Virus record (IMG/VR): IMGVR_UViG_3300033068_001989
Coordinates: 128,001-192,000 of that record
Direction: 5' to 3' (one strand)
DNA length: 64,000 nt
Origin: a virus
Taxonomy: Duplodnaviria; Caudoviricetes
Shown here: one piece after another, positions 1 through 64,000 of the stretch
Layout of the letters: each line of letters begins with the position of its first letter
Position numbering within the stretch: the first letter of the stretch is position 1
Position numbers and translations under genes: made by a program
Notes under the pieces: model-generated
The model's input: the letters and a program-made list of their open reading frames with translations, nothing else
Told to the model about the DNA's origin: nothing
Database searches by the model: none

Positions 1-411
1 CCCATCAGAGCTCTGTGTTCCTCTAGCCAATTTTGTTATTGCATTAGCCTCAGCATGAAGAACATATGGCAGAGTAACGTCATCCTCTTCGCACACATTA
101 GGAAATCCACTAGGAGATCCATTATATCCATCCGATATTATTGACTTATCCTTCACTATAAGTGAACCAACTTGCATTCTTTTACATCTAGAATTCTTTG
201 ACCATACTTTGGCCATCTCCATGTATATCGAATCCTTCTGATGTTCTCTAGATTCACTATCAAGTTTAAAATCTGGATCTTCAGAATAAAAAACCTCGTA
301 GGAGTCACATTCTCCAATTTTAGCTTTTTTAATTTTCCACGTGGGTTTTTTTAGAAATCCCTCATTTATAAACGAGGTATCACTATGAATTTCGAATTTC
401 ATATGGTGCAT
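1..411 (-). CDS. dCMP deaminase (partial, runs off window start)
   Basis: Manual translation from ATG at 411 gives ...TLPYVLHAEANAITKLARG...; HAE zinc-deaminase motif; not in the ORF track. Confidence 0.85.
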   Translation of the reverse strand, partial: MHHMKFEIHSDTSFINEGFLKKPTWKIKKAKIGECDSYEVFYSEDPDFKLDSESREHQKDSIYMEMAKVWSKNSRCKRMQVGSLIVKDKSIISDGYNGSPSGFPNVCEEDDVTLPYVLHAEANAITKLARGTQSSDG

Positions 412-422
412 TTTTTATTACC

Positions 423-456
423 TACAAATATAAATAAAAAATACGGAATAAAAAAA
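423..456 (-). promoter_or_regulatory. Bacteroidota-type early promoter
   Basis: Minus strand TTTTTTTATTCCGTA-N-TATATTTGTA; TAnnTTTG -7 element directly upstream of the deaminase. Confidence 0.6.
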
Positions 457-473
457 TAATTTTAGAATTATTT

Positions 474-2012
474 TTAAATCCTTCTTGAGTCTGGTCTTAA
501 TGGCGAATCCATCGATGATACTCTTAAAGGTCCTTCCAATAAAGAACCGATCCTGCTGAGAGCTGATAGTATGTCATCAATATCTTTCTTAGTAATTTCT
601 GCAGCGGAACTAGAAGCTGATTCGTTATTTACTGAACTTTTTTCAGTACTTGTCGTATCACTAGGAATTGGATTTGATGTTATATTTTGAGCGATTGCGC
701 TAGGAGATTCCTTTGCTTCAGTATTGGTCACAGATTTTTGTACAGATTCGGCCTTAGGCTTGACAGAAGGTAAATTTGAAAGCTTTGGTAAATTCTTCTT
801 TATGTCACCAAGTAATCCTTGTTTATCCGACAAATTCTTGGACCCATCCAGGTATGAGAGTCCTGATGCTATACCATTCTTAGCAACATCCGGAATATTA
901 AGGTTTGCTTTACTTATTAGCATCTCTGCTGATCCTTTTAATGAACCAGTAAGCTTATCCTTTAATCCGCTATTCAGTAATCCAGAAGAACCAATTTTAC
1001 CAGCGGCATCTTTAATATTTTCCTTAGAAAATGTTCTAGAAAAAAGACCTGATTTTTTCTCAGCAAGCTCTGGACCCTGTTTTTTCTCTACCTCTGTAGA
1101 TTTTTTCTGTATACTCTCCTGTGTTGCTTTAATAGATTCGGAGCTACCTGGTATTTCTGGTTTAGGTGTCGGTTTACCTAGCTTTGCTATATCCTCCTTG
1201 GTGAACGTTCCCTGATTATCTTTATTCTTATAATTCTGTATATAATATTCAATCTCGGAAGCAAGCTCTTTAGGATCAGAATAGAAATCAGGATCCTCAG
1301 CTAAAAGTTCAACTTTCTTTGCAGAAATTTGTTCCTTTGTTGGGTATTTACCGCTATTTGTTTCTTTAATTCTATCCTTAACCGACGGTTGTTTACCAGA
1401 TAATATAGCTTCGGTCTTATCATTGGGTATTACTGTTGTATTCTTTGGGAGCTGTGCAATTTCTGGACCTCTCTCACCAACAAGATAACTACCAGGTGTC
1501 TTAACAACACCACCGCTTTCAAATGCTCCTAATATTCCTTTACCTATATTTCCAACTGATCCAGATATCAGATCTTTAATACCAGCTCCAGAAGTAAGAT
1601 TTTTTGTTATATTGCCAATATCTAAATTTTTAATATCAGCTATTCCTTTGAATGAATCGCTTAGACCTTTTTCGAGACCTTTAAAATCTAGACTTTTAAG
1701 ACCTTTTTCAAGACCTTTAAAATCTAGACTTTTAAGACCATTTTCAAGGCCTTTAAAGTCTAGCTTATCTATACCTTTCAATCCATCTTTAAGTCCCTTA
1801 AATTCATCCTTAAGACCCTTAAAATCCATGGATTTTAATCCATCAACGATCTTTGATACGTCTTTGGATTCTGATTGAGGCTTAGTCTCAACAGTATCGG
1901 CTTTAACAAGATCCTTATTTACCGTAGTATTCTTTTTTATCTCGCCGGAAAGCTTCTCTACATTTCTGCTAAGATCTAATAGTTGGGAAATAAGTTTTTG
2001 GTCAGTAGCCAT
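474..2012 (-). CDS. Tail/baseplate-associated protein (tape-measure/hub-like)
   Basis: GG...YLVGERGPE...VIPN motif typical of tape-measure/tail proteins; 11-aa repeats; next to gp26/gp19/gp18. Confidence 0.5.
   Translation of the reverse strand: MATDQKLISQLLDLSRNVEKLSGEIKKNTTVNKDLVKADTVETKPQSESKDVSKIVDGLKSMDFKGLKDEFKGLKDGLKGIDKLDFKGLENGLKSLDFKGLEKGLKSLDFKGLEKGLSDSFKGIADIKNLDIGNITKNLTSGAGIKDLISGSVGNIGKGILGAFESGGVVKTPGSYLVGERGPEIAQLPKNTTVIPNDKTEAILSGKQPSVKDRIKETNSGKYPTKEQISAKKVELLAEDPDFYSDPKELASEIEYYIQNYKNKDNQGTFTKEDIAKLGKPTPKPEIPGSSESIKATQESIQKKSTEVEKKQGPELAEKKSGLFSRTFSKENIKDAAGKIGSSGLLNSGLKDKLTGSLKGSAEMLISKANLNIPDVAKNGIASGLSYLDGSKNLSDKQGLLGDIKKNLPKLSNLPSVKPKAESVQKSVTNTEAKESPSAIAQNITSNPIPSDTTSTEKSSVNNESASSSAAEITKKDIDDILSALSRIGSLLEGPLRVSSMDSPLRPDSRRI
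1661..1830 (-). repeat. 33-nt coding tandem repeat (LKSLDFKGLEK-type)
   Basis: Repeated agacctttaaaatctagacttttaagacc units within ORF 474..2012. Confidence 0.85.
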
Positions 2013-2040
2013 GTTTTTTTTATTCTATATATTTTAAAAA

Positions 2041-2301
2041 TTACTTGGAAAAGTTAAATAACTGTTTAAGTCCTTCGCTCTCCTGATTTTCAAGATTTTC
2101 CGTTTCTATTTTTTTATTTAGATTAGCTAGGAATATCTGATATTCGTAATATGGAACATTCTCTATCCAGTTCATATCAAGATCATGCTCATAGAACAAT
2201 CTAAATTTAATATCCAAGTAATTCTCCAAAGATATCTGAAATAACGAAAAGAGATCTGAGCCCTGAGGGAAAGGCAATATCCGCAGTGACCTCCTTACCA
2301 C
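2041..2301 (-). CDS. gp51-like baseplate hub assembly chaperone (start uncertain)
   Basis: LENYLDIKFRLFYEH...IENVPYYEYQIF resembles gp51 of T4-like phages; follows and overlaps the gp26-like gene. Confidence 0.55.
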   Translation of the reverse strand: MVRRSLRILPFPQGSDLFSLFQISLENYLDIKFRLFYEHDLDMNWIENVPYYEYQIFLANLNKKIETENLENQESEGLKQLFNFSK

Positions 2302-3319
2302 AAACCGGACAAATCTGCTTTACATCAATTTCGGTACCAATCTTTATCTTTTCGGAGAGTCCGAAATATAAGCTATATTCTTCTTTCGACCAATAATCAG
2401 CTTCCCTCATTCTCATTAGTATCCTTTCGTTTGTTAATCCCCTCCATTCCTTAAGTATAAATGGTGCGATTTTAAGGAATCCCTCGTCTATGTCAATATT
2501 TCTAGATGAACAATAAATAACAAAATCACTGATAGCACGATTTATTCCTATCGTAGGAACCGACATCTCTATGGTCTTTCCGATTTTCTTAACCTCAAAA
2601 GTAAAACTTCTTGTTGAGTTATTATAATATTTAAGGATTTTAGGATCAAGTTCATATGATCTCAATGCTCCTGTTCTTAATTCCATGCCTCTAGAAAATG
2701 GACATTCAGCCTTGTCGTCACATTTAATTTTAGGCATAAGAATTATTGAATTCTCACCGCTTATGAATGTTAAATCCCTTATAGCCATAACAGCAAAAAA
2801 TCTATCCTCCTGTATTAGATCTTTAAAAGAAACAACACCTTCACCAGGGAAATCCATTCTAAGACATCTGTCTATAACATAACCTAGTTTTTCCTCTATA
2901 TCTAGTCTATCATCCTCGTCAATAGCAGAAAAATGTCTTATCTCCTTAACATCAGCTGCTCTTATAGCTATTTTTGCACCACTAGGATAGAACATACCTT
3001 TGGATGGCAATAGCTCAACAGGAAGATTCTTCCAACCAACATCAAACGACGGAGAATTGGTATAAGATTCTGCTTTACCTAATGAGGTAATAGGTTCATC
3101 CTTAATTTTTCCATCATTTATATTTCCAAGATTCATAGCAGGTCTAGGTTTTTCTAATGGTTGTTGTTCATTTACATCAACGACATCAGATTCACTTTTT
3201 AAAATAGTATCACTTGCTATTGGTGTAGGTTCAACTTCAATGGGATCATCATATACGATTCCACTTTGCTCCTCTCTCATCTTTAATATCTCCTCAGGGG
3301 ATATGTCTAAATTATTCAT
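2207..3319 (-). CDS. gp26-like baseplate hub subunit/chaperone
   Basis: VELLPSKG.FY N-terminal core, C-terminal CPVC, position downstream of the tail tube genes. Confidence 0.65.
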   Translation of the reverse strand: MNNLDISPEEILKMREEQSGIVYDDPIEVEPTPIASDTILKSESDVVDVNEQQPLEKPRPAMNLGNINDGKIKDEPITSLGKAESYTNSPSFDVGWKNLPVELLPSKGMFYPSGAKIAIRAADVKEIRHFSAIDEDDRLDIEEKLGYVIDRCLRMDFPGEGVVSFKDLIQEDRFFAVMAIRDLTFISGENSIILMPKIKCDDKAECPFSRGMELRTGALRSYELDPKILKYYNNSTRSFTFEVKKIGKTIEMSVPTIGINRAISDFVIYCSSRNIDIDEGFLKIAPFILKEWRGLTNERILMRMREADYWSKEEYSLYFGLSEKIKIGTEIDVKQICPVCGKEVTADIAFPSGLRSLFVISDIFGELLGY

Positions 3320-3351
3320 ATATAATTAATTTTATTCTATATAACATACCA

Positions 3352-3386
3352 CAAAAAAAAAGGTCAAAATCTGACCTTTATTTTTT
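3352..3386 (-). terminator. Intrinsic terminator
   Basis: AAGGTCA/TGACCTT hairpin with long T tract after the tube genes. Confidence 0.75.
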
Positions 3387-3399
3387 GAGTTTTTTATAG

Positions 3400-3975
3400 T
3401 TACATGAATAAATCCTCCCAGTAATCACAAACCCATGATGTTCTTATTGTATAGATAGCAGGTGTCTCATAATCAAGATCCATCGCATTTATAGGTTCGC
3501 TTATAAAGCATGAAGGTATTCTTATTCTTCTAAACACATCACCTTGTTTATTAAATATCGAAATAAGTATAGAACCAACATAATCATTTTTAAGTCCCAT
3601 CGCTCCAGTTAATGGATTATAAATTAAATCGGACCATTGTCTAAGTATTTTATATAGCTCCATCGAGTTTGAATTATTAAGATTTACTTCAAATTCCATA
3701 GAAAGGTTCATGTCACTTGTTTGTGGTTCACCACCAGCATATCTTCTGGTAGCAAATTTATAATTTTGATTGACTGTCTGAGCAGGTGCTATATCAACAG
3801 CTAATCCGGTTATTGATTTAACTTGTTGTGTTAATATACTTTCACCTTGGAAAGTAGTACTAGCAGAAACAATAGCAGACGGTGGGGTTATCAGTACTTC
3901 AAACTGATTAAGAAACACCGGCTCGTAATTATTTATACCTGCAAGCGAATTTGTAAAATGTGGTAATCCAGCCAT
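3400..3975 (-). CDS. Tail tube protein (gp19-like), paralog 2
   Basis: EPVFLNQFEV...LRQWSDLIYNPLTG...DYWEDLF; next to sheath; clear paralog of 3990..4544. Confidence 0.85.
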   Translation of the reverse strand: MAGLPHFTNSLAGINNYEPVFLNQFEVLITPPSAIVSASTTFQGESILTQQVKSITGLAVDIAPAQTVNQNYKFATRRYAGGEPQTSDMNLSMEFEVNLNNSNSMELYKILRQWSDLIYNPLTGAMGLKNDYVGSILISIFNKQGDVFRRIRIPSCFISEPINAMDLDYETPAIYTIRTSWVCDYWEDLFM

Positions 3976-3989
3976 TTATCTTTTTTATT

Positions 3990-4544
3990 TTATAGAAATA
4001 AATCGTCCCAATAATCAACAGCAAATACCATATCATCTATTTTATATAGATCAGTACTGGTATAGTTTAGATTCATCGGTGATATAGGTTTAGTTGGGAA
4101 TGTATCCTTACATGTTATTCTTCGATAAACATCACCAGCTTTATTGAAAACAGAGATGATTATAGTTCCAGTATAGTCATTTTTAAGACCCATTGCACCT
4201 GTTAATGGATTATAGATCAAATCCGACCATTGTCTTAATGTTTTAAAAACGTACATTGAATTTGAATCATTAAGATTGACACTAAAAGTTATGCTAAGAT
4301 CCATGAAAGTATTTTCAGGTTTAGATCCAGCATAATTTCTTTTAGCAAATTTATATTTTTGCTGAACTGTACCTGGGTTTTTATCCAAGGAAAGTCCATT
4401 AACTTTACTTACGTGTTGTAATAGTATATTTCCTCCAGCTATAGCAGCCGGAGGTATTATTGTTACCTCAAATTGGTTTAAGTAAACAGGTTCATACTTG
4501 TTTACTGCAGATAACGAATTTTGATAATGTGATAGTCCTGCCAT
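3990..4544 (-). CDS. Tail tube protein (gp19-like), paralog 1
   Basis: Same motifs; immediately downstream of the sheath gene. Confidence 0.85.
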   Translation of the reverse strand: MAGLSHYQNSLSAVNKYEPVYLNQFEVTIIPPAAIAGGNILLQHVSKVNGLSLDKNPGTVQQKYKFAKRNYAGSKPENTFMDLSITFSVNLNDSNSMYVFKTLRQWSDLIYNPLTGAMGLKNDYTGTIIISVFNKAGDVYRRITCKDTFPTKPISPMNLNYTSTDLYKIDDMVFAVDYWDDLFL

Positions 4545-4583
4545 AATTACTTATATTTATCTTTGTTAGCTAAAAGAAGCAAA

Positions 4584-7500
4584 TTATACAAATTGCATAA
4601 ATCCTCCAGCAGCTATTCCACCTGTTCTAGTAACAGTAATTCTATTAATGAATTTATGTATACCTCTAGCAGGTTCTATTATAATGTCAATTATACCCAT
4701 ATTCATATCTATAATAGCCGGAGTATTATTAGAAGAATCCATTATTGTTTGATAAGCATAGATACCACCGCCTGATCTAACACCATCAAGATAATTATCT
4801 ACAAGTGTTTTAATCTCTAGTCTTATAGAGTCCTCGTTGAAATCAAAAAGATAGTTTGCAAGTATTTCCTGTACGTCATTTTCTATACTGATTAATAAAT
4901 CTCTAACATGTACTAGATTGAATGCTGAATTTACTTGTTGGTAAGCAGTTTGATTACCAAATATAACAACACCAATACCTTTTCTTTTAAGTATTGGATT
5001 GATACCAAAAGGTTCTAGGTTTGCTCTATCCTCGTCAGTGAAATCATATTCAACACCAACTATATTACCACCGCTTAATATACCTCTTTTTTGTCCAGCA
5101 ACGATAGCATAAGGTTCACCGTTTGCGAATTTTCTAATAAAATTATTAGACACGTAAGCAGCTGGGGGAACGTTTATATTTTTATTACCATTTCTTACAA
5201 CTATATAAGGGGAATAGAATGCACAGAATTTAGATCCGTCTTCCTCATTAGGTAAACTAAATGTATATGTAGGATTAAGTGATAGATTACCACCTTCTAC
5301 TATATAAGATGTATTTAATGGAGGATATGGATTTGAAGCAGTAGGTGCATCAGTAAACGATGGGTCAGTACTAGCTCTAAATTGCGCCATAGAAGGAGCA
5401 TTTATAATAGCTAAAGCCTGTTGTCTCATTTTTGCAAGTCTACTAAATTCCCATTTAGATTCAGGTCCTATTATACCACTGAAAGTATCAACAATATATC
5501 TGAATGATATAACATCCTTGGAAGCAAGTGTTTTCGCAACATTAGTATCATAAAGAACAGCTAATATTTCTTGTAATCTTGCATCTGTACCGTTTGGTCT
5601 ATGTCTCTCTTTCATAGTAAATCCATTAAGGAATGTAAAATCGAAAGAATTAGTAAATTGAGCTATAGATTTAAACTTCTGAACTCTAAGTGAATTACCG
5701 CTATTAGAATAGTATAGAACCGGTCTTGCAGTAACAACCTTTAGAACCCCATAAGTTCCAGTTTGAGCAACTGATTTAACCTTAGTAAGTCTGCTTTGTC
5801 TGTTACCTGTAGCTGGCTCACATATATCAAGATCTGTAGAAACTACCCAATCACCAACAGCTAGAGGAGAAACTCCGTTTACCATATTCACGTTAAATGT
5901 TGTAACATCTATCTGAGTACATTCTATGAAATCATTTATAGAACCTACCTGAGATATAATATCAATTTTCTGTGGGCTAACAGGAAGTCCTATATTATTG
6001 GATGCATAAGATGTCCCAAATGCTGCGATATCAACTATCGTGTTAGTATTCATAGAAGACTGTTGCGAATAAGCTCTAGCATAAGTAAGATTAAACTGAT
6101 CTCTATCAACAGTATTTTCAAATCCAATATATTGTTGATTTGGTGTACCTGTAGGTGTTATCCAAATAGAGTCACCATCCTCAATTTCAAGATATCTATG
6201 ATTTTGGAAGAATGTTGATGCATTATATGCAACAATAGAATTTGTATATCCATTCGGTGCATAAGGACCAGTAGCTCCGTCCATCGTAGCTAGACTTATA
6301 ATATCAAAATAATCAGAATCACCAAATTGATAAGAGTCATTATAATAAGGTTTATTGCTACCAGATGCACCGGTATTATATGTTGCTAAATTATAAGTAG
6401 GCTTAACAGTAATTCCTTGAGATCTATATTGTGCAGTATCTAGAGGGTGTGTCCACCATATAAGTAATTGTCCATTAACGTCCTTAGTTCCAGTAACTTT
6501 AAGTTTAACTATATCAGCCTCGTTAAATTGGCTAACAAGTGCTCCTGTTAATCCAGCAACACCACTAACAACACCAAGTATAAACTTTTCATCGCTAGAT
6601 GAAGAAACATCCAAGAATGATTTAAGAGCAGCTCTTTGTCCAGCATTTTGTAGCATACCTCCGGTTGAACCAGTAGCTGCACTAGTTAAAAGGTAATGCA
6701 TACCAGTATCATAAGCATTAGCATCATAAGGAACAAATGATCCCTGATAAACACCCGCTGTGGATCCTGTTATAGTAAATAATGTACCTACTTTAGATCC
6801 AGTAGTAAATCCAGTAACACCAGCAGGACTAACAAATCCAGTAGCTCCTGTTATACCAACTACGTTCTGTGTATATAAATAATCAGCTTCCAATGCTTGA
6901 TCATAGCTCAAGAAATTTATTCTAGGATTAGCAAGGTCTCTGTCTCCACTAAGTTCGTCTATAAGGTGATTACCAACAAGATCTATTTTGGAAGGATTGT
7001 TACAAATATCATCAAAAGCCTGCTCGTCTATTGCACAGAATAGACCAGTAGAAGCAGTATTATTATTTATTAATGTTTGTATGTATTGATTTACTCCATT
7101 CAAATCAACAAAGTCTGGTATAATACAACCAGTAACGGATGTAACTATAGAAACGTTTGGATTTGCAAGGAACTGATCTATTTTAGATTTTACAAAACCG
7201 TTATTAGTAAAGTATGTACTCCACATTGGATCAAGGTGTAATGCCTGATAATTTGTCCAATTTCCATAAACTGCAATAACATCTATAAAATAGTCACTTA
7301 TATAATCATACGGATGCATAAACGTAGGAACGTTATTAGCACCATACCAATCAATAGCAAATATATTATATCCTAATAGTGGGCTAGATGAATCTGTTGA
7401 TTTTCTAACTATTATACTCATAGGAGATTTTCCAAGATTAGTTATATTTAACAATTTACCTTGGTCAGGAATACTTAGGGTTGCAAGAAAATAATTAGGA

Positions 7501-7931
7501 TCTGCAAACCAAAATCTCTCCTTATTGTAATATGAAGAGTATAATTCACTAGTAACTACACCATTATATTCCTCCGTATCCACAGAGAATGATCTATACG
7601 TAACCTTATCCGGGTCCGCTGATTCAAGATTATCGTTCAATTTTAAAAGATTTAATGCAAAAACTGGTCCTGCATTTAAACAAGTTAATATTGATCTATG
7701 GAAGAAAGATCCCTTATTTTCGAGCGACGCGTCAATATCACCAAAGATTGATATCATCGTTGTTGCATCAGGAATATAGACAGGAGTATTAAAAGGTCCC
7801 TTATTCGAGAACCCTATAACAAGTCTAATTGTTTGTGATGTAAGTATGACGTTTTGTGATGCGTCAAATTCAAGCGTATAGACACCAGATGCTCTAAATT
7901 GAGAATAGTCTATTTTTACCTTATTTGCCAT
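4584..7931 (-). CDS. Contractile tail sheath protein (gp18-like)
   Basis: N-terminal SGVYTLEFD..KGPFNTP; C-terminal VPPAAYV..GINPI..GNQT..VRDLL..IEPARGIHKF. Confidence 0.92.
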   Translation of the reverse strand: MANKVKIDYSQFRASGVYTLEFDASQNVILTSQTIRLVIGFSNKGPFNTPVYIPDATTMISIFGDIDASLENKGSFFHRSILTCLNAGPVFALNLLKLNDNLESADPDKVTYRSFSVDTEEYNGVVTSELYSSYYNKERFWFADPNYFLATLSIPDQGKLLNITNLGKSPMSIIVRKSTDSSSPLLGYNIFAIDWYGANNVPTFMHPYDYISDYFIDVIAVYGNWTNYQALHLDPMWSTYFTNNGFVKSKIDQFLANPNVSIVTSVTGCIIPDFVDLNGVNQYIQTLINNNTASTGLFCAIDEQAFDDICNNPSKIDLVGNHLIDELSGDRDLANPRINFLSYDQALEADYLYTQNVVGITGATGFVSPAGVTGFTTGSKVGTLFTITGSTAGVYQGSFVPYDANAYDTGMHYLLTSAATGSTGGMLQNAGQRAALKSFLDVSSSSDEKFILGVVSGVAGLTGALVSQFNEADIVKLKVTGTKDVNGQLLIWWTHPLDTAQYRSQGITVKPTYNLATYNTGASGSNKPYYNDSYQFGDSDYFDIISLATMDGATGPYAPNGYTNSIVAYNASTFFQNHRYLEIEDGDSIWITPTGTPNQQYIGFENTVDRDQFNLTYARAYSQQSSMNTNTIVDIAAFGTSYASNNIGLPVSPQKIDIISQVGSINDFIECTQIDVTTFNVNMVNGVSPLAVGDWVVSTDLDICEPATGNRQSRLTKVKSVAQTGTYGVLKVVTARPVLYYSNSGNSLRVQKFKSIAQFTNSFDFTFLNGFTMKERHRPNGTDARLQEILAVLYDTNVAKTLASKDVISFRYIVDTFSGIIGPESKWEFSRLAKMRQQALAIINAPSMAQFRASTDPSFTDAPTASNPYPPLNTSYIVEGGNLSLNPTYTFSLPNEEDGSKFCAFYSPYIVVRNGNKNINVPPAAYVSNNFIRKFANGEPYAIVAGQKRGILSGGNIVGVEYDFTDEDRANLEPFGINPILKRKGIGVVIFGNQTAYQQVNSAFNLVHVRDLLISIENDVQEILANYLFDFNEDSIRLEIKTLVDNYLDGVRSGGGIYAYQTIMDSSNNTPAIIDMNMGIIDIIIEPARGIHKFINRITVTRTGGIAAGGFMQFV

Positions 7932-7993
7932 TATTTTTCAATATATTTTTACTTCTGTACTATATATCAAAAAAGAAATGAGAATTATTGATG

Positions 7994-9820
7994 CTACATT
8001 AGGTTATTGAATTCACTGTATGATTTACCCTCCTTAGTTGAAGGTCCTTTTCTATCATCGTCGAAAATTTGATCACCCTCTAATTTTTTTATGATCAAAT
8101 CCTTATATGCATTATCCTCCATCTCGTCAAATACCTCTCCAACCATATGATTGAAGTCATAGCCATCTAAAAGTCCAGGTAGATTAACTAGTGTCATTGC
8201 AACATCATCATGTCCGCTTTGGCTAGAATATGTTCCTCTATTATTAAGACCGAAAGTAAATAACTCAGGTATAGTCCATTTCTTTTCATTGACAAGTATC
8301 TTATTTTCTCTAACCAGGCTTCTTAGTAGTTCACAATACTTCATCTTATTCTTTTCGTTATACTTTATTCCTGGTTTTAAAGTTCTTGCGCTTTCTGAGT
8401 GTTTGGTAAATAAAAACATCTCATCAAAAAATTCATCTCTCGACATCAATTTATCATAAAGAAGTTCACCTTTAAAATTCATTTCCAGTGCTATTTTTAC
8501 ACGATCCACAGTAAAAACATTCTCACATAGAACCTGTAATAACTTAACAACATCTTCAAGCTTTATTTCGTTATCCCTAAATACACCAACCTGAATAAGA
8601 CCGAAGAAATCAGACTCGTCGTCATATTCATCTATTTTTTCTATAACTACCTTTGGTAATGGCGTAACTTTAAATATATTTATTACTGTAAAATCTCCCT
8701 TTCCTCCACCACTAAGATCTATCGATAAAACAAATTTCTTTCCTCTTTCGTTACATGTATCAAGATCAAACTTAGGATGCCATCTGAAATTTTCATATTG
8801 TATATTGTGATTATGCAATTCGCTTATTTCTCTCCATTCATATTCAACCTCATTTTTCTTTATCTTTTTAAGCTCGTCAGATCCTAATAATAAACTAGAT
8901 GAACTTAAAAACTGATTACCATATTCCTGATTGAATAGTTCCTCACTTCCTAAGTTACCTATTTCTTTTTGCTTCCATGCTTCATCCCTTCCAGGAACTT
9001 GCCACCAATCAACTCTAATTGGATTAAAACTATTATCTCCATCCATTGCTCCCTGATAGATTTCATAGAATTTATTCATTCCATTCGGGGTTGATGTTAT
9101 TATTATCCGGGAAACCTTCGATGACGATACAGTAGGATATGTAGATCTAAAGAATGCTTCCATGAAATTATCATTAATGTGAGCAAACTCATCCATATAT
9201 AAAAAATGTATAGTAAATCCGATACCTGATGATTTAGTTGTTGTTTTAGCTAATACCCTACAACCATTATCGAAACGCATTGTCATCACATTATTGATTA
9301 TCATACCAGGTTTAAGAAAAAATGGTAGACCTTTTATTATGGACTTTATCTTATCCATTAATTCCTCTGCGGTATCACCAACATTGGCTAATATCATTGC
9401 GTTCTTATCGTGATTAAAAAGAAGATACCAAACAAGAATTATTGACGAAGTTATGGATTTACCAACTTGTCTGGGAGCTAAAAATACATTAAATCTATTT
9501 GATTGATATTCCTTGAGAACTGATTCCTGATAATCTCTAAGCCTTATATACTCAAGACCAAAATCGGTCATTACCTTGCAATATTTTGCAAAGTATGCAA
9601 CATCCTCCGCACACTTTTTCATTTCTATAACCTCTTCCCTGGTATATTCCCATTGAAGACTAGGTTTTTTTAATTCAGGATCTTGTTCATAAAATGGATT
9701 ATCAACATCCTTATAATCCAATCCTTCCTCGTCTATTCTTCTTAGAAGTTCGTTAACTCTCTCGGTATTCCACAGAGATGTTTCTATCTGATCCTGCTTT
9801 TTCTGTATTATCTCTCCCAT
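7994..9820 (-). CDS. Terminase large subunit (gp17-like)
   Basis: LRDYQ, APRQVGKS Walker A, YMDEFAH Walker B, ITSTPNG, GHDDVAM nuclease motif. Confidence 0.95.
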   Translation of the reverse strand: MGEIIQKKQDQIETSLWNTERVNELLRRIDEEGLDYKDVDNPFYEQDPELKKPSLQWEYTREEVIEMKKCAEDVAYFAKYCKVMTDFGLEYIRLRDYQESVLKEYQSNRFNVFLAPRQVGKSITSSIILVWYLLFNHDKNAMILANVGDTAEELMDKIKSIIKGLPFFLKPGMIINNVMTMRFDNGCRVLAKTTTKSSGIGFTIHFLYMDEFAHINDNFMEAFFRSTYPTVSSSKVSRIIITSTPNGMNKFYEIYQGAMDGDNSFNPIRVDWWQVPGRDEAWKQKEIGNLGSEELFNQEYGNQFLSSSSLLLGSDELKKIKKNEVEYEWREISELHNHNIQYENFRWHPKFDLDTCNERGKKFVLSIDLSGGGKGDFTVINIFKVTPLPKVVIEKIDEYDDESDFFGLIQVGVFRDNEIKLEDVVKLLQVLCENVFTVDRVKIALEMNFKGELLYDKLMSRDEFFDEMFLFTKHSESARTLKPGIKYNEKNKMKYCELLRSLVRENKILVNEKKWTIPELFTFGLNNRGTYSSQSGHDDVAMTLVNLPGLLDGYDFNHMVGEVFDEMEDNAYKDLIIKKLEGDQIFDDDRKGPSTKEGKSYSEFNNLM

Positions 9821-9822
9821 TT

Positions 9823-10617
9823 TTAATAAAGGTCATCTTCCACGACGAAATCATCGCTATCCAAATTCTCGTCAGTTTTAGCTACATTTGGATTATCAAG
9901 ATCTAATGTTTTTTTAAGTTTGGCGTTAACAACAGCATTAGGCTCAACCACCTCCGCTGTAATATCAACAACCTCAGATCCTATTATATCTCTAAGGCCT
10001 TCCATTATACCTCTGGTCCCTCTCGATTTAATTCCACCACTATCGGTTATTGCTGATGATGTAGCATTATATGGATCTCCAGGGTTTGATTGATCCATAA
10101 CGACTCTACTAGTTTGTTTTTTCTCATCTATCTCAATTCTGGATTTTTTATAATTCTGCTCCATCTTTTCAAGATAGGCCTGATAATCCTTTGGCATTTG
10201 CATAATTTGAGATTGCATTTGAGCAAGAACTTCAAAGAGTCTAGGATTTGTATTACCTAGATCTATTTCCTCCAATATTTTGGTTATTGTATGCTGAGCT
10301 GTCTTTAATTGAAACATCATAGCGGATACATTCATAGTATCCATCTTCTTCTTCAACTCTACGTGTTTCGCACCAGTATTCTCAGTACTAAGATCAACAT
10401 AAAATTCAGCCAATGAATCCATAAGGGACTTGGCATCAGATGATGCAGATGATTGCTCTCCTGCAAAATCCATAAGATCTGTGGTTTTTATTCTAGGAAG
10501 ATCTAAAGAATCAGCAACAAAAGATGCACTGAAATTCTCATCCATTAATATGGAATCAAGGTTCTCTTTTATTCTTTCCTCTATTACCTTCTCAGGTTTT
10601 GGTTTTCTTCTTGGCAT
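9823..10617 (-). CDS. Probable terminase small subunit (gp16-like)
   Basis: Helical NPRLFEVLAQM motif; immediately upstream of the large subunit. Confidence 0.55.
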   Translation of the reverse strand: MPRRKPKPEKVIEERIKENLDSILMDENFSASFVADSLDLPRIKTTDLMDFAGEQSSASSDAKSLMDSLAEFYVDLSTENTGAKHVELKKKMDTMNVSAMMFQLKTAQHTITKILEEIDLGNTNPRLFEVLAQMQSQIMQMPKDYQAYLEKMEQNYKKSRIEIDEKKQTSRVVMDQSNPGDPYNATSSAITDSGGIKSRGTRGIMEGLRDIIGSEVVDITAEVVEPNAVVNAKLKKTLDLDNPNVAKTDENLDSDDFVVEDDLY

Positions 10618-10620
10618 AAT

Positions 10621-13113
10621 TTATTTATTTCTTGCAAATTTTGGTATATTTAGCAAAGGTTTAGCGTTATCTATTATATGTGCTAGCTGAGAGTCTCTAA
10701 CTATGTTCTGATTAAGAACAGTTGACTGATTATCTATATCTATCATATTCTTAAATAATCTAACATTACTGATGTTTATTGGACCGGTAAAAATCTTATA
10801 TGAATTATTATCAGTACCGTAATATGGACTGAATTTATCAGTAACCAGACTCGAAGGTGCATTGAAAACTATATGATCAATAAACATTCTCGAATCCTCC
10901 TGTAGCTTACTCAATTTACTGGATTGATCAGGAGAGCTATTTGTTGGGTCATACGTTATTCCCCATATTATGGAAGATATTTGTTTATATACATTCGAGA
11001 AATTTATCACTATACCGTACCATTCGTCTATGGAAGGTACGAATTGTAGAGTAGTATTTATAATGAGATCATTAAACCTAACAACTAAACTTCCGGTTTC
11101 CAGAAAAGTATTAGTTAATTCGTCAGTTACACCAGAATGTATAATGTCCGCTCTAAATCCCTTAATATCACCATTCTGATCCTCATATAATCCACTGATT
11201 AAATTTCTAGATTGTGCCTTCTGCATTCTCCATGTAACCGGTCCTTGTGAGAAATTCTCCGACTTATTAATAACTTTGAATCTATATTCATCTATGATGC
11301 TATCAACCTGATATCCACCACTATGAGTGGAATCACCTTTTATTGCTACATATCCTTCTGGGTTGGATTGATAACTTTCCCATCTCTCAAGATTATGTTT
11401 TCTTGGATATGAATTAAAAACAAGAAAGTCGCTATCATACGATTCCAAAGCTATGCTTATAACCGGATACGGTCTTTTCATCAGCTGTTGGTTATTATAA
11501 AGATTCTTTATATTAAACCATGCTGTAAATGCTAACTCCTCACCTATAGCAATTTTAGGAAGCAATTTATAACGAATAGCCTCTCTATATTGCTTGGTCG
11601 CATATATAAAATCAGAGTCATCAACAAATGATCCATAAAGATCATAATAATCATTAAATACTATAGTCCAGTTATTATTTAGGTCATATCCTATTATTGA
11701 TAGATCCTTATAAATATATGATCTTATAGGATCCTGCGACATTTGAGTTATCGTGGTTGCATATTGCTGAGGATTTGTTATTTTAAGCTCCTCATTTTGT
11801 ACCTCTGCTCCAAACAGATCACTAGTAGTAAGACTTATACCATCAAGCTCCTCCTTATGTGCAGGATCTCTAAAGTAAGTATTACTTTTAGGATTATATT
11901 TTTTAAGCTCAATCTTAAAATAAACGGGAGCGTTCATAAAATCTCTAAACAAATAGGTTGAGTTTATTTCATATATTCTATTTGTTATTGGGAAGTATAT
12001 AATATCTCTTTTTCTAGGTTGAGATCCTCTACCAAATATCGACTCGAAATATCTTTTGTCCATCTGAACTTCAAAAGGATCATCATAATTTAACCCAAAT
12101 GGATCGAAATTTATTTTATTATCAGGAAACTGATTCTGATTAACCATTAATTTTACACATTTTTCAGAAACAACATTAAATAATGTATATTCCCTAAGAA
12201 TAACGTCTCTACCTCTAGCCTGCGGTTGAACAGAATAATAATTAGCATCAAGACCAAACATCTTATTGACCATTAAACTAAGATCCTGATATATGTTTAA
12301 TGCTTTGTTAACAGCATAGGGTTTGAATGTAAATCCACAATCAGAAAAAATAACAGGTCTATTCGATGTTTCGGGTGAACATATAGGCGAAGGTCTACTT
12401 TGTATTTTTTCAGGTGTCGGACCGAAATCAAGATCCAGATCAAAGCTAACTATAACTACTGATGGGTCTATGGGTTCATCTGTATTATAAATTATCCCAC
12501 CATCAGGACCTATAAGAACTGAGGTGAATCTAAATTCTGGGTAGAATTTATTGGAAGGATCAAGATCAATTGAGAAAACATCAGAGAAATTATTAGTTAG
12601 ACCATTAAGAGCTGTTCCAACATTAGTCCATAAGGACCAGGTTTTTCCATCTATGCTATATCTAAAATCTATTGATATATCATTAGAATCCAGAATTGAT
12701 CCATTATTATTAGAATAAATAGTATCAATTATCCAGCCATTAAACTTAGTAACGTTCTCAAAAGGTCTATCCCATGTTAATACCCTGTAACTACCTATAT
12801 AGGTGAAGTTTAATGCACTTTCGAGCTGCTCCATTCTTAAACCATAATACTCCGGGGTTTCGCATGGCATATACATCGTATTGCCGTTGACTATAATCTC
12901 GTGAAATCCACCGCAGCCTAATTGTTTAGCTCTAGCTCTCGCACCATTTTCGGTACTGAATATATTATCAACCGATGATTCCAGTACTTTTTCAGTATTC
13001 TGAAGTCCATCGTGATATGCATACCTAGGATCCGATATATCGTATTGTTCTCCCTCGGTATTATATACTGGCGTACCATTTTTTGGTAATCTATTCTCTG
13101 GATAAAAGCTCAT
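10621..13113 (-). CDS. Neck protein gp14-like domain within a large multidomain protein
   Basis: FDPFGL..PRKRDIIYFP..IYEI gp14-like core; N-terminal ARAKQLGC.G.H..YMPC (DUF3721-like); beta-rich C-terminus. Confidence 0.6.
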   Translation of the reverse strand: MSFYPENRLPKNGTPVYNTEGEQYDISDPRYAYHDGLQNTEKVLESSVDNIFSTENGARARAKQLGCGGFHEIIVNGNTMYMPCETPEYYGLRMEQLESALNFTYIGSYRVLTWDRPFENVTKFNGWIIDTIYSNNNGSILDSNDISIDFRYSIDGKTWSLWTNVGTALNGLTNNFSDVFSIDLDPSNKFYPEFRFTSVLIGPDGGIIYNTDEPIDPSVVIVSFDLDLDFGPTPEKIQSRPSPICSPETSNRPVIFSDCGFTFKPYAVNKALNIYQDLSLMVNKMFGLDANYYSVQPQARGRDVILREYTLFNVVSEKCVKLMVNQNQFPDNKINFDPFGLNYDDPFEVQMDKRYFESIFGRGSQPRKRDIIYFPITNRIYEINSTYLFRDFMNAPVYFKIELKKYNPKSNTYFRDPAHKEELDGISLTTSDLFGAEVQNEELKITNPQQYATTITQMSQDPIRSYIYKDLSIIGYDLNNNWTIVFNDYYDLYGSFVDDSDFIYATKQYREAIRYKLLPKIAIGEELAFTAWFNIKNLYNNQQLMKRPYPVISIALESYDSDFLVFNSYPRKHNLERWESYQSNPEGYVAIKGDSTHSGGYQVDSIIDEYRFKVINKSENFSQGPVTWRMQKAQSRNLISGLYEDQNGDIKGFRADIIHSGVTDELTNTFLETGSLVVRFNDLIINTTLQFVPSIDEWYGIVINFSNVYKQISSIIWGITYDPTNSSPDQSSKLSKLQEDSRMFIDHIVFNAPSSLVTDKFSPYYGTDNNSYKIFTGPINISNVRLFKNMIDIDNQSTVLNQNIVRDSQLAHIIDNAKPLLNIPKFARNK

Positions 13114-13161
13114 TTCTATTTATACTTTTTCTTATATATCAAAAAGTATTAGACTATAAAC

Positions 13162-13195
13162 AAAAAAAAAGGATCCGATAGGATCCTTTTTTTTT
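13162..13195. terminator. Intrinsic terminator (possibly bidirectional)
   Basis: A-tract GGATCC gata GGATCC T-tract. Confidence 0.75.
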
Positions 13196-13207
13196 ATATT
13201 ACTAAAA

Positions 13208-13480
13208 TTAAGATTTGGTATAGATTCCTGTAACAAGATCTAATTTACCATCACCATGTTCGCCTACAACCTTAGCCTGTAGTTCTTCTTCCCTGATGTT
13301 TATTCTGCTGGCCTCGTTATAGAGATGCTCGAGCTCTTGTTCCATCATAGCTAAATCTCTTTTATAAAAAGAAACCTGAACGTTTAATCTTCCTATTTTC
13401 ACGACATTCTCAGTAAGTTCGTCCTTCAATGTTTGAACCTCTAATAATAGCTCATCGCTTAATTTAATTTCTTGACTCAT
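13208..13480 (-). CDS. Hypothetical coiled-coil protein
   Basis: ORF in operon orientation. Confidence 0.65.
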   Translation of the reverse strand: MSQEIKLSDELLLEVQTLKDELTENVVKIGRLNVQVSFYKRDLAMMEQELEHLYNEASRINIREEELQAKVVGEHGDGKLDLVTGIYTKS

Positions 13481-13524
13481 TTTAATTTTTTAATTTATAC
13501 TAGCAATAGTGATTATTGTTTCGT

Positions 13525-13815
13525 TTATATCCCGTTTTTTCTAGTAGGAAAAACCCCGCCTATTATAGGTGCAATAAATTGTGAAACCCCTTTATTCGAA
13601 TTTCCACCGTCGAGTATATCACTAAAATCCTTTCCAACTGGATTTGGATTAGAATAAAAATTACCAGAAGCCTTGGCTTCCATTATTTCTATTGTATCAT
13701 TTTTTCTGACATAAGCATTACCTGTACCAACGAAATAAAGCTGATCCCTAGTTTTACTATCGCTTCCGTCAATTATTCTGTTCTCTATTGATAATATTCT
13801 ATCGTCTATTGCCAT
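13525..13815 (-). CDS. Hypothetical protein
   Basis: ORF in operon orientation. Confidence 0.6.
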   Translation of the reverse strand: MAIDDRILSIENRIIDGSDSKTRDQLYFVGTGNAYVRKNDTIEIMEAKASGNFYSNPNPVGKDFSDILDGGNSNKGVSQFIAPIIGGVFPTRKNGI

Positions 13816-13828
13816 CTTTTTTATTATT

Positions 13829-14575
13829 TTATAATATTTCCCTTCTATTTTTGGGATCTGTATTTTTTGATATCACCTGTTTAGCTCTAAGACCTGCTTG
13901 CATAAGGTTTCCTCTAAATCTTTCAGTCGATAAATCCTTATCTGGAAAATAAGTTTCTAAAGCTACAGAGAAGTTAAATGTTATATATTCCTCATTTGCG
14001 TACGTAAATTCGTATTGTTTAGTTAATTCATATGATTCAGGAAATCCTACAGTTACCGGTATTCTCATTCCCTCAAATTCAAAACTATAACTGTACGTTT
14101 TATAAAAAGTTCTAATAACATTCTGATATATTTTAAATGCATCAAGCAAGGTATCTATTTTCATAGCTATACCAAATGTTAAATTAAGAGGTATAGAATT
14201 GGTATGCGAGGAAAGTGTTTTCATCTCTCCTTTAATGTCCTCAACAGCATAGGACATTCTAACATATTTATTGGTTAATGCTTGAGCATCTATATCCGAT
14301 GACTGATATGAAACTATTCCTATCGGTAATATATCATAGTTTCCCTCAGCATGGGGAAGATTATCTATACAATTTTCATATTCAATAAAAGAATCCATTA
14401 GAAATGCTTCGTCGCCTGTTAGTGAGAAGAAAAAAGGTACATAAACCTCAATCTTTTCTTGCTGGTCATTAACCTGAAAGTATGTTACCTTCTCGTTTAG
14501 TGATCTAAGTAAACCTATTATAAGATTTCTTAGATACACATCATCCATATTAAATTTTTCTAAAAATCCAGACAT
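13829..14575 (-). CDS. Tail completion/sheath terminator (gp15-like)
   Basis: YLRNLII..VP..LP..IPLNLTF..DAFKIYQ pattern; located beside the neck gene. Confidence 0.6.
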   Translation of the reverse strand: MSGFLEKFNMDDVYLRNLIIGLLRSLNEKVTYFQVNDQQEKIEVYVPFFFSLTGDEAFLMDSFIEYENCIDNLPHAEGNYDILPIGIVSYQSSDIDAQALTNKYVRMSYAVEDIKGEMKTLSSHTNSIPLNLTFGIAMKIDTLLDAFKIYQNVIRTFYKTYSYSFEFEGMRIPVTVGFPESYELTKQYEFTYANEEYITFNFSVALETYFPDKDLSTERFRGNLMQAGLRAKQVISKNTDPKNRREIL

Positions 14576-14580
14576 AATTA

Positions 14581-15588
14581 TTAAGGTGTCACTGTGACGA
14601 AATTTATTTTTATTTTACTGGTTGATCCAGAAGCATTAGATGCAGTTAATGTAACAGTATAGTTACCAGCATAATTATAATAAACAACTGGATTCTGAGC
14701 TGTACTTCCTGTTGGAGAAGCAGAAGGACCAAAAACCCAATTCCAACCAGTAGGAGCAAATTGCCACGGAGAATTTGGAGAGGTATCTTTAAACGAAACA
14801 GCCGAACCAGTAGCGGTTATTAGATTATAGGTAGCCCCTGTTCCTGACGTAAAGTTTGTATAGGGTGGAGCTGGTATAGGTCCCTTTCTAGTAGTAACAC
14901 CATCAGGGGTACTATCAAAATCAGGATAACCCAGTGGTATATTATCAAGTCTACCTGGGGTTTTTTGTCTTATTATTGGTATTTCTGCATATCTCACCTG
15001 AAGTGGATAACCAGAATCATCACAATATTTAGGATGTTCAAAATATCCATTAAGATAATCAGATTCACTTATTGCAGTTATATTAGTGTAATGCAATCTA
15101 AGCATTTCAGAACAATCTTTAACAGTTGATTGACTTAATGTTTTTATGACAGCAAAGGATTTAATAGTATTACCTACAGTAGTTCTTTCTATATTTGGAT
15201 TATCATATATTATAAAAAAATAATTACTAGTCGAAACTTTAGAAATTATAGGAATATTTCTTGGAGAAACCGTAGTTGTTACATATTCTCTAGGTATATT
15301 ATTTCTTGGTGCAAGTAAACCGACACCAAATATTCCCATTTTTTTACTAGGTTCTGGTAATACCTCCATATCCTCTATAGAAACGGAATTTAATCCATCA
15401 ACCTTATTCTTTGTACTCTTTATAAGTACATCTTCCTGGGTTCTTGATGGCGGAATCTCAAAACTAGTAACAGGAACACTGATTAATTCAGGAATTTGAT
15501 CCTTGTTGCTTTTTATTAAAGCATTTTCCTGTTTAGGACTTAGTTCCTTTTTATCTGGATTTACCCTTATTGATTGTCTAGGTCTCAA
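14581..15588 (-). CDS. PKD-domain virion protein
   Basis: C-terminal VSFKDTS..WNWVFG..QNPVVYY..GNYTVTLTASN PKD signature. Confidence 0.7.
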   Translation of the reverse strand: MRPRQSIRVNPDKKELSPKQENALIKSNKDQIPELISVPVTSFEIPPSRTQEDVLIKSTKNKVDGLNSVSIEDMEVLPEPSKKMGIFGVGLLAPRNNIPREYVTTTVSPRNIPIISKVSTSNYFFIIYDNPNIERTTVGNTIKSFAVIKTLSQSTVKDCSEMLRLHYTNITAISESDYLNGYFEHPKYCDDSGYPLQVRYAEIPIIRQKTPGRLDNIPLGYPDFDSTPDGVTTRKGPIPAPPYTNFTSGTGATYNLITATGSAVSFKDTSPNSPWQFAPTGWNWVFGPSASPTGSTAQNPVVYYNYAGNYTVTLTASNASGSTSKIKINFVTVTP

Positions 15589-15627
15589 TTTAGTTTTTTT
15601 ATTCTATATATTCGATAGATCAACTTA

Positions 15628-17292
15628 TTAAAATTGATCTATCGTCATAGATGAAAAACTATTTGTTTTTTTAATGTCTATTTTCCAATCGAATATTTCA
15701 TGCGGCATAGGAGCATGATTTATAACAAATATATTAAGACCCATTTCCTTTGAATTCTTCTGAAGAACTCTTAGTATGGATGTAACACCATCAGGGTCAA
15801 CAGAACTAAATAATTCATCCAGAAAGAGAAGATTTATAGAGCTAAATTTTAATTTCATCAATTTCATTATAGCAATCAGTACGACAAAATCAACTTTTTT
15901 CATTTCACCAGTGCTTAGTGTTTGTACTGGTATTTCTATACCCATCTGATATATTGATGCTTTAAACTCATCGTCAAATATAACCTGATATTCCAAATGT
16001 AGGGATTCAAGTAAATCCATTATTTCGGAATTTAAGGATGGAAGTATCGTTTTTATTGCCATCTGCTTAACACCCTTTTCGCTAAGTATATCATCAAGAG
16101 TTTTTACCCATGCATTCTTTTCAGCAGATTTGAAAACGTCATTCTTTATTTTATCCCTATCAATCTCAAGATTCTTTATTATATTTTCCAATGATTTTAA
16201 TTGCCCATCATTTTTTTTATTATTGAGCAATTCTATATCACGAATAATATCCCTTATTCTCTGAGATATCTTGGTATTTTTTTCCTGCAGATCAGATTTT
16301 ATAACTTTCATCTCAGATTCTTTATTTTTAAGATTAGTTATAACAACCTCTGACTCATCTAATTTAGAAACAGATTCACTTAATTCATTCTCCATGGATT
16401 CTTTCTTATGTAAATGAAATCCACCACTTAAAGAGCCTTCACATGTTGGACATAAATCGGATTCGTATAGTTTTAATCTACGATTAAGTGAATCAATATT
16501 ACCTCTTATCTCCAAAAGTTCTTTAGTTGATTTATACAAAAGGTCCGCTAATTTTGTTTCCTCTTCCTTAAAATTATTTATCTTGGTCGTGTGTAATTCC
16601 TGTAGTTTTTTAAATGATTCAAGCGATTTATTTAGTTCGCTCATCTCATTTTTTATATCCTCTTCCATCTGATTTAATAATGTCTCCATCTCCTCGGACG
16701 ATCTTGAAATAGCAGATTCTGTTGTTGATAAGCTTCCAGAAAGTGTATCTAGAGATTCCTTTATCTTTTTGATCTCTCCCTTTAATAATTCCCTCATCTG
16801 ATTCAATATATTAAACCCAAATATTTTATCGATGATTGCTCTTTTATCCTGAGGTGACATTTTTATAAAAGATTTGAAATCATTTATTGATAATGATATA
16901 GTGTTATTAAATACGTAATATGGTATTCCTATAAGATCATCAACAAGATAAGATTGTACGTTACTATTTCCTGCCTGATCGTAAGGAATCCCATTTATAG
17001 ATAATGAGAAAACAGATGGCTCGAGACCTCTCTCGACCGTAATTATCTTTCCGTTATTCTCGAATTCTATTTTAACCCATGCATGACCATTTATTCTATT
17101 AGGAATATCACCTAATTTCTTACCTTCAACCTTCCCATATAAAGCAAATGCAATAACTTGGGATATTGTAGTCTTTCCTGCACCATTCTCCCCAACTATC
17201 TGAAAAAGACAAGCTTCGTTTGGGAATTCCAAAGTCTGTAATCTATTCCCATATGATGAGAAATTTCTCCATTCAATTTTTAATATTTTCAT
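15628..17292 (-). CDS. Recombination endonuclease ATPase subunit (gp46/SbcC/Rad50)
   Basis: GENGAGKT Walker A, CPTC zinc hook, LSTGE signature, LFLDE Walker B. Confidence 0.93.
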   Translation of the reverse strand: MKILKIEWRNFSSYGNRLQTLEFPNEACLFQIVGENGAGKTTISQVIAFALYGKVEGKKLGDIPNRINGHAWVKIEFENNGKIITVERGLEPSVFSLSINGIPYDQAGNSNVQSYLVDDLIGIPYYVFNNTISLSINDFKSFIKMSPQDKRAIIDKIFGFNILNQMRELLKGEIKKIKESLDTLSGSLSTTESAISRSSEEMETLLNQMEEDIKNEMSELNKSLESFKKLQELHTTKINNFKEEETKLADLLYKSTKELLEIRGNIDSLNRRLKLYESDLCPTCEGSLSGGFHLHKKESMENELSESVSKLDESEVVITNLKNKESEMKVIKSDLQEKNTKISQRIRDIIRDIELLNNKKNDGQLKSLENIIKNLEIDRDKIKNDVFKSAEKNAWVKTLDDILSEKGVKQMAIKTILPSLNSEIMDLLESLHLEYQVIFDDEFKASIYQMGIEIPVQTLSTGEMKKVDFVVLIAIMKLMKLKFSSINLLFLDELFSSVDPDGVTSILRVLQKNSKEMGLNIFVINHAPMPHEIFDWKIDIKKTNSFSSMTIDQF

Positions 17293-18410
17293 TATAACTT
17301 TTTCTCTTGTTCCTGATTTATTACTATATTATGGAGCTTAAATAAGCTTGAAATTATTTTTTCTTTAGTTTCGTCAACAACATCCATAGATTCTACGTAC
17401 GATCTTATAAAATCCAGAACATTGAATTGTCCATTACCCTCAGATTCGATCATCTGGTCGGTTAGTGTCGTACTTTTTCCAGGATCGTATGGATGGAATT
17501 TAAGAAATCTCTGAGTAGTTATCATATCAGTAAGCATACTAAGAGGAGCCTTTAAAGCCATTGTTGGGTCGATCATAATATCAACAAAATTATTCCTGAA
17601 TTTAGGCTCAAGTTCATCTGGCGTTGATTCTAGTATATCAGCAAAATAGAATTTCTTAAATCTAGGGGAAAATGTATTGGGATAAATCGTTTCTTCCATA
17701 TCAGAAAGATCCAAAAGAGTTATCGATTTCTGATTATCCATATCCGATCTAGTCAACTCGTAAGGAGATCCTAGCATAGTTATGTTATCATGTTTCTGAG
17801 CATAATGTATATGGCCAGAATAAACTTTAGTAAACTTCTTAAATTTACTAATATCCGCACCAGATTCGACATTAACAAACCTATTGAATTTCAATCCTCT
17901 TATATCGGCATGACAACATAAGACATCGTGAGGTTCTATGAGATCAAGCGTTTCCGCCTCTGTGTTATGATCCTTCCTCCATGGCATTAGGAAAAAATCT
18001 TTATCCATCAATTTAAGAGTAACAGGATCCTCAAATATATTTATTCCAGGTATCCATTTTATTGACTTGAGTGAATTGACATCGTTTGTGTTCTTACCAA
18101 ATATGTCATGATTTCCTATTATTACATATACACCATCAACAAAGATTGAAGATAGTTCTTCAGCAATAGATATACCAAGATTAAGTACCTTTAGGTTTAT
18201 ACTTTGTCGAGAATCAAAAAAATCGCCAAGATGAATAAGTACATCACCTGGCTTATAATTTTTTCTTACTAAAGGAAAAAACCAATCAAAGAAATACTCC
18301 CTTGTTTGGTCTATCCATTCATTTGAATTGTTTCTTACACCTAAATGAGTATCCGTTATAAACCAAACTCTCCGTGCTTTATCGTTTACTAATTTTAAGG
18401 GCTCATTCAT
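17292..18410 (-). CDS. Recombination endonuclease nuclease subunit (gp47/SbcD/Mre11)
   Basis: TDTHLG, LGDFFD, GNHD, SGHIH metallophosphoesterase motifs. Confidence 0.92.
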   Translation of the reverse strand: MNEPLKLVNDKARRVWFITDTHLGVRNNSNEWIDQTREYFFDWFFPLVRKNYKPGDVLIHLGDFFDSRQSINLKVLNLGISIAEELSSIFVDGVYVIIGNHDIFGKNTNDVNSLKSIKWIPGINIFEDPVTLKLMDKDFFLMPWRKDHNTEAETLDLIEPHDVLCCHADIRGLKFNRFVNVESGADISKFKKFTKVYSGHIHYAQKHDNITMLGSPYELTRSDMDNQKSITLLDLSDMEETIYPNTFSPRFKKFYFADILESTPDELEPKFRNNFVDIMIDPTMALKAPLSMLTDMITTQRFLKFHPYDPGKSTTLTDQMIESEGNGQFNVLDFIRSYVESMDVVDETKEKIISSLFKLHNIVINQEQEKKL

Positions 18411-18411
18411 A

Positions 18412-18900
18412 CTAAAACAATTTTCTAATTTTTCTTTTTGACAAAATGCTATATTTTATTTCTAGCTCATTTATGATCATCTCCTTGTATTTTATGGGAG
18501 TTATCTCATATGCTTTGGCGTATGGTATTTGTACATAATCACATATAGAAACAAATTTTTCAGAAAATGAATATTCAGTATCCTCTAATTTTTCAAGTAT
18601 CTCCTGAAATAGATGCGGAACCAAATCCTTCGGTATCTTTTTTTTGTAACTCAAAGGAAACCATCTAGAAGTTTGGAATGCCTCATATACGAGCTCTTCC
18701 AGTTTCTTACGATGAAGATATTCCTCTTCGTCGTACGTTTCACTTAATATGTTATGGCTTTGATCTATATCAAAACTATCATTATAATCGTTATCCTTAG
18801 TGGGATTATTATGTGCTCCAAATATCTTATCACCAAGCTGTTTTTTTGCAACTTCCGGAGTTCCATTTTCGTTTTCCGGAGTTTCTTGGGTTTCTTCCAT
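18412..18900 (-). CDS. Hypothetical protein
   Basis: Tightly packed ORF between helicase and gp47. Confidence 0.7.
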   Translation of the reverse strand: MEETQETPENENGTPEVAKKQLGDKIFGAHNNPTKDNDYNDSFDIDQSHNILSETYDEEEYLHRKKLEELVYEAFQTSRWFPLSYKKKIPKDLVPHLFQEILEKLEDTEYSFSEKFVSICDYVQIPYAKAYEITPIKYKEMIINELEIKYSILSKRKIRKLF

Positions 18901-18916
18901 TTTTTAATGGTTATTT

Positions 18917-20215
18917 TTACTCTACGTGCATAGGTACATTAACGTCCTCAGTAATTCTCATATACTTGTAATCAACGCTAAATACCTTGTAGGCATTTTT
19001 ATAGCCATCATCTCTATTTGCTAATATTTTTAATTTATATTCCTTATTAGCATACATTATTGGATCTTGAATTATACCGAACATTCCGTCAACGGTAGCA
19101 ACAAGACCTGATGATTCAGCTGCTGAGTTTATACTTAAATCAGAAGCATCAAAGTCACCTTGTTTGGTTTGTGTAGCAGTAATAATAGACCAATTGTTTT
19201 GCATGGCCATACCCCTTAAATCCTCAGCAATTTGTTTTATCTTCATGTAGGTATTCTCAGAATTTGCATTCCTCCAATTCTTCATAATATTAATATAATC
19301 AACCACAATAACCTTAAATTTAATACCTTTAATTTCCTCCATCTTTTTGAGATATCTCTCAATGTCATTAACAGATGCTTGTGAAGTTGGAAACTCCTTA
19401 ATTGCTAAATGACCAGGGACCTTCAGATTGTCATACATCATAGATCCCAATTTTTTCTTCATTGCTTGTTCATCATCAGCAATTTTATTATATTCAGAGA
19501 CAGGGACACCTAATATATTTGCACCCATTCTCTTAACGTATTTTCTGTCACTCATTTCAAGAGATAATACTGCAACATTATGTCCAGTTTTAACTGCCTG
19601 TGCTGCTATATTACCAAGCCATAACGATTTACCAACTTTTGGCATTCCCATAAAAACATATAATGCCTTGGCAGAAAATCCTCCACCCAGGACAGTATCA
19701 ATAAAAGGAAATCCACTAGAGAATGTATTCTGTGTTAATTGCTTATGGTTCTCAGGATTAAAGAAATCTAACCCTTCATCGAAGCTGAAATTTATACTGT
19801 TTCTTTCAACTATAATATTCTTAAAAGTGTCAATAACAGTCTTAATATTCTCTGATGAAACTGGGGTTGATTGTATATACTTAAGACCATCAACCGCAGA
19901 TTTAGTTAGATTCTTATATTCAACAAAGAATTCAGTTGTTTCTTTTAACCATGCATCCTCGTATTTTGAAAGGTCTATACCATATATGGATCTTATCTCA
20001 GAGTGATCCACTAGATTACCACCCTTCATTTTAAAGGATTCTATCATTTGCTCAGCTGATGGCATTTCGTGATATTTCTCCCAAAATTCCTTAACACCAG
20101 AAAATATTAAACCTAACGATTCATTCTTAAAGAAATCAGATTTGCAGGTATCAAGATAAGGTGAATTTTGGAGTATATACCTAAGTATTACGTTCTCTGA
20201 GTGTGTTAAATCCAT
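18917..20215 (-). CDS. Replicative DnaB-like helicase (gp41-like)
   Basis: GMPKVGKS, SLEMS, IKEFPT, VVDYI, TATQT motifs. Confidence 0.93.
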   Translation of the reverse strand: MDLTHSENVILRYILQNSPYLDTCKSDFFKNESLGLIFSGVKEFWEKYHEMPSAEQMIESFKMKGGNLVDHSEIRSIYGIDLSKYEDAWLKETTEFFVEYKNLTKSAVDGLKYIQSTPVSSENIKTVIDTFKNIIVERNSINFSFDEGLDFFNPENHKQLTQNTFSSGFPFIDTVLGGGFSAKALYVFMGMPKVGKSLWLGNIAAQAVKTGHNVAVLSLEMSDRKYVKRMGANILGVPVSEYNKIADDEQAMKKKLGSMMYDNLKVPGHLAIKEFPTSQASVNDIERYLKKMEEIKGIKFKVIVVDYINIMKNWRNANSENTYMKIKQIAEDLRGMAMQNNWSIITATQTKQGDFDASDLSINSAAESSGLVATVDGMFGIIQDPIMYANKEYKLKILANRDDGYKNAYKVFSVDYKYMRITEDVNVPMHVE

Positions 20216-20220
20216 TTTTT

Positions 20221-20553
20221 TTAATTTTTATAATAAGGGTTATTATTAATCCTATACCATATCTTACTTGCGGTGCTTTTTTTTGTTTCTATAAAATCTC
20301 CATCATCGATCATTTTTTTAATAATCGCTCCATGAGATTCGCTTTCCCACCTTGGGCCAAATATTGAATTGAATGTTTGCGGTGAGAATTCACCATTGGG
20401 TCTTTTATCCTTAAGAAGATATAGACTAATTTCATAGACTATATCTTCCTTAGTTGGGTAATTAGGAAGAGTCTTCCAAACGCCCATGATATATTTGAAT
20501 TTTATGTTATTCTTCTCCATTCTCTTCACCAGCTTCTTCGTCAAGTTCATCAC
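20221..20553 (-). CDS. Hypothetical protein (start probably internal)
   Basis: ORF overlapping the end of UvsX. Confidence 0.6.
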   Translation of the reverse strand: MMNLTKKLVKRMEKNNIKFKYIMGVWKTLPNYPTKEDIVYEISLYLLKDKRPNGEFSPQTFNSIFGPRWESESHGAIIKKMIDDGDFIETKKSTASKIWYRINNNPYYKN

Positions 20554-21706
20554 TTAGTGAACCTAGTAATTCTGAGTGATCCGCAAGATCTGGAAATTTA
20601 AACTTGTTCTGTATGACATTATTATCAAGCATTTCCAAAACCTCCTGAGTGAAAACTTTATCAGTAAACAATTCAGTAGAAGCTACCGTTTTACCTAGAT
20701 GTTTAACTCCCCATCTTGTTGACGAAGCACTAGGTTTAAAAACTTGTTCTTTTTTTCCATCTGCATTTTTTACTTCCTCGAATTTACCTCTTTCTATTCC
20801 ACAAGCTTCCCAAGAAACATAATCCTGTAAACCAACATAAGGATTCATACCATTAGAAAAGGAGATGTGAAATTTTATAGGTTCTGGGATAGTAAATCTA
20901 CTTTTCTTAAGTGTTGATGTACAAACGATACCGGTTTTTGTACCAGCACCATCCTTTAATTGAGCCTTAGATAAGAAAGCAACAACCGACATAGCAAATA
21001 TTGGTCCATCACCACCAGAACTTTCCTTCGTCGGAATATAAGCTCCACCTCCAGCATAAACGTGATTGGTACAGATCAATGGTACTTTAGCAGCAGTAAG
21101 ATCAAGTGTTATGACACGAAATAATTTTCTAAGCTCTTTGGCTTTAGCACCCATATCGGAAGCATTGTGTCCTTTCATCGCATCAGAAAGTTCCTTATCT
21201 GTACTTAACATACCTAAAGAGTCAAGAACTATAAGAATTTTTGGTGCTTCTCCATTCGCTTTTGCCTTCTTGACCATATCAAGAACATTAGAAACAAATG
21301 TTTGGAATTGAGAAACCGTCTGTATAGGCTGATATCTAATTTTATTCATATCAATACCAAATTTAACAGCCCCAGATTTATCTATCGCTCCTTCGGTATC
21401 ACAATAGATAACGTCATAACCAATTTTTTGGGCCTCTCTAACAACATTTAGACAGAAGAATGATTTCCCTGTACCAGGATCACCCATAACTCCGAAGGAC
21501 CTTGAATTAGGTACACCTCCAAATAACGAGCCGGAAATTTGTGCATTTAGTAGATAGTTACCTGTAGGTATCCATTCATCAACCTCACTAAAAGTATTTG
21601 TTGCTAGAATAGAACCAGTTTCAAATCCTGATATTTTGGATAATGCTTTGTCCATGTTCATAAAAGAGAAACCGGACGATGTTTTTGTTGTTTGCGTTTT
21701 AGCCAT
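20507..21706 (-). CDS. uvsX: RecA-like recombinase (UvsX-like)
   Basis: GDPGTGKS, DTEGA, LDSLG, CTNHVY, SGG motifs. Confidence 0.88.
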   Translation of the reverse strand: MAKTQTTKTSSGFSFMNMDKALSKISGFETGSILATNTFSEVDEWIPTGNYLLNAQISGSLFGGVPNSRSFGVMGDPGTGKSFFCLNVVREAQKIGYDVIYCDTEGAIDKSGAVKFGIDMNKIRYQPIQTVSQFQTFVSNVLDMVKKAKANGEAPKILIVLDSLGMLSTDKELSDAMKGHNASDMGAKAKELRKLFRVITLDLTAAKVPLICTNHVYAGGGAYIPTKESSGGDGPIFAMSVVAFLSKAQLKDGAGTKTGIVCTSTLKKSRFTIPEPIKFHISFSNGMNPYVGLQDYVSWEACGIERGKFEEVKNADGKKEQVFKPSASSTRWGVKHLGKTVASTELFTDKVFTQEVLEMLDNNVIQNKFKFPDLADHSELLGSLSDELDEEAGEENGEE

Positions 21707-21968
21707 ATTAAATTAATATTTTTGTCTATTATAATATGGTAAATCCCATGGTTTGTTTCTTTTTTAAATGAATTATTAAGATTTGGGTATCTTATTCTAT
21801 TTAAAAATTGGGGGGTAGTAATAAGTTTATATATAATTAAAGTTTGGGCTCTTAGTTGTACTAGATAGATAATAGATTCTTCGCCGGGGTAATTAAGATA
21901 ATTATCTTATCCGACATTTTGGATTTTGTTTCCGATTTTTTAGCCTTTAACGAAACTTTAACGATTTA

Positions 21969-22982
21969 TTATATTTTTGGTGCTTTTATTAGCTCCTTTA
22001 TCTTTTTTTGATTTTTTATTATTGAATCCGCATCTTTCTGTAGCTCCTTAAAACTTTTTTTATCCTTGATGTTATATTTTTTCTTCGTTGAAGAGCTTAC
22101 TACAGTTGCAGCTTCTTCCGCGCACGGGTCGTCTTTCTCTGACCATATATCCTCATCAGATGTTTCTATCTGCAATTTTCTTAGATTCTCTCTAAATTTT
22201 CTAACTGCTTCTGGTACTTGTTTTGACGGTTCAGCTTCTCTATCTATTAATATCATAGATTCAGCTTCACTTCCTGGTTTATATTTTACAGCTTCTGATC
22301 CCTTTTTTCCATTAATAACACCTTCTATAGCATCGAGTCCTCTTTTCACTACCTTATCCATATCCTTCTGTGCTATCTCAAAATCTCTCATCTCTGCATT
22401 TTTAATTTCGACGAGTACTTCTATTGCTTTAGCTACTAGATCATTACCAGTTGATAAATATTCATTAGATTCGAATCCCTCGTTGTTCTTTCCTAAAAAT
22501 TCTCTAACCCAAGTATCGAGTGCTCCTCCGCCGCCTCTTTGTATTATCTTATCTAGTTTATCTGATATTTCATCTAGCTGTTTTTTTCTTCCCTCCTCTA
22601 ATCCTCCATTTTTTTCATATTTGAATTTATTTGTCATCTCCTGCTCACCTGCTTCAGAAATTATAGACTGTACTGTTTTTATAGATTGCTGTAGAAATGT
22701 TATCATTTCTGCACCAGATTCCTTAGCTCTTTTATATAGATCAGTACCTTGCAAACTTCTGAGAACGCTATCTATTGTATTTGCAGCATCAAAAATTGCA
22801 GTTTGTAATATCTCGGCTCTGTATAATTGATCTTGTACCTGTGTATTATATGCTGGCTTTTCTCCTTTATCTAATACCGTACCCGACATTGCTCCTTGTC
22901 CAACTCCGCTAGCCCACTGTCTTGCTTGATTTAACCAAGATCCGAAGCTCTCATTTATTATTTTATTTCTAGTATCCGACAT
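21969..22982 (-). CDS. Hypothetical, probable internal virion protein
   Basis: N-terminal IINES motif; helical composition. Confidence 0.55.
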   Translation of the reverse strand: MSDTRNKIINESFGSWLNQARQWASGVGQGAMSGTVLDKGEKPAYNTQVQDQLYRAEILQTAIFDAANTIDSVLRSLQGTDLYKRAKESGAEMITFLQQSIKTVQSIISEAGEQEMTNKFKYEKNGGLEEGRKKQLDEISDKLDKIIQRGGGGALDTWVREFLGKNNEGFESNEYLSTGNDLVAKAIEVLVEIKNAEMRDFEIAQKDMDKVVKRGLDAIEGVINGKKGSEAVKYKPGSEAESMILIDREAEPSKQVPEAVRKFRENLRKLQIETSDEDIWSEKDDPCAEEAATVVSSSTKKKYNIKDKKSFKELQKDADSIIKNQKKIKELIKAPKI

Positions 22983-23711
22983 TTAATTTTTACCTAGTAT
23001 ATTTTTAGCTTCCTTAGTTATTATTTCAAGATATCTTTTACCTGATTTGCTATTTTCTTTCTCTTCAGATTCAGATTCCATATTTTGTAGACAAACAATA
23101 GCACCTTTTTTATAAACCTTTACTGCTTGCATATAATAATCCAAAGCTTTTCCTATCTTCATGAAATATAGTGAATTTGATTTAGTTAGTTTGGAATTTG
23201 CTTCGAGTCTTATTTCTTTAGCCTGCTCCTCGTACTGAGTATCACTTATTTTTTTGGTGTTTCTCTGTTGATCCAAATCCGTTATACTTTTTCTGAACGC
23301 ATCTAGAACCAATCCCTCCTGATCAAATGCATTTATTGACGATAGTTCACCTTTGCTTGCATTTTGCCAATCCCCACCTAGATAATCACTTATTTTTTCA
23401 ATTTCGTCCCATAGTTTTCTATGTGATTCGTATGTAGGTTTAACGTTTCCTGATATTGCAGTTATTCTATTAATACTAGTGTTTCCCTTATCTGGATTTA
23501 TAGGTGCTAAGTTAGTAGACATACTCTTGAGAACTGATGCTGCTTGAGTTAGAAATATAGTATACAATCCGGCCGAGTCATCACCTGTGTCCTGTTTAGG
23601 TATATTCATATTATCCCTATAAGTATCACCAGTTTTTGATGGCGTGTTTTGCTCTACTGGATCTCCTTTTTTCTCGTAGATTCTAAAATCGTGAAATTTC
23701 TTTATTTCCAT
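22983..23711 (-). CDS. Hypothetical, probable internal virion protein
   Basis: N-terminal IKKFHDFRIYE motif. Confidence 0.55.
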   Translation of the reverse strand: MEIKKFHDFRIYEKKGDPVEQNTPSKTGDTYRDNMNIPKQDTGDDSAGLYTIFLTQAASVLKSMSTNLAPINPDKGNTSINRITAISGNVKPTYESHRKLWDEIEKISDYLGGDWQNASKGELSSINAFDQEGLVLDAFRKSITDLDQQRNTKKISDTQYEEQAKEIRLEANSKLTKSNSLYFMKIGKALDYYMQAVKVYKKGAIVCLQNMESESEEKENSKSGKRYLEIITKEAKNILGKN

Positions 23712-25090
23712 TATTTACTCTTTCCGCTAACTATATCCTGTATTTTAGCTTGTATTTTTGGATCTGTCCAGTTTTTAACCATTGTTTGGAATTCTGGTGT
23801 TAATTTTTTACCATCATCGGTTGATTTTACTAGATCATCGCCGGTATTACCACCTATCAATTTAGCGACTCTTCTTATAGCTTCCTCTGTATTTTTTCCA
23901 TATCCTCCATCAGCTTTTATCTGTTGGCTATCCGGTAATATTGCATTAAGCTTTTCCTGGAAATCTTTTATCGCTTGATAATTAGAACCGCTTTTTTTAA
24001 GATTTTCCTTTTCTATATTACCTGATTTTATCTCTTTAAGATCTGAGGATGTATCTTCTTTCTTATCGCCCTCTTTCTTCTTAGCTTCGGCAGCAGCCTG
24101 CTTATTAACAAGCTCTGATGCTTTAGTTTTTATTTCCTTAGATTTATCTTCAACTGAGGTAAGACTGTCTGTTACTTCTTTATCTATTTTTATCTGAGAT
24201 GTGAATTTAGTTGTAGCGTCGTTCATTGAGCTTTGTATTTTTTCAACCTCTGCCGGTATTTCAGCTAATCTCTCTTTTCTCTCTCTCCTCTTCATTTTGT
24301 CCCATGTATCATCCTTGCTTAATTCATCAGATAATTTACTCATTGCATCAAATGCTGTTTTAGCAGCTTGTTTATATGTGCTATCTAGAGTTGTCTCCTC
24401 AACAGTTTTAAATTGGGCCATTTTCGGTGTTACTATCGTTGTTAGCAATTCGGATCTTCTTTCAGGGAATAGATTTTTATCAAATAATCCTTCATTTAAT
24501 TGTAATTCTTCTCTCCAAGCCTGGAATGATTCCTCCACTGGGGTTTTAGCTTTTTTAAGCTCAGCTGCAAGCTCTGTAACATATTTATTGATAGAATCAT
24601 CTATTCTTTTATTGATACCATCCAAAGATTTTTTCCCTTCCTCTGAAGTAACAAGAGTTGTGTACGATTTCTTTAATAAATCAGAAAATGCTGTAACGTC
24701 TCCACCGATTTGTGATTTATAATCGCCATTAAGTTTTTGAGATACTTTTTTAATTATATCCGCCATGGTATCACCTTTTTTAAGTGGATCTGTTTGTTGT
24801 GATATACTTTGAAGATCCGCAACTACATCGCTATATCCACCATCTATACCTGAAATTATAACGAAATAGATATCAATAAATGCGTTATATAACTGATCAC
24901 CAACTGATGTAGCTGCTGTTGGTGCATTATTGCTTTTGGCTGCATCTTTTTTATCAGCTGGTTCTACTGGTGCTGGTGTTGCTCCCGCAGCTGGTGCTGG
25001 TGTTGCTGGTGTTGCTGGTGTTGCTCCCGCAGCTGGTGTATCAGCTTCGAATATTTTTCCGTATGAATTAAAATCTAATACTCTTTTCAT
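23711..25090 (-). CDS. Virion protein with C-terminal peptidoglycan-binding domain
   Basis: IKDFQEKLN..IKADGGYGKNTEEAIR PG_binding_1-like; N-terminal VLDFNSYGKIFE; Pro/Ala/Thr linker. Confidence 0.6.
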   Translation of the reverse strand: MKRVLDFNSYGKIFEADTPAAGATPATPATPAPAAGATPAPVEPADKKDAAKSNNAPTAATSVGDQLYNAFIDIYFVIISGIDGGYSDVVADLQSISQQTDPLKKGDTMADIIKKVSQKLNGDYKSQIGGDVTAFSDLLKKSYTTLVTSEEGKKSLDGINKRIDDSINKYVTELAAELKKAKTPVEESFQAWREELQLNEGLFDKNLFPERRSELLTTIVTPKMAQFKTVEETTLDSTYKQAAKTAFDAMSKLSDELSKDDTWDKMKRRERKERLAEIPAEVEKIQSSMNDATTKFTSQIKIDKEVTDSLTSVEDKSKEIKTKASELVNKQAAAEAKKKEGDKKEDTSSDLKEIKSGNIEKENLKKSGSNYQAIKDFQEKLNAILPDSQQIKADGGYGKNTEEAIRRVAKLIGGNTGDDLVKSTDDGKKLTPEFQTMVKNWTDPKIQAKIQDIVSGKSK

Positions 25091-25226
25091 AATATAGTTT
25101 GTATTTTTTAATAGTATATATCAAAAAAAAAACACATAACTAAAGTTATGTGTTTTTGCTTATTATAGATTCCAATATCCCATTATTAGTAAATATTTCT
25201 ATTCGCTAAATTTCACATGCCTATTT

Positions 25227-26213
25227 TTAATTATTTTTATAATACTCGATCCAATGTGATATCATCTCGTCTAGCATCGTTTCGAATGTATAACTAGGGA
25301 GCCATCCTATTTCTTTTCTTAATTTAGTTGAATCACCTTTTAGATCCTCTAATTCTTCGGGTCTAAGGTATTTTTCGCTAGTCTCTACATAATCTTCCCA
25401 TCTAAGCTCCAATTTATCAAAAACATATTCAACCAATTCTTTAACAGTGTGTGATTCACCAGTGGAGCAAACAAAGTCTCCTGGTACATCCTGCTGTAAC
25501 ATCATCCACATAGCTTTAACGTAATCTTTTGCGTGACCCCAATCTCTAGACGCATTTAGATTGCCTAGAACGAGCTTTTTTTCAAGACCCAACTTAATCT
25601 CTACCGCTGTCTTTACAACCTTGTTAGTGACAAAATTAACACCTCTACGGGGTGATTCATGATTGAATAAGATACCATTGCTTATGAACATATCATAGGA
25701 ATTCCTATAATTTCTACAGATATTATAGGAAAATACTTTAGCACAGCCATATGGTGAAACTGGATTCATCTGTGTTGATTCCCTTTGATATCCATCCTGG
25801 TCTATCGTATTCCCAAACATTTCTGATGATGATGCCTGATATATTCTTATATTTTTATTATGTAATCTTATTGCTTCGAGTAGATTAAGCGTACCTATTC
25901 CTGTTGCTTGTGCAGTATATACCGGCTGATCGAATGATATTCTTACATGCGATTGTGCAGCTAGATTATAAACCTCAGATGGATCTGATATTTTTAATGC
26001 ATGAAGAAGTGAGGGTACATCTAGTAAATCTGCATAGATGAGATTATCCTTTATTTTATCATATATGGTATCAAGTCTGGATGTTTGATTTTCTGATACC
26101 GAGTTTCTTTTTATTGTACCAAATACTTCGTAACCCTTATCAATTAAAAATTCTGCAAGATAGCTACCATCCTGCCCATTTATACCTGTTATTAATGCTC
26201 TTGTTTTTTCCAT
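25227..26213 (-). CDS. gmd: GDP-mannose 4,6-dehydratase
   Basis: ALITGINGQDGSYLAE, YNLAAQSHV, QASSSE, SPYGCAK, FNHESPRRG, RDWGHA. Confidence 0.96.
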   Translation of the reverse strand: MEKTRALITGINGQDGSYLAEFLIDKGYEVFGTIKRNSVSENQTSRLDTIYDKIKDNLIYADLLDVPSLLHALKISDPSEVYNLAAQSHVRISFDQPVYTAQATGIGTLNLLEAIRLHNKNIRIYQASSSEMFGNTIDQDGYQRESTQMNPVSPYGCAKVFSYNICRNYRNSYDMFISNGILFNHESPRRGVNFVTNKVVKTAVEIKLGLEKKLVLGNLNASRDWGHAKDYVKAMWMMLQQDVPGDFVCSTGESHTVKELVEYVFDKLELRWEDYVETSEKYLRPEELEDLKGDSTKLRKEIGWLPSYTFETMLDEMISHWIEYYKNN

Positions 26214-26218
26214 GTATA

Positions 26219-27145
26219 TTATAGTCTAACTTTTGGATAGTTTTCATTGAACCACGATATGGATTTCTCAAGACCCTCTCTTATTGGGGTAAATTCGAAA
26301 TTTGGAAATATTTCTTTGATGACTGAATTATCACTAGGCTTCCTGTATTGTCCATCAGGTTTTGATTTATCGAATATAATTTCTCCGTCATATTCCATTA
26401 TATCTGCAATCATTTCAACAACGGATCCTATGGATATTTCCTCGGAGGTTGATAGTATAACTGGATCGGATCCATCGTAATTATCATAGAGCAATCTTGT
26501 TAATTTTGCAACATCCTCGGAGAATATAAATTCTCTTAGAGGTCTACCTGAACCCCAAACTTTAAATTCTGTTTTATTCTTTTTTGCAAGATACATCTTA
26601 TGTATAAGCATCGGTATAACATGGCCAGACTCGAGATTGTAATTATCGGAAGGTCCATAGATATTGCATGGGATCACACTAAAATAATTAACACCATATT
26701 GCTCTCTATATGATTTTATCTGTATATCAGCCATTCTTTTTGCATATGCATAAGCATAGTTTGACGGATGTGGTGGACCCAGATGTATTTTATCTGGTGA
26801 TAGTGGATATTCAACATTATCTGGAAAAACACACGTTGAAAGGAATGCAATAAATTTTTTTATTCCAAAATTTCGGGCAGAATCTATTATTGCTGTGTTC
26901 ATTGATATATTCTCATAGAAGAACTGTCCTTGGCCGTTCATATTACCTTGTATACCTCCTACCTTTGCTGCGCAATGAATTATACCCTCCGGTAAATCAC
27001 CAATTTTTTCAGACCAGTAGAAATGCTCATCTATGTATTTTTGATTGAGTAGGTTTAGATCGCTTGAACCGATTCTTTCATATTCTGTTCCTTTAAATTG
27101 TGAACCAACCAGGCCATATGCTCCTGTTACTAATATTTTTCCCAT
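26219..27145 (-). CDS. fcl: GDP-L-fucose synthase
   Basis: AAKVGGI, YAYAKR, PCNIYGP, WGSGRPLREF, KPDG motifs. Confidence 0.92.
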   Translation of the reverse strand: MGKILVTGAYGLVGSQFKGTEYERIGSSDLNLLNQKYIDEHFYWSEKIGDLPEGIIHCAAKVGGIQGNMNGQGQFFYENISMNTAIIDSARNFGIKKFIAFLSTCVFPDNVEYPLSPDKIHLGPPHPSNYAYAYAKRMADIQIKSYREQYGVNYFSVIPCNIYGPSDNYNLESGHVIPMLIHKMYLAKKNKTEFKVWGSGRPLREFIFSEDVAKLTRLLYDNYDGSDPVILSTSEEISIGSVVEMIADIMEYDGEIIFDKSKPDGQYRKPSDNSVIKEIFPNFEFTPIREGLEKSISWFNENYPKVRL

Positions 27146-27958
27146 TTACATTTTTTTATATTTTCTTATATAATCCTGATTTGTATAATATTCAAGAGTT
27201 TCGTGCATATTTAATGTTTCCAGATAATTATAGATGTCCCAATTTTCTCTAAAGAAATTATTAGCAGGACTGCTATCATTTCCCCTATGATGTTCTAGAT
27301 GATATACCATAAAATGATCAACCCACCTTACATTTAATCCAAGTTTAATGAATCTTTTCCCTCTCTCTTTGTCTTCCGGTCCATATGATATGAAGTTTTC
27401 ATTTTCACCTCCATATGCTCTATATGAATTTGTATTAAAGAATATGCAATGTCCGTATTCCGTATAAAAATCTGAAAATAATGAGGGGTCTGAATCTATA
27501 TAGTCCAGATTTAGATCGTTGTTGAATAGATTTTCGTGTATGTTTGGTGTTTGTAAAACTGTTCTTTGTGTCATTCCACCGAAAGAATAAGGATACAGTA
27601 CATCTACGTTTTCTTCTAGTATCATTCTGACCGATTCTGTATACACTTCTGGTTTCATCAGAACGTCTATATCATAATTAGCAACTACCGGGGTTTCCAC
27701 TGAATCTAACATTATATTTAGATATTTTGTTCTATGAAATGCTTCCTCTGGTTTCTCTACCCAGTGCTTTATTTCTATATTCTTAAGGGTATCTAGAAAA
27801 TCTAATCTGGATTCATTATCTGATACCTCATAGATAAAAACATTCGTATTGAAATTCTTGTTTATATAATTTAGAACAGTTTTTGCATTATTATATCTGT
27901 CCTTATGTTCTATTAATATTGGTATAATAATAGTACAGTTTTTTAAATCTCTAACCAT
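27146..27958 (-). CDS. Glycosyltransferase (GT2/GT7C-like)
   Basis: YDID DxD motif, GGENENFISYGPED, YHLEH. Confidence 0.75.
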   Translation of the reverse strand: MVRDLKNCTIIIPILIEHKDRYNNAKTVLNYINKNFNTNVFIYEVSDNESRLDFLDTLKNIEIKHWVEKPEEAFHRTKYLNIMLDSVETPVVANYDIDVLMKPEVYTESVRMILEENVDVLYPYSFGGMTQRTVLQTPNIHENLFNNDLNLDYIDSDPSLFSDFYTEYGHCIFFNTNSYRAYGGENENFISYGPEDKERGKRFIKLGLNVRWVDHFMVYHLEHHRGNDSSPANNFFRENWDIYNYLETLNMHETLEYYTNQDYIRKYKKM

Positions 27959-28667
27959 TTCTCAATTCTCTTTTTTTGTCCTCGCCTCCCTTATCAAGAA
28001 AGACTATAGTTGGGGTATTACCATATTCATATTCGCTTGGACAGGAAAATCCTATACCTAATATTCTATCCGGTTTATTATCCATGAAATATTTATTTAG
28101 ATGTGATTCATCATGCCATATAGCTATTATACCATCCTCCAGATCTAGATCTATATTTTTACTAATTTTTTCGGACATTTCTATAAATGATTTCGAATCA
28201 GCACCAAAAAATCCACCGCAATAGTAATGCTCATTTTTACCAGTTTCTATAAATGCTCTGGATTTAGGATTTCTTTCAGGTGTTCCCTGTGGGTTCCAGG
28301 ATATTAGTGTAAATCCAGGATGTAGGGTACCTATGGTTCCATTATCTCCACTTATCATATCGGATAATGGTAGTTGTTTTCTGAATATGCTATCAACATC
28401 TATATAAAACGAAAAGTCGGATTTTTCTATCGTTTCCCTACCTAAAAGAAAATAGTGGAATCTTTTCAATGTCGGCATTGGCCAAGGCTCTCTAGATATT
28501 TCAACTTTTTCTATATCTTGTGAATCCGTGATATCTTGTGAATCCGTGTATATTATAAAACTTAATTCGCAATCATTAACAAACATATCTCTTGCTGATT
28601 TGATAATATCATCTAGAAATAGCGTATATTTATTTGTTGCTATAAGATTTAGAGTAACTTTTTTCAT
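27951..28667 (-). CDS. GT6 (ABO-like) alpha-1,3-Gal/GalNAc transferase
   Basis: IATNKY, WP.PTLKRF, DVD, YYCGGFFG, WHDESHLNKYF GT6 motifs. Confidence 0.9.
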   Translation of the reverse strand: MKKVTLNLIATNKYTLFLDDIIKSARDMFVNDCELSFIIYTDSQDITDSQDIEKVEISREPWPMPTLKRFHYFLLGRETIEKSDFSFYIDVDSIFRKQLPLSDMISGDNGTIGTLHPGFTLISWNPQGTPERNPKSRAFIETGKNEHYYCGGFFGADSKSFIEMSEKISKNIDLDLEDGIIAIWHDESHLNKYFMDNKPDRILGIGFSCPSEYEYGNTPTIVFLDKGGEDKKRELRNG

Positions 28668-28710
28668 TTACTTTTTATCTTTATAGTAATAATCGGGTAA
28701 ATTATTTCCA

Positions 28711-29151
28711 CTATATTTTGTATTTCTCTATAAAATCACTACAAACACCGGAACATCCATCTATTGGATCCTGATTAATTTCTGGCATTACAGCTATGCT
28801 ATTCCTTATCGGTTGTTTCCCAGGATATGCCCAAATATGGTTATGACTTGTTAATGTTAACGTATCTTCTTCGTGCCAAAAATAATTTACATCATAACCA
28901 CATTCTTTAAAAAACACTACGGCTTCAACGTTCTTACAGTGGACCCAAAGTTTAGATAACCTATCACGAATAAATCTAAAATCGATATCATAATCTGGTT
29001 TATCATGACCCAGCCACAACATATTGTCTTTAAACCAAACATCAATTTCAACATCATATCCTTTTTTTATAGCTAAATCGATGTACGTTGGCTCATTCTC
29101 CCATGACTCAAATTTACCATTAATATTACCCCTATGTGCGATTAATATCAT
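28711..29151 (-). CDS. Glycerophosphodiester phosphodiesterase-like protein
   Basis: IAHRG, EN, DVEIDVW, GHD motifs. Confidence 0.75.
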   Translation of the reverse strand: MILIAHRGNINGKFESWENEPTYIDLAIKKGYDVEIDVWFKDNMLWLGHDKPDYDIDFRFIRDRLSKLWVHCKNVEAVVFFKECGYDVNYFWHEEDTLTLTSHNHIWAYPGKQPIRNSIAVMPEINQDPIDGCSGVCSDFIEKYKI

Positions 29152-30119
29152 ATCTTGTTTATTAAATTTAATTTATAATATTCCTCTATTTCTTTTTGAT
29201 AGATTCTATGTGGAGTGTTTATTGTGTTATATGCCATATGTAGGCAGAATCCATTCCTTATGAAAACCATATTCAGATTATTTTTTTCCATGTATAGATT
29301 AAGAGGAACCTCGTCGTAGGGATCTCTAAAAAGGGATTTATCGTTGATTATTTTTTTCCACGTATCTGTTTTTATAAAATAAAAACTGTTACAGAAATAT
29401 GGGAATTTTAATTTTTCTAGTCTATAATTATTTGGCCCCATTAATTTTAATGGTTCCCCGCAGATATATTCAGCTAATTTATTATGTGCTTCTATTGATA
29501 CCCTAACTGGATGTATTCCCTTATAATAATGATCTATTTTATAGATATCTTCATAGAATTCATAATTCCATTTTTTTCTAATTTTATTCAGGGATTCGTA
29601 ATTTGCACCCCACATATTATCTATTTTTGTTTTTATAAATATCTGGTGCATTTCATTTTTTTGTTCATCTGTACAAAAGTCCTCTATGAATAGATCAACA
29701 GAAGGAATACCGTTTGATATAAGTGGAGATACGAACAGATTGGAGTTATCGTCTAGAATTTCGAGATTATCTATTATATAATCCCATACATGTGACGATA
29801 TTAGTATATCATCATCCATGGAACAAGAATATTTATATTCGGAATTTGCAAGATGTTCTATCTTGCTCATATAATTGGTTCCTATCTCATCTCTCTTGTC
29901 TATGCATATCGAATTTGAACTTATACCTAATCTTACAAATTCGGAAGATTCTGTTTCCCATATGCTACTTTCTTGAATATTAGAAAAACATATAACAACA
30001 TATATTTTTTTATTATTTCTTATTTTTCTAATCTCATTCAGTGATTTTCTTGTAAATTCTATTCTATCTGTATTATGAGCTAGTATATTTATTTGTAACA
30101 TTTTTTCCATATTATTCAT
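29148..30119 (-). CDS. GT-A fold glycosyltransferase-like protein
   Basis: MDDDI motif, DEVP; paralog of 30112..31152. Confidence 0.6.
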   Translation of the reverse strand: MNNMEKMLQINILAHNTDRIEFTRKSLNEIRKIRNNKKIYVVICFSNIQESSIWETESSEFVRLGISSNSICIDKRDEIGTNYMSKIEHLANSEYKYSCSMDDDILISSHVWDYIIDNLEILDDNSNLFVSPLISNGIPSVDLFIEDFCTDEQKNEMHQIFIKTKIDNMWGANYESLNKIRKKWNYEFYEDIYKIDHYYKGIHPVRVSIEAHNKLAEYICGEPLKLMGPNNYRLEKLKFPYFCNSFYFIKTDTWKKIINDKSLFRDPYDEVPLNLYMEKNNLNMVFIRNGFCLHMAYNTINTPHRIYQKEIEEYYKLNLINKI

Positions 30120-31152
30120 ATAAGGATTTTATAAAATCCATCTCGTATAAATCTAACGAGTTTTCCGGCTTCTCTATGTTACTTCCACCGTCTACCTCAT
30201 TTAGATACCATCTCCAGTTATATGTCATATGGATTGCATAACCGCCTCTGATTATTATATGATTAAGATTGTTGATCCATGAGAATCTATTGATTGGTAC
30301 CTCGTCACACCCATCAATTATAAGATTCTCGTGATTTATTATTTTATCATATTTGTCAGTTCTTATAACAAAACACATATCACAAAGATATGTTGAATAT
30401 TCTGCTCTAATTGGTTTGCAATCTTTAGAGGCAAAGAATTTTTCCCTGTTATTTATAATTCCATCATTTATGAGCTTATTACCAAATCCATGTCTTACTG
30501 GGTGCATTCCCTTATAAAATTTACAGTAGTTATTTATTGTTCTCCCATTACCTATATCGGTAAGCCCATCCATGTAAGAATTAATGGACCTATAATAATT
30601 TATATAATCCCATGGTTCTTGACTATTTACTGTGTGCTGATTTAATGGAGTATAATCCATTATTCCATCCTGTACCTGAAATACACATCTACTGAATTCC
30701 CTCCTTATTTCGTTAGCATATTCAGGATCAAAAAAATCATCTATAAAATATTCAACCGATGGTATTCCTGTTGAGATCGTAGGTGATAATGTTAGTGTTG
30801 AGTCGTCATTCAGAAGTTCGCATTCTTGAATTATATAATCCATTGTATATGCTGGAACTATTACATCATTATCAAATTTCATGATGTATTTATACCCATT
30901 AGTTTTTGCATAGTCTATAGCATATCTAACTTTTGGTAGATAATTACTTTGCGGACATTCAACTCCTGCCAAATCATAATCTAGCCCACTATTTCTGAGC
31001 TCGTTGTCATAGAATGAAAGATCGTTACTAGAATTAACTATTAATATTTTTACATCCTCTTTATTTTTCATCTTTTTAATTTCATCAATAAACTTTCCAA
31101 ATACAAAGTATCTGTCATTGCTTGTTAGATAAAATATTAATAATTTATTCAT
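30112..31152 (-). CDS. GT-A fold glycosyltransferase-like protein
   Basis: FDNDV motif; GIPSV, YKGMHPVR and DEVP shared with its neighbour. Confidence 0.6.
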   Translation of the reverse strand: MNKLLIFYLTSNDRYFVFGKFIDEIKKMKNKEDVKILIVNSSNDLSFYDNELRNSGLDYDLAGVECPQSNYLPKVRYAIDYAKTNGYKYIMKFDNDVIVPAYTMDYIIQECELLNDDSTLTLSPTISTGIPSVEYFIDDFFDPEYANEIRREFSRCVFQVQDGIMDYTPLNQHTVNSQEPWDYINYYRSINSYMDGLTDIGNGRTINNYCKFYKGMHPVRHGFGNKLINDGIINNREKFFASKDCKPIRAEYSTYLCDMCFVIRTDKYDKIINHENLIIDGCDEVPINRFSWINNLNHIIIRGGYAIHMTYNWRWYLNEVDGGSNIEKPENSLDLYEMDFIKSLYE

Positions 31153-31165
31153 TTTATAATGCTAT

Positions 31166-32533
31166 TTATTGTTTATGATTTTCTAAGTAATAATCTAAAT
31201 CCTCAGGAGTTCCCAATCCCCACATACCGCTTGTATTGAAGGTTCTTATTATTAATCCTCTTTCGATTGCTTGATTGAAAACTGGACAAACGTAAAATTC
31301 ATTATTTATTCTGATATTCTTGTCTATCATCTCCTCTGCGCAGCTTACAAAATCTGAACCTCTCTTCCAATAGTAATAGCCAACCGTTGCTATATCCGAT
31401 ATTGGATTTTTTTCTGCTACCTCTGTAACTATTCCAGCTTCATCTATTTTTGCAAATGACCATTTAGGATGTGTAGCCGTAAATGTAACTATTCCTCCAT
31501 CGGAGTTGGTTTCATTCATTTTATACATAAATTCATTGGAATCCCATTCAACGAATTGATCTGAATTTGCAAAAAATAATGGTGAATCATTATTTATGTA
31601 ATTTTTTGCTAATAGACTCGTACATGCTGCACCCTCAGTTATTCCGTCAGTTTCAACTATTGTACATCCTGGTGTTATTAAATTAAGAAGCGTGTCAAGA
31701 TTGTATTTTTCTCTATGGCTTTTCTGTACTATATAGATATAATTTGCATCTATATTTAAGTTCTCTACCACGAGTTGTATCATTGGCTTTTTATTAACCT
31801 CTATTAGTGGCTTGGGAAATGTATATCCCGCTTTTTCGAATCTGCTTCCTGCCCCTGCCATAGGTATTAATACATTTAGCCTCTCGTCCTTCCATTTTGG
31901 GGTACTCTTCATAATTTCTGTATTTAATTTATTTTTAATTCTGTTGTATGTTACATCAGCTGGAGAATTTACCCTAAGTACATCCGCTCTGCTTCTTGAT
32001 GCTGCTAATAATCCATATGGTGAATCCTCTATTATTAGGGTTTCCTCTGGTAGAAATCCTAATTTTGACATAGCACTCCAATATATCTCTGGGTGTGGTT
32101 TGCTATTAGAAACATCCTCGTTTGATAAAATAAGATCAAAATATCCTATTATACCCAACTTTGATAATACTATTAATATTGTTTTTCTTATGCTGTTTGA
32201 ACATACTGCAAGTTTATAGCCATCAGAAACCAATTTTTCCATGCAAGATTTTAAATCCTCGGATTCTCTAAGGTTTGATAATTCTAAAGCTGTATATTTT
32301 TGCTTATCCTCCCATATCTTTTTATAACTATCAATAGGAAGACCCTTTTTTTCGGTTAACATTTCTAGTTTTTGTATTGTCTTAAGTCCATCATATATTG
32401 AAAGATGCTCATTCCAATCTATCGAATATTCCTCACCGAGAGCTTTGTTTAAAGACTCGTAATGAATATTTTTTGCCTCGACTATTACTCCGTCGAGGTC
32501 AAATATTATTAGTTTTCTCATATTTGATTTCAT
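31166..32533 (-). CDS. HAD phosphatase fused to sugar nucleotidyltransferase
   Basis: FDLDGV, KPHP, EDS HAD motifs; IPMAGAGSRF..PKPLI NTP-transferase motif. Confidence 0.88.
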   Translation of the reverse strand: MKSNMRKLIIFDLDGVIVEAKNIHYESLNKALGEEYSIDWNEHLSIYDGLKTIQKLEMLTEKKGLPIDSYKKIWEDKQKYTALELSNLRESEDLKSCMEKLVSDGYKLAVCSNSIRKTILIVLSKLGIIGYFDLILSNEDVSNSKPHPEIYWSAMSKLGFLPEETLIIEDSPYGLLAASRSRADVLRVNSPADVTYNRIKNKLNTEIMKSTPKWKDERLNVLIPMAGAGSRFEKAGYTFPKPLIEVNKKPMIQLVVENLNIDANYIYIVQKSHREKYNLDTLLNLITPGCTIVETDGITEGAACTSLLAKNYINNDSPLFFANSDQFVEWDSNEFMYKMNETNSDGGIVTFTATHPKWSFAKIDEAGIVTEVAEKNPISDIATVGYYYWKRGSDFVSCAEEMIDKNIRINNEFYVCPVFNQAIERGLIIRTFNTSGMWGLGTPEDLDYYLENHKQ

Positions 32534-33315
32534 CTATATTTTAAATATTCATAATTTTCAGATTTTGATTCTAGTGGTCTTGATTCATTCCCGCTATGTA
32601 GATCATTCGGCTTAAAAAAATCATGAGGAAAAAATTTATACTTGAGAGAAAGTATATTGCACTTAGGATTCATGACATATTTTAAACTATGGACGTTTTT
32701 TCCGTTTTGTATTAATTCATCCCTATTTTTTAACCACATTGGTGGAAATCCACCAATCACTCGCTTGCTCCATTCGATATCCTCACCTTCTCCCCAATAG
32801 AAATCCTCATTTAATGGATATTTGCACATTATTGATTTTTTAGCAACCCAAAAATAACCAGGTATATACATGCCACTCGAACCTTCGTAATCATATGGAA
32901 GAAGGACATTCCCGTAAACTCGATCGTCAGGTAATCCCATCCAGTCTAACATTCTTGATCCGTCTTGATTTTTTATGGAGTTCATGCATATATCCCAATC
33001 AGTTCCAAATTCTAGAAATTCTTGATACCAATTGGCATCGAGAATTAGGTAATCATGCATGTATACTATATTATCATACTTTGCTTCCGTAGTTATTATA
33101 TTTTTTTTCTTCGTTATCCACATATTTCTTAATGATTCGTCAAAAGGAATAATTCTTATATTATTGCTTTCCATTAAAGAACAGTTTCCAATTATTATTA
33201 TTTCATACGAATCGCTGGGTATACATTGGTTCTCTATACTTCTTATTATATCATTAAGATACGATTGTGTGTTTTCTGTTGTTATTATCCCAAATGTTAT
33301 TTTCATTTTATCCAT
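32530..33315 (-). CDS. GT2-like glycosyltransferase
   Basis: TFGIIT, YEIIIIG, YMHDY, WGEGEDIEWS. Confidence 0.75.
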   Translation of the reverse strand: MDKMKITFGIITTENTQSYLNDIIRSIENQCIPSDSYEIIIIGNCSLMESNNIRIIPFDESLRNMWITKKKNIITTEAKYDNIVYMHDYLILDANWYQEFLEFGTDWDICMNSIKNQDGSRMLDWMGLPDDRVYGNVLLPYDYEGSSGMYIPGYFWVAKKSIMCKYPLNEDFYWGEGEDIEWSKRVIGGFPPMWLKNRDELIQNGKNVHSLKYVMNPKCNILSLKYKFFPHDFFKPNDLHSGNESRPLESKSENYEYLKYR

Positions 33316-34040
33316 TTTGATATATGGTTTTTAATTAGGTCATCATATGCATTAATATTATGATAATCTGACATTTTGATAATATTGGATATCTCATATT
33401 CCGTTATCTCGTTAAATATTCGATCTTTTTGTTTTATGAGTCTAACTACGGATTTTTCATTTATCGAAAAATCTGTTATCTCTCTAACTCTTATCGACCA
33501 TTCAACATCCTCACCCTGACCCCATCTTAGATTTTCATTTAGCTGGTTTTCTAGCATGAAATTTTTCTTTGCTACCCAATAAGCACCTGATATATACATC
33601 ATTTTGCTTAGTGTTGTTATATTATAGGGTATTAGATAATTCCAATCCTTTACCTTTCCGCTAGCATCATCCATCCATAAACACCAATCCCTATACCTTG
33701 TCATATCAGGATTTACTATTCTGTTCATACAGACATTAAAATTGTTTCCAAATTTCTTAAATTCTGAATGCCATTCAGGTAAAAATTCTATATAATCGTG
33801 TAGATATACTATATTTTCATATTTTGATTCTCTTGTGATTATATTCTTCTTCTCTGATACTCTAGCCGGTCCTTGATCCTCGTAAAAAGGTATTACTCTG
33901 GTTTTTTCTCTCTTTATATGATTTCCACCTATTATGATGACTTCATAATCATCAGACATAGTTATTTCTATGGAATCTATTATCCTGTTTATTCTATCTT
34001 CCGAATTTCCGTCAGTTATTATACCGAAAGTGAAATCCAT
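33303..34040 (-). CDS. GT2-like glycosyltransferase
   Basis: Paralog of the preceding gene (YLHDY, WGQGEDVEWS). Confidence 0.75.
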   Translation of the reverse strand: MDFTFGIITDGNSEDRINRIIDSIEITMSDDYEVIIIGGNHIKREKTRVIPFYEDQGPARVSEKKNIITRESKYENIVYLHDYIEFLPEWHSEFKKFGNNFNVCMNRIVNPDMTRYRDWCLWMDDASGKVKDWNYLIPYNITTLSKMMYISGAYWVAKKNFMLENQLNENLRWGQGEDVEWSIRVREITDFSINEKSVVRLIKQKDRIFNEITEYEISNIIKMSDYHNINAYDDLIKNHISKWIK

Positions 34041-34041
34041 A

Positions 34042-34800
34042 TTAAAAGTAAATTATTATATTATCTTCAAATGTTTTTGGATTTTCTTCTAGAATTTTTA
34101 TATTTTTTTCTGAGAATTTATTAAATATTTCTTCCTTATTATACGAATCTATGTTACATAAGCCACTTATAAAATTGTATGTTAAATATCCATTTTTTGA
34201 TCTTTTGATTATTCTTTCGTAATATAAATCTTGTAGATTTTTATCTAGTTCCGAATATGCATAGTTGCTTATTACTATATCGAAATCCTCATCCATACTT
34301 GGTACGTCTGATATCTTTACTATTCTTGAATCTACTCCATTTATACTTAGATATTTATTACTTAAATATGATGCTTCGTCAAGATCAATTATTGAATATT
34401 CGAGAGAGTTAAATATCTTACTTAGAATTAAGCACTGTCCTCCATATCCTGCTCCTATTTCTATTATTTTCTTACCCGATATGTCACCGAATTTATTTTT
34501 TATATCTGACAGAACTTTAATATATCTTAGAGTTGATGGTGATATCTCTCCAATTTCAGGATAGTTAAATTTTAACGTACCTCCGTGTTTATCATTTTCT
34601 TTGAATTCGTTGATATTATCAAGTAATTCTGGTGAATTGTTTTTAATATAATCTAAATATAGTCTACCTTGTTCTTCCGATACATGCTCAAGAATTCCAT
34701 TATATACAGGATTTCTTTTGAATGTTTTAAAGAAATCTTCATCGTTTGCTGCTTGCACACAAACGCTTTTATATTGTTGAGTATCACTTATGCTATTCAT
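34042..34800 (-). CDS. Putative sugar O-methyltransferase
   Basis: IIEIGAGYGG SAM-binding motif, ISNYAYSEL; within the glycan cluster. Confidence 0.75.
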   Translation of the reverse strand: MNSISDTQQYKSVCVQAANDEDFFKTFKRNPVYNGILEHVSEEQGRLYLDYIKNNSPELLDNINEFKENDKHGGTLKFNYPEIGEISPSTLRYIKVLSDIKNKFGDISGKKIIEIGAGYGGQCLILSKIFNSLEYSIIDLDEASYLSNKYLSINGVDSRIVKISDVPSMDEDFDIVISNYAYSELDKNLQDLYYERIIKRSKNGYLTYNFISGLCNIDSYNKEEIFNKFSEKNIKILEENPKTFEDNIIIYF

Positions 34801-34804
34801 ATTA

Positions 34805-35506
34805 TTATTTTAGATTATTTTTAATTAATATATCGTTTACGGTAAAGGGAAGTTGTTTTGCGTTAAAGTTACTTTTTGAATGGATCCTATGTAAAACTAG
34901 AAACTTTTGTATATTATGGAATGTTTTATTTTGTTTTGATAGTCTTATCCAGAAATCAAAATCCTCGATACCTTCAACCATTTCGTCCCATCCACCTATT
35001 TCAATTGCATCAGATGTTCTGAATAATGATGATGAATTTACTATCTGGTTGTGTCCTATCGAAAATCCTCTTCTTATATCAATATCATCCTGATCCAAGC
35101 TCAATGAATTTGTTTTGTTATTATGTGTATCTATATAGTATGCCAGTGTACCAATAACATCAAAATTTTTACATAATTGGATTTGCTCCGTTAATTTGTC
35201 GCTTTCCCATATATCATCGCCATCTATGAGTGAGATATATTCGGTGTCCACTATCTTTAGTAATTTATTAAGTGTTTTTGCCTTTCCCTTATCGTTGCCA
35301 TAATCTATTAATGTGAATCTATCATCTGAACCAATTAGCGATTCTGCTATTTCTTTGCTAGAATCTACGGTCCCATTAAAAGCTATTATACATTTAAAAT
35401 TTTTGAATTCTTGTTCTAGTATGCTTTTTATTGTATATTCAATGAATTCTTCATCGTTATATACTGGTAGAAGTATCGTTATCATGTTTATTATAAAATG
35501 ATCCAA
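34805..35506 (-). CDS. GT2 glycosyltransferase
   Basis: ILLPVYN, DGDD, EDFDFW. Confidence 0.85.
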   Translation of the reverse strand: MDHFIINMITILLPVYNDEEFIEYTIKSILEQEFKNFKCIIAFNGTVDSSKEIAESLIGSDDRFTLIDYGNDKGKAKTLNKLLKIVDTEYISLIDGDDIWESDKLTEQIQLCKNFDVIGTLAYYIDTHNNKTNSLSLDQDDIDIRRGFSIGHNQIVNSSSLFRTSDAIEIGGWDEMVEGIEDFDFWIRLSKQNKTFHNIQKFLVLHRIHSKSNFNAKQLPFTVNDILIKNNLK

Positions 35507-36285
35507 TTATCACAATATACACCAGATGCATCCTTATTCATATATGGTCCGAACCAATTTGATGGTGCTATTGTTTTTTTACTTTTTGCCAACCATGATC
35601 CCCACCAACTAAAAGAGCTATTTGCTATTATGTGGCCATGACACAATGACATCAAATACATATCAATATAGGGATTACCAGATTCAACTATTATTGAATT
35701 ATTTATATGTAGATTTTGTCTGCACCATTCAGGATCATCGGAGAATATATAAAAATTTGAATTAGGATCGAAGTGTTTCGATGCCTCTATGTAATATTCT
35801 ATTGTCTGTGTTGGGTGATGACCAGGCGATGTTAGATAATCACCTCTTCTTACATGGACAGACACACCATTTTCGATGGCTATATAATTTTTTGAATTTT
35901 CTATTATGTCATCTCTGAATTTGAAAATTTCTCTTATCTCGGATTCTATAAAATTGAAATACTTTTCTGTTTGGAAATATCCTGATAATGATGTATGATC
36001 AGGCAAAATCTCTGTTTGTGGATTGAACCCGAAATCATTTTCGTAATATATGTGATTTATCTGTATTTCGTTGCTTGGCTTTATTAATTTTTTTGGTATA
36101 TTAAAGCAATCTAGCAATTTACAACCATCGTATGAATTCGGATCTAAATCCTGATGGAATCTTTCCTCTGGAAAAACTGGATCAAATCCAAGTTTTCTAG
36201 CTATCCCTACAGTTGATGCAAATTGGAACATTTGATTACCAAATCTCCCCATGTGCCCAATATTATTAAAAGTTATCATAATCAA
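35491..36285 (-). CDS. GT11 alpha-1,2-fucosyltransferase
   Basis: GRFGNQMFQ, GYFQ, HVRRGDY, FSDD, NSSFSWW. Confidence 0.93.
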   Translation of the reverse strand: MIMITFNNIGHMGRFGNQMFQFASTVGIARKLGFDPVFPEERFHQDLDPNSYDGCKLLDCFNIPKKLIKPSNEIQINHIYYENDFGFNPQTEILPDHTSLSGYFQTEKYFNFIESEIREIFKFRDDIIENSKNYIAIENGVSVHVRRGDYLTSPGHHPTQTIEYYIEASKHFDPNSNFYIFSDDPEWCRQNLHINNSIIVESGNPYIDMYLMSLCHGHIIANSSFSWWGSWLAKSKKTIAPSNWFGPYMNKDASGVYCDNWIIL

Positions 36286-36375
36286 TCATTTATAATTTTA
36301 CTCATTTTACTGATTTTAGTTCCATTTTTAAGGAACAAAAGGTAACAAATAATCTAAAAATATAAAAGTGAAGTT

Positions 36376-37032
36376 ATGAAAAAATTATCAGTTGTTGTAC
36401 CATATAGAGATAGAGAAGAACACCTTAAACAGTTTGTTCCATATATGGAGAAATGGTTGACAGAGGAGGAAATACCATTCGAGATAATAATAGTAAATCA
36501 ATCTGACGGTAAGGGGTTTAATAGAGCGAAATTATTAAATATTGGGTTTATCGAGACAGAGAATTGTGATTACCACGTTTTCCATGATGTCGATATGCTT
36601 CCTATAGATTCTGATTATGACTATACAGATGGTCCAACACATCTTGCATCACAGGCTGAACAATTTGGATATAAACTTCCGTATGATGGATATTTTGGAG
36701 GAGTTACAATCTTTGATAAATCTAGTTTTATTAAGATAAACGGTTATTCCAATGATTATTGGGGATGGGGAGCTGAGGACGATGATGTTTTATATAGATG
36801 CTCAATAATGGGGATCGCAATATATAGAAAACAATGTAGATATAGATCTTTGGAACATGAAAGAAAAATAGAGCACGATCCATATATGAAAAATATCGAT
36901 AGACTAAATACTTTCATCAATAGTGCATCAATTGAATCTATAATGAATGACGGGCTATCAAATTTATCATATAATAAGATAGACGATAAAATGTTAACCG
37001 AACATACTAGATTTATAACTGTTGATATCTAA
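36376..37032 (+). CDS. GT7 beta-1,4-galactosyltransferase-like
   Basis: VPYRDR, FNRAKLLN.G, FHDVD, YFGGV, WGWGAEDDD; the only convincing + strand gene. Confidence 0.92.
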   Translation: MKKLSVVVPYRDREEHLKQFVPYMEKWLTEEEIPFEIIIVNQSDGKGFNRAKLLNIGFIETENCDYHVFHDVDMLPIDSDYDYTDGPTHLASQAEQFGYKLPYDGYFGGVTIFDKSSFIKINGYSNDYWGWGAEDDDVLYRCSIMGIAIYRKQCRYRSLEHERKIEHDPYMKNIDRLNTFINSASIESIMNDGLSNLSYNKIDDKMLTEHTRFITVDI

Positions 37033-37241
37033 AAATTGCTCTTGAGATCACTAAGAACTCTATCTACCGTATTTTTTAAATGCTCCATATTTTTGCTTAG
37101 CATTTCTGGGTCATCGTTTTTCAATAAATAACTTATCGTTTCTAGTGATCCTAGAGAATATGCTATTCTGCTTTTAAGTATAGAATTTTCTATAAGTAAC
37201 TCTTTTGTCCCTTTATTTTCATCCTCCTGAGATATACCCAT
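37029..37241 (-). CDS. Hypothetical protein
   Basis: Short ORF with TATATA element upstream. Confidence 0.5.
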   Translation of the reverse strand: MGISQEDENKGTKELLIENSILKSRIAYSLGSLETISYLLKNDDPEMLSKNMEHLKNTVDRVLSDLKSNF

Positions 37242-37325
37242 ATTATTTTATTTTTATAATATATAATCAATCTCAGAAAAAAAGTAAAAAGTAAAAAAAA
37301 ACCTAGATAAATCTAGGTTTTTTGA

Positions 37326-39449
37326 CTATTTCTTTTTCGATGATATTTTAACTTTTACTGGTGGCTGTATTCCTCCATCTTTTGTTTTATCGAAGGATAG
37401 GGTTATCGTATCTCCCTCTGATATTTTTGTTTGTACCATTAGATCAGCTAATGTATCTTCGATGTACTTCTGTATTATTCTCTTTAATGGTCTAGCACCA
37501 AATTTGGGATTAAATCCATCCTCGCATATCTTTTCTTTAAGATCTACAGAAACCTTTATTTTATATCCGAGTGATTCTATTCTCGGTAATGTTTTTGTTA
37601 ATTCTACATCAAGTATATCAAGCATATTCTCTTTACCAAGCTCCTTGAAGTAGATGATGTCATCCAATCTGTTTATAAATTCAGGTGAGAATTTTTTTTC
37701 TAGTTCCTTCTTAAGAAGAGCCTCATTTTCAAATTCTTTATTTGCTGATTTTACAGATGTTACAAATCCACTACTTGTACCAAATTCTGATAATTTTCTT
37801 TGGCCGACGTTGGAGGTTAGAATAATTAGTGTATTTTTAAAATTTATTTTTCTACCTTGACCGTCTGTTAAATGTCCCTCATCTAATATCTGTAAAAGAG
37901 TATTGAATATTTCTGGGTGTGCCTTTTCAATCTCGTCGAATAATACGATAGAATATGGTTTTCTTCTAACTTTTTCTGTTAATTGTCCTCCGTCCTCATG
38001 ACCAACATATCCTGGAGGTGCTCCAAACATTTTAGTCGCATCGAACTTTTCTCCATATTCACTCATGTCGATTCTTATTAAAGAATCACTACCGCCAAAC
38101 ATATGCTTAGCAAGTTCTTTTGCTAATTGAGTTTTACCAACCCCAGTAGGACCAAGAAAAAGGAATGTACCAATTGGTTTATTTGGATCTTTTATACCCA
38201 TTCTATTTCTTAAAACTGCTCTTGATACTTTTTCTATCGCATCATCTTGACCAATAACCTTACCTTTAAGGTCCGCACTCATATTAGCAAGCTTAAAGTT
38301 CTCATCTTGGTTTACTTTTTTAAGTGGTACACCTGACATCATGGCTACTACCTCGGCAACCTTTTCTCCGTCAACTGGTTTTTTTTTGCCTTTAAGTTTT
38401 GCTTCCCAAAGTTTTATCTCAGATTCGAGTGATACCTCAGTGTGTCTTTGGAGGTCTCTATATTTTGCTGCACCTTCATAATCCTGTTTTTTAACTGCAA
38501 GATTCTTATCTATTGCTATTTGAGCTAGATTTTTCTCCAATCTCGTTATTGTCTCTGGTACTTTAACATCGCTTAGCTGAGTTCTACTGCCCGCTTCGTC
38601 CAATGCATCTAAAGCCTTGTCTGGGAAGTTACGATCCGTTATATAGCGTTCTGTGAGCTTTACACAATTGATTATTGCATCATCCGTGTATTTTACATTA
38701 TGATGATCCTCATATTTGGATTTTACGCTGTTTAAGATTTCTATTGTAGTTTCCATATCTGGTGGATTTACAAGTACCTTCTGAAATCTTCTCTCGAGTG
38801 CACCATCTTTTTCGATATGCTGACGGTATTCATTAAGTGTTGTTGCACCGATACATTGTATCTCACCTCTAGCTAATGCAGGTTTAAACATGTTTGACGC
38901 ATCAAGGGATCCTGAAGATCCTCCTGCTCCTATGATGGTGTGTAGCTCATCAATAAAAATAATAATATCTCTATTTTTTTTAAGCTCGTCAATAATTGCT
39001 TTGATCCTCTCTTCAAACTGTCCTCTATATTTAGTTCCAGCTACTAGTGATCCCATATCAAGAGTTAGAATCCTCTTGTTTAGTAGGGTTTGTGAAACCT
39101 TTCTTTGAACTATCTTTAAAGCTAATCCTTCAGCTATTGCAGATTTCCCGACACCAGGCTCGCCTATAAGTACAGGATTATTTTTCTTCCTTCTCGAAAG
39201 AATTTGTGATATCCTTTCTATTTCTGGATCTCTACCTATAATGGGGTCGAGTTCTCCTCTCGATGCCATATCGGTTAGATCGGTTGAATGAGAGTCAAGT
39301 ATCGGTGTTTTACCGGTACCTTTTTTAGACTTATATTCGCTTTGGTAATCTTCATCATCTCCACCTGTATATTGGTCCATCGATGGCGAGATTTTCTTTT
39401 TGTAGTCTCCGTTTTTCATAGAAAAAATTTTATCCTTTATTTTATGCAA
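37326..39449 (-). CDS. clpC: ClpC-type AAA+ unfoldase lacking the N-terminal Clp repeat domain (start probably MKNG at ~39419)
   Basis: GEPGVGKS and GPTGVGKT Walker A motifs, KYRGQFEER, RIDMSEY, UVR-like middle domain. Confidence 0.85.
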   Translation of the reverse strand: MHKIKDKIFSMKNGDYKKKISPSMDQYTGGDDEDYQSEYKSKKGTGKTPILDSHSTDLTDMASRGELDPIIGRDPEIERISQILSRRKKNNPVLIGEPGVGKSAIAEGLALKIVQRKVSQTLLNKRILTLDMGSLVAGTKYRGQFEERIKAIIDELKKNRDIIIFIDELHTIIGAGGSSGSLDASNMFKPALARGEIQCIGATTLNEYRQHIEKDGALERRFQKVLVNPPDMETTIEILNSVKSKYEDHHNVKYTDDAIINCVKLTERYITDRNFPDKALDALDEAGSRTQLSDVKVPETITRLEKNLAQIAIDKNLAVKKQDYEGAAKYRDLQRHTEVSLESEIKLWEAKLKGKKKPVDGEKVAEVVAMMSGVPLKKVNQDENFKLANMSADLKGKVIGQDDAIEKVSRAVLRNRMGIKDPNKPIGTFLFLGPTGVGKTQLAKELAKHMFGGSDSLIRIDMSEYGEKFDATKMFGAPPGYVGHEDGGQLTEKVRRKPYSIVLFDEIEKAHPEIFNTLLQILDEGHLTDGQGRKINFKNTLIILTSNVGQRKLSEFGTSSGFVTSVKSANKEFENEALLKKELEKKFSPEFINRLDDIIYFKELGKENMLDILDVELTKTLPRIESLGYKIKVSVDLKEKICEDGFNPKFGARPLKRIIQKYIEDTLADLMVQTKISEGDTITLSFDKTKDGGIQPPVKVKISSKKK

Positions 39450-39478
39450 ATATAGGATAAAATTTCGGATTATAAAAA
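39445..39478 (-). promoter_or_regulatory. Early promoter (TAnnTTTG with upstream CGAAA)
   Basis: TTTTTATAATCCGAAATTTTATCCTATATTTGCA. Confidence 0.7.
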
Positions 39479-39496
39479 TAAATGTTAATTATTTTT

Positions 39497-40693
39497 TTAA
39501 TCTGTTGTCTTTGTAAATTCTATTATAACTATAATATTGGCTTGGTATGGTGTTGATAGGTTATCGTTATAAATCTTAACTGTAAAATTTGGTGTTGAAC
39601 TCGAATTTGAATAAGGGATTACTATTAATTGTTCAGTACCGCTTATAGAAATCTCCTTTGTAGTTTGATAATTACCTGCCACGAATCCATTTTCTATTAA
39701 AACATTCATCGAGGTAAAACTTTTTAGATTTAGTGAAGTATGTAGATTTGATTGCGTATATGTTCCTCCTGTTGCTGTTCCCGCGTAACATTTTCTGTAT
39801 ATTGGCTTACCGTCTATCCATGTACCTACTACAATTTCAGATGCTGTTGCAGATGGATAAATATTGGAATATCCAGTTGCACCTGTTGCCCCGATCTTAC
39901 CGTTGGATGACCATGAAATGCTATAATTTCCTGATGTTGCAACCCCGCTTGAAGCTTTAACTGAACCAACATAGAAAGTATATACATTAGCATTTTTTGC
40001 AGCGCCTGATATTAAGTAGTTGCCATATATCTCTGGTGATGATAGATTTCTATTTTGCATATATACGGGGTTTCCTGCTATAATGTCATTATAGAGATCA
40101 TCTAACCATGTTGATACTGCAGATCCATAAACATTTAAAGTGGAAATATAAATTGTAGTAACATTTGACATAATTGTTGAATCGAATGATACTCTATATT
40201 CAAAATTTAAAAATGGTGGTGTTGCCGATGCTGTTCCGTTAAATGTCCATCTCATTGAATTTGCACCATCTGTTCCTGGACTTCCTGTTACTCCAGATAC
40301 TCCGGATGAACCGGTAGGACCAGTAACTCCAATAGGACCAGTTGATCCTTGTGGACCAGTAGGACCAGTAACTCCGATGGAACCAGTGGATCCTTGTGGA
40401 CCAATAGGACCAGTAACTCCAATAGAACCAGTTGATCCTTGTGGACCAGTAGGACCAGTAACTCCAACAGAACCCGTCGCTCCTGTTTCCCCGATTGGAC
40501 CAGGCACATCAGAAATTCCTGCAGGACCAGTCACGCCAGAATAATATGGAAGTTGAGACCATGGTGTTTGTCCGTCACCCATCTTGAATTTTCTAGTGTC
40601 CATCTCATATCCAGGCTCACCTGACATCAATACGGGATCATTATAATTCCAATTTTGTGATAGATCCCTCCTGAGTAGTATTCTATATGGCAT
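39497..40693 (-). CDS. Collagen-like fibre protein with Mtd_N-like N-terminal domain
   Basis: ILLRRD..W..NDPVL.SGEPGYE.DT.KFK.GDG; G-X-T repeats; C-terminal [12 protein letters not shown]. Confidence 0.8.
40300..40535 (-). repeat. 45-nt collagen-coding tandem repeat ([15 protein letters not shown])
   Basis: Near-identical ggaccagtaactcc...gatccttgtggacca units. Confidence 0.85.
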
Positions 40694-40736
40694 ATTACTA
40701 TATTATTTATACCTATATATCAATATATTTACACAC

Positions 40737-41025
40737 AAAAAAGGAGCCCCAGAGGGGCTCCTAAAGTATCCCGAAGGAAACTTGTTGATGTCGCATATTC
40801 TAACTCGCACTAGTGCAGATACAATATGCTCTATCCCTAATATCTTACCCCTTTCGGGTTGGGATATTAACCCTACTAACCGCTCGTTAATTATGCGAGC
40901 TGGCTGGGTATGATCGCGTCATTCTGTGTGAGACCAGTATGGATCTTAAGCTTACCATCTGGCTGAAATACGGGGTTCCCCCCTGCAGAATATTGACAAA
41001 TGTCAGTGACACGTATATTTTCTTA
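40737..41025 (-). ncRNA. Candidate ~280-nt structured ncRNA with its own promoter and terminator
   Basis: Multi-hairpin, GC-elevated intergenic segment between GATATATA (41029-41036) and terminator AGGAGCCCC/GGGGCTCCT-T tract (40737-40762). Confidence 0.55.
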
Positions 41026-41047
41026 TCTTATATATCCTATTACTAAT

Positions 41048-43255
41048 CTATTTTTTTGAAATTTGTGATTTTGAATCACTAATATTTTTGTAGCTGTAAT
41101 CTATTGAAACCGAACCAAAATCAATTCCCCTGTTCAATTTATATACGTATTTATTAGCTAATCTTTTATATGTCGAGATTTCGTCGGTATTTCCCTGTAC
41201 CAACGAGTTTATTTTATGCGGACAGCTCTTTATTGACTCCAGATATTCAAATGACAATTTATTGAATATAAGATTTGCTTTTTTTGAATTAGCTACTGGA
41301 TTTCCATAAATGTCAATAAATCCAGGTGACGATGCTATACCGTTTGATTTTTTATTCTTTCTTAATCCACTCCCCCATACTTTATTATCTGTTATTGATA
41401 TATTCTCAGTTGTACCATTAACTTTCATTGTTATAATATATTCTCCTGGAATTCCAAATTTGCTATTCATATTTGTATTCTCTTTTAAATATCTATTCTC
41501 CGTCTTTATCGTTTTAAATAACCAGTTAATTTGATCTGATGTATATTCTCTATTATCCGGACCTATAAATCTAAAATTTTTAATTCTTCTTAGCTTATCC
41601 TGGTACGAATCCCAAATTGTATTTTTATATTCACTATTGCTCCTAAGTTCTGATAAGAAGCCTATAGTGTATACTGGTAATGATACATCATCAATCCTCC
41701 ATTCCAGAGTCATTATCACATTTTTAATGTATGCATCAATGGTTGATTCTATTGGTCTCAATAGTAAAGATATTGCAGATTTTATATTATGTGAATTTCC
41801 ATCTAAGGTATTTATCTGGTATGAATTTATATAATTCTCTATCTCTAACTCGATTTCTGATATTCTATTTTCTAAATTAGGAAGATCATCAGTGTTAGGT
41901 TTTGAGTACTCTATGAAGTAATTGATTTTATCGATTGACCTTCTTAATTCTATTATATTTGAATTTGAATCCCCGAATTTAGTATTATAGCTGTCCCATA
42001 ATTTTAAAATAATATCTGAATAAAGCTCACCTAACTTAGATTCGCCTATATTTACACATAATGATTCTATTATATCTGCGTATTCCTGTATACTCTTGGG
42101 TTCGGCGTGTAATCCGTTTCCGTTTATGAGCCCTCCTTCTATTGCATCTATTAGCTTTCTTTTTTCTGTTATCTCTTGATTGATACTCGTATATTCTGTT
42201 TCTAATAGATCCTTATTTCTTAATAGTCCATTATAGTCTCCAATTCTAGAATCTCTACCCTCGTCATATTTAACGGACGGTGAATTTTTAATGATTCTGT
42301 ATAGATATTCTTCTGTTAACTCTGTGTTTCTTCTTATATCAAGAGTAACTGTATACCATTTTTCTAATTCAAATTTATAATCAGTATACAGAGACATTTT
42401 TTTATTTCCGTCGTATGTTAGGCAAGCCGCTATAGCGAAGGGTGTGTAGACATTATCATACGATCTTCTTCTTTCACTTGATGTATTAGATATTCCTCTT
42501 TTTTTATTACCTAACTCTATGTATGGAGCAATTGCACCAAATTCTATTTTATTCCCAGCTTTGGATGTTGATCTATAATTGAACTCGATTATGTCGCTTC
42601 TTCTGGTCGTGTATTTTTTTGTTACTATACCAGTGGATTTATTATATGCATGACCCTGGCCTGAATCTTGGTGGGCTTTACTTGGGAATCTATTCATTCT
42701 AAATTCGAAAGTAACCGAGTATTCATCGTCTATATCTAAAAGTTCATGTATGTTTCCTGATTGTATTTCAGGTAATCCTGGAACTGTGTTATAGATACTT
42801 AAATTTGATTCTCCTGTATATTTATGTGTATCGTCAATTATGCCAAGAAGCTTTATATTCTCACCTATTGCTTTATTATTATTTACCCTCGCATGTTTAC
42901 CAAAAATACCAAAATTTGAATTTCTCGTATTTGTTAAGGTATTATTAGGGTCCTGTTGATTTGTACGAGGTGTATAGGTTAGCGCATTTTTAAAACCTCC
43001 AATTTTCTTTATGCTCGCTTCAAGATTGATTATAACTGATGATGGAAGATCTTCTACTACATTTTTTTGACCAGATATAAACTTAACTCTCTCTTTCGAT
43101 ATCTTTAGTGTTTTTTCCTCTTCTTCGTCTAGCTTCTCTTTTTCCGATAGCTGCTTTATGAGTATGTTATCGTTTATTATAATATTACAAACCGTTTCAA
43201 GATATTCGGTTTTAGTAAGATTCTCATTGATCCCTAGTATATTTTCTTTCGACAT
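41048..43255 (-). CDS. Hypothetical protein (beta-sandwich-like segment plus coiled coil)
   Basis: Long ORF in the fibre operon. Confidence 0.65.
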   Translation of the reverse strand: MSKENILGINENLTKTEYLETVCNIIINDNILIKQLSEKEKLDEEEEKTLKISKERVKFISGQKNVVEDLPSSVIINLEASIKKIGGFKNALTYTPRTNQQDPNNTLTNTRNSNFGIFGKHARVNNNKAIGENIKLLGIIDDTHKYTGESNLSIYNTVPGLPEIQSGNIHELLDIDDEYSVTFEFRMNRFPSKAHQDSGQGHAYNKSTGIVTKKYTTRRSDIIEFNYRSTSKAGNKIEFGAIAPYIELGNKKRGISNTSSERRRSYDNVYTPFAIAACLTYDGNKKMSLYTDYKFELEKWYTVTLDIRRNTELTEEYLYRIIKNSPSVKYDEGRDSRIGDYNGLLRNKDLLETEYTSINQEITEKRKLIDAIEGGLINGNGLHAEPKSIQEYADIIESLCVNIGESKLGELYSDIILKLWDSYNTKFGDSNSNIIELRRSIDKINYFIEYSKPNTDDLPNLENRISEIELEIENYINSYQINTLDGNSHNIKSAISLLLRPIESTIDAYIKNVIMTLEWRIDDVSLPVYTIGFLSELRSNSEYKNTIWDSYQDKLRRIKNFRFIGPDNREYTSDQINWLFKTIKTENRYLKENTNMNSKFGIPGEYIITMKVNGTTENISITDNKVWGSGLRKNKKSNGIASSPGFIDIYGNPVANSKKANLIFNKLSFEYLESIKSCPHKINSLVQGNTDEISTYKRLANKYVYKLNRGIDFGSVSIDYSYKNISDSKSQISKK

Positions 43256-43584
43256 TAGTTTGTTATTTGATTTATTGATTCGTGATATTCTGTTTTTAGT
43301 TCTTCCCTCTTATCCACTATATCCTGTGGTATTGGTGTTCCGTCGATTGCGAATCTTTCTAGAGCTTCTTGCATCCCTGGGATTTCTGATATTCTCCTTG
43401 AGTATGCTATTCTTAATAATTCTATTCTTTCAAGTTCATCCTCATTTGGATCATTCATTTCCATTACTGTACCCCCTGATTCAAGGAAAGATTTATAATC
43501 GATATATGTCTGTTCATTTTCATTCATAATTACTTGGACATTTCCAAGAAATATTTGACCATTTCTGTTTATTACGTAACTCAT
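43255..43584 (-). CDS. Possible tail fibre chaperone
   Basis: Small ORF directly downstream of a fibre gene. Confidence 0.4.
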   Translation of the reverse strand: MSYVINRNGQIFLGNVQVIMNENEQTYIDYKSFLESGGTVMEMNDPNEDELERIELLRIAYSRRISEIPGMQEALERFAIDGTPIPQDIVDKREELKTEYHESINQITN

Positions 43585-43588
43585 AATA

Positions 43589-45244
43589 TTAATTTGATAT
43601 TAGATTTCTTCTTAATAACTGACATCCATAATTTTTGAAAGAAACTGAACCTGATGCTGCTGTATTATTACCCATCCATATAAGTGGATAATATGTGGAA
43701 ACCCCAGTATTATAATCTGATGTTATATTAAGTGAGGTAACGGTCGTAGCTCCTGTAGAGTTTACTATTTTAGTTAGTTCTAGATTTATAGATGCAACTC
43801 CGGAGATTTTATAGATTCTAAGTTTATATGTTGATGAGGTTTCAGTTCCTAAAAATCCGGAACCAAGATCTAATGATGATGCTATCCCGCTGGCATCATT
43901 CCATATGAAATATAAATTTGCTGTTGCCTGTAACTTAGCAACACCTATTGAGTTTATCTGAGTTGTTGGTTCCACGTTTGTTGGTGCAACACCAGAATAT
44001 GCTGCTGATATACCAGCAAAGAACCTCTGTGCTCCATTGTTTGTATTTATTCTGAATTTATGGATATATTCAAATTCGAAATTTGTACCGATTTGCGTTG
44101 AGAATGGACTACCATAGATACCAGCAACCGAAGATGATGCTGAAGATGTTGTATATAATATGCATACCGGCTGCTCACTTACTGTGCTTACTGTTCCTAT
44201 ATTTGTTAAAGTACCGCCCCATCTCTGTGAAGAGTATGTTGTTGCGCCATCATCTGGAAGAATGAACGCATACTGATTTGTCATATTCTTTGAATATAAA
44301 TAATTATCAAAGGTTAGTTGTAAATCAGTCTGTGCTGACAATGTACCTGTTATACTTCCCCATGGACCTGCAATACCCTGAATCCCTGGATTTCCTGCTA
44401 TTGAAACTGTAAATCCTGTATATATACCGGATCCTGAGAATGTATCGGAGAGAAATAATAAACTATTACCCGTAAACGATGTAATAACCCCTTCCATCCA
44501 AACCAGACTATCAGCTATTGCTGTAGCTCTTATCCTAGTTCCGACCGTATATGCAGTTTGTGAAGAAGTTAAACTTAGATTCGAAAGACCTCTCGTTGAT
44601 ACACCTATGGTGAGAGATTGTGTGGTTGTAAAAAGTCCATCATAACCCAATCCTGTTGGACCTATTGGTCCAGGTACACCAACTGCACCTGCTAGATTGA
44701 TTGTCCAAGAATCGTAGGATATATCTGATTCTGAATTAACCTCGGTGCAAAATACATCAATTAGTCCACTTGTAGGAGAGTACGATATTATAGTCGCATG
44801 AAAATGGTTTATTGGTAGGGCATCTGGCGATATTATTACCGTTTGTGACGGTGAATATGCTAATCCAGTTCCAACGGTAAAAGAAACACTCGCACCTGTT
44901 GCAGGTATCGTTATAGTGTCGTTTGATGTTGTTGAATACCTATCCCCATTACTTCCTGTTGGACCAATAGGTCCAGTAGAACCAGTAGGACCAGTAGAAC
45001 CAGTAGGACCAATAGGACCAGTTGCTCCGCTAGGTCCAGTAGAACCAGTAGGTCCAGTAGAACCTGTTGCTCCTATAGATTCCGGATCAATCCAGAATGG
45101 TAGATAATTCCAAGGAGTAGCCCCGTCGCCGATTTTAATTTTTCCGGTGTCCGTTTCATATCCAAATTCGCCACTTAACAATATTGGATTATTTACTATC
45201 CATTTACCAGATGGATCTCTTCTTATCTGAACTCTAAATGCCAT
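43589..45244 (-). CDS. Collagen-like tail fibre protein with Mtd_N-like domain
   Basis: [29 protein letters not shown]; G-X-T repeats; beta-rich head. Confidence 0.8.
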
Positions 45245-45258
45245 TTTTCTTTAATTTT

Positions 45259-45888
45259 TTATGAAAGATCACCAAATAGTGTCCACGTATCAGCTTGATT
45301 TTTTATTAATGTTGCAACAGAGTATTGATATTTTAGATTTCTTAATCCTTGAGCAGAATTAATGGTAACTCCACCACCACCAGTAATACCAACTCCGCCA
45401 GTTCCACCTCTTGATACTAATATTCTTGTCCCTATCTCAAAATCGGTTGCGACGTCATTTTGTATTGTCAGATATGTCTGAGTACCCGATGTAATATTTA
45501 TTATCTTGTTTTTATCGCTAAGCTCTAGCGCATATGTTCCAGTTTGACCATTTGTCAATATGAGTGAAAAATCTAATCCGGTAGCTCCTGTTGGCCCAAT
45601 CGGACCTGTTGCTCCTGTTATACCTATCGGACCTGTTGTTCCAGTTGAGCCAGTAGCCCCAGTTTCACCAAGTCCTCCAGTAGGTCCAGTTATTCCGATT
45701 GAGCCAGTAGCTCCAGTTGGACCTGTGGCTCCATAATAATAATCAAGCTGGTTCCATGGTGTAATTCCGTCTCCAACTTTTAGTTTTCCGTTATCTGTTA
45801 CATATCCAGGTTCACCGGATAATAGAACTGGATTATTTGCTTGCCAGTTTCCTAATGTATCCCTTCTTAATAATATTCTATAAGCCAT
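45259..45888 (-). CDS. Short collagen-like fibre protein with Mtd_N-like domain
   Basis: Same N-terminal motif; G-X-T repeats; C-terminal WTLFGDL. Confidence 0.8.
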
Positions 45889-45934
45889 TTTGGTTTAATT
45901 TTTTTACTTCTTTGTATATATTCAAGTATTACGC

Positions 45935-46741
45935 CTAATTTCTTCTGGCTGCTAATACTTTATTGTAATCCATTCTTATCTTATTTGCTGATAATATATC
46001 TTTTATTTGAGCATCACTTTCGTTATACCATTTTTTATATTCTGGATCAGATCCCATTGGATCATAATTCATCTTATATGGCTGCTCGTCAACATCTATT
46101 GATTCGTTTTTGTCGTATGTTTTATAATCAACTATTAACTCTATCGTAGTGTTTCCAGTCTTTTGAAGCCAATCTTTATAAAATTGACCAAAATCCCTTA
46201 TTCCGGTAACTAAATCTATGCATCCGATAGATCCTGGTAAACTTCCGCCATGTAGAAAAAATCCACTTCTCCCGAGAGTATTGGTTCCTTTCTGTGGGAT
46301 TATTGAAAATCTAAAATTTCCCCAAGCTATTCTGGATGGATCCGTTATTTCTTTGAAGTTATCACTGCTTAGTGTTACTTCATTATCAGGAAGGAGAAAA
46401 ACAGTTTGCTTAGCTAATGTCAATTTTACAAAATTTTCATCGTTTCTCCATCTTGCGTTAAGATCTCTTTCCTCTGTTGGTCCTAATTTATATTTCCCTT
46501 GTGGTATTGGACCTTCAGCTTTTATTTTCGACCATTCGACTGGAGACATATTATATCTTCTCTTCCATGAATCTGGCTTAACATACCATTGATAATAGCT
46601 CCTTCCGGAACATGCTTTCCATGATTTAATAACTCTACCATTCTCTATGAAATCTAATTTATTTCCATTGAATAATAGATGAGCTGAATCCTGAGATTCT
46701 GCTTCATTGATAAATACCTTAAAGTTTAATATATTTTGCAT
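45935..46741 (-). CDS. Tlde1/DUF2778-like L,D-transpeptidase-fold protein
   Basis: GPIPQGKY and RSGFFLHGG..PGSIGCI catalytic His/Cys motif. Confidence 0.7.
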   Translation of the reverse strand: MQNILNFKVFINEAESQDSAHLLFNGNKLDFIENGRVIKSWKACSGRSYYQWYVKPDSWKRRYNMSPVEWSKIKAEGPIPQGKYKLGPTEERDLNARWRNDENFVKLTLAKQTVFLLPDNEVTLSSDNFKEITDPSRIAWGNFRFSIIPQKGTNTLGRSGFFLHGGSLPGSIGCIDLVTGIRDFGQFYKDWLQKTGNTTIELIVDYKTYDKNESIDVDEQPYKMNYDPMGSDPEYKKWYNESDAQIKDILSANKIRMDYNKVLAARRN

Positions 46742-46861
46742 TTATAGGTTTGTTTATAATCGAATACGACAAACTATATATTCAAAAAGTATCTAGCTAT
46801 TTTCACTATAAACAAAAAAGCCCAGATATTAATACCTGGGCTTTTTAACTATCATCGATTG

Positions 46862-47245
46862 TTATTTCTGTTTTTTAAGAATAGCTGCTTGTAATGCTTT
46901 TGGTAGGGTTTTTTGTTTAGCACTTAGTCCTTTTTTTGGTGTTTTTGTTGTATCACCATCATTTTCTTTTTTGTCGGCTGCTGCTTTTTTCATGGTCTCT
47001 TCCTTGTCTCCATCCTTATCAAGATCTAAAAAATCAGGCTTTGCCTTGCTTTTTGACTTATCTCCGGATTTAGCTTCCCTTTTAGCTTTCTGTTTATCTA
47101 GATAAGCCTTAAATCCTGCATTCATTTTTTCTGATATTTCATTTCCTGATTCCTCGTTAATGAAGTTCTCAAACGTTTCTATATTTTTCATATCGAATTT
47201 TTTATTTATAGTATATATTCGATTTATTTTCATAAAAAAAGTCAA
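46862..47245 (-). CDS. Small basic virion protein (start probably MKNIETF)
   Basis: IETFENFINE motif; KPDFLDLDKDGDKEE EF-hand-like motif; Lys-rich. Confidence 0.6.
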   Translation of the reverse strand: MTFFMKINRIYTINKKFDMKNIETFENFINEESGNEISEKMNAGFKAYLDKQKAKREAKSGDKSKSKAKPDFLDLDKDGDKEETMKKAAADKKENDGDTTKTPKKGLSAKQKTLPKALQAAILKKQK

Positions 47246-47266
47246 ATCTTAAGATTTGACTTTTTT
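47234..47266. terminator. Terminator ending tRNA array B
   Basis: A-tract GTCAAATCTT/AAGATTTGAC T-tract. Confidence 0.75.
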
Positions 47267-47267
47267 A

Positions 47268-47389
47268 ATCTGATATCCCGCTGCCACGCTAGCGAAGGTT
47301 TCTAATCCTATGCTCTATTAAGAGCTTTAAATCGAAATTAAATTCCCCGAGGCTTAATCTCGGCAAGGCCGAACTTAATCTTATCAGAT
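47268..47389 (-). ncRNA. Unknown structured RNA
   Basis: Closing stem ATCTGATA/TATCAGAT with internal hairpins. Confidence 0.4.
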
Positions 47390-47394
47390 CTTTG

Positions 47395-47520
47395 TGGGGA
47401 AGGGTGGATTCGAACCACCTATTATAACATATGAAATTAATTTTATCCTTCGAAGTAACTCAAAATCTTACTACTTATCAAAGAGAATGTTGATACGAGT
47501 GTCTTTTTTGTTGCTTCCCC
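47395..47520 (-). ncRNA. Y-RNA-like tRNA chimera (permuted module inside tRNA-like ends)
   Basis: GGGGAAG/CTTCCCC-A acceptor, GGTGG-TTCGAAT-CCACC T arm; module ACATTCTCTT-tgat-AAGTAGTAA..GAGTTACTTCG. Confidence 0.7.
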
Positions 47521-47618
47521 AATTATTTAAAAATCCAACCGGACGTTTCTGTACGCCCCATTCTCCGATTACGATCGATTACGGTGGTCCCTGTTATATC
47601 AGGCCCAGTTGGATTTAG

Positions 47619-47690
47619 TTGCGGGAGGAGGATTCGAACCTCCGACCTTTGGGTTATGAGCCCAACGAGCTGCCTCTGCTCTATCCCGCT
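47619..47690 (-). tRNA. tRNA-fMet(CAT)
   Basis: GGG/CCC anticodon stem, 1-72 mismatch. Confidence 0.88.
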
Positions 47691-47838
47691 ATTTATATTT
47701 TCTGTGTGGCGCCCAAGGGAGGCTTATAAAGTTGTATAAGCCACTCCTCAAACAAAGACATAGTTCTGGTTACCCTTGATATGCTTAGCACGGACTTCTA
47801 CCGGCATTTCCTTAATTTTACAATTAAAGCGATATTCT

Positions 47839-47915
47839 TGGCGGTTCCAGGGGGATTCGAACCCCCGACCTCCGCCGTGACAGGGCGGCGTTGTAACCAA
47901 CTCTACTATGAAACC
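47839..47915 (-). tRNA. tRNA-Asp(GTC), CCA encoded
   Basis: Cloverleaf, CCGCC-CTGTCAC-GGCGG. Confidence 0.92.
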
Positions 47916-47918
47916 GTT

Positions 47919-48046
47919 TAAATAAGGGAATACTAAAGAAAGTATTTAATTTTCCGACTGGACTCGAACCAGCTACCCATTGTGAGTGAAACAATTGATC
48001 TAACCAAATGATCTACGAAGTAACTCTCTTAATTACCACTTATTTA
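47919..48046 (-). ncRNA. Y-RNA-like tRNA chimera (module on acceptor stem, loop TTCACTC)
   Basis: AAGTGGTAA..GAGTTACTTCG-[D, anticodon and T arms]-..GTATTCCCTT. Confidence 0.75.
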
Positions 48047-48130
48047 TACTTTAGCCGATATGCTTCATTGCAATTTAATTTCATGCTAATTTGAAACTTG
48101 CAGGGATTTCTCCACTCTCTCGGTTCTTTG

Positions 48131-48200
48131 TAGCGTAACGTGGACTCGAACCACCCCCCAAGCTTATGAGACTTAGATGCAACCTTTACACCTTAACGCA
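48131..48200 (-). tRNA. tRNA(CAT), Met or Ile2, divergent
   Basis: CTCATAA loop, GTGG-TTCGAGT-CCAC; imperfect acceptor stem. Confidence 0.6.
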
Positions 48201-48204
48201 ATAT

Positions 48205-48852
48205 TTATTGTTTTTTGATCCTTCCAAATTCCCATCCTTTTGACAAATGTTCATTTAGATCTATTTCTTTTATCTTCTTATCTGTCTGTCCATCATTGAT
48301 CCATCTTGTGCCAAATTGAGAGTTTTTTTCTCCTTTTTGGTTCAATGAATTCTTAAGACCCACTGATAATTTTGCCTCTTCCGTATGAGATCTTCCTGAG
48401 AAGGTGTCATACTTATATTTGCCATCTCTGTGATTTTTTTTAGCCAATTCAGAGAGATGCTTTCTTAAATTTTCTTTAAAATCAGAATCGTTGTTTACTT
48501 TTATCGAAAATGCTCTAGCACCAGATTCTGTAAATTTCTTAAGATGCTCTATACCACTAATACCTCCGCCTCCACCTGGCTGTAAATTCATACACATTGG
48601 ATCGTTTAAAAGATCCTCGTTAACTAATTCGATTTCTCTCTTTCTTAAAGATTCTCGATCTTCAAAATATTCAAGAATTTCCTTAGTGTGTGCTTCCTTA
48701 CCGTGCTTTCTTATCGATTCTCTTATTCTTCTACCACTTCCCATGTAACCATCATCTAAGTTATGCGTAGAGTGAATCCCTATGTAATATTTACCATTTT
48801 TTGTATTTGTTATTTTATACGAATAATGATATTTATATTTTTTTCTAGCCAT
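48205..48852 (-). mobile_element. Free-standing GIY-YIG homing endonuclease (Seg-like, NUMOD3)
   Basis: YSYKITN..YYIG.H..YMGSG, HTEE motif; inserted in the tRNA array. Confidence 0.85.
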
Positions 48853-48906
48853 CTCTATACCCTATTTTTATCTATATATCAAAAATAGGGTACGAAATCG
48901 CGGGCG

Positions 48907-48978
48907 TAGCCCGTAGGGGAATCGAACCCCTCTTACCAGGATGAAAACCTGGCGTCCTAACCGATAGACGAACGGGCC
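48907..48978 (-). tRNA. tRNA-Glu(TTC)
   Basis: Cloverleaf, CCAGG-TTTTCAT-CCTGG. Confidence 0.92.
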
Positions 48979-48983
48979 AAATT

Positions 48984-49129
48984 TAGGAAATAATGATGGA
49001 GTACCCGATATCGCTCCAATCTTTACTGCTTAATAATAGTTTTACAGTGCACCGGCAGAGGGTGTGTGAATCCTATAGAGCTGAAGGTGGCGTCGACACC
49101 TTGTCTTCAGCGGAAACCATTATTTCCTA
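48984..49129 (-). ncRNA. Unknown structured RNA
   Basis: 12-bp closing stem TAGGAAATAATG/CATTATTTCCTA with internal hairpins. Confidence 0.45.
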
Positions 49130-49777
49130 TTTTTTATTTCTTCCTAGTAACCATCCATCATTCAGATATTCGTTAAGGTCGCATCCCTTAATCTTTTTAT
49201 CCTCCTGATTTTTATTTACCCATCTTGTACCAAATTGTGAATTTTTATTACCAATTCTATTTATAGAATTTTTTTCACCTATTATTTTTTTGGTATCTTC
49301 TGTATGTTTTTTATCTTTGAAAGTTGGAGATCTCTCTGAATATGCTCCGTCCTTCCATGCTTTTTTAATCGTCTCGGAGGTCAACTTTTTAAAATGGAGT
49401 CTAAAATCCGCATCATTTTTTAACTTCTCTGAAAATCCCCTTCCCCCCGAGGAGCTGCATTTTTTCATATGCTTCTCGTTTATAAACCCTCCACCACCAC
49501 CGGGCTGTAGATTCATGCACATTGGATCATTTAATAAATCCTCATTAACTAATTCAATTTCTCTTTTTCGTAGGGATTCTCTGTCTTCGAAATATTCCAA
49601 AATTTCCTTGGTGTGTGAATCCTTTCCATGTCTTCTTATTGAATTTGTAATCCTTTTACCACTTCCAAAATAATCATCATCAAGATTATCTGTAGAATGC
49701 ATACCTATATAATATTTACCATCCTTTTTGTTGGTTATCTTATAGATATAGTGAAACCTCTTTTCTTTTCTTGCCAT
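49127..49777 (-). mobile_element. Free-standing GIY-YIG homing endonuclease (Seg-like, NUMOD3)
   Basis: YIYKITN..YYIGMH..YFGSG, HTEDTK; paralog of 48205..48852. Confidence 0.85.
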
Positions 49778-49831
49778 TTCTATACTTTAATTTAGATTAT
49801 GTATCTAAACTAAAGTACGAAATCGCGGCTG

Positions 49832-49905
49832 TGGTCCCTGTAGGGCTTGAACCTACGACCCCCTGATTATGAGTCAGGTGCTCTAACCAACTGAGCTAAG
49901 AGACC
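49832..49905 (-). tRNA. tRNA(CAT), probably Ile2 (reads ATA after lysidine modification)
   Basis: Cloverleaf, CCTGA-CTCATAA-TCAGG; Ile2 identity inferred from GGTCTCT acceptor and presence of separate fMet and Met genes. Confidence 0.75.
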
Positions 49906-49914
49906 GTTAATAAA

Positions 49915-50135
49915 AAAAGAAATATCCAAACCAATTTCACATCCCTTTACTCTTTGGTTTACCAGTCTTGCGGACTGTGCTGGTCATCTTCCGTTCTTTT
50001 CTCAAAATCTTTAGGTGTTCTTACTATCTCTATCAGATCACTGGGATTTTTGTTGAATTGAGTTTATTATGATCGGTCTATTGCGTCAGGGTATGGCAAC
50101 CAATAGACTTGTACCTCTCCAAAAATATTTCTTTT
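49915..50135 (-). ncRNA. Unknown ~220-nt structured RNA
   Basis: Closing stem AAAAGAAATAT/ATATTTCTTTT; internal hairpins; lies just after a promoter and boxA-like element. Confidence 0.45.
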
Positions 50136-50180
50136 AATTCTTTATGTTAATGAACGTTGTTTCTTTGTTTATTATTGTAT

Positions 50181-50214
50181 TGCAAAAGTATGATATTCTT
50201 TCGGGATAAAAAAA
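50181..50214 (-). promoter_or_regulatory. Early promoter inside array B
   Basis: TTTTTTTATCCCGAAAGAATATCATACTTTTGCA. Confidence 0.7.
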
Positions 50215-50267
50215 TTATTTTTGATATTTTTTTGAATTTTTTCAAAAATAATTTTTTATCACCTTTG

Positions 50268-50341
50268 CCGAGATAACGGGAATCGAACCCGTTTCGCACG
50301 CCGTGACAGGGCGGCATCCTTCGCCAGTGGACCTTACCTCG
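50268..50341 (-). tRNA. tRNA-Asp(GTC)
   Basis: CTGTCAC loop, ACGGG-TTCGATT-CCCGT. Confidence 0.8.
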
Positions 50342-50350
50342 AATATTTTG

Positions 50351-50440
50351 CGGAGGGTGAGGGGCTCGAACCCTCGCGACCTATCACTAGATCCTACCTG
50401 TTTAGCAAACAGGCCTCTTCACCAACTTGAGTAACCCTCC
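50351..50440 (-). tRNA. tRNA-Ser(GCT)
   Basis: Cloverleaf with long variable arm, G73. Confidence 0.92.
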
Positions 50441-50494
50441 GAATACAAGCCCAGAAAATTGCGCATGCTAGCAGAGGCGTTCTGGGAATTGTTG

Positions 50495-50581
50495 TACCCC
50501 GAGCCGGAGTCGAACCGGCACGCTCCTTTCGGAACACCAGATTTTAAGTCTGGGGCGTCTGACCATTTTCGCCATCGGGGC
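50495..50581 (-). tRNA. tRNA-Leu(TAA)
   Basis: CCAGA-CTTAAAA-TCTGG, long variable arm. Confidence 0.92.
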
Positions 50582-50588
50582 ATTAATT

Positions 50589-50680
50589 TGGTACAGATGG
50601 CGGGAATCGAACCCGCGTTTGATGCTATCTCAACAACCGCTACGAGTATAGAAGATATAAGCTTCCATCGGTACATCTGC
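50589..50680 (-). ncRNA. tRNA-like RNA without a D stem, CCA encoded
   Basis: GCAGATG/CATCTGT-ACCA, GCGGG-TTCGATT-CCCGC; irregular long hairpin in place of D and anticodon arms. Confidence 0.6.
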
Positions 50681-50688
50681 TAATTTTG

Positions 50689-50763
50689 GGTGACTGGTGG
50701 GGTTTGAACCCACGACCTCCTGAACCACAATCAGGCGTTCTAACCAGCTGAACTACAGCCACC
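50689..50763 (-). tRNA. tRNA-His(GTG)
   Basis: Cloverleaf with G-1 and C73. Confidence 0.92.
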
Positions 50764-50818
50764 ATGTTACGATCTATAAGGCCAGATCGTCAGCCAGTGC
50801 CTTCTCCCTAGGGAGATG

Positions 50819-51097
50819 CTATTTATTATCTCTATTTTTACCTAGATGATATCCGTCACAGAATATACATTTATAAACACTGAAATATTTACCATGTTTC
50901 CTTTGCATTGAATCTGCTGCCTTTCTTGCTGATTCCTTTGTTGGAAATCCCTGTTTTTCCTTTCCGTCCATTCTATAATGGCTTCTTTTATCAAATAATC
51001 CTAATGCATTACCTGTTATAAAGAAATTACGAAATGCTCTTTTTAAGGGAAGCTGATCCTTCAAACCAAGAATCAAATTCTTTAATTTAATTGGCAT
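50819..51097 (-). CDS. Hypothetical basic protein (CxxC..H)
   Basis: YKCIFCDGYHLG. Confidence 0.65.
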   Translation of the reverse strand: MPIKLKNLILGLKDQLPLKRAFRNFFITGNALGLFDKRSHYRMDGKEKQGFPTKESARKAADSMQRKHGKYFSVYKCIFCDGYHLGKNRDNK

Positions 51098-51533
51098 TTT
51101 CTTTTGTTTTATTAAATTCGTCCGCGGTTACTTTTTTTATCGGTGTAAATAAAGCGAACCCATCGTCGTCTTCGAAGTGATTGCATTTATCGATGAAATA
51201 GTTTCCCATCTTAAATCTCCAATATTCAAAAACGTTCATAGTTTCATTCCATCTTCCGATTTTACCTCTTCTATGATCACCTAGATAGAAAGCACCATCT
51301 TCGAGTTCATTCTTAGGTATTGCACCAGCTTTAATGAGTCTTGGTATATAGTATTCTTTATACTCCTTCTCGTTAACTTTTGGTATTTCTGGTACGTCTT
51401 GCGGAATTTTAAAAGTCTTAAGATTATCCCATCTTTTTCTTCTAAGCTCCTCAAAATTCTTTTTATCAATTTCCCTTTTTTCCTCAAGGAACTTTTTGAT
51501 CTGTTCGATTTTTTGTTTTTTGTCTGGTTCCAT
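51087..51533 (-). CDS. Hypothetical protein
   Basis: ORF within the tRNA array. Confidence 0.65.
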   Translation of the reverse strand: MEPDKKQKIEQIKKFLEEKREIDKKNFEELRRKRWDNLKTFKIPQDVPEIPKVNEKEYKEYYIPRLIKAGAIPKNELEDGAFYLGDHRRGKIGRWNETMNVFEYWRFKMGNYFIDKCNHFEDDDGFALFTPIKKVTADEFNKTKENAN

Positions 51534-51551
51534 GACTATGTTTTTAATTAG

Positions 51552-51634
51552 AGGTACCTGTCAGATTCGAACTGACGTGAGATTTCTCTAGCGGTTTTGC
51601 AGACCGCTCCTTTCAACCACTCAGGCAAGGTACC
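51552..51634 (-). tRNA. tRNA-Cys(GCA) with long variable arm
   Basis: GCGGT-CTGCAAA-ACCGC, U73, variable arm TAGAGAAATCTCAC. Confidence 0.85.
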
Positions 51635-51642
51635 GTGTTTAG

Positions 51643-51715
51643 AGCCTAAGACAGGGGTCGAACCTGCGACCTGCTGATTACAAATCAGCTGCTCTACCAA
51701 CTGAGCTACTTAGGC
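51643..51715 (-). tRNA. tRNA-Thr(TGT)
   Basis: Cloverleaf. Confidence 0.93.
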
Positions 51716-51723
51716 ATTTTTTG

Positions 51724-51809
51724 AGGAGACCAAGGGGATCGAACCCTATGCAGTTGCCCGCACCCGATGCTTTCCAGGCATGGACTATCACCGTTTAGTA
51801 TTGATCTCC
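51724..51809 (-). tRNA. tRNA-Ser(GGA), divergent
   Basis: ATGC-CTGGAAA-GCAT, long variable arm. Confidence 0.75.
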
Positions 51810-51923
51810 ATTGAGGGTTGACATATAGAATCTTTCCTATTTTCTGCGGTATAGGTACCATCATGGATTCCGTTGACCGATTCGTCTTTATAACCCCATA
51901 CGGAACAAGCAGGGTAACCTAAG

Positions 51924-52011
51924 CGGAGGGAGTGGGATTCGAACCCACGGGAGTAATTAGCTCACACAAGATTTCAAGTCTAGGCGCTTTTGACCACTTG
52001 CGCACCCCTCC
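51924..52011 (-). tRNA. tRNA-Ser(TGA)
   Basis: CTTGAAA loop, long variable arm, G73. Confidence 0.9.
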
Positions 52012-52042
52012 AATTTACTTTTACAATATTTCAATGAACAAT

Positions 52043-52075
52043 AAAAAAGGTCTCCTTTTTAGAGGAGACCTTTTT
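52043..52075 (-). terminator. Attenuator terminator upstream of tRNA array B
   Basis: GGTCTCCT-ctaaaa-AGGAGACC followed by T tract. Confidence 0.85.
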
Positions 52076-52097
52076 GATATTATTATATGTCTTAATA

Positions 52098-52190
52098 TCA
52101 ATACTCTCTCCTCATTACAATAGACGATTCACAAGTTGAACTCGTGTGATCTAAATGTAATGTATCTAATATGTACTGTATTTGTGACAT
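52098..52190 (-). CDS. Leader peptide B, 30 aa (MSQIQYILDTLHLDHTSSTCESSIVMRREY)
   Basis: Manual translation; A-rich initiation context; contains antiterminator GAGGAGA; codons match array B. Confidence 0.75.
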   Translation of the reverse strand: MSQIQYILDTLHLDHTSSTCESSIVMRREY

Positions 52191-52201
52191 GATTTTTATT
52201 T

Positions 52202-52272
52202 TTATAGATTTATATATCTAATTGATTTTAATATTTTATGCAAATTTAATGAAATGTTTCGAATAAAAAAAA
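52202..52272 (-). promoter_or_regulatory. Tandem early (TAAATTTG) and late-type (GATATATA) promoter block, copy B
   Basis: 52202-52248 is identical to 63034-63080. Confidence 0.8.
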
Positions 52273-52297
52273 TTATTTTTTATTTTTTTTTCAATAT

Positions 52298-52573
52298 TTA
52301 TTGAATTTCGTTTAATTGCTTAGGTATAAATTCACCAGTTTCTGTGATGTCTGCATATCTAGAAACAATATCACTCAATCCTCTTAGTAATTCCTCGAGG
52401 TTTTTTTCTTTTTCTGTTGGTCCATTTGTTGAACTGAAATTAGGTACAGCAATTTTTTGTTTAACTAATCTATCAAGATCAGATTTCAATTCATCAGCTA
52501 CGGATTTTTCATCACCGTAGAATTTTTCGTTAATTTCCGATTTATCAGAATCGTAATGTTTAAGATATCTCAT
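52298..52573 (-). CDS. Hypothetical, probable virion protein
   Basis: YLKHY..INE N-terminal motif. Confidence 0.55.
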   Translation of the reverse strand: MRYLKHYDSDKSEINEKFYGDEKSVADELKSDLDRLVKQKIAVPNFSSTNGPTEKEKNLEELLRGLSDIVSRYADITETGEFIPKQLNEIQ

Positions 52574-52578
52574 CCTTT

Positions 52579-54069
52579 TTATATAAATTTGAAGTCCTCG
52601 AGTGATCTAAGATACTCTAGATTGTAATTTTCCTTTAATTCCTTAATTTTCTTAGAATCTTTATCATCCACAATCGCAGGAACTGAATTTATTGTTTTTA
52701 ATCCAACCGATACTGCTTTCGGTAATGGTCCCATTAGTCCAGATGATGATAATTTATCTATAGTTTTTGAAGTTTTAGGATATTCCGTTGCTAAATCTCC
52801 TAAAAAATCTATCATTGGTTGAGCTATTGGTTTTATATAAGTTCCTACTAATTTCTTAATAACATCCAAAGCAGGTCCCAAGAAAGACTTAAATGCATTA
52901 GCTATTATTTTAGCAGCTGGTGTAACCGCAGATTTTATGAAATTTGATATTGCTTTTGAGAATTTTTCAGGAAGTGATATAAGGAATTGAAACAATTCTG
53001 ATATTTTTCCGCCAGCATAAATTATACCATCAAATACTTTACCTAAAAGGCCTTCACCGACCATCAGGAATATTGTCGATATTGTTGTCGCTGCAAGAGC
53101 AGATCCACCTGATCCCATTATCGCTCCGATGTTCTTTGCTGAATTTGCTCCAATTTTACCAACTAGTTTTGATGCTCCGTGTGCAAGAAAATGCTCTGTA
53201 CTATGAGCAAATTGTCCAGCAAATGTACCTGCCCATTTTTCGGAAGCTTTAAGAGATGCCGTGCTTGCTGCCGCTATACCAGGTATTGCTGCTTTTGGTG
53301 CCATTATAACATCATTTAGACCAAGTAAGATGGAACAAGAACCAGCTATTACTAGCGGTGCGCCGACAGCTAAACTTTTTTTGGTCTTTTCTAACTTGTT
53401 CATTTCAATTTCGGATAGATGTGACCACGCTTTTTTCATTTTATATACACCTATTCCTATTTCAATTGCACCTGCAATTCCAAGTAGAACCGGACCTAAT
53501 ATCTGACCAGCTGCTGGTATTAAGGGTGTAACTGCTGCAGTCATCTGTAGTACTATTGCTACTGTTGTCCAAAAATTTGAGCTAGTTGTTATTTCTTTTA
53601 TAGCAGATACTATTCTTTTTGTAAATTTCCAAACTCTTTTTGCACCATCGGATATACTATTCCATATATTTGCACTCTTAGATTTAACTAAATCCACTGC
53701 TGATTTAGCATTAGATTTAACTTTATCCCAAGCTGCTGACATATCGTCAAGAATTCCTTCATTTATAGCATGCATCGTATAATTATCGATTATAAATGCT
53801 GATCCATTTTTAAATAAAACCGTTCCACTATCACTCTCAAGCATCAATATCTTCTCATCATCGTTGAACCAGTCTTTCTTATTCTCGTAAAGCATTCCTA
53901 ATTCGTACATAGCATACGATTTTTCCAATAGCATCTCCTCGGACTCAGATTCAAATACCTTAGATTCAAACATATTAGAAAATTCTGGCAATGTTAATTT
54001 CACCATTATGTCTTCACTTAACTTTCCGAAATTGCTCGAGGAAAGAAATCCATCATATTTATTAATCAT
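52579..54069 (-). CDS. Hypothetical virion protein with hydrophobic Gly/Ala helices
   Basis: Several FE/INE motifs in the N-terminus; membrane-like segments. Confidence 0.6.
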   Translation of the reverse strand: MINKYDGFLSSSNFGKLSEDIMVKLTLPEFSNMFESKVFESESEEMLLEKSYAMYELGMLYENKKDWFNDDEKILMLESDSGTVLFKNGSAFIIDNYTMHAINEGILDDMSAAWDKVKSNAKSAVDLVKSKSANIWNSISDGAKRVWKFTKRIVSAIKEITTSSNFWTTVAIVLQMTAAVTPLIPAAGQILGPVLLGIAGAIEIGIGVYKMKKAWSHLSEIEMNKLEKTKKSLAVGAPLVIAGSCSILLGLNDVIMAPKAAIPGIAAASTASLKASEKWAGTFAGQFAHSTEHFLAHGASKLVGKIGANSAKNIGAIMGSGGSALAATTISTIFLMVGEGLLGKVFDGIIYAGGKISELFQFLISLPEKFSKAISNFIKSAVTPAAKIIANAFKSFLGPALDVIKKLVGTYIKPIAQPMIDFLGDLATEYPKTSKTIDKLSSSGLMGPLPKAVSVGLKTINSVPAIVDDKDSKKIKELKENYNLEYLRSLEDFKFI

Positions 54070-54112
54070 TTTATAGATTTTTTTCTTTTATATATCCAAA
54101 TTACAAACAACA

Positions 54113-54140
54113 AAAAAGCCATTCTATATGAATGGCTTTT
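54113..54140 (-). terminator. Intrinsic terminator after Ro60
   Basis: AAAGCCATTC/GAATGGCTTT followed by T tract. Confidence 0.75.
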
Positions 54141-54160
54141 ATAATTTATGCAAAATATTA

Positions 54161-55741
54161 TTAGATAACAATAGCTTCGATTTCTCTTAAAATCGCTTTT
54201 GGATCGATCTCAGCTTTTTTGATCATCTCGTAGATATCAGCAGAGTAACCAAAAAGTTGAACTAATTTGTTACCTGGTTTGAACATGGTTGTACCATATC
54301 CTTGAATATCAACAGTGTAGATGAAAGGTTCGCCATGTGCAGATTTGTAGGATTGGAAAGAACTGTTTGTAACGATTCTATCACCACCTTGTAAATCTGA
54401 TATGATGAAGATACGATCATATTTACCGCTTTTTTGTAAAGTTGAGAAGATTGAGCCGAAGTCAGTACCATGACCAACTCTACCTTGCAAACTTAAACAT
54501 GTATTTTTGATCGTATTGATGCTATCGCCAGGATTGTATCTGATACCTTCTGTTGTTGTCGCAAATTGGTATAAATCTGCACCGATACCTTTTGCTAACG
54601 TTGCTCCAATAAGAGCAGCTTTATCAATACAATGTTTGTTTATAGCTTTACCATTCATGGTAACTCCATGTCCCATTCCGTGCATAGATCCAGATGTATC
54701 AATAACAACCGCTGTTCTGCCATGTGAGAATAATTCGAGCAAGTTTGGTATTGCTAATTCGTAAGCTCTATTCAAAGCAGTAACGAATGGTCTAGACGCA
54801 GAAGCACTAGTTTCTTGTAAAAGAATCTCCAAAGCAATATCTATTTGGTGAGGAAAGACCAAAGATTTTCTGATCAATTTCTCATCGATTAAAAGCTCAC
54901 ACGCACCACTAACTAATTCAGAATTTGAACTTGTGTTGATGATGTTTCTTAAATTACGAAGCAATGCCAAGTAACCAATTTTTCTAGTTTTAATCAATTC
55001 AGCATAGTTGCTTTCTTTAGCTTGTGTCAATTCAACCTCTGCTTGGGCTTTAGTGATTTCACCGGATTTAACTTTTGCAGCAACTTCCTGTCCTGATTTT
55101 GTGTTTTTGTCCTCGACAGTGTTGAATTGTTTTAACTTACCAGTCATAAGTTCTTTGAAAACCCCCTCCATTTGTGGTGTTGTTGGTTTTGGACGAACCA
55201 AGTTAACAACATCAACAAGTGAAACTGCTTTCCCTTTACCTTGATATTTAGCTAATTCGTATGCATCTGCTGATTCTAAAGCTGCTTTAAAGCCTTTCTT
55301 CATTGAGTTAGGTAATGGTTTACCAGGATTGAAGTGTTGGTAAGCTGCGATAATCTCCAATACGTCATCTAAACGGTATATAATACCACCAGTTTTAGCA
55401 TTCTTATCTCTTTTTGAGAAGAATCTTCTACCTATAGCTGATCCGGATAAATGTTTAACTAATGATACAGATCCGAAATGTGTTACTGATCTTTGACCAA
55501 CAACAGTTCTCGCGTATACAAGAGCTTTAGCAACGAATTCGATATCTTTCTTGGACAATTCGTCGATAAGTTGAACAAATCTGTTCTCTCTATCTGATAA
55601 TTTTTCATAGTATGAATTATCCAATCCTGTGGTAAGAATAGCAATTAATTCTAATTTTGGATCATACTTCACACCGGTACCACCTTGATGGTTTGTAACT
55701 GTCTCAACAGTTCTTTTTACTTTTTGATTGTAACGTGACAT
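54161..55741 (-). CDS. Ro60/TROVE RNA-binding protein
   Basis: YELAKY, ALLRNLRN, FPHQI TROVE motifs; C-terminal vWA MIDAS DTSGSM..GTD..ISD. Confidence 0.9.
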   Translation of the reverse strand: MSRYNQKVKRTVETVTNHQGGTGVKYDPKLELIAILTTGLDNSYYEKLSDRENRFVQLIDELSKKDIEFVAKALVYARTVVGQRSVTHFGSVSLVKHLSGSAIGRRFFSKRDKNAKTGGIIYRLDDVLEIIAAYQHFNPGKPLPNSMKKGFKAALESADAYELAKYQGKGKAVSLVDVVNLVRPKPTTPQMEGVFKELMTGKLKQFNTVEDKNTKSGQEVAAKVKSGEITKAQAEVELTQAKESNYAELIKTRKIGYLALLRNLRNIINTSSNSELVSGACELLIDEKLIRKSLVFPHQIDIALEILLQETSASASRPFVTALNRAYELAIPNLLELFSHGRTAVVIDTSGSMHGMGHGVTMNGKAINKHCIDKAALIGATLAKGIGADLYQFATTTEGIRYNPGDSINTIKNTCLSLQGRVGHGTDFGSIFSTLQKSGKYDRIFIISDLQGGDRIVTNSSFQSYKSAHGEPFIYTVDIQGYGTTMFKPGNKLVQLFGYSADIYEMIKKAEIDPKAILREIEAIVI

Positions 55742-55770
55742 GATTATAATTGTTTATTCGTTTATATTAT

Positions 55771-55967
55771 AAAATTGAGTTATCGGAAAGATAAAGCATA
55801 TAGACTAGGTCAAATGCAAGATCAACGTCAAAGACCTTCTTCTATTGCAAAGACAATGACAAAAACTAAGTCTCTTTCGCTAGCCAATTATCTGCCTAGT
55901 GGTAAAGATTTCTCTTTCTCTATGGCTTTCAGTAACTTGTCTAGCTATTGAGTTCTATCTCAGTTTT
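55771..55967 (-). ncRNA. Candidate structured RNA with hexamer-periodic tract
   Basis: Closing stem AAAACTGAG/CTCAATTTT; GTTTTT-GTCATT-GTCTTT..GTCTTT-GACGTT-GATCTT-GCATTT. Confidence 0.4.
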
Positions 55968-56157
55968 ATTTATTTTTATAGAAGAAGCGGAGTGATGAGA
56001 GTTCCCGAAGGATCCTCTCTGATTGCTGTATATGATTAATAGTCATTTATCTTATAAGATAATGGCCAGGAGCCATTAATTAAAGGACTTTATCTCTCCG
56101 AATCAAAGCATCAGGGGAATCGGCTTTTGCTTACCCCTTCAGCACCTCAATTTATTT

Positions 56158-57081
56158 TTATTTTTCTAGTTGTTTCAAAAATTCATCAACAACTGGTTGG
56201 AATCTAGGATCAATCTGAATCTTAAGATTTACAGCTTCACCGATTCTATTTTGACGCTCTGTTTCAAAATCAAGACTTGCTTTCTTGTAGTTTGCTAACC
56301 AAGCTTCTCTCTTTTTTGTGTATTCGTTCATCGCTAGTGAATTCTTTTCATTAGCTTCTGCTTGAGCATCAGCATTGATTTTAGAAATCCTTGCATTTTC
56401 CTTAGTTACAGCATTCTTAACCTTCGATTTGAAATAATTAACTCTTTGCTCGTAACTTCTATGAAGAGCTGCCAACTCTTCGTGTGTTTTTAACAACTCC
56501 TCAGGTTTGTGATGCACATTAACTTTAATAGGAGTTTTCTTTCCTGTTTCGATTTCCATAAACTCAAGAAGCTGAATTTTAGGTAATTCTGATCTCAGAC
56601 GATCTAATGTTCCACCCTTATGAATAAATTGTCCTATATGTGAAGCATAAGCCTCCGCCTCGATGAATTCGTTATATTCATCAATTGTTAGTTGATTCCA
56701 GCCCCAATCCTCTGCAACTTGTACCAGAACTTCAGGTTGAATATTAGGTTCTCTTTCAGGTGAAGGATTTTGATCCTCATAATCAAAATATTCTCTCTTG
56801 ATTCCGTTTATCAATTCGTCTTTGGCTTTTATATTCTCCATTAGAAAAGCCTGTGTTGCATGCAACCTTGCTTTACTTTTAAGAAGTTCAACAACATCTT
56901 TAGGTAAAGGTTTTGCAGCGGTTAAATTGTGATCCTCTTTGGATATCCTTATCGTTTTTGATGCGTTATTAATATCTGCTAAAGCTGCAGTAATATCCTT
57001 TGATCTTTGGTTACAAAGATTCGATATAGATTGAGCTTGAGACATTGATAATCCTTTTGATGCTAATGAATTTCTTTTCAT
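56158..57081 (-). CDS. Conserved-looking coiled-coil protein upstream of Ro60
   Basis: 307-aa helical ORF with A.HIGQFIH motif. Confidence 0.7.
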   Translation of the reverse strand: MKRNSLASKGLSMSQAQSISNLCNQRSKDITAALADINNASKTIRISKEDHNLTAAKPLPKDVVELLKSKARLHATQAFLMENIKAKDELINGIKREYFDYEDQNPSPEREPNIQPEVLVQVAEDWGWNQLTIDEYNEFIEAEAYASHIGQFIHKGGTLDRLRSELPKIQLLEFMEIETGKKTPIKVNVHHKPEELLKTHEELAALHRSYEQRVNYFKSKVKNAVTKENARISKINADAQAEANEKNSLAMNEYTKKREAWLANYKKASLDFETERQNRIGEAVNLKIQIDPRFQPVVDEFLKQLEK

Positions 57082-57125
57082 GATTTCTAATTTTTGTTTT
57101 TATATTTTACTTTAAATTTCTACAA

Positions 57126-57165
57126 TAAAAAAGGGATTAAGTCGCTTGGCGTCCTAATCCCTTTA
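57126..57165 (-). terminator. Terminator ending array A and the Y-like cluster
   Basis: AAAGGGATTA/TAATCCCTTT followed by T tract. Confidence 0.7.
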
Positions 57166-57173
57166 TAAAACTA

Positions 57174-57314
57174 ACAGAGAATGATGTAAGAAGTGTGAAC
57201 AATTTAATGTCTGATTTTCATTCAGATGACTTAACCACTTGTCTAAATTTCCAGTTTAGCGGAAACTATCGGAGTCGAACCGATGTGCGATGTAACTTCT
57301 ATACTTACTACTGT
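57174..57314 (-). ncRNA. Y-RNA-like circularly permuted tRNA (break in variable loop, anticodon GAA)
   Basis: Order is T arm, closed acceptor (AGTTTCC/GGAAATT), D arm, anticodon arm TCTGA-ATGAAAA-TCAGA, all inside the shared module. Confidence 0.78.
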
Positions 57315-57322
57315 CGTATGTT

Positions 57323-57482
57323 TTATAAGGGAATGATGTAAATAGCGTTTTTTCTAACGTGCTCTACCAACTGAGCTATTCCCCCCAAATTTTTAATTTG
57401 TTTAGTGGGGGAAGATGGATTCGAACCACCGACACCGTGCTTTCAATGCATACGAAGTAACTATTTTACTGACCACTTATAA
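57323..57482 (-). ncRNA. YrlA-like RNA (T-acceptor-D order, module on anticodon stem)
   Basis: GGTGG-TTCGAAT-CCATC, TTCCCCC/GGGGGAA closed by a linker, GCTC-AGTTGGTA-GAGC; module AAGTGGTCA..GTTACTTCG/CATTCCCTT. Confidence 0.8.
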
Positions 57483-57490
57483 TATGTTTT

Positions 57491-57625
57491 TTGTAAGGGA
57501 ATGTTCGGGTGAGTTTCAATGGATGTTTTTGCTGGAGTTGAACCAGCTACCTAAAGTTTAAGAGACTCTCGCTCTACCAAGTGAGCTAAAAAACGAAGTA
57601 ACTCATATTCCGTTACCACTTACAA
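57491..57625 (-). ncRNA. Y-RNA-like tRNA chimera (module on acceptor stem, anticodon CTT)
   Basis: D, anticodon (AGAGT-CTCTTAA-ACTTT) and T arms enclosed by the module. Confidence 0.78.
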
Positions 57626-57711
57626 TAATACTTTTTCAATGAACGTTTTGTGATTTTTATATGGAGGGAAATCCTCTTTGTTTCATAAAAATCAATATTT
57701 TTTTAAAATTT

Positions 57712-57877
57712 AACGATCTTAGAGATATTGGGAAGGGAATGTTTAGAAAGGGATGCTAATAGTTTTTGCGGGAGTTGAACCCGCGACCTTAAATACCAAA
57801 AATTTACGCCCTACCAACTGGGCTAAAAAACGAAGTAACCTTTCAATTTACCACTAACCAATATTTCTAAGAACGTT
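57712..57877 (-). ncRNA. Y-RNA-like tRNA chimera (module on acceptor stem, anticodon TTG)
   Basis: D, anticodon (TAAAT-TTTTGGT-ATTTA) and T arms enclosed by the module plus a long basal stem. Confidence 0.78.
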
Positions 57878-57881
57878 TTTG

Positions 57882-57955
57882 TAGGCAAGGAGAGACTCGA
57901 ACTCTCGACCTTCGCGGTATCAGCGCGACGCTCTAACCAACTGAGCTACCTGCCT
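57882..57955 (-). tRNA. tRNA-Ile(GAT)
   Basis: Cloverleaf. Confidence 0.92.
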
Positions 57956-57966
57956 ATTTTATTTCG

Positions 57967-58037
57967 AGATCCCGGAGGGATTCGAACCCCCGTCTTCAGA
58001 TCCGTATTCTGAAATTCTTCCGCTGAACTACGGGACC
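57967..58037 (-). tRNA. tRNA-Arg(ACG)
   Basis: TCAGA-ATACGGA-TCTGA. Confidence 0.85.
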
Positions 58038-58041
58038 TTAT

Positions 58042-58209
58042 TTAATTCTCTGCGCCTCCATCTACAAGTAGCAATAAATGTGTTTATCCTTTCGCTGAAT
58101 CGCCCTATAGACTCAGTTGCAGCTAATCAGCACTTAGATACCGCCTTCCTTTCTCACGGATTAAGGTTACACTTTGGAAATTCACCTCTACGGACACACA
58201 GAGAACTAA
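58042..58209 (-). ncRNA. Unknown ~165-nt structured RNA
   Basis: Closing stem TTAGTTCTCTGTGT/GCGCAGAGAATTAA. Confidence 0.45.
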
Positions 58210-58212
58210 TTC

Positions 58213-58386
58213 TTATAATCTGTTTCGAAGAATCTCTATCTCCTTGTTAAGTCTTTTGATATCAGAATCGCTCAAATCGACTTTTTTATCTCTTGTACCT
58301 TTTTCGGTTTTAACGCCGCTTTTCAATTGTTCCTCCAACATAGACAATGCTCTTGCTTGTCTAGATCTTCTTTGGGTTGTTGCCAT
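58213..58386 (-). CDS. Small early protein, 57 aa (MATTQRRSRQ...ILRNRL)
   Basis: Manual translation; directly downstream of the promoter at 58410; below the ORF-track cutoff. Confidence 0.65.
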   Translation of the reverse strand: MATTQRRSRQARALSMLEEQLKSGVKTEKGTRDKKVDLSDSDIKRLNKEIEILRNRL

Positions 58387-58409
58387 TTTTGTATGTTTAA
58401 TTATTATGA

Positions 58410-58443
58410 TGCAAATATATGATATCCTTTCGAGATAAAAAAA
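58410..58443 (-). promoter_or_regulatory. Early promoter
   Basis: TTTTTTTATCTCGAAAGGATATCATATATTTGCA. Confidence 0.72.
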
Positions 58444-58905
58444 TTAATTTGCAATTTTTTCAATAATAATTTCCTTAACCTTAACTGGACTCGCCATACC
58501 TGGAAACTTTTTATTAAAAGCACCGATAACTTTACCTGTTAAAACCTGTGCATTTAATCCAAGACCATCCATTTCTGAAAGTAGTTCCATAACAGCGGAT
58601 GTTATTTCTGAATCCTCCATTTGTTTAGGAAGATAAGATTCAATCGGTTTCAACTCAGCTGTTTCTTGTTCTACAAGATCCATTCTTCCGGCCTTTGTGA
58701 ATTCCTCTACTGATTGTTTTCTTTGTTTGATTGTGCTTATAACAATCTTTAAAACATCAGCATCACTAAGCTCTGTTCCAGCTGGACCAGCTTTCTCAGC
58801 TTCTAGTATTTTGGACTTCAGACCACTTAAAGCACTTTTTGCTACTGTGTCTTTTGATTTGAATGCTGTAATATAATCAGCATTGATTTTCTCCTTTAGT
58901 GTCAT
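58444..58905 (-). CDS. GatB/YqeY domain protein (start at MTLKEK)
   Basis: LKEKINAD..AFKSKD..KQRKQS.E.F.KAGR.DL..E..E....YLPKQM. Confidence 0.85.
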   Translation of the reverse strand: MTLKEKINADYITAFKSKDTVAKSALSGLKSKILEAEKAGPAGTELSDADVLKIVISTIKQRKQSVEEFTKAGRMDLVEQETAELKPIESYLPKQMEDSEITSAVMELLSEMDGLGLNAQVLTGKVIGAFNKKFPGMASPVKVKEIIIEKIAN

Positions 58906-58920
58906 GTTTTCAATTTTTAG

Positions 58921-58989
58921 TGGAATATTGGGACTCGAACCCTGCCTCCCACTGTTTAGTGGTTGCACATCCGCTTGTGCTTTTATCCC
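58921..58989 (-). pseudogene. Degenerate tRNA-like element
   Basis: GGGATA/TATTCC acceptor, GCAC/GTGC D stem, TTCGAGT loop; anticodon loop not 7 nt. Confidence 0.5.
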
Positions 58990-59053
58990 GTGGCCGGGGT
59001 TTATGGATATTTCTTAATCACCTCCAATGGGCCGACCCTTGGTGACAAATTAT

Positions 59054-59443
59054 TTAGATTGCTCCTTCTCCGCCACTTATGAAATATAGGACTGATCTAA
59101 TATTTCTCTGTTCGTTACCTAGAGCTTCTATCTTAATTCTTTTCTCCTGTACGGATCTCTGTGTTTTAGCAAGATCTGTCTTAGCAACAATCAATTCATA
59201 ATTGTCTGCAGTTTTTTCAACAAAAGCAGCATCTCTTGCCTCTGCATTACTGTAAGCCTTTTTACCAGCACCGTCTACAGTAGCACCTATCTCAGCTTTA
59301 ATTACAGATTCAATCTGCGTAATCTTCTCTGATTGAGATTGAGATGTTTCTGTTAATGTTAATAGCTCCAACTGGGCTTCAACAATCTTTGCCGGAATCT
59401 CCAATAATCTATTAGCTAATGATTCCAATCTTTCCTTGTCCAT
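59054..59443 (-). CDS. Hypothetical coiled-coil protein
   Basis: GKKAYSNAEARDA motif, helical. Confidence 0.7.
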   Translation of the reverse strand: MDKERLESLANRLLEIPAKIVEAQLELLTLTETSQSQSEKITQIESVIKAEIGATVDGAGKKAYSNAEARDAAFVEKTADNYELIVAKTDLAKTQRSVQEKRIKIEALGNEQRNIRSVLYFISGGEGAI

Positions 59444-59464
59444 TTCGAAATGTTTAAAAATTAG

Positions 59465-59554
59465 TGATCAGAACAGGAATCGAACCTGTGCTCTGCCGAA
59501 GATACCCCGATTTCTCGGATCGACGACCAAATACTCCCACTATATCATCTGATC
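59465..59554 (-). ncRNA. tRNA-like RNA with extended anticodon arm ending in a GAAA tetraloop
   Basis: GATCAGA/TCTGATC-A, D stem, ACAGG-TTCGATT-CCTGT. Confidence 0.6.
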
Positions 59555-59649
59555 AATTTCATTTGAAGCTCACAAAAGACCCAACTTTAAGCTCAAAAAT
59601 GCTCGAAATTGAGCTTCATTTTGAGTTTTTGTGAGCTTCATTTCCTATT

Positions 59650-59842
59650 GAGATCCAATTCAGACTTTAGACCGCTACTAACACCCTTATTCCATACCCT
59701 CGGGATCTGATGTGAAGGAATCGAACCTTCCTAGAGCCGTCGCTCCATACTCAGAATAACATCTATTCCCTACTCTTTGGTGATGACTTTCGTCTGTTCA
59801 TCTTATTCCTCCTTTTTTATTCTTTCGAACTAATTGGATCTC
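59650..59842 (-). ncRNA. Unknown ~190-nt RNA containing an isolated T arm
   Basis: 11-bp closing stem GAGATCCAATT/AATTGGATCTC; GAAGG-TTCGATT-CCTTC. Confidence 0.5.
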
Positions 59843-59845
59843 TTG

Positions 59846-59920
59846 TGATTCCTGTAGGATTCGAACCTACGACCCTCTCGGTGTAAACGAGATGCTCTGA
59901 ACCAACTGAGCTAAGGAACC
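59846..59920 (-). tRNA. tRNA-Val(TAC)
   Basis: Cloverleaf. Confidence 0.93.
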
Positions 59921-59942
59921 AGTTGCTGATATTTATATCAGG

Positions 59943-60536
59943 CTATTTTATTTTCTTATTTTTTGGAGCTTCCACTTTGGATGAGAATATCTCTTTTACA
60001 CTTCCGTCATGATAGAATATTCTAGCATCAGGATAGGTACATCCATATTGATCAGCCATTACCTGTGCATAATCTTCTATGGTATTAAGCTTAATTAATC
60101 CTTCGATTATTTTTGATCCGTATTTTTCTCCTATCTCTGGGATTTTGATCCATTCCATGTCAGAGTATCTTTCAAGTAATACCTTCAATTCATCTTCAGC
60201 ACTTAAACCATATCCACTAATCCATCTTTCAACCGGATATCTACCATCTTTTTCTTGAGTCATTGAAGTTATATCTATGGAATGAGATCCATACCAACGA
60301 TCACCACAACATTCACAATCCATGCCCTCATCAACACCATTCCAATAGCATCCGAGATCTTCAGCGATAGAATCTGCTTCAGCTGAGCTCCTTGCTTCTA
60401 TGAATAATCTGTGACATAATTTATCATCTGTCACAAAAGAACCTCCTGAGTTGTTTTGTGAGATTTCATAAAATTTTAAGCTACCGTCTTCTTTTCTTTT
60501 CATTTTTATGTTTTTAGAAATAGATCCATCCTGCAC
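59943..60536 (-). CDS. Hypothetical phage protein (QNNSGGSF..DCECCGDRW)
   Basis: Cys motif typical of phage hypothetical proteins; start probably MKRKED. Confidence 0.7.
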   Translation of the reverse strand: MQDGSISKNIKMKRKEDGSLKFYEISQNNSGGSFVTDDKLCHRLFIEARSSAEADSIAEDLGCYWNGVDEGMDCECCGDRWYGSHSIDITSMTQEKDGRYPVERWISGYGLSAEDELKVLLERYSDMEWIKIPEIGEKYGSKIIEGLIKLNTIEDYAQVMADQYGCTYPDARIFYHDGSVKEIFSSKVEAPKNKKIK

Positions 60537-60744
60537 ATCTCTTTGGATATTTTGATGAGAAATCTATGAAATCTGGATCCTCACCTCTGATGAATTTATG
60601 AATTGATACATTTTCTTTTGTCCTGTTTGCTTTATTAAATTGTCTAACAAAATCACTGGGAACGTTGCACCAGTAGTTATATCTACCCGGTGTGTGTCTT
60701 CTTCTTTGTGCTTCGGTCCAAGACCATCTCTTTTTTGTTTTCAT
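60514..60744 (-). CDS. Hypothetical small basic protein
   Basis: ORF in array orientation. Confidence 0.55.
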   Translation of the reverse strand: MKTKKRWSWTEAQRRRHTPGRYNYWCNVPSDFVRQFNKANRTKENVSIHKFIRGEDPDFIDFSSKYPKRCAGWIYF

Positions 60745-60804
60745 TTTGTATTAGGTTATTTTACCTAATACATGTCGAATTTCTTTTTCATATTTAATTA
60801 TTTG

Positions 60805-60877
60805 TGGAGCTGATGGGATTCGAACCCACATCCTCCTCCGTGCAAGGGAGGCGCTCAGCCAGTTGAGCTACAGCCCC
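60805..60877 (-). tRNA. tRNA-Ala(TGC)
   Basis: G3-U70 pair, cloverleaf. Confidence 0.93.
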
Positions 60878-60885
60878 AAATTTTG

Positions 60886-60959
60886 TAGCGAGAGTGGGTT
60901 TCGAACCCACGACCTCCGGGTTATGATTCCAGCGCTCTGACCATCTGAGCTATCTCGCC
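60886..60959 (-). tRNA. tRNA-Met(CAT), elongator
   Basis: GGCGAGA acceptor, ATCATAA loop. Confidence 0.85.
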
Positions 60960-60999
60960 AATTCATAGACCTTAATAGAACCTATGAAAACAATCATTT

Positions 61000-61233
61000 T
61001 TACTGGTGATGTTTGACATATCTGCCAAACCTATCAACTCTAACCTCCATCTTAGTGAGGTTAAAATTCCAGTTTTGAAAAACACCCAAGCCAGATCTTT
61101 GTCTTGCTTGTTTAATAGCAGATTGCTCTGCCTTTTCGCGACCTTCTTCCGTAGTCTCTACGAAAAAAGTGGGAGCCTGAACACCAGTCTTACTGGTAGG
61201 AACTACTCTCCAAATTCTCAAATTTTGAGTCAT
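61000..61233 (-). CDS. Hypothetical protein flanked by a 14-bp inverted repeat
   Basis: 77-aa ORF. Confidence 0.6.
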   Translation of the reverse strand: MTQNLRIWRVVPTSKTGVQAPTFFVETTEEGREKAEQSAIKQARQRSGLGVFQNWNFNLTKMEVRVDRFGRYVKHHQ

Positions 61234-61305
61234 AATATTTAGCTAATAGCTAAAACTATGTTGAGTCGATGATTGTTTTCATGTTCTTAATTTATTTTAA
61301 TTTTG

Positions 61306-61378
61306 AGCAGAAGACGGGACTCGAACCCGCAACAACCTGCTTGGAAGGCAGGAGCTCTACCAATTGAGCTACTTCTGC
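61306..61378 (-). tRNA. tRNA-Gly(TCC)
   Basis: Cloverleaf. Confidence 0.93.
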
Positions 61379-61422
61379 ATGGAGCCGGCACGATGATTCA
61401 ATCGTGGATCTTCCGGAATGTG

Positions 61423-61495
61423 AGCGATAGACCGGGGTCGAACCGGCGACCTTTGCCTTGGCAAGGCAACGCTCTACCAACTGAGCTACTATCGC
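61423..61495 (-). tRNA. tRNA-Gly(GCC)
   Basis: Cloverleaf. Confidence 0.93.
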
Positions 61496-61586
61496 ATGAT
61501 CGGGTAGCGTCGAACTAAGTTTAATGTTAGTCCTATACCCGCTGGTTACATTTCCACGAAGGAAAGAGGCTTTACCAGGCACCCTG

Positions 61587-61658
61587 AGGGCAGAGTGGGA
61601 TTCGAACCCACGACCAGTTGATTAACAGTCAACTGCTCTACCGCTGAGCTATCCACCC
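61587..61658 (-). tRNA. tRNA-Asn(GTT)
   Basis: GTTGA-CTGTTAA-TCAAC; acceptor and discriminator (U73) atypical for Asn. Confidence 0.85.
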
Positions 61659-61713
61659 TTTTTAATCTTAGTTATTGCTAATGGATAAGTTTCCTTATAC
61701 TATTGGATATTTG

Positions 61714-61786
61714 TGGGACCGGGCGGGATCGAACCGCCATCATCGGATTTTCAGTCCGCTGCATAGACCAACTTTGCTACAGTCCC
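61714..61786 (-). tRNA. tRNA-Phe(GAA)
   Basis: CGGA-CTGAAAA-TCCG. Confidence 0.88.
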
Positions 61787-61799
61787 TTTTTTATTTTTG

Positions 61800-61873
61800 C
61801 TCTTCTGACTGGATTCGAACCAGCAACCCCAGGTTTAACAAACCTTCGCTCTGACCGTTGGAGCTACAGAAGA
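61800..61873 (-). tRNA. tRNA-Asn(GTT)
   Basis: U1-A72, G73, TTGTTAA loop. Confidence 0.88.
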
Positions 61874-61879
61874 ATGTTG

Positions 61880-61990
61880 TGGAGTAGCTGGAATTGAACC
61901 ACGCTATCTGGGATAAGTACTAATAGTCTTACTCTTGCTATCTAGAATCTGAAGCAGACCCTATCAGACATTTCCCAGCCCTTTTACTCC
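61880..61990 (-). ncRNA. tRNA-like RNA without a D arm and with a large central insert
   Basis: GGAGTA/TACTCC-A, TTCAATT T loop, CTGGGA/TCCCAG enclosing ~60 nt. Confidence 0.55.
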
Positions 61991-61995
61991 GTTTG

Positions 61996-62077
61996 TGCCA
62001 GCAGAGGGACTCGAACCCCCGAACCCTTAAGGGAACAGATTTACAGTCTGCAGTAATTGCCGCTATACGATACTGGC
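61996..62077 (-). tRNA. tRNA-Tyr(GTA)
   Basis: Cloverleaf with variable arm. Confidence 0.9.
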
Positions 62078-62082
62078 TTTTG

Positions 62083-62156
62083 TGACCCCGATGGGACTCG
62101 AACCCATGACTCCCTCATTAAAAGTGAGGTGCTCTAGCCAGCTGAGCTACGAGGTC
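62083..62156 (-). tRNA. tRNA-Lys(TTT)
   Basis: Cloverleaf. Confidence 0.93.
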
Positions 62157-62267
62157 ATTATAATAAAGTTGTTTTTGTTTAATAAACCTGCCTGGTTTAT
62201 TATGATTTTTCAACTTTAGTGTATTGATTTAGTTTCCGTTATGCCAAAGATCATATTTTTTTAACAT

Positions 62268-62301
62268 TGCAAATATATGAAATGCTTTCGAATTAAAAAA
62301 A
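62268..62301 (-). promoter_or_regulatory. Early promoter inside array A
   Basis: TTTTTTTAATTCGAAAGCATTTCATATATTTGCA. Confidence 0.72.
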
Positions 62302-62330
62302 TATTTTTTTAATTATTTTTTTAATTTTTG

Positions 62331-62401
62331 TTGGGATACCAGGATTCGAACCTGGAATAACTGGACCAAAACCAGTTGTGTTACCGTTACACCATATCCC
62401 A
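62331..62401 (-). tRNA. tRNA-Gln(TTG)
   Basis: Cloverleaf, U1-A72. Confidence 0.92.
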
Positions 62402-62410
62402 TTAAATTTG

Positions 62411-62481
62411 CACGGACTGGAGGATTCGAACCTTCATCGTCGGTTTTGGAGACCGGTATGCTACCATTGCACCAAGCCCGT
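62411..62481 (-). tRNA. tRNA-Trp(CCA)
   Basis: CTCCAAA loop, G73. Confidence 0.9.
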
Positions 62482-62485
62482 GTGT

Positions 62486-62713
62486 TTATCTGGTTGCTTT
62501 ATGAAACTCGTTATTATCTAAAGCCTTCCTGATGTACCTCATAAAGAAGATGGCATTATCTTCTGCTAACAATGTTGCTTCTCCTATATCATTCAATCTA
62601 ACAGGAAATGTGTGATCCGAACCATCAACGAAAACGTTGTAATAAGCGATGTCATTCTTTAGATGTGAAAATCTAACTTTGTTGTCTTTTACGATTTCTT
62701 TTATTGTTGCCAT
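62486..62713 (-). CDS. Hypothetical phage protein
   Basis: FPV..DIGEATLLAE..AIFFMRYIRK. Confidence 0.7.
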   Translation of the reverse strand: MATIKEIVKDNKVRFSHLKNDIAYYNVFVDGSDHTFPVRLNDIGEATLLAEDNAIFFMRYIRKALDNNEFHKATR

Positions 62714-62729
62714 TTTGTTTATTTATTTG

Positions 62730-62805
62730 TCGGGATACAGAGACTCGAACTCTGATGATGTCCTGCTCCCAAAGCAGGCGACTTAGCCAATTAGTCCACA
62801 TCCCG
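62730..62805 (-). tRNA. tRNA-Pro(TGG)
   Basis: C1-G72, A73, TTTGGGA loop. Confidence 0.92.
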
Positions 62806-62824
62806 TTAATTTTAATTTCAGTCC

Positions 62825-62863
62825 AAAAAAAAACTCCAGATCTTTTAAGATCTGGAGTAAAAA
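62825..62863 (-). terminator. Attenuator terminator upstream of tRNA array A
   Basis: ACTCCAGATCT-taaa-AGATCTGGAGT followed by long T tract. Confidence 0.88.
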
Positions 62864-62893
62864 TATTTAATGCTTATTTGACTAGTTCTTACA

Positions 62894-63022
62894 TTAAATT
62901 ATATCGTGACCTCCAGATCCCTTGCTGTACCCATTATACCATTTGGCAATGCCCACCTGATTAAAGGGTGCAACGCTCTGCGGCATAAACGGTTTTACAT
63001 TATTTCGGAAAGTTGTTTTCAT
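62894..63022 (-). CDS. Leader peptide A, 42 aa (MKTTFRNNVKPFMPQSVAPFNQVGIAKWYNGYSKGSGGHDII)
   Basis: Manual translation; A-rich initiation context; contains antiterminator GATCTGGAG; codons match array A. Confidence 0.78.
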   Translation of the reverse strand: MKTTFRNNVKPFMPQSVAPFNQVGIAKWYNGYSKGSGGHDII

Positions 63023-63033
63023 TGTTTTTTAAA

Positions 63034-63103
63034 TTATAGATTTATATATCTAATTGATTTTAATATTTTATGCAAATTTATGGAAAAGTTTCGAATAAAA
63101 AAA
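63034..63103 (-). promoter_or_regulatory. Tandem early and late-type promoter block, copy A
   Basis: 63034-63080 is identical to 52202-52248. Confidence 0.8.
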
Positions 63104-63120
63104 ATTATTTTTGATTTTTT

Positions 63121-63366
63121 TTAAATATTTTTAATTATTTCATCTAAACCAATCTCTTTTACTGAGTCGAAATCGGAAGCATCATATGGTGTATCCTCCA
63201 GAATATAATATTTTTCCATGAAATATGGTCCTGATCCGTATCCTATTGCAAGTGCCTTCATTTCCTTTCCCCCGTATGCTACCAAAACAGTTCTTAGCGA
63301 CGTGTTAGTATTTTTATTCATTACTTCCTCTAGCAAAGTAGAATTAAATTCCTGTATATGTTTCAT
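63121..63366 (-). CDS. Hypothetical, probable virion protein
   Basis: MKHIQEFNSTLLE N-terminal motif. Confidence 0.55.
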   Translation of the reverse strand: MKHIQEFNSTLLEEVMNKNTNTSLRTVLVAYGGKEMKALAIGYGSGPYFMEKYYILEDTPYDASDFDSVKEIGLDEIIKNI

Positions 63367-63375
63367 ATTTTTATT

Positions 63376-63999
63376 TTATTTTTTGCTCCATTCCTTCTTA
63401 GCATCCTTAGCTCCTGCTTTAGATACCCCACATTTGGTTGATTTAAAACTTGGTCCTTGTAAACCGTCTAATGGTTGATCTTCTCCTTTTGCTCTTTCCT
63501 CCTGCCATGCATAATACTCCTCAACAGATTTAAAACCAAGTCTTTTTGCTCTCTCCTCAACATCCTTTCTCATTTTTGCAACCTTGATCTCCTTTTTCAT
63601 ATTTGCATAATCCCTGGCTGATATTCTTTTATGTGATTCCAATTCCCCTTTGGTTACATTGGTCCCATTTTCTACTATTTTAATAGTAACCGTTGTTTGG
63701 TATCTACCATCTTCGAGCTTTAATGTTATTTCGTCGACAACTTCATATGAAATATTGGATTCTGGTGGTACACATTGGCTGATATTTACTATTGCGTGTG
63801 ATAGAGCTATCCTTTTTGATTGTGATTCGTCAGATGATATGCATACGCCTGTTCCTATGCTTTCCTCCTCGTCATCTCCAGCATTTTTATATTTTCCTGC
63901 TATCTCATTTTTAATGTTAGCACTTATGTCTGGTGATGCTAATAATGAAGCTATTATTGCAGTTGTGGCAAATCCTGATTTTGCTCTTGATATTAAGGA
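63376..63999 (-). CDS. Hypothetical protein (5' partial)
   Basis: The frame of ORF 63376..63642 stays open to the window end on manual translation. Confidence 0.6.
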   Translation of the reverse strand, partial: SLISRAKSGFATTAIIASLLASPDISANIKNEIAGKYKNAGDDEEESIGTGVCISSDESQSKRIALSHAIVNISQCVPPESNISYEVVDEITLKLEDGRYQTTVTIKIVENGTNVTKGELESHKRISARDYANMKKEIKVAKMRKDVEERAKRLGFKSVEEYYAWQEERAKGEDQPLDGLQGPSFKSTKCGVSKAGAKDAKKEWSKK

Positions 64000-64000
64000 A

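What the first reader, a model, noticed from the sequence alone, without database searches (positions are those of the whole stretch)
47395..57877. Six Y-RNA-like RNAs: one conserved module joined to tRNA at four different positions
SEEN: the module has 5' strand AGTRGTMA-N-RGTTACWTCG and 3' strand ending in ATTCYCT. It occurs at 47395, 47919, 57174, 57323, 57491 and 57712. Its inner stem covaries between copies (GAGT/ACTC, AAGAGAGT/ACTTTCTT, AGAAGT/ACTTCT, AAATAG/CTATTT, TGAGTT/AACTCA, GAAAGG/CCTTTC). Attachment differs: (i) on the acceptor stem of an in-order tRNA body in 3 copies (loops CAC, CTT, TTG); (ii) on the anticodon stem in T-acceptor-D order; (iii) at the variable loop of a complete permuted tRNA; (iv) itself permuted and placed inside ordinary tRNA ends. 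KNOWN: Ro60 orthologs bind adjacent YrlA RNAs with topology (ii). INFERENCE: the module is a Ro60-binding handle that presents different faces of tRNA, possibly as decoys for anticodon nucleases or as adaptors for tRNA-processing enzymes. Topologies i, iii and iv are not YrlA forms I know, and the canonical GNCGAAN(0-1)G YrlA motif is not obvious on this strand.
Basis: partly seen in the sequence, partly recalled or inferred. Interest (0 to 1): 0.88.

Follow-up and report, generated by a model that had tools for sequence, protein, structure and literature searches.

The report
Phage Ro60 partner RNAs displaying tRNA mimics
A giant phage encodes six small RNAs that share one conserved, co-varying "handle" found almost only beside Ro60 genes; each holds a tRNA look-alike joined at a different point, and some anticodon loops change unusually fast, a lead on why Y RNAs mimic tRNA.

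Summary
All six copies lie on the minus strand, on either side of a full-length Ro60/TROVE gene. GTTACWTCG occurs 6 times against 0.5 expected.

- **Independent recovery:** a covariance model built only from short copies in other viral contigs finds exactly these six sites and nothing else in the window or the 208-kb record.
- **Structure:** both helices co-vary. 91% of cells are paired against 76% when shuffled, and 10 of 13 pairs change on both sides.
- **Link to Ro60:** 11 of 12 contigs found by the RNA motif alone encode Ro60, against 0 of 13 control contigs. Every copy scored by the model is co-oriented with Ro60, most within about 2 kb.
- **Topologies:** the four claimed are real and recur across the family, alongside a plain form with no tRNA part.
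- **New here:** among phages with 95-98% identical Ro60, the permuted tRNA mimic differs almost only in its anticodon loop (GAA, GUA or CAU).
- **Family placement:** this is not Rfam YrlA (31.8 bits against a threshold of 69; no GNCGAA motif) and it matches no Rfam family.

Most likely these are a new branch of Y RNAs whose handle docks phage Ro60. Binding and function are untested. The scan noted the same family earlier on a near-identical 430-kb phage.

The parts
54161..55741 (-). Ro60/TROVE gene (526 aa), the presumed protein partner
   Evidence: Pfam TROVE 40.1 bits against a cut-off of 23. PHROG 850 'RNA-binding protein' matched over its full length, E 2.4e-32. Near full-length match to the solved Thermus phage phiLo Ro60 (9KOP/9L5Y), E 9e-20.
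57734..57855 (-). Copy A6: the handle closes over an in-order tRNA-like body (anticodon UUG). The anticodon loop is at 57795-57801.
   Evidence: R1 43.9 bits, E 2.3e-7. ARAGORN tRNA-Gln and Rfam tRNA 62.4 bits. The acceptor stem has only 6 pairs, five of them U-A, plus a C1/U72 mismatch. The loop reads UUA in two sister phages.
57496..57620 (-). Copy A5: the handle closes over an in-order tRNA-like body (anticodon CUU).
   Evidence: R1 35.6 bits. ARAGORN tRNA-Lys and Rfam tRNA 58.1 bits. In sister phages this slot holds a UUG paralogue with a fully compensated inner stem, TGAGTT/AACTCA becoming ACGAAA/TTTCGT.
57328..57477 (-). Copy A4: handle, then V hairpin, T arm, closed 7-bp acceptor stem and D arm (YrlA-like order).
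   Evidence: R1 37.2 bits. Rfam YrlA gives a partial match of 31.8 bits against a threshold of 69. The T arm and closed acceptor stem co-vary among relatives.
57176..57312 (-). Copy A3: a complete circularly permuted tRNA mimic (T arm, closed acceptor stem, D arm, anticodon arm), with the handle leaving at the variable-loop position. The anticodon loop AUGAAAA is at 57215-57221.
   Evidence: R1 30.8 bits. ARAGORN finds tRNA-Phe(GAA) on the doubled insert. RNAalifold recovers the T arm, closed acceptor stem and anticodon arm with compensatory changes. The loop is hypervariable in sister phages: 5 of 7 loop columns vary against 4 of 133 others, Fisher p 6e-6.
47925..48040 (-). Copy A2: the handle closes over an in-order tRNA-like body (anticodon CAC) whose acceptor stem is cut down to about 4 pairs.
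   Evidence: R1 44.4 bits, E 1.8e-7. ARAGORN tRNA-Val and Rfam tRNA 36.5 bits. Sequence read.
47395..47520 (-). Copy A1: inside-out form. The 7-bp acceptor stem GGGGAAG/CTTCCCC, A73 and a T arm frame the handle, whose outer end is closed by the loop UUGAUA (3' strand 47482-47500, 5' strand 47451-47475).
   Evidence: Sequence read. Eight such copies occur in the family, all with co-varying 7-bp acceptor stems. R1 matches only its 5' strand properly, at 21.3 bits, as expected for a permuted module.
57127..57166 (-). Terminator-like hairpin and U run closing the A5-A4-A3 unit.
   Evidence: Read directly: a 9-10 bp stem AAGGGATTA.../...TAATCCCTT followed by TTTTTT. It is conserved in sister phages. 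The consensus scan missed it because its loop is longer than 8 nt.
57639..57647 (-). Conserved upstream box AACGTTCAT, followed by TTGAAAAA, about 20 nt before A5. A second copy lies at 57869-57877 before A6. It may be a phage promoter or processing signal.
   Evidence: 5 matches in the window against 1.0 expected. Similar boxes precede the first copy of the arrays in L102-L106.

Best explanation
These are six paralogous genes of a previously uncatalogued branch of Y RNAs, the small RNAs that partner the ring protein Ro60. Each RNA has a constant handle made of three parts. First, a terminal helix forms between AGURGUMA and AUUCYCU, with bulged U residues. Second, after an internal loop, comes a freely co-varying inner stem. 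Third comes the near-invariant stretch (G)UUACWUCG facing an A-rich strand. I infer that the phage Ro60 encoded between the copies docks on this handle, which would stabilise the RNA. The variable end of the handle carries a tRNA-like domain joined at different points, so different copies leave different tRNA surfaces free. Depending on the copy these are the anticodon arm plus elbow (A2, A5, A6), the anticodon arm with a sealed acceptor end (A3), the elbow only (A4), or a free 7-bp acceptor end plus T arm (A1). I further infer that the complexes act as tRNA decoys or tethers for proteins that read tRNA, for example host anticodon nucleases, and that rapid anticodon-loop switching reflects an arms race. 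What is shown: the handle, its covariation, the topologies, the association with Ro60, and the loop hypervariability. What is inferred: Ro60 binding (about 0.8) and the decoy or tether role (about 0.35-0.4).
For: The handle is real and specific. The motif is enriched. Model R1, trained on foreign short forms, finds only the six copies. It gives 100 matches in Ro60-linked loci and none in 13 control loci. Covariation: 91.3% of cells paired against 76.1% shuffled, 10 of 13 pairs with changes on both sides, score 0.437 against 0.159, and slid controls at or below 0.152. Position 1 pairs as A-U, G-C, C-G and U-A, and R4/Y5' switch together (Fisher p 1.4e-8). Link to Ro60: 17 of 20 loci fetched by Ro60 similarity (27-98% identity) carry the 5' motif on the Ro60 strand. 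Of contigs found by the DNA motif alone, 11 of 12 encode Ro60 against 0 of 13 controls. In 10 of those 11 a copy lies in the locus cut 1.5 kb either side of Ro60. Other window neighbours are lost beyond the closest relatives, while the handle persists. The ORF is a full-length Ro60. Topologies are supported. Functional hint: among genomes with 95-98% identical Ro60, the A3 anticodon loop reads GAA, GUA or CAU while the rest of the RNA is nearly invariant. A6 switches between UUG and UUA. The closed acceptor end of A3 rules out decoding as the reason. Published precedent: YrlA-type Y RNAs mimic tRNA and sit beside Ro60 on the same strand (PMC4201824). A phage Ro60 binds adjacent Y-like RNAs (PMC12135203). 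A competitive-inhibitor role against an anticodon nuclease has been proposed for YrlA (PMC7790460).
Against: There are no transcript, binding or processing data. The canonical Ro60-contact motifs (GGUCCGA, GNCGAAN0-1G) are absent, and CGAA follows the motif in only 1 of the 6 copies. The handle model finds nothing beside the experimentally studied phiLo Ro60, nor in Vibrio phage Va1 or CcrColossus, so binding cannot be transferred from a tested case. Single-sequence folding energies are unremarkable (z from -1.7 to +0.3), so the structure rests on covariation alone. The alignment used was fitted to the model, which favours its structure. Some in-order relatives score as excellent tRNAs (72.8 bits) and could simply be tRNA precursors. 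The loop hypervariability rests on five near-identical genomes.
Confidence: 0.7

Rival explanations
1. The in-order copies (A2, A5, A6), and perhaps A1, are precursors of working tRNAs. On this view the handle is a leader-trailer helix that RNase P and a 3' nuclease remove, and Ro60 acts as a chaperone or quality-control gate for these particular tRNAs rather than as a stable partner.
For: Rfam tRNA scores lie above the gathering threshold (36.5-62.4 bits here; up to 72.8 bits in L106). CAC and CUU are anticodons not otherwise present among the window's tRNAs. UUG changing to UUA is a classic tRNA suppressor change. M. smegmatis YrlA is cut by RNase P and receives CCA (PMC4201824). A1-type copies keep a 7-bp acceptor stem and A73.
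Against: The same handle sits on permuted bodies with sealed acceptor ends, and on 22 copies with no tRNA part at all. A5 and A6 have 6-pair, nearly all-U-A acceptor stems with a 1-72 mismatch, and A2 has about 4 pairs. The ordinary tRNAs of the same array shown have G+C-rich acceptor stems. Anticodons change between syntenic copies far faster than in ordinary tRNA genes.
Confidence: 0.17
2. The handle is recognised by some other factor, or is a processing or stability element of phage tRNA arrays, and it lies near Ro60 only because both sit in tRNA clusters.
For: All copies lie inside tRNA arrays. No binding data exist. Two window copies are 6.1-6.8 kb from Ro60. GOLLD RNA also sits in some of these arrays.
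Against: Thirteen control contigs, chosen because they carried the 5' motif with no pairing 3' partner, have neither Ro60 nor a model hit. Every copy scored by the model is on the Ro60 strand, and in most loci the copies abut the gene. None of six other neighbouring proteins tracks with the handle.
Confidence: 0.08
3. The copies are decaying tRNA pseudogenes or a repeat or mobile element with no RNA-level function.
For: They are multi-copy, lie among homing-endonuclease genes, and have odd A+U-rich stems.
Against: Compensatory changes occur in both handle helices and in the T, acceptor and anticodon stems. The family is conserved down to 27-31% Ro60 identity. Canonical 7-nt loops are preserved even while the anticodons change.
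Confidence: 0.03

Closest known systems
YrlA (Y RNA-like A; Rfam RF02553; Chen et al. 2014, PMC4201824; structure in Wang et al. 2018, 10.1101/312249)
   Same: A small RNA encoded beside Ro60 on the same strand. Its 5' and 3' ends pair, and its effector domain is a tRNA mimic with T arm, closed acceptor stem and D arm. Copy A4 has this order, including the V hairpin.
   Different: The handle has a different sequence and no GNCGAAN0-1G motif. The best Rfam score is 31.8 bits against a threshold of 69. YrlA has no anticodon loop and no free acceptor end, whereas four copies here carry full anticodon arms and one carries a free 7-bp acceptor end. There are six paralogues per genome rather than one or two.
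Thermus phage phiLo Ro60 with Yrl1/Yrl2 (PMC12135203; PDB 9KOP, 9L5Y)
   Same: A phage-encoded Ro60 that is the closest solved relative of this ORF, with Y-like RNAs encoded just upstream. Binding was shown by gel shift and cryo-EM.
   Different: The phiLo RNAs were defined by a CGAA bulge about 10 nt from the 5' end and have no described tRNA part. Model R1 finds nothing in the phiLo locus.
Metazoan Y RNAs and Deinococcus Yrn1
   Same: A bulged helix made from both RNA ends, with both strands conserved, as reported for Yrn1 and animal Y RNAs. The 5' strand is the more conserved one, and Ro60 mainly contacts the 5' strand (PMC4201824).
   Different: The consensus differs (AGURGUMA/AUUCYCU against GGUCCGA), and there is a second conserved block, UUACWUCG, at a fixed 8-nt spacing.
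Circularly permuted tRNA genes of red algae and archaea
   Same: A3 has the order of a permuted tRNA: 3' half, linker, then 5' half.
   Different: Those genes are processed into working tRNAs through a circular intermediate. Here the ends are held in a conserved handle shared with RNAs that have no tRNA part, and no bacterial splicing endonuclease is known (10.1101/312249).
tmRNA tRNA-like domain
   Same: A1 keeps only the acceptor stem and T arm, with another module in place of the D and anticodon arms.
   Different: There is no mRNA part, no G3:U70 pair, and the inserted module is the Ro60-type handle.

Membership tests
YrlA (Rfam RF02553) | Score at or above the Rfam gathering threshold (69 bits) | tested here: not met
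   The best match is 31.8 bits, covering model positions 23-87 only, at 57355-57438. No YrlA hit reached the gathering threshold in eight related loci.
YrlA (Rfam RF02553) | GNCGAAN0-1G motif near the 5' end (Chen et al. 2014) | tested here: not met
   The 5' strand reads AGURGUMA-N8-GUUACWUCG. CGAA follows only in A1, and the leading G is absent.
YrlA (Rfam RF02553) | tRNA-like domain in the order T arm, closed acceptor stem, D arm, without an anticodon loop | tested here: inconclusive
   Met by A4. A3 adds a full anticodon arm. A2, A5 and A6 are in order, and A1 is inside-out.
YrlA (Rfam RF02553) | Encoded within about 4 kb of Ro60 on the same strand | tested here: met
   A3-A6 lie 1.4-2.1 kb upstream of the Ro60 start, and A1 and A2 lie 6.1-6.8 kb downstream, all on the minus strand. 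The same holds in related loci.
Y RNA (functional class: stable partner of Ro60) | Bound by Ro60 in vivo or in vitro | not testable with these tools
   Only co-occurrence could be tested: 11 of 12 against 0 of 13.
Y RNA (functional class: stable partner of Ro60) | 5' and 3' ends form a conserved bulged helix | tested here: met
   In the terminal helix 97.7% of cells are paired, and 4 of 6 pairs show changes on both sides.
tRNA (Rfam RF00005), for A2, A5 and A6 | Cloverleaf scoring above the gathering threshold (29 bits) | tested here: met
   36.5, 58.1 and 62.4 bits.
tRNA (Rfam RF00005), for A2, A5 and A6 | Free ends on a 7-bp acceptor stem with a paired 1-72 | tested here: not met
   A5 and A6 have 6 pairs plus a C1/A72 or C1/U72 mismatch. 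A2 has about 4 pairs. In all three, both ends continue into the handle.
Ro60 / TROVE protein (for ORF 54161-55741) | TROVE domain above the Pfam cut-off, and near full-length similarity to a solved Ro60 | tested here: met
   Pfam 40.1 bits against 23. phiLo Ro60 residues 23-489 of 500 aligned to ORF residues 17-517, E 9e-20.

The most novel reading that the evidence does not exclude
Huge phages keep a Ro60-scaffolded panel of tRNA decoys. Their anticodon loops would be swappable specificity cassettes, evolving in an arms race with host tRNA-cleaving defences or other anticodon-reading proteins. This would give the long-unexplained tRNA mimicry of bacterial Y RNAs a concrete function.
Probability: 0.3. 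Interest if true: 0.9.

Novelty: new variant of a known kind. Interest (0 to 1): 0.77.

Why it matters
Why bacterial and phage Y RNAs imitate tRNA has been open since 2014. This family offers a natural experiment. One constant handle displays tRNA in several orientations, including forms that cannot decode, and strain-to-strain change is concentrated in the anticodon loop. That points to anticodon-reading proteins as the partners, which can be tested directly. The family also extends Ro60/Y-RNA particles to many uncultured large phages and adds an RNA family missing from Rfam.

Tried and rejected
- **Rfam:** at the gathering threshold and at E<=5, only tRNA hits and one sub-threshold partial YrlA match appeared.
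- **Single-sequence folding:** energies are no better than shuffles, so thermodynamics alone neither supports nor refutes the structure.
- **GenBank phages, DNA search:** megablast of the locus found nothing.
- **Bacterial genomes:** a search for close Ro60 relatives found only two contigs from metagenome-assembled genomes (97% and 64% Ro60 identity); L132 (64%) carries several full copies of the handle and L131 (97%) matches the window's array, so I read them as phage DNA, and there is no host clue.
- **Cultured phages:** R1 finds no handle beside Ro60 in Thermus phage phiLo, Vibrio phage Va1 or Caulobacter phage CcrColossus. It does find one in the uncultured 635-kb phage LR745206.
- **Alternative 5' hairpin:** the two conserved 5' blocks can pair with each other (GGUAA with UUACU), and RNAalifold chose this. 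Sequence variants break that pairing without compensation, whereas they are compensated in the 5'-3' helix, so I reject it as the main fold.
- **A4 'anticodon arm':** the CGUU/AACG hairpin is not conserved, so the ARAGORN call of AAA is spurious.
- **My own detection scripts:** my first partner-finding script was too permissive. The stricter one gave 71 of 117 hits, against 0 of 117 with shuffled flanks and 13 of 117 with reversed flanks.
- **RNA-repair genes:** no RtcB or CCA-adding enzyme was found in the 73%-complete record, only one RNA-ligase-domain ORF far away.

Full report
**Setting.** The window is bases 128001-192000 of a 207,751-bp IMG/VR virus record estimated to be 73% complete. 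Sister contigs reach 430-434 kb, so this is a huge phage. Between 47 and 63 kb, every tRNA gene called there and most of the longer ORFs are on the minus strand. That stretch holds 31 ARAGORN tRNA calls and an ORF of 526 aa at 54161-55741. This ORF passes the Pfam TROVE cut-off and matches PHROG 850 over its full length. It also aligns almost end to end with the solved Ro60 of Thermus phage phiLo (E 9e-20).

**Observation.**
- On the minus strand, GTTACWTCG occurs six times against 0.52 expected, and no shuffle reaches six.
- Each occurrence lies 8 nt (10 nt in one copy) after AGTRGTMA.
- Five copies have ATTCYCT 83-118 nt further on. In the sixth copy it lies upstream instead.
- The 208-kb record holds no further copies. 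A pattern search found only two chance GTTACATCG sites on the other strand, and the model search returned only sites among the six.

**The handle is a conserved RNA structure.**
- *Source of relatives.* I collected relatives in two independent ways. A DNA-pattern scan of IMG/VR gave 90 stretches, about the number chance would give by my estimate for so loose a pattern. A search by the Ro60 protein gave 20 loci at 27-98% identity.
- *Partner strands.* A strict script found a pairing 3' strand for 71 of 117 5' motifs. With shuffled flanks it found 0 of 117, and with reversed flanks 13 of 117.
- *Independent model.* I built a covariance model (R1) from 15 short, tRNA-free copies taken only from other contigs. 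It recovered the six window copies and nothing else at E<=10. Scores were 44.4, 43.9, 37.2, 35.6 and 30.8 bits, and 21.3 bits for the inside-out copy.
- *Controls.* Over 60 sources it gave 100 matches, none of them in 13 control loci.
- *Pair counts.* On the resulting alignment 91.3% of cells pair, against 76.1% in shuffles. Ten of 13 pairs change on both sides, and the covariation score is 0.437 against 0.159. Slid controls reach at most 0.152. This alignment was fitted to the model, which favours its structure.
- *Terminal helix.* Position 1 pairs as A-U, G-C, C-G and U-A. R4 and Y5' switch together, with Fisher p 1.4e-8 in a test that did not require pairing. The rare G5-to-U change is matched by C4'-to-A.
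- *Unpaired parts.* The stretch UACWUCG stays unpaired and nearly invariant, facing an A-rich strand (51% A).
- *Alternative fold.* The two 5' blocks can also pair with each other, but variants break that pairing without compensation, so I treat it as at most an alternative conformer.

**Association with Ro60.**
- In 17 of the 20 loci fetched by Ro60 similarity, the 5' motif lies on the Ro60 strand, usually in arrays ending within 100-500 nt of the start codon.
- Among contigs found by the DNA motif alone, 11 of 12 with full modules encode a Ro60 relative. The exception is a 27-kb fragment. All five complete records among them do.
- None of 13 contigs that had only a chance 5' motif encodes one.
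- In 10 of those 11 contigs, a copy lies in the locus cut 1.5 kb either side of Ro60, on the same strand.
- Six other proteins neighbouring the window's Ro60 are found only in the closest relatives, while the handle persists.
- This is the same genomic signature that defined YrlA (PMC4201824).

**Topologies.** Across 77 non-redundant copies:
- 22 are short with no tRNA part.
- 18 hold an in-order tRNA body.
- About 22 have the T arm first.
- 8 are inside-out.
- 7 are other forms.

In the window:
- A2, A5 and A6 are in-order bodies, but with weak acceptor stems of 4-6 pairs, mostly U-A, and a 1-72 mismatch.
- A3 is a complete permuted tRNA. Doubling its insert lets ARAGORN call tRNA-Phe(GAA). 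RNAalifold recovers the T arm, a closed acceptor stem and a 5-bp anticodon arm, all with compensatory changes.
- A4 has a V hairpin, T arm, closed 7-bp acceptor stem and D arm, which is the YrlA order.
- A1 frames a hexaloop-closed handle with a 7-bp acceptor stem, A73 and a T arm. All eight such copies have co-varying 7-bp acceptor stems.
- The closed handle of A1 shows that free RNA ends are not needed for whatever reads the handle.

**Fast-changing anticodon loops.** I aligned the A6-A3 region with five phage genomes whose Ro60 is 95-98% identical.
- A3 is nearly invariant except for its 7-nt loop, which reads AUGAAAA, CAGUAAA or CUCAUAA. Five of 7 loop columns vary against 4 of 133 others (Fisher p 6e-6).
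- The A6 loop reads UUG or UUA.
- The A5 slot holds either a CUU body or a UUG paralogue whose inner stem is fully compensated.
- A1, A2 and A4 hardly change.
- More distant syntenic copies also differ in anticodon while keeping canonical loops.
- Because A3 cannot be aminoacylated, decoding cannot explain this pattern. Recognition of the loop by some protein can.

**Comparison with known systems.**
- The family fails the Rfam YrlA threshold and lacks the GNCGAA motif.
- Published YrlA has no anticodon loop and no free acceptor end (10.1101/312249).
- The phiLo Yrl RNAs, which are the only phage Y-like RNAs with binding data (PMC12135203), do not match R1.
- Full-text searches found no description of this handle.
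- Earlier notes of this scan describe the same family on a near-identical 430-kb phage, including the fast anticodon change. They also describe analogous arrays with a different handle in other phages. I reached my results before reading those notes.

**Verdict.** The structure, the topologies and the link to Ro60 are solid. Binding to Ro60 is a strong inference at about 0.8. The decoy or tether function is a reasonable but untested hypothesis at about 0.35-0.4. The main rival is that the in-order copies are processed into working tRNAs.

Noticed in passing
L104:3519-3933, L105:8489-8905, L106:7913-8328: Full-length GOLLD RNAs (277-288 bits against a threshold of 150) lie inside the Y-RNA/tRNA arrays just upstream of Ro60 in three related phages (about 60% Ro60 identity). 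The window itself has none.
   Followed up: no
L100 and L049, equivalent to window 57795-57801: In two sister phages the A6-type body carries anticodon UUA, which ARAGORN calls 'tRNA-Stop'. This is an ochre-suppressor-like change from UUG, accompanied by G37 to A.
   Followed up: partly
window 57639-57647, 57869-57877, 50150-50158 (minus strand): A conserved box AACGTTCWT, followed by TTGAAAA/TATT, precedes A5 and A6 and also occurs at a third minus-strand site, 50150-50158. Similar boxes precede arrays in other phages. It may be a phage-specific promoter or processing signal. It does not have sigma-70 spacing.
   Followed up: partly
window 57848-57855 with 57831-57838, and the same blocks in every copy: The two conserved 5' blocks are mutually complementary (GGUAA with UUACU), so a local hairpin could compete with the 5'-3' helix. 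There is no covariation for it, and a conformational switch cannot be excluded.
   Followed up: partly
window 48131-48200 (minus strand): A sub-threshold tRNA-like match (26.4 bits against 29) lies just upstream of A2. It may be a decayed tRNA or another mimic.
   Followed up: no
window 48205-48852 and 49127-49777 (minus strand): Two GIY-YIG (SegE-like) homing-endonuclease ORFs sit between the tRNA genes and the A1/A2 pair.
   Followed up: no
window 58444-58968 (minus strand): A YqeY-like protein (Pfam PF09424, E 5.6e-31) is encoded inside the tRNA array just upstream of the Y-RNA cluster. It is conserved only in the closest relatives.
   Followed up: no
L105:20889-21296 and L013:6477-6635: A tmRNA and a permuted tmRNA are encoded in the tRNA arrays of two related phages that carry the handle.
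   Followed up: no
window 47700-47838 (minus strand): A stretch of about 140 nt between tRNA-Asp and tRNA-Met has no ORF and no Rfam match. It was not examined.
   Followed up: no

Follow-up and report, generated by a model that had tools for sequence, protein, structure and literature searches.

Two large tRNA arrays of a Bacteroidota-type phage are preceded by codon-matched leader ORFs with the anatomy of putative ribosome-mediated attenuators

The phage genome considered here (207,751 bp; Bacteroidota-type host) carries two large tRNA arrays on its minus strand, and both begin with the same succession of elements: a shared promoter block, a short ORF, a strong intrinsic terminator, and then the tRNA genes. 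Both lie in the window, the 64,000-nucleotide stretch that was analysed (positions 128,001 to 192,000 of IMG/VR record IMGVR_UViG_3300033068_001989). Coordinates below refer to the window, and the arrays, leader ORFs, leader promoters, terminators, and antiterminator segments are all on the minus strand. Array A (57520 to 62805) encodes tRNAs for Pro, Trp, Gln, Lys, Tyr, Asn, Phe, Asn, Gly (two genes), a Met-like CAT, Ala, Val-TAC, one tRNA-like gene without assignment, Arg-ACG, Ile-GAT, Gln, and Lys-CTT, interspersed with genes for small proteins and with two host-type promoters internal to the array. Array B (47618 to 52011) encodes Ser-TGA, Ser-GGA, Thr, Cys, His, one tRNA-like gene without assignment, Leu-TAA, Ser-GCT, Asp, an Ile2-like CAT, Glu, Val-CAC, Asp, and an initiator-like CAT, and also carries genes for two GIY-YIG endonucleases as well as a single internal host-type promoter. 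The original prediction, made from the sequence of the window, had described both arrays, and the tRNAs that it listed were recovered. It had omitted Lys-CTT and the second Gln from array A, and Val-CAC, the second Asp, and the initiator-like CAT from array B, together with the two tRNA-like genes without assignment. A third array just outside the window (array C: Arg-TCT, Leu-TAG, and Leu-GAG), likewise omitted, has no leader; a lipoprotein-like gene, a terminator, and a plain promoter lie upstream of it.

The promoter block predicted to be identical before both arrays is exactly 47 nt long (52202 to 52248 and 63034 to 63080), and its 38-nt core is present in two copies in the whole 207,751-bp genome. 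The host-type promoter of leader A (63058 to 63100; repeat family D5, motif scan) comprises an A/T-rich stretch, TTCGAAAC, followed by a Bacteroidota-type -7 box, TAAATTTG, and is kept in all relatives. That of leader B (52226 to 52268) was assigned to the same family by repeat family and motif scan. Within the shared block lies a phage-type promoter-like motif, GATATATAA (63042 to 63050 for leader A and 52210 to 52218 for leader B), which has 23 copies in the genome, 21 of them on the coding strand and mostly 3 to 28 nt 5' of an ATG, and which precedes every leader A and leader B in all lineages. This motif is read as a putative phage promoter element. A small hairpin in the shared 5' region was considered as a UTR element and dropped; its conserved core is the same motif, found before about 20 other genes. 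The first tRNA of each array begins 20 to 35 nt past the terminator T run without a promoter of its own, and neither unit has space for a further promoter ahead of it. The leaders lack a Shine-Dalgarno sequence.

The leader A ORF (P0001; 62894 to 63022) has 42 codons plus a stop codon, with a codon-matched zone at approximately codons 5 to 32, and the leader B ORF (P0002; 52098 to 52190) has 30 codons plus a stop codon, with codons 7 to 23 consisting entirely of array-B codons. As had been predicted, each leader contains all of the amino acids claimed for its own array, leader A has no L, C, or E, and leader B has no P, W, K, N, F, G, or A. Leader A has 32 array-A codons versus 8 array-B codons, and leader B has 20 array-B, 6 array-A, and 2 array-C codons (Fisher test of codon class against leader, p = 7.9e-6). 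Permutation tests of leader codon composition, proposed with the original prediction, were strongly significant. When all ATG ORFs of 25 to 60 codons in the six frames of the whole genome were compared (627 ORFs), leader B was the single most B-rich and had the longest run of array-B codons (17, with none of the others reaching 12). Leader A was one of only two with at least 80% array-A codons and had the longest array-A run. The probability that random codon strings of the same length fully cover the own-array species was 0.0017 for leader B and 0.00095 for leader A, and the leader A zone uses rare synonymous codons (p < 5e-5). A Pfam search gave no match for either ORF. The match is not perfect. 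Within this genome, leader A includes three codons of the other array (T3, T4, and S16), as does leader B (Q3, Q5, and Y6), and the CGA codon that fits Arg-ACG is found in this genome only, with AGA or AGT in relatives. Most tRNAs are sampled by just one to three leader codons, which counts against reading the units as attenuators.

Coding-type selection acts on the leader ORFs, both of which have a strong coding signature and a conserved start and stop. Homologues of leader A have 40 to 45 codons and differ by frame-preserving indels (multiples of three). Their pN/pS is 0.36 to 0.39 in codons 5 to 31 and 0.99 in the tail, with pS at about 0.55 to 0.59. Substitutions in leader A stayed inside the array-A amino-acid class in 47 of 54 cases, versus 31.9 expected from BLOSUM62 (p = 5e-6), and this class is not a physicochemical one, since it includes I, V, M, F, N, and Q and lacks L, S, T, D, and E. 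Around an invariant A-K-W-Y, the leader A core is conserved position by position, which a pure codon checklist would not require, and the other-array codons T3, T4, and S16 are invariant within the close clade. The leader B peptide is identical in seven distinct close relatives, in which all four variable sites are synonymous (P = 0.0016). Divergent versions of leader B occur in four further lineages, and across lineages it has no conserved peptide core comparable to that of leader A.

The only strong minus-strand terminators within 47 to 64 kb of the window are those of leader A, leader B, and one at 54114 to 54140. The leader A terminator (62825 to 62857; stem at 62834 to 62857 plus T9) has a 10-bp stem and a 4-nt loop, and in that of leader B (52044 to 52075) a T run follows a 13-bp stem that contains A-U pairs. 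In every lineage an intrinsic terminator with a stem of -15 to -18 kcal/mol and a T run lies between the leader ORF and the tRNAs. The end of each ORF had been predicted to pair with the 5' arm of its own terminator, and this pairing was recovered, with 11 bp and -18.2 kcal/mol for leader A (region 2, the antiterminator segment, at 62910 to 62922; codons 34 to 38) and 7 bp and -12.1 kcal/mol for leader B (52106 to 52114; codons 26 to 29). None of 300 shuffles matched the pairing energy for leader A, and 2% of trials did so for leader B. When the whole upstream leader was searched, the best partner of the terminator 5' arm lay in the same place in 12 versions of leader A (approximately codons 34 to 38 of 40 to 42) and in 4 versions of leader B (the last three to six codons). 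Both pairings are thus conserved, and they covary: the sequences differ between versions, the antiterminator duplex has about the energy of the terminator, and it is mostly better than in shuffles. For example, changes in region 2 of leader B are matched by changes in the terminator in three lineages (L033, L041, and G001), and RNAalifold of truncated leader A RNAs gave the helix between region 2 and the terminator arm as the consensus, with compensatory U-A/C-G changes.

The run of own-array codons stops near the point at which a stalled ribosome would start covering region 2. With a ribosome on the stop codon of leader A, all but the 3' end of region 2 would stay exposed, which counts against an attenuator. 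The full-length leader RNAs have stable predicted folds (z = -3.5 and -6.4). Both leaders of the window have an A/U hairpin after the stop codon and before the terminator; it was dropped as a candidate element because it is not conserved in distant relatives. Region 2 has no conserved or significant upstream partner that could form a trp-like anti-antiterminator (1:2) or a pause hairpin. The anti-antiterminator hairpin is a feature of trp-type attenuators and is not universal among ribosome-mediated ones. Without a conserved anti-antiterminator, untranslated transcripts should read through, which also counts against an attenuator. By the predicted geometry, loss of the start codon should give constitutive read-through rather than its loss, which corrects a test proposed with the original prediction.

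In distant relatives, all homologous loci retain the ORF and terminator as well as the antiterminator position and the codon-array match, and the match has persisted through evolution. In L033, 35 of the 40 codons of leader A are specific to array A, the remaining five being the two ATG codons and three codons of the tail. Runs of 18 own-array codons occur in the leader B of L033 and of L041, and codons 6 to 22 of the G001 leader B all specify amino acids with tRNAs in the G001 array B. The expectation that leader codons would change when tRNAs move between arrays held for leader B with Leu-TAA, Leu-TAG, and Gly-TCC and failed for Ile2 in one lineage. CTA and CTC occur in the leader B zone only in L033, where array B includes Leu-TAG; GGG occurs there only in L041 and L042, where array B includes Gly-TCC; and the zone has no Leu codon in G001, where Leu-TAA is located in array C. 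There are exceptions. The L033 leader B keeps two ATA codons with the Ile2-like tRNA in array C, the L033 leader A keeps an internal ATG although its array A lacks a Met tRNA, two Ala codons are kept in the G001 leader A with no Ala tRNA found in its array, and the zone of the L041 leader A keeps three Gly codons with no Gly tRNA found in array A. By a rough count over four lineages, the covariation of array and leader is statistically modest, at approximately p = 0.05. Searches of 50,697 isolated phage records with the region (megablast) and with leader A (tblastn) gave no relatives, only tRNA matches or noise. Short-motif matches in the viral contigs L017, L020 to L022, L043, and L047 were discarded as chance.

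These comparative tests support the original prediction that the units are attenuators. We consider it likely that both units work as ribosome-mediated attenuators, each sensing how well the codons served by its array can be decoded, and from the sequence we infer that the leaders are translated, that the switch has the direction set out here, and that tRNA shortage is the signal. Transcription would start at the tandem promoter, one host-type and one phage-type, and the leader ORF would be translated while RNA polymerase proceeds. A fast ribosome would reach the end of the ORF and cover region 2, so that the terminator forms and transcription ends a few dozen bases 5' of the first tRNA gene. 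A ribosome delayed in the central zone (approximately codons 5 to 32 in leader A and 6 to 23 in leader B) would leave region 2 free to pair with the terminator arm, and the polymerase would then continue into the array. Because the central zone contains almost only own-array codons, the switch would report summed decoding speed, from host and phage tRNAs together, and would act as negative feedback on the supply of own-array tRNAs. Thus, increased production of a given tRNA set is probably confined to times when ribosomes decode the codons of that set slowly. Anticodon nucleases are one possible trigger. We regard as speculative, and as rather doubtful, the more specific proposal that the leaders are inducible counter-defence sensors. 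Each would be a codon checklist for loss of any tRNA species, for example to host anticodon nucleases or phage-driven decay of host RNA, with the replacement array then transcribed, and the leader A core might additionally work through the nascent peptide, adjusting how long the ribosome dwells at the ORF end.

It is possible that the attenuators are real but respond to another signal, either general ribosome availability or translation rate, or a nascent peptide, with the leader A core as a stalling peptide and the codon match secondary. Conservation of that core by position over synonymous saturation (pS approximately 0.55 to 0.59, pN/pS 0.36) would fit such a signal, as would the small number of codons per tRNA and the invariance of T3, T4, and S16 in the close clade. 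However, two leaders with complementary codon sets, matched to the two arrays, would not be expected of a general sensor, nor would substitutions confined to the array amino-acid class or gain and loss of Leu and Gly codons in leader B with the array, and leader B has no comparable peptide core across lineages. We consider this explanation unlikely.

Conserved peptides, strong promoters of a type also found before ordinary genes, internal promoters, and well-folded full-length leader RNAs might also be expected if the units were ordinary small-protein genes or small RNAs with ordinary terminators, the tRNAs being supplied by leaky read-through and internal promoters and the codon bias reflecting coincidence or peptide function. 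Host-type promoter copies without leader or terminator do lie within the arrays, as the original prediction had cautioned (50168 to 50231, 58397 to 58460, and 62255 to 62318). They could supply distal tRNAs without passage through the attenuator, which counts against attenuation. Yet the first tRNAs, promoterless and 20 to 35 nt after the T run, are not accommodated by this explanation, and it leaves unexplained why the best partner of the terminator arm is always in the ORF tail and covaries with it, why pN/pS in the tail is neutral, and why the leaders rank so extremely for the correct array among 627 small ORFs. The ORFs also have no Pfam match, and we consider this explanation very unlikely. 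It is very improbable, finally, that the units are mainly timing devices that separate early tRNA expression by host polymerase from late expression by phage promoters, with a phage antitermination factor rather than ribosome position overcoming the terminator. The tandem host-type and phage-type motifs in the shared 47-nt block would suit such timing, and the identity of the block in both units suggests a common trans-acting input. However, no antiterminator protein or nut-like element was identified, and timing needs neither an ORF, coding-type conservation, nor a codon match.

Leader-peptide attenuation is a textbook mechanism, with known examples in amino-acid biosynthesis and in a single synthetase operon, and with one to three amino acids sensed. 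The enterobacterial examples include trpL, hisL, leuL, and pheL and the multivalent ilvGMEDA and thr leaders. Like these, the phage units combine a short leader ORF, an intrinsic terminator, an antiterminator that would depend on ribosome position, and cognate regulatory codons, and the ilv and thr leaders, which sense two or three amino acids, are a precedent for multivalence. Unlike them, the phage units precede tRNA genes, not genes for biosynthetic enzymes, and are viral, with a Bacteroidota-type host, no Shine-Dalgarno sequence, and no conserved region 1:2 hairpin. Classical attenuators have runs of regulatory codons, whereas the phage leaders sample 10 to 14 tRNA species, mostly one to three times each. 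The putative regulatory codons here take a new form, many codons each cognate to a downstream tRNA. The pheST attenuator of Escherichia coli, which controls phenylalanyl-tRNA synthetase, senses one amino acid via a run of Phe codons. As proposed for the phage units, it adjusts a component of the decoding apparatus when cognate codons are decoded slowly, but its target is a synthetase and not a set of tRNA genes. In Gram-positive bacteria, T-box riboswitches recognise uncharged tRNA by direct binding that needs no translation, and they contain a specifier loop and a T-box sequence. They share with the proposed phage attenuators the sensing of tRNA state, a terminator/antiterminator switch, and feedback on the charging machinery, but they do not control tRNA genes. 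Neither leader matched the Rfam T-box model, and no Rfam leader family reached its gathering threshold; the only hit was Phe_leader at 52041 to 52114, with 30.8 bits versus 55. Attenuators of amino-acid operons have also been modelled (PMC1183508).

Phage tRNAs replace host tRNAs that are cut by the defence nucleases of retrons (PMC11555353), PARIS (PMC11464382), and OLD (PMC12445682). These studies provide a reason for a phage to monitor and restore tRNA species, but the phage tRNAs in them are constitutive, and no sensing or attenuation of tRNA genes is described. A full-text literature search covering phage tRNA leader peptides and attenuation, T5, phiCbK, Bacteroidetes attenuators, and tRNA operon feedback found no paper that describes tRNA genes as being under attenuation. 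For phage T5, early sequencing papers reportedly noted short ORFs between the genes of its tRNA region.

If the attenuator reading is correct, these units would provide the first description of tRNA genes whose transcription is under feedback from decoding speed, and they would explain why large phages have tRNA blocks with non-overlapping amino-acid sets. They would also offer compact natural elements for reporting how well defined sets of codons can be decoded, and a direct experimental handle on the long-standing question of why phages carry tRNAs, whether for codon-usage compensation, replacement of degraded host tRNAs, or escape from anticodon nucleases.

The window belongs to a single contig (207,751 bp, 34% G+C) whose 34 tRNA genes form three groups, every gene being on the minus strand. 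Array A extends from 62805 to 57520 and array B from 52011 to 47618. Array C (Arg-TCT, Leu-TAG, and Leu-GAG) is at genome positions 193150 to 193460, just past the window end. Arrays A and B are headed by the same elements in the same order: a host-type promoter (TTCGAAAC with the Bacteroidota-style -7 box TAAATTTG), a GATATATAA motif (63042-63050 in A, 52210-52218 in B), a short ORF, an intrinsic terminator, and the first tRNA. The ORFs, designated leader A (62894..63022, 42 codons) and leader B (52098..52190, 30 codons), are on the minus strand, as are the terminators (62834-62857 plus T9 in A, 52044-52075 in B). The first tRNA begins 20 to 35 nt past the T run in both units, which leaves no space for a further promoter. 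A 47-nt block is exactly identical in the two units (52202-52248 and 63034-63080), and the ORFs and terminators of the two have no sequence relation to each other. The only other strong minus-strand terminator in 17 kb is at 54114-54140. Array C has no leader; upstream of it are a small lipoprotein-like gene, a terminator, and a plain host-type promoter. Thr, Val, and Asp repeats are abundant in that lipoprotein-like gene.

The GATATATAA motif has 23 copies genome-wide, of which 21 are on the coding strand; most lie 3 to 28 nt ahead of an ATG, and a further copy in the window is at 54096. This placement directly ahead of start codons suggests that GATATATAA probably serves as a phage-specific promoter element, middle or late, that would give very short 5' untranslated regions. 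In both leaders it is downstream of the host-type promoter.

The proposal that each leader is matched in codons to the array that it precedes was confirmed. When standard wobble rules were used to assign codons to arrays, 32 codons of leader A were of array A and 8 of array B; in leader B, 20 were of array B, 6 of array A, and 2 of array C (Fisher P = 7.9e-6). Each enrichment was also evident against genome codon usage in 174 long ORFs (P of about 5e-4 to 8e-4). An empirical control set comprised all 627 ATG-initiated ORFs of 25 to 60 codons in the six frames of the whole genome. Leader B was the richest of these in B codons and had the longest B run, 17 codons; none of the other small ORFs reached 12. 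Leader A was one of two with at least 80% A codons and had the longest A run. The probability that random strings of the same length would cover every tRNA species of the leader's own array was 0.0017 for B and 0.00095 for A. The two ATA codons in leader B fit with the differing types of the three CAT tRNAs, which are initiator-like (47618-47690, with a mismatched 1:72 pair and a GGG/CCC anticodon stem), Ile2-like (49831-49905), and elongator-Met-like (60885-60959). Off-class codons lie at both ends of each ORF. The A-rich first codons are expected around a Bacteroidota start, and the last codons must pair with the terminator. The central zone of leader A (codons 5 to 32, approximately) uses rare synonymous codons (P < 5e-5). 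These would slow decoding and make a sharper sensor, or RNA-structure constraints could be their cause.

Patterns of variation suggest that the leader ORFs are probably translated. The leader-B peptide does not vary among close relatives, and the four variable sites in the ORF are all synonymous (P = 0.0016, as 20% of possible changes are synonymous). Between distant leader-A lineages synonymous sites are near saturation (pS 0.55 to 0.59). pN/pS is 0.36 to 0.39 in codons 5 to 31, whereas it is 0.99 in the tail, which suggests that the central zone evolves as coding sequence and the tail as RNA. Indels in leader A come in threes.

When 19 leader-A peptides were aligned, the central zone had 54 distinct nonconsensus residues, of which 47 belonged to the 13 array-A amino acids, compared with a BLOSUM62 expectation of 31.9 (P = 5e-6). 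The members of this class do not form a chemical group: it admits I, V, M, and F without L, and N, Q, K, and R without S, T, D, E, or H. Distant homologues have N, K, Q, A, F, or G in place of T3, T4, and S16, the off-class residues of leader A in the window. These comparisons are evidence that selection on leader A preserves codon class. The leader-A core is also conserved position by position, more than a codon checklist needs, which leaves room for a nascent-peptide role.

When the leaders were folded up to the terminator loop, the 5' arm of the terminator paired with a segment of the ORF tail in both units. The predicted antiterminator is 11 bp at codons 34 to 38 in leader A (-18.2 kcal/mol) and 7 bp at codons 26 to 29 in leader B (-12.1 kcal/mol); the terminators have energies of -15 to -18 kcal/mol. 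With ribosome-covered RNA removed, the antiterminator was kept for a ribosome positioned up to about codon 30 (A) or 22 (B) and lost beyond. The matched runs end close to these limits, at codons 32 and 23. In all 12 leader-A and all 4 leader-B versions, the stretch of the whole upstream leader predicted to pair best with the terminator arm lay in the ORF tail, at the same relative place, although both pairing strands vary in sequence. The relative L035 was the weak case among the lineages tested. RNAalifold returned the antiterminator helix unprompted from truncated leaders, and in several sequences one U-A pair of the helix was replaced by C-G.

When viral and metagenome contigs were scanned for exact motifs, close relatives yielded 13 distinct versions of leader A and 7 of leader B. 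Close leader-A homologues from a word-indexed protein search (71 to 88% identical) fell into nine clusters, and a profile search of 1.84 billion proteins extended these down to 45 to 60% identity. All distant leader-A homologues with flanking DNA are followed directly by a terminator and then by a tRNA array that serves the same set of amino acids; gene order in these arrays differs, with Phe first in several. Divergent leader-B versions precede the second array in four lineages. Together, these comparisons indicate that the division into A and B tRNA sets, with a separate leader for each, is ancient and conserved. The promoter type, and a T9SS sorting domain encoded by a gene of one relative, make Bacteroidota very likely as the hosts.

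Classifying relatives' codons by each phage's own arrays gave a similar match. In leader A of the relative L033, 35 of 40 codons are array-A-only, the exceptions being two ATG and three tail codons. Leader B of L033 and of another relative, L041, has runs of 18 own-array codons, and codons 6 to 22 of leader B in the relative G001 all encode amino acids with tRNAs in its own array B.

The expectation that leader codons change when tRNAs move between arrays was borne out in part by the four leader-B lineages. The window's array B has Leu-TAA, with no Leu-TAG and no Gly tRNA, and its leader-B zone encodes Leu by TTA only and has no Gly codon. L033, with both Leu-TAA and Leu-TAG in array B, uses CTA and CTC in addition to TTA/TTG. 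L041/L042 have Gly-TCC in array B and a GGG codon mid-zone. In G001, Leu-TAA and the other Leu tRNAs are in array C, array B has no Leu tRNA, and the zone has no Leu codon. However, Ile2 does not follow this pattern: leader B of L033 keeps two ATA codons with its Ile2-like tRNA in array C. The pattern is exact for three of four variable tRNAs (P of about 0.05 by rough count). There are also counterexamples in leader A. Two Ala codons are kept in G001, with no Ala tRNA found in 20 kb of arrays; an internal ATG is kept in L033, whose array A has no Met tRNA; and three Gly codons are kept in the zone of L041, with no Gly tRNA found in its array A. The CGA codon fitting Arg-ACG is found in this genome only, and relatives have AGA or AGT. 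The covariation is in the right direction and alone provides modest evidence.

Other features of the arrays were noted. CGN codons combined account for 0.17% of genome codon usage, yet tRNA-Arg-ACG is carried; ATA (5.3%) is far more frequent than ATT (2.0%) or ATC (0.9%). A 91-nt tRNA-like gene in array A (59464-59554, minus strand; Rfam tRNA, 39 bits) has an anticodon that ARAGORN could not assign; depending on its identity, this gene could either extend the amino-acid partition or violate it. Array A also contains a YqeY-like (GatB/YqeY domain) gene (58444-58968, minus strand; Pfam 3.5e-31), the listed ORF start of which overlaps tRNA-like T-arm sequence; the relative L036 also has a YqeY gene in its tRNA array. 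Within array B are two paralogous SegE-like GIY-YIG homing-endonuclease genes (48205-48852 and 49127-49777, minus strand) with a common 300-nt repeat (78% identity). A TROVE/Ro60-like protein gene lies between the arrays (54161-55741, minus strand; Pfam TROVE 3.6e-10). Near it are a weak match to YrlA, a Y RNA-like RNA (57355-57438, minus strand; 31.8 bits versus a threshold of 69), and tRNA-like pieces uncalled by ARAGORN at 48131-48200, 57196-57252, and 50592-50680, the last with an encoded CCA end. Two relatives, L001 (6254-6328) and L048 (reverse-complemented, 8593-8665), have an ochre-suppressor-like tRNA with anticodon TTA in distal array A; ARAGORN reported none in the window. In a distant relative (L037, 4148-4589; L038, 2937-3378) a tmRNA lies between two tRNA blocks, at the leader-B site of other lineages.

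Every computational test run supported the original prediction that the leaders are attenuators of the tRNA arrays, and it is likely that they place tRNA genes under ribosome-mediated attenuation of the classical kind. A ribosome that reached the leader end quickly would mask the antiterminator segment and the terminator would form; one that decoded slowly at any point of the central zone would leave that segment free and open the array. Because the central zone consists of codons that belong to the array, this would be negative feedback on that tRNA set, with host and phage tRNAs summed. As predicted from sequence, both units have the defining anatomy of leader-peptide attenuators. The exception is the 1:2 hairpin of trp-type attenuators: no conserved anti-antiterminator of that kind was found in the leaders, and for that reason untranslated transcripts should read through. 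The leader units matched neither curated Rfam leader families nor the T-box, and the leader peptides matched no Pfam family.

Bypass of the attenuators by internal promoters was anticipated, and host-type promoters are present at 62255-62318, 58397-58460, and 50168-50231, without GATATATAA, leader, or terminator. Therefore, only the proximal tRNAs, predicted to be Pro, Trp, and Gln in array A and Ser to Asp in array B, would depend wholly on the attenuators.

When defence nucleases cut host tRNAs, phage tRNAs can take their place (PMC11555353, PMC11464382, PMC12445682). Cleavage of host tRNAs by such nucleases is a plausible but unproven trigger for the attenuators. No description of attenuation of tRNA genes, phage or cellular, was found in full-text searches of the literature. 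The results support considering the leader units a putative variation on a known attenuation mechanism, here acting on tRNA genes, for which the predictions are sharp.

Follow-up and report, generated by a model that had tools for sequence, protein, structure and literature searches.

How phages control the expression of their tRNA genes is, to our knowledge, essentially unknown; these genes are usually discussed only for codon usage or for escape from tRNA-targeting defences. The question is raised in a concrete form by a tRNA array of an uncultured phage that is preceded, on the same strand, by a very short open reading frame (ORF), leader B, and an intrinsic terminator. Leader B is probably the sensor of a ribosome-mediated transcription attenuator, which would tie the transcription of the tRNA array to the speed of decoding; no expression data are available. 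Since the mini-gene is written in codons read by the tRNAs downstream of it, the phage probably makes this block of tRNAs only when decoding is slow.

The window, i.e. the whole stretch of 64,000 nucleotides that was analysed (34% G+C), comprises bases 128001-192000 of a single 207,751-bp contig from the phage. All of its 34 tRNA genes are encoded on the minus strand, and GIY-YIG homing endonuclease genes, tail-like genes and a TROVE/Ro60 gene are also present; its source is clearly a large phage. A close cultured relative was not found in the phage collection, either by DNA or by the Ro60 protein. IMG/VR contains near-identical contigs and progressively more distant relatives. The gene for the TROVE/Ro60-like RNA-binding protein (54161-55741; PHROG 850, Pfam TROVE) ends a second tRNA transcription unit, unit A, and a sub-threshold Rfam match to YrlA (Y-RNA-like) lies upstream of it at 57355-57438. 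A tRNA-like gene at 59464-59554 has an irregular anticodon loop ('tRNA-???' according to ARAGORN; 39 bits with the Rfam tRNA model). Two minus-strand genes, 43589-45244 and 45259-45888, contain nine-base periodic repeats (44919-45748) that translate into collagen-like Gly-X-Y tracts.

On the minus strand, the parts of unit B are arranged in the order promoter, ORF (52190..52098), terminator, boxA-like motif and 13 tRNA genes. A 91-codon gene ends at 52298, upstream of the promoter. The tRNA genes, found with ARAGORN and Rfam, form array B (47618..52011, minus strand), which starts with tRNA-Ser(tga) at 52011 and continues with Ser-gga, Thr-tgt, Cys-gca, His-gtg, Leu-taa, Ser-gct, Asp-gtc, Ile2-cat, Glu-ttc, Val-cac, Asp-gtc and an initiator-like cat tRNA. 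They are interspersed with small ORFs and two GIY-YIG endonuclease genes. The latter, SegE-like paralogues at 48205-48852 and 49127-49777 between array B tRNAs, share 78% identity over 300 nt. Between tRNA-His and tRNA-Leu, a short segment (50589-50640) matches the ends of the tmRNA model. The next strong minus-strand terminator past the putative attenuator (46815..46846) is the likely end of transcription unit B.

The unit B promoter (52241..52277, minus strand) is comprised of an A/T-rich tract (52277-52256) and the -7 box TAAATTTG (52248-52241), which fits TAnnTTTG, the sequence that we take to be the -7 box of the Bacteroidota sigma-A promoter consensus. Five similar promoter copies are present in the tRNA region (repeat family D8). 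Copies without a leader ORF are located inside the arrays at 50231-50168 (before Ile2 and Glu), 58460-58397 and 62318-62255. Since these internal promoters could drive distal tRNAs independently, the control of distal array B by the attenuator may be incomplete. A 260-nt stretch that precedes tRNA-Ile2 (50170-49906) has unexplained content. A third array (Arg-tct, Leu-tag and Leu-gag), just beyond the window, has a promoter and no leader. The -7 box and the 5' UTR of unit B together form a 47-bp block (52202..52248, minus strand) which, in the alignment, is identical to 63034-63080 in front of the leader of unit A (repeat D10). A 30-mer from this block matched 11 IMG/VR stretches, and a leader unit is found in all of those that reach the downstream sequence.

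Leader ORF B (52098..52190, minus strand) starts with ATG and has 30 codons followed by TGA. The initial annotation of this locus had listed its codons 7-23 as a continuous match to array B, and the reading is exactly confirmed: every codon in this sensor zone (52122..52172, minus strand) is readable by array B, whose first ten distinct anticodons suffice for all 17, each being called at least once. The zone covers eight amino acids with one to three codons per amino acid. Leu is encoded by TTA only and Ser by TCA/TCG, TCT and AGT, as had been described, and the earlier figure of 22 matching codons out of 30 is borne out when the start ATG is counted (21 of 29 without it). The match depends on two assumptions. 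One is that ACT is read by tRNA-Thr(UGU), the sole Thr tRNA of the phage, via extended wobble, and the other is that the CAT tRNA at 49831 is Ile2. The latter identity, on which the initial annotation had made its count conditional, is supported by the best full-length matches of the gene (49831-49905), which are E. coli tRNA-Ile genes. The match that was opened is ileX adjoining mug, which carries a CAT anticodon and has the acceptor stem, the anticodon loop and the T arm in common with the phage gene; ileX is the lysidine Ile tRNA of E. coli. As for other CAT tRNAs of the phage, the one at 47618 is initiator-like, with a mismatched 1:72 pair and three G:C pairs, and the one at 60885 resembles elongator Met.

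About 40% of the codons in the long ORFs of the phage are readable by array B, and among equal-length windows drawn from these ORFs a run of at least 17 has a probability of 6e-4. At least 21 matches in 29 codons are expected with a probability of 2e-3 in windows of real phage genes, and a 17-residue window that holds all eight amino acids with P = 1.7e-3. In a six-frame scan of the whole genome the run ties for second longest; further long array-B runs occur near genome position 69 kb, within a single Ser/Thr-rich gene, and at 3.8 kb. These single-locus chance values are respectable but not overwhelming, because the locus was chosen after the fact, and the weight of the argument rests on the comparative evidence.

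The intrinsic terminator (52044..52075, minus strand), which was detected independently of the initial annotation, has a 13-pair stem with a GC-rich core and a T-run at 52048-52043, and is situated 31 nt before the first tRNA. Its 5' arm (52068-52062) doubles as the 3' strand of an antiterminator. The 5' strand of the latter, GAGGAGA (52107..52113, minus strand), consists of the last base of codon 26 and codons 27-28 (AGG AGA), which confirms that the Arg-Arg codons that do not match the array are the antiterminator itself. A 9-bp hairpin with the TGA stop codon (52074..52101, minus strand) is enclosed by the antiterminator helix, and a 7-8 bp version of it is kept in relatives despite changes in the loop. 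The 7 + 9 bp structure predicted earlier, in which GAGGAGA pairs with UCUCCUC and encloses the stop-codon hairpin, proved to be the computed MFE fold (-17.9 kcal/mol) as long as the nascent RNA lacks the 3' arm of the terminator, and the same fold is obtained for every 5' limit imposed as a stalled ribosome. When the complete 3' arm is present, the terminator and the hairpin are favoured by about 4 kcal/mol. With a ribosome at the stop, modelled by leaving free only the RNA that begins about 13 nt beyond the stop codon, the terminator is the sole possible fold. The completed terminator being thermodynamically favoured, the switch rests on assumed co-transcriptional kinetics, and the kinetic competition between the two folds is inferred. 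Fold prediction gives the antiterminator likewise for the naked, untranslated leader RNA. Termination would thus require efficient active translation of the leader; both this dependence and the translation itself are inferred and have not been shown.

The complementarity between the ORF end and the terminator was examined by pairing the last 48 nt of each ORF with its own terminator 5' arm and comparing the duplex with mononucleotide shuffles. For leader B the duplex has an energy of -10.9 kcal/mol (p = 0.033), which is modest alone. An earlier control, in which any MFE pairing of the terminator 5' region was compared with that of shuffles, was dropped as uninformative, because an unpaired arm nearly always pairs. 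The matched run of codons stops at codon 23, 11 nt short of GAGGAGA, and, given the general size of the ribosome footprint, a stalled ribosome would begin to cover GAGGAGA at about this point. The footprint geometry on this RNA is inferred. The last one or two sensor codons are near GAGGAGA, and a ribosome stalled on them would partly cover the antiterminator strand. An imperfect hairpin inside the coding region (52113..52162, minus strand) is present in the MFE folds. It is predicted to be no competitor of the antiterminator, and the leader families do not have it in common; it may, by inference from the folding model, act as a pause or synchronising hairpin for RNA polymerase.

In the proposed mechanism, transcription would begin at the Bacteroidota-type promoter near 52241-52277, and the 30-codon ORF would be translated as RNA polymerase moves ahead. 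A ribosome that translates smoothly would reach the TGA and cover GAGGAGA together with the 5' half of the stop-codon hairpin, upon which the terminator 52075-52044 would fold and transcription would stop before the tRNAs. A ribosome slowed in codons 7 to about 22 would leave GAGGAGA free to pair with the newly made 5' arm of the terminator, the terminator would be blocked, and the polymerase would continue past the boxA-like element into the 13-tRNA array. The net result would be a negative feedback, by which the output of array-B tRNAs rises when the decoding capacity for those codons is short. The physiological trigger of such a response is inferred.

The same phage contains a sister unit with a complementary leader. 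Unit A (62833..63080, minus strand) consists of the 47-bp block (63080-63034), a leader and a terminator (62858-62833, minus strand) different from that of unit B, and is followed by tRNA-Pro at 62805. Leader ORF A (63022..62894, minus strand) has 42 codons, its antiterminator strand is at 62921-62911, and the antiterminator, stop-codon hairpin and terminator are nested as in leader B. It is almost wholly composed of residues served by its own array, namely Pro, Trp, Gln, Lys, Tyr, Asn, Phe, Gly, Met, Ala, Val, Arg and Ile, with Ile encoded by ATT and Arg by CGA, as the tRNAs of array A (gat and acg) require. When the count is restricted to codons that one array can read and the other cannot, the ratio of A to B codons is 31:8 in leader A and 6:20 in leader B (Fisher p = 9e-6).

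Unit B is found in five distinct versions among close relatives, and the leader peptide is identical in all of them. The 93 nt of the ORF contain four variable sites, all of them third-position A/G exchanges that are synonymous and keep the same decoding tRNA, a pattern that supports translation of the ORF only indirectly. The 22-nt spacer after the ORF contains five variable sites, and the terminator has changes in its loop as well as one that is compatible with G:U pairing. These data bear on the possibility that the terminated transcript of about 190 nt is a structured non-coding RNA, such as an sRNA or a decoy, in which the ORF is incidental, or that the attenuator RNA also acts in trans. 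The leader region does fold better than shuffled sequences, with the terminator (z = -5.9) as well as without it (z = -3.1), and the internal hairpin can also accommodate two of the four synonymous changes; the confinement of all four to third codon positions, in contrast, has a chance of only about 0.012, and an in-frame match of 17 codons to the downstream tRNAs would be meaningless for a non-coding RNA. Leaders of different phages, moreover, have neither a sequence nor an internal fold in common, and what they have in common is the coding logic and the competition with the terminator only. A trans-acting attenuator RNA has a precedent in Sinorhizobium rnTrpL (PMC6614838), and such a role would supplement attenuation rather than replace it. 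A non-coding function as the explanation of the locus is very unlikely.

More distant relatives contain leaders that are unrelated in sequence to those of the window phage, and each of them follows its own array. In L007, L008 and L009 (Ro60 about 60% identical) the tRNAs are partitioned differently. One array begins with Ser-tga and continues with Gln, Pro, Phe, Asn, Val, Ile, Ser-gct and His, and the leader at L007 9345-9464 is built from the residues of this array and a few Met and Gly. The other begins with Trp, followed by Glu, Asp, Ala, Lys, Arg, Gly, Thr, Leu and Tyr, and its residues make up the leaders at L008 1157-1252 and L009 554-661. The within-genome Fisher test of leader against array gives p = 2e-6 for L008 and p = 1e-4 for L009. 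In L005 and L006 (Ro60 identity 76% and 67%) one large array stands behind one leader family, and the L005 leader, 46 codons long, has every one of the 20 amino acids (P = 0.0035); the array that it precedes is near-complete. L017 (Ro60 identity 31%) has two small leader units: one leader, before tRNAs for Ser, Ser, Val and His, contains a run in which all residues but one Met are Ser, Val or His, and the other has a Phe/Pro-rich stretch (six of seven residues) before tRNAs for Pro and Phe. The unrelated families thus come to two for L007/L008/L009, a single one for L005/L006 and another two for L017. When one unit from each of six unrelated families was taken, the true pairing of leaders and arrays had the highest total match of all 720 permutations.

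The nested antiterminator design is found in eight further units, which represent five other leader families and a second member of the A family. Duplexes between the ORF end and the terminator arm are better than shuffles at p<0.05 in eight of ten units, a ninth has p = 0.08, and the values of these nine range from 0.001 to 0.08. The pairing is weak in the A-family unit A3 of L026 (p = 0.42). Combined over the six families, the complementarity has p = 7e-8. The recurrence of the design in leaders of unrelated sequence suggests strong selection and possibly repeated invention, as judged by comparison of genomes alone.

Several features of tRNA genes in the relatives were observed in passing. 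Genes resembling tRNA-Ser(tga) at L017 7537-7630 and L008 14633-14725, which are the first genes after the attenuator in these phages, have an enlarged, unusual D region and were missed by ARAGORN. In L003, a tRNA with the anticodon tta (a TAA suppressor according to ARAGORN) is present at 7918, where the window phage has tRNA-Ile/Gln. Another phage, CcrColossus of Caulobacter, was viewed at its Ro60 locus alone; this locus contains tRNA-like elements as well as one tRNA-Gln behind an annotated terminator, and no convincing leader was found there.

The short interval between the unit B terminator and the first tRNA contains a boxA-like motif (52028..52041, minus strand) in which 10 of 12 core bases match. 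A motif close to GTTCTTTGACAT is present directly before the first tRNA in most related arrays, whether an attenuator is present or absent (for example at L007 9527-9540, L013 ~381-394 and L021 ~14184-14196). A scan of reference genomes with the exact 14-mer consensus returned mostly Bacteroidota. In all four rRNA-operon contigs checked, three of Pedobacter and one of Flavihumibacter, the 14-mer occurs within the 16S-23S spacer, where it follows the spacer tRNAs and precedes the 23S gene by 85-160 nt; this spacer is the classical location of the rrn boxA. The phage motif is probably an rrn-type boxA borrowed for tRNA operons, an identification made by sequence and position without binding data, and its likeness to the boxA of Bacteroidota is further support for a host from this phylum. 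Polymerases that have passed the attenuator may then become resistant to termination across the long untranslated array. The position of boxA after the terminator fits such a design, in which only the polymerases that escape the attenuator acquire this resistance. A literature search with the boxA-like sequence string found nothing relevant. The resemblance to processive rrn antitermination through NusB/NusE is in the sequence and position of the Bacteroidota spacer boxA, whereas in unit B the motif deviates at 2 of 12 core positions and, as an accessory that follows the switch, does not do the sensing.

Two explanations that dispense with codon-specific stalling can be weighed against this whole body of data. 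According to the first, the mini-gene encodes a small phage protein, the terminator simply ends the gene, the tRNAs are transcribed from other promoters, and the likeness of the codons is a coincidence or a general bias. A perfectly conserved peptide with synonymous changes only is what any functional small protein would be expected to display, and internal promoters are indeed present in the arrays. A general codon bias, however, cannot explain why two leaders split the amino acids in the way their arrays do, nor why unrelated leaders follow differently partitioned arrays. The recurrent complementarity of the ORF end to the terminator arm would be left unexplained, a PHROG search with five leader peptides gave no family match, and there is no promoter-like element between the terminator and the first tRNA, the motif there being that of the rrn spacer boxA, an RNA element. 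This explanation is highly improbable.

According to the second, translation of the leader gates the array through general ribosome availability or initiation, as a shut-off or timing switch, or through protection from Rho. The predicted formation of the antiterminator in untranslated RNA means that a general loss of translation should open the gate, and the boxA just downstream suggests a concern with Rho or with terminators in untranslated RNA. A general sensor would need neither a codon content that follows each array nor synonymous changes that keep the same decoding tRNA, and as a replacement for codon-specific stalling it is unlikely; as an additional input it is compatible with the sensing of array-B codons. 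The proposal of the initial annotation, a leader-peptide attenuator that senses array-B codons, is supported by the synonymous-only conservation, by the complementary unit A and by the unrelated leaders that follow their arrays, and remains a computational inference.

The mechanism of attenuation by a leader peptide has been described for pheL (PMC3082878). Unit B resembles the attenuators of amino-acid operons in that a short ORF is rich in regulatory codons, the regulated genes are preceded by an intrinsic terminator, and the 5' strand of the antiterminator is covered once the ribosome reaches the stop codon; in both, the availability of charged tRNA is sensed via ribosome speed, which in unit B is a proposal. 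It has the structural features by which an attenuator is recognized, namely a codon-enriched leader ORF, a terminator before the genes and an antiterminator that is formed from the 3' end of the ORF and excludes the terminator. It does not fit with respect to the class of genes regulated, which are tRNA genes, homing endonucleases and small ORFs and not genes for biosynthesis, transport or aminoacyl-tRNA synthetases. Enterobacterial attenuators that respond to one amino acid or several include trpL, hisL, leuL and the multivalent leaders of ilvGMEDA (Ile/Leu/Val) and thr (Thr/Ile). The leaders of amino-acid operons contain a run of codons for one to three amino acids, whereas leader B contains one to three codons for each of eight. 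Instead of the classic 1:2 / 2:3 / 3:4 scheme, unit B apparently has two competing structures and a nested stop-codon hairpin, and, unlike the enterobacterial examples, it is viral and belongs to a Bacteroidota-type host with Shine-Dalgarno-independent initiation. Membership in two Rfam families was considered and rejected: Phe_leader reached 30.8 bits against a threshold of 55, mostly from the terminator, and STnc230 was a sub-threshold match that rested on the terminator.

T-box riboswitches, which precede synthetase and amino-acid genes of Firmicutes, also tie tRNA charging to a choice between terminator and antiterminator in a 5' leader. They need no translation and bind one uncharged tRNA directly, by means of a specifier codon and the T-box sequence, whereas unit B has a conserved in-frame ORF with 17 matched codons, and no Rfam T-box match was found in 44000-64000 even at E <= 1. 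A supposed precedent, an attenuator in front of E. coli pheV, was discarded, because the K-12 sequence has a promoter directly before the tRNA and lacks both a leader ORF and a terminator there. Full-text literature searches on leader peptides, attenuation and phage tRNA genes did not turn up any such control of tRNA genes. What is new is the proposed application of an attenuator of the known leader-peptide kind to tRNA genes.

It is possible, as a tentative extension that has yet to earn even odds, that codon-matched leader attenuators are a general means by which large phages operate their tRNA genes as self-limiting operons that respond to demand. Each array would be switched on when the usable tRNA pool for its codons falls, for example upon host shut-off or upon cleavage of host tRNAs by anticodon-nuclease defences. 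Should this general reading be true, the leader would be a tripwire that summons replacement tRNAs, and attenuation of the trp/his type would have been adapted to regulate the supply of tRNA, with the decoding capacity for up to 20 amino acids sensed at once. Leader units would offer compact, portable parts for synthetic circuits that report tRNA availability, and a sequence signature by which the transcription units of uncultured giant phages could be annotated. For the phages themselves, each leader would give a direct and testable read-out of the codons that the phage treats as limiting in its host.

Follow-up and report, generated by a model that had tools for sequence, protein, structure and literature searches.

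A 42-codon open reading frame (ORF) that precedes a large array of tRNA genes in a tailed phage, here called leader A, is likely to be the sensor of a leader-peptide transcription attenuator that reads decoding by the array's own tRNAs. Regulation of readthrough is inferred, there being no expression data, and the further conclusion that more of the array tRNAs are probably made when ribosomes read the leader codons slowly has no experimental data behind it. Computation did establish the anatomy of the cassette, the matching of leader composition and codons to the downstream tRNAs, the conservation of both, selection of the translation type, covariation in the terminator, clade-wise co-variation of an antiterminator element with the terminator arm that it pairs with, and the boundary at which a ribosome masks that element. 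The claims that a preliminary description had made about the structure of leader A all hold, and relatives lend further support to its reading as an attenuator, at the level of sequence.

The window, that is, the whole stretch of 64,000 nt that was analysed, comprises bases 128001–192000 of a 207,751-bp IMG/VR virus record estimated to be 73% complete. The record represents a tailed phage, encoding a tail sheath and a large terminase, and its minus strand carries all long ORFs. Because relatives with direct terminal repeats measure 373–434 kb, we take the record to be part of a giant-phage genome. When the region was searched against a phage database, only look-alikes of the tRNA-Pro gene and no related annotated phage were returned. 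The 34 tRNA genes form three clusters: array A, array B and a small Arg-TCT/Leu/Leu cluster that lies just outside the window, upstream of both arrays. On the minus strand, leader A is followed by an intrinsic terminator, tRNA-Pro and the remainder of array A. The features of cassette A and its array are:

63071..63095, minus strand: host-type promoter-like element found by pattern scans (TTCGAAAC, 9 nt, TAAATTTGCA)
63034..63080, minus strand: promoter and 5′ untranslated block of 47 nt, 100% identical to 52202..52248 before leader B
63042..63050, minus strand: phage-type promoter-like motif GATATATAA, 20 nt before the ATG of leader A
62894..63022, minus strand: leader A ORF, 42 codons and a TAA stop
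62927..63010, minus strand: putative regulatory core of leader A, codons 5–32
62911..62921, minus strand: antiterminator element, GG followed by GATCTGGAG, codons 34–38, able to pair with the terminator 5′ arm
62865..62899, minus strand: spacer hairpin of 8 bp (62899..62892 with 62872..62865)
62825..62858, minus strand: intrinsic terminator, 11-bp stem (62858..62848 with 62843..62833), 4-nt loop and nine U (62833..62825)
57520..62805, minus strand: array A, tRNAs with small ORFs interspersed, in the order Pro, Trp, Gln, Lys, Tyr, Asn, Phe, Asn, Gly, Gly, Met, Ala, Val, one odd tRNA, Arg(ACG), Ile(GAT), Gln and Lys(CTT)
62268..62292, minus strand: internal plain promoter-like element without a leader, preceding the Lys(TTT) tRNA of array A

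Leader peptides and the tRNAs behind them

The tRNAs encoded from 62805 to 57520 define the array-A set of amino acids (P, W, Q, K, Y, N, F, G, M, A, V, R and I), to which 35 of the 42 residues of leader A belong. The preliminary description had counted 34 of 42 matching codons, which is correct if codon 41, ATA, is regarded as unread by the GAT tRNA. It had also placed 27 matches within the 28 consecutive codons 5–32 and four of the eight mismatches in or past the antiterminator element; we recover both counts, with S16 as the sole exception in the core and S36, H39, D40 and I41 as the four late mismatches. For a random 41-residue peptide at this genome's amino-acid frequencies, a run of 27 in 28 has P = 2 × 10⁻⁴. 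The 207,751-bp genome contains 627 ATG-initiated ORFs of 25–60 amino acids; apart from leader A, which ranks second, this run is matched in a single one, a repeat frame of low complexity. There are no classical tandem runs; each amino acid occurs only 1–4 times and is dispersed along the peptide. Two array-B amino acids, Thr and Ser, are tolerated within the core.

A sister cassette precedes array B:

52043..52263, minus strand: cassette B, consisting of the identical promoter block, a leader, an element and a terminator, followed by tRNA-Ser(TGA) and array B
52190..52098, minus strand: leader B, 30 codons, unrelated to leader A
52113..52107, minus strand: cassette B element, GAGGAGA
52075..52044, minus strand: cassette B terminator, with its U tract at 52048..52043, different from that of cassette A
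52011..47618, minus strand: array B, starting with tRNA-Ser(TGA)

The array-B set consists of S, T, C, H, L, D, E, M and V. Leader B contains 16 consecutive array-B residues (P = 4 × 10⁻⁵ for a random peptide), the first-ranking run of the 627 small ORFs. When only residues exclusive to one set are counted, leader A has 30 A-only and 7 B-only residues, versus 9 and 18 in leader B (Fisher P = 2 × 10⁻⁴). Array B encodes two tRNAs with a CAT anticodon, one of which has initiator features (a 1:72 mismatch and three G–C pairs). The second, whose D-arm is the same as that of the Ile-GAT tRNA, resembles Ile2, a typing that is inferred.

Relatives of the cassettes were collected by one scan for an exact pattern, two scans of viral contigs with profiles and a further scan of metagenomes, giving 7 viral records (five IMG/VR phages, of which three are complete at 373–434 kb, and two further viral contigs) and 25 metagenome contigs. 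In two fragment records leader B was missed by the profile search, the query being short, and was located by reading upstream of the arrays. The division of the tRNAs into A and B sets is constant in all contigs long enough to show both arrays. Among the 23 distinct leader A peptides, residues 2–31 include 25–30 of 30 in set A, with 30 of 30 in seven versions and 33 of 33 in a longer one. This composition is retained even as the residues change: 19 columns vary, often non-conservatively (K/I/N, P/N/S, A/I/N/S/V), and 46 of 54 column states stay within set A (P = 3 × 10⁻⁴). Not one of the 693 residues of the leader A cores is L, D, E, H or C. These five amino acids make up 55 of 239 residues in the tails over the antiterminator (9–11 residues past the core), matching the background of 22.6%. 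The only out-of-set residues admitted to the core are Thr and Ser, and the clade of the present genome is one of the more permissive (27 of 30).

Nine distinct peptides represent leader B, with identities of only about 50% between clades. All but one have uninterrupted set-B runs of 14–21 residues, some of them resembling classical Thr/Ser runs; the remaining one (L062) has a run of 8, or of 16 with one interruption. No invariant motif is found in leader B. In leader A, 18 residues are invariant across five diverse clades, the ten-residue stretch QVGIAKWYNG is invariant or nearly so, and its Trp lies 12–14 residues before the stop. Codon matching alone does not explain the invariance of this stretch, and a contribution of the nascent peptide stays possible.

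Codon choice follows the tRNAs as well. Genome-wide, 65% of Ile codons are ATA. The leader A cores have 29 ATT, 12 ATC and a single ATA (41 of 42 ATT or ATC, in at least 7 columns), and array A encodes Ile-GAT; in the leader B cores all ten Ile codons are ATA, with no ATT or ATC, and array B holds the Ile2-like CAT tRNA. The earlier observation that the core Ile of leader A is ATT, a codon read by the GAT tRNA of the array, thus extends to a preference for ATT/ATC in all A lineages. For Leu, TTA accounts for 67% of codons in leader B versus 32% genome-wide, and CTN codons occur in B leaders only where the B array holds Leu-TAG. Where the B array has Leu tRNAs, the leader core contains 3–5 Leu; where it has none (G007, L055/57/58 and L071), the core has no Leu. 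The Leu-less lineages may form one clade and hence perhaps reflect a single event. The Arg codon fared less well. Leader A does have CGA rather than AGA as its single Arg codon, as had been pointed out, and CGA, a codon that the Arg-ACG tRNA of array A reads, accounts for 1% of the genomic Arg codons, whereas the AGA-reading Arg-TCT tRNA sits in the separate leaderless cluster; this choice is not general, since nine other aligned leader A sequences use AGA at that position. The Ile and Leu evidence at the codon level is what separates matching to tRNAs from mere peptide composition.

Between clades, the core of leader A has dN/dS of 0.09–0.53, with dS saturated (near or above 1), and synonymous variation is seen in the codons of its invariant P, Q, G, A and K residues. 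Because dN/dS is low and invariant residues vary synonymously, we conclude that the ORF is read as a protein. Translation itself has not been observed, and the purifying selection of the translation type on this ORF is deduced from sequence comparison.

Terminator, antiterminator and ribosome masking

The terminator of cassette A has a predicted energy of −15.1 kcal/mol and lies 20 nt before tRNA-Pro. In an alignment of 17 sequences its helix is 98.3% paired, with four pairs changed on both sides, and none of 500 shuffles is as good. Beyond it, the next terminator-like hairpin with a T-run on the minus strand that equals or surpasses the leader terminators is at 54140..54114, followed by that of leader B. 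The preliminary description had noted in the leader an exact copy of the terminator 3′ arm, and this is borne out: GATCTGGAG at 62919..62911 (codons 35–38) equals 62842..62834. The proposed pairing with the 5′ arm, of 9 Watson–Crick and 2 G–U pairs, is likewise correct; with two flanking G residues of the leader counted, it involves 62857..62849 plus 62848–62847. The duplex of element and 5′ arm is predicted at −18.5 kcal/mol versus −7.8 ± 1.7 kcal/mol for dinucleotide shuffles, none of 300 of which reaches it. The antiterminator helix encloses the spacer hairpin, and comparable spacer hairpins are found in most other lineages. As the stop codon lies inside this hairpin (62899..62865), a terminating ribosome would melt it too.

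Comparison of lineages places the alternative pairing at a constant position. For each of the 16 leaders tested, the strongest pairing of leader with 5′ arm lies in the final codons of the ORF, at codons 33–38 of 40–42 in family A and 25–30 of 28–33 in family B. The arms of family A differ by clade (CCAGATC, CCGGATC and CCGATTC), and in family B arm and element are replaced together, TCTCCTC with GAGGAGA in one case and TCCCTTAG with CTAAGGGA in the other. When the element of each leader was paired with its own arm or with arms exchanged among lineages, own arms scored −256.7 versus −212.9 ± 11.2 in family A and −154.0 versus −117.9 ± 10.0 in family B (both P ≤ 2 × 10⁻⁵, without correction for phylogeny). 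The constraint acts on RNA, because L057 keeps the element in a reading frame different from that of G007. Within the antiterminator of family A there is a sole compensatory pair (UA/CG); in L068B the antiterminator changes from UA to CG, and the terminator partner merely wobbles. The alignment-wide shuffle control for this antiterminator was not significant, most columns being invariant, and is left out of the supporting evidence. The antiterminator of the G002 clade pairs with interruptions and does not exceed its shuffled controls (fraction 0.11).

A switch at equilibrium was considered and rejected: when the full transcript was folded with a ribosome mask, the terminator won at nearly every ribosome position, and in this genome the equilibrium probability of the antiterminator reached only 0.13–0.47, for a ribosome at codons 13–20. 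Given that the terminator dominates at equilibrium, the switch must be kinetic. The trp attenuator is likewise kinetic and terminator-dominated at equilibrium. We therefore used a kinetic-type model, in which the transcript is cut just after the 5′ arm and the ribosome mask is moved along the leader. In 14 of 15 modelled leaders, the 5′ arm pairs with the element at a probability of about 1 for an A site at or before codon 32 (A) or codons 22–24 (B), and the pairing is lost with the ribosome beyond these positions. For leader A the element is thus predicted to be free up to codon 32 and masked from codon 33, and the composition bias ends at the same point, in agreement with the original proposal that the match ends at the antiterminator.

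The energetics of a ribosome stalled in mid-core vary. In this genome the antiterminator and terminator states are nearly iso-energetic; in other lineages the terminator is 8–12 kcal/mol better, with path barriers of 9–14 kcal/mol. Estimated refolding barriers are just 2–14 kcal/mol overall. Without a ribosome in the model, the 5′ arm pairs with the element at a probability of about 1 in nearly all lineages, so that absence of the ribosome predicts readthrough, unlike in trp. The fold model yielded no robust protector or pause (1:2) hairpin, and the 1:2-like pairing in the equilibrium fold does not compete. Of the features by which attenuators are recognized, a conserved ORF, enriched codons, an intrinsic terminator and a mutually exclusive, maskable antiterminator are all present, the evidence for the last being weak in the G002 clade and strong in this clade and in cassette B; what is missing is a protector or pause hairpin.

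The proposed mechanism is as follows. Transcription would begin at tandem promoters, the host-type element and the GATATATAA motif, and a ribosome would translate the 42-codon leader while RNA polymerase advances to the terminator. If the core (approximately codons 2–32) is decoded fast, the ribosome would be over codons 33–42 as the terminator is made, masking 62921..62911 and melting the spacer hairpin; the terminator would then form and transcription stop before tRNA-Pro. A delay at any core codon for which charged tRNA is scarce, or the lack of a ribosome, would leave the element free to pair with the emerging 5′ arm, so that the terminator would come too late and polymerase would enter the array. 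The extra tRNA would speed decoding and shut the gate, a feedback on tRNA supply, and cassette B would be the equivalent gate for the complementary set of amino acids. Stalling, coupling in the host, regulated readthrough and the purpose of the device, be it timing or compensation for loss of host tRNAs, are all inferences.

Promoters and alternative explanations

Leader B, like the leaders in all relatives, has the host-type promoter-like element in front of it as well. The promoter-like elements end in TAAATTTG or TATATTTG, endings that fit what we take to be the TAnnTTTG −7 box of Bacteroidota; the phylum of the host is inferred from this fit. The 47-nt promoter block has only two copies genome-wide. 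The phage-type motif GATATATAA recurs genome-wide: there are 42 copies of GATATATA on the coding strand versus 4 on the other strand, 39 of the 42 being no more than 80 nt from the start of an ORF, with 27–28 nt as the commonest distance. Leader promoters carry GATATATAA; plain promoters do not.

Plain promoters complicate the expression of array A. The internal element at 62268..62292, which would bypass the attenuator, is present in the close relatives G001 and G003–G005 and absent in G002, and there is a second internal plain promoter near 58443. Judging from these elements, most of array A would be expressed in this clade regardless of the attenuator. In G002, a pattern scan from the leader to where array A ends revealed no internal promoter, and the entire array seems to be driven by the promoter of the leader. 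It is plausible, as a conjecture only, that plain promoters serve one phase of infection and the phage-type promoter with the attenuator another. No third leader was found before the Arg-TCT/Leu cluster in this genome and ten relatives, only a plain promoter; some of these clusters are preceded by an unrelated small lipoprotein-like ORF. Junctions of a terminator followed by a promoter are frequent in this genome.

Three other explanations have to be set against sensing through the array's own tRNAs. The cassettes could be attenuators that respond to arrest by a conserved nascent peptide (QVGIAKWYNG and its flanks) or to general translation capacity, with composition being secondary. We consider this unlikely, while recognizing that the 18 invariant residues of leader A, together with a dN/dS of 0.09–0.53 at varying synonymous sites, imply selection of the amino-acid sequence, that the distance of the Trp from the stop resembles what we presume to be the geometry of TnaC and that, for a sensor of translation in general, the modelled state without a ribosome antiterminates, so any failure of translation would open the gate. 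Arrest by a peptide, however, does not predict the partition of ATT/ATC and ATA between the A and B leaders. It also sits poorly with leader B, in which composition is kept at about 50% identity between clades and Leu codons track the presence and the type of the array Leu tRNAs, and with the core of leader A, which wholly excludes L, D, E, H and C while its variable positions change non-conservatively.

The same ORFs might instead be ordinary small protein genes followed by constitutive, insulating terminators, the arrays being expressed from internal promoters or through leaky readthrough and the composition reflecting the function of the peptides. This would leave unexplained that two unrelated peptides have complementary sets equal to the downstream tRNA sets, that Ile and Leu are matched at the codon level, that the bias stops exactly at the element and that the 3′ end of the ORF tracks the terminator arm across clades, even in another frame; nor does it account for G002, in which no internal promoter was found from the leader through array A. 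We regard it as very unlikely, even though the purifying selection on the ORF, the plain promoters inside array A of this clade, the leaderless Arg/Leu cluster, the common terminator-then-promoter junctions and the invariable win of the terminator at equilibrium speak in its favour. Finally, the resemblance could be due to chance and have been picked out by a reader with attenuators in mind: 13 of 20 amino acids are in set A, which covers 63% of residues at this genome's frequencies and thus gives a 63% random match, and the binomial P for the composition of the whole ORF is only 0.0035. Chance is nevertheless hardly credible in view of the P values of both runs (2 × 10⁻⁴ and 4 × 10⁻⁵), which belong to the ORFs behind the sole two copies of the promoter block, of a pattern that is conserved and sharper in relatives, and of the z-score of the duplex and its constant position.

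Known attenuators and the possible control of phage tRNA supply

An attenuator that senses decoding by array tRNAs would have its closest counterparts in the leaders of amino-acid operons. The ilvGMEDA attenuator senses Ile, Leu and Val, that of thr senses Thr and Ile, and trpL, hisL, pheL and leuL are related leaders. The phage cassettes share with these a short ORF of the translated type between promoter and regulated genes, enriched in the sensed codons; an intrinsic terminator before the first regulated gene; the sensing of more than one amino acid; and an alternative helix with the terminator 5′ arm that would be masked by a ribosome finishing the leader. Unlike these leaders, the phage cassettes would regulate tRNA genes rather than biosynthetic enzymes, so that the product is the decoder itself, and they sample 13 (A) or about 8 (B) amino acids through 1–4 dispersed codons each. 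They also lack a 1:2 hairpin and are predicted to allow readthrough without translation, contain a spacer hairpin with the stop codon enclosed by the antiterminator, and are phage-borne, with a phage-type promoter motif in tandem and no sequence relation to the operon leaders.

Several other systems are related in part. The pheST attenuator of Escherichia coli, with its Phe-rich leader pheM, senses charged cognate tRNA, and similarly represents leader-peptide attenuation of a component of the translation apparatus; it is bacterial, controls a synthetase and senses one amino acid, whereas the phage device would control tRNA genes. T-box riboswitches of Gram-positive bacteria resemble the cassettes in being terminator/antiterminator switches that report tRNA status and control decoding genes, but need no translation, since a specifier codon and the T-box sequence make direct contact with uncharged tRNA, whereas the phage sensor is a selected ORF. 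An Rfam scan of 51900–63200 (E ≤ 1) identified no T-box, riboswitch or known leader family. A match of Phe_leader to cassette B scored 30.8 bits against a gathering threshold of 55 bits (E = 0.07), with nothing on cassette A; we rejected it, the sub-threshold Phe_leader and STnc230 matches being just the terminator of cassette B. With TnaC, SecM and ErmCL the cassettes have in common a short leader ORF, a conserved peptide in the case of leader A, and a ribosome position that would set the fate of the downstream transcript. Those systems work through contacts between peptide and tunnel at one defined codon, often by way of Rho or translation initiation; in the phage, by contrast, leader composition and codons reflect the tRNAs that follow, and the peptide of leader B shows little conservation.

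To our knowledge, there is no earlier case of tRNA genes under leader-peptide attenuation. A literature search, which did not extend to subscription-only papers, turned up no description, for phages or bacteria, of tRNA genes controlled by a leader peptide.

Why phages carry large sets of tRNAs, and how these are expressed, is an open question that the cassettes address. On balance we favour the view that giant phages keep their tRNA supply under translational feedback, the leader ORF being a codon checklist of the tRNAs behind it. If so, the tRNA set would be raised only when ribosomes stumble, for example when host tRNAs have been degraded, cleaved by anticodon nucleases or are mismatched to the phage codons. 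That two leaders divide the 20 amino acids between them amounts to a natural experiment, in which starvation for one set should open one gate only, and the cassettes, being short (approximately 270 nt) and self-contained, could be used as synthetic reporters even though the phage is uncultured. If true, the attenuator reading would extend a textbook mechanism from the supply of amino acids to the supply of decoders, and would give these phages a built-in sensor of the tRNA pool during infection, with links to tRNA-targeting defences and host shut-off.

A promoter-like motif and protein genes of the arrays

The motif GATATATA(A) is strand-specific across the whole genome, with 42 copies on the coding strand versus 4 on the opposite strand, and an ORF start lies within 80 nt of 39 of the 42 coding-strand copies, the commonest distance being 27–28 nt. 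It is probably a phage-specific promoter. At both leader A and leader B, the small ORFs of the proposed attenuators of tRNA arrays A and B, a host-type promoter is found in tandem with the motif. A terminator often immediately precedes the motif. Example copies are:

63050..63042, minus strand, GATATATA(A)
52218..52210, minus strand, GATATATA(A)

The arrays are interrupted by protein genes, namely a YqeY-like gene, a DUF7296 gene and two encoding SegE-type GIY-YIG endonucleases:

58444..58968, minus strand, protein gene
59943..60536, minus strand, protein gene
48205..48852, minus strand, protein gene
49127..49777, minus strand, protein gene

Outside the window, the small Arg-TCT/Leu tRNA cluster is preceded, in the present genome (G000) and in the related L053, by a lipoprotein-like small ORF, a terminator and a plain promoter, in that order. 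The ORF (G000 193444..193230) has a signal peptide and Thr/Val/Asp repeats, and its composition does not match the cluster.

Unusual tRNAs and a Ro60-like gene

Several tRNA genes and one weaker tRNA-like match of the window are:

47618..47690, minus strand, CAT tRNA, initiator-like (1:72 mismatch and three G-C pairs)
49831..49905, minus strand, CAT tRNA, Ile2-like (D-arm identical to that of Ile-GAT)
60885..60959, minus strand, CAT tRNA in array A, elongator Met-like
59464..59554, minus strand, ARAGORN tRNA call, anticodon loop odd (‘???’, tc)
57196..57252, second tRNA-like match, sub-threshold

Judged from sequence, the CAT tRNAs appear to be, in the order listed, an initiator, an Ile2-like tRNA and an elongator Met tRNA. 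Such a typing would agree with two features of the leaders, the ATA codons in leader B and an internal Met that is conserved in leader A. The odd-loop gene, which scores 39.4 bits as a tRNA in Rfam, may be an intron-bearing or non-standard tRNA. In relatives, ARAGORN reports possible suppressor tRNAs with anticodon TTA in arrays of G005 (L022) and G007 (L047/L048) and with anticodon TCA (‘SeC’) in those of L061 and L062; none was seen in the window.

A TROVE-domain protein gene shares one transcription unit with array A, and a Y-RNA-like match lies close to it:

54161..55741, minus strand, TROVE (Ro60-like) domain protein, 526 aa
57355..57438, minus strand, Y-RNA-like (YrlA) match, sub-threshold (31.8 versus 69 bits, E = 0.001)

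Together these may form a phage Ro/Y-RNA module beside the tRNAs, with the caveat that the YrlA match is sub-threshold.

A conserved element beyond terminator B

Between terminator B, the terminator of the array B attenuator, and the first tRNA of that array lies a conserved element:

52040..52024, minus strand, core TGTTCATTGAAAT in the present genome

The element is also present just 3′ of terminator B in the relatives L024, L046, L047 and L068, with the core TCTTTGACAT, which reads GCTCTTTGAAAT in L068. We take it to be similar to rrn boxA. If it is boxA, antitermination would be gained only by transcripts that get past the attenuator.
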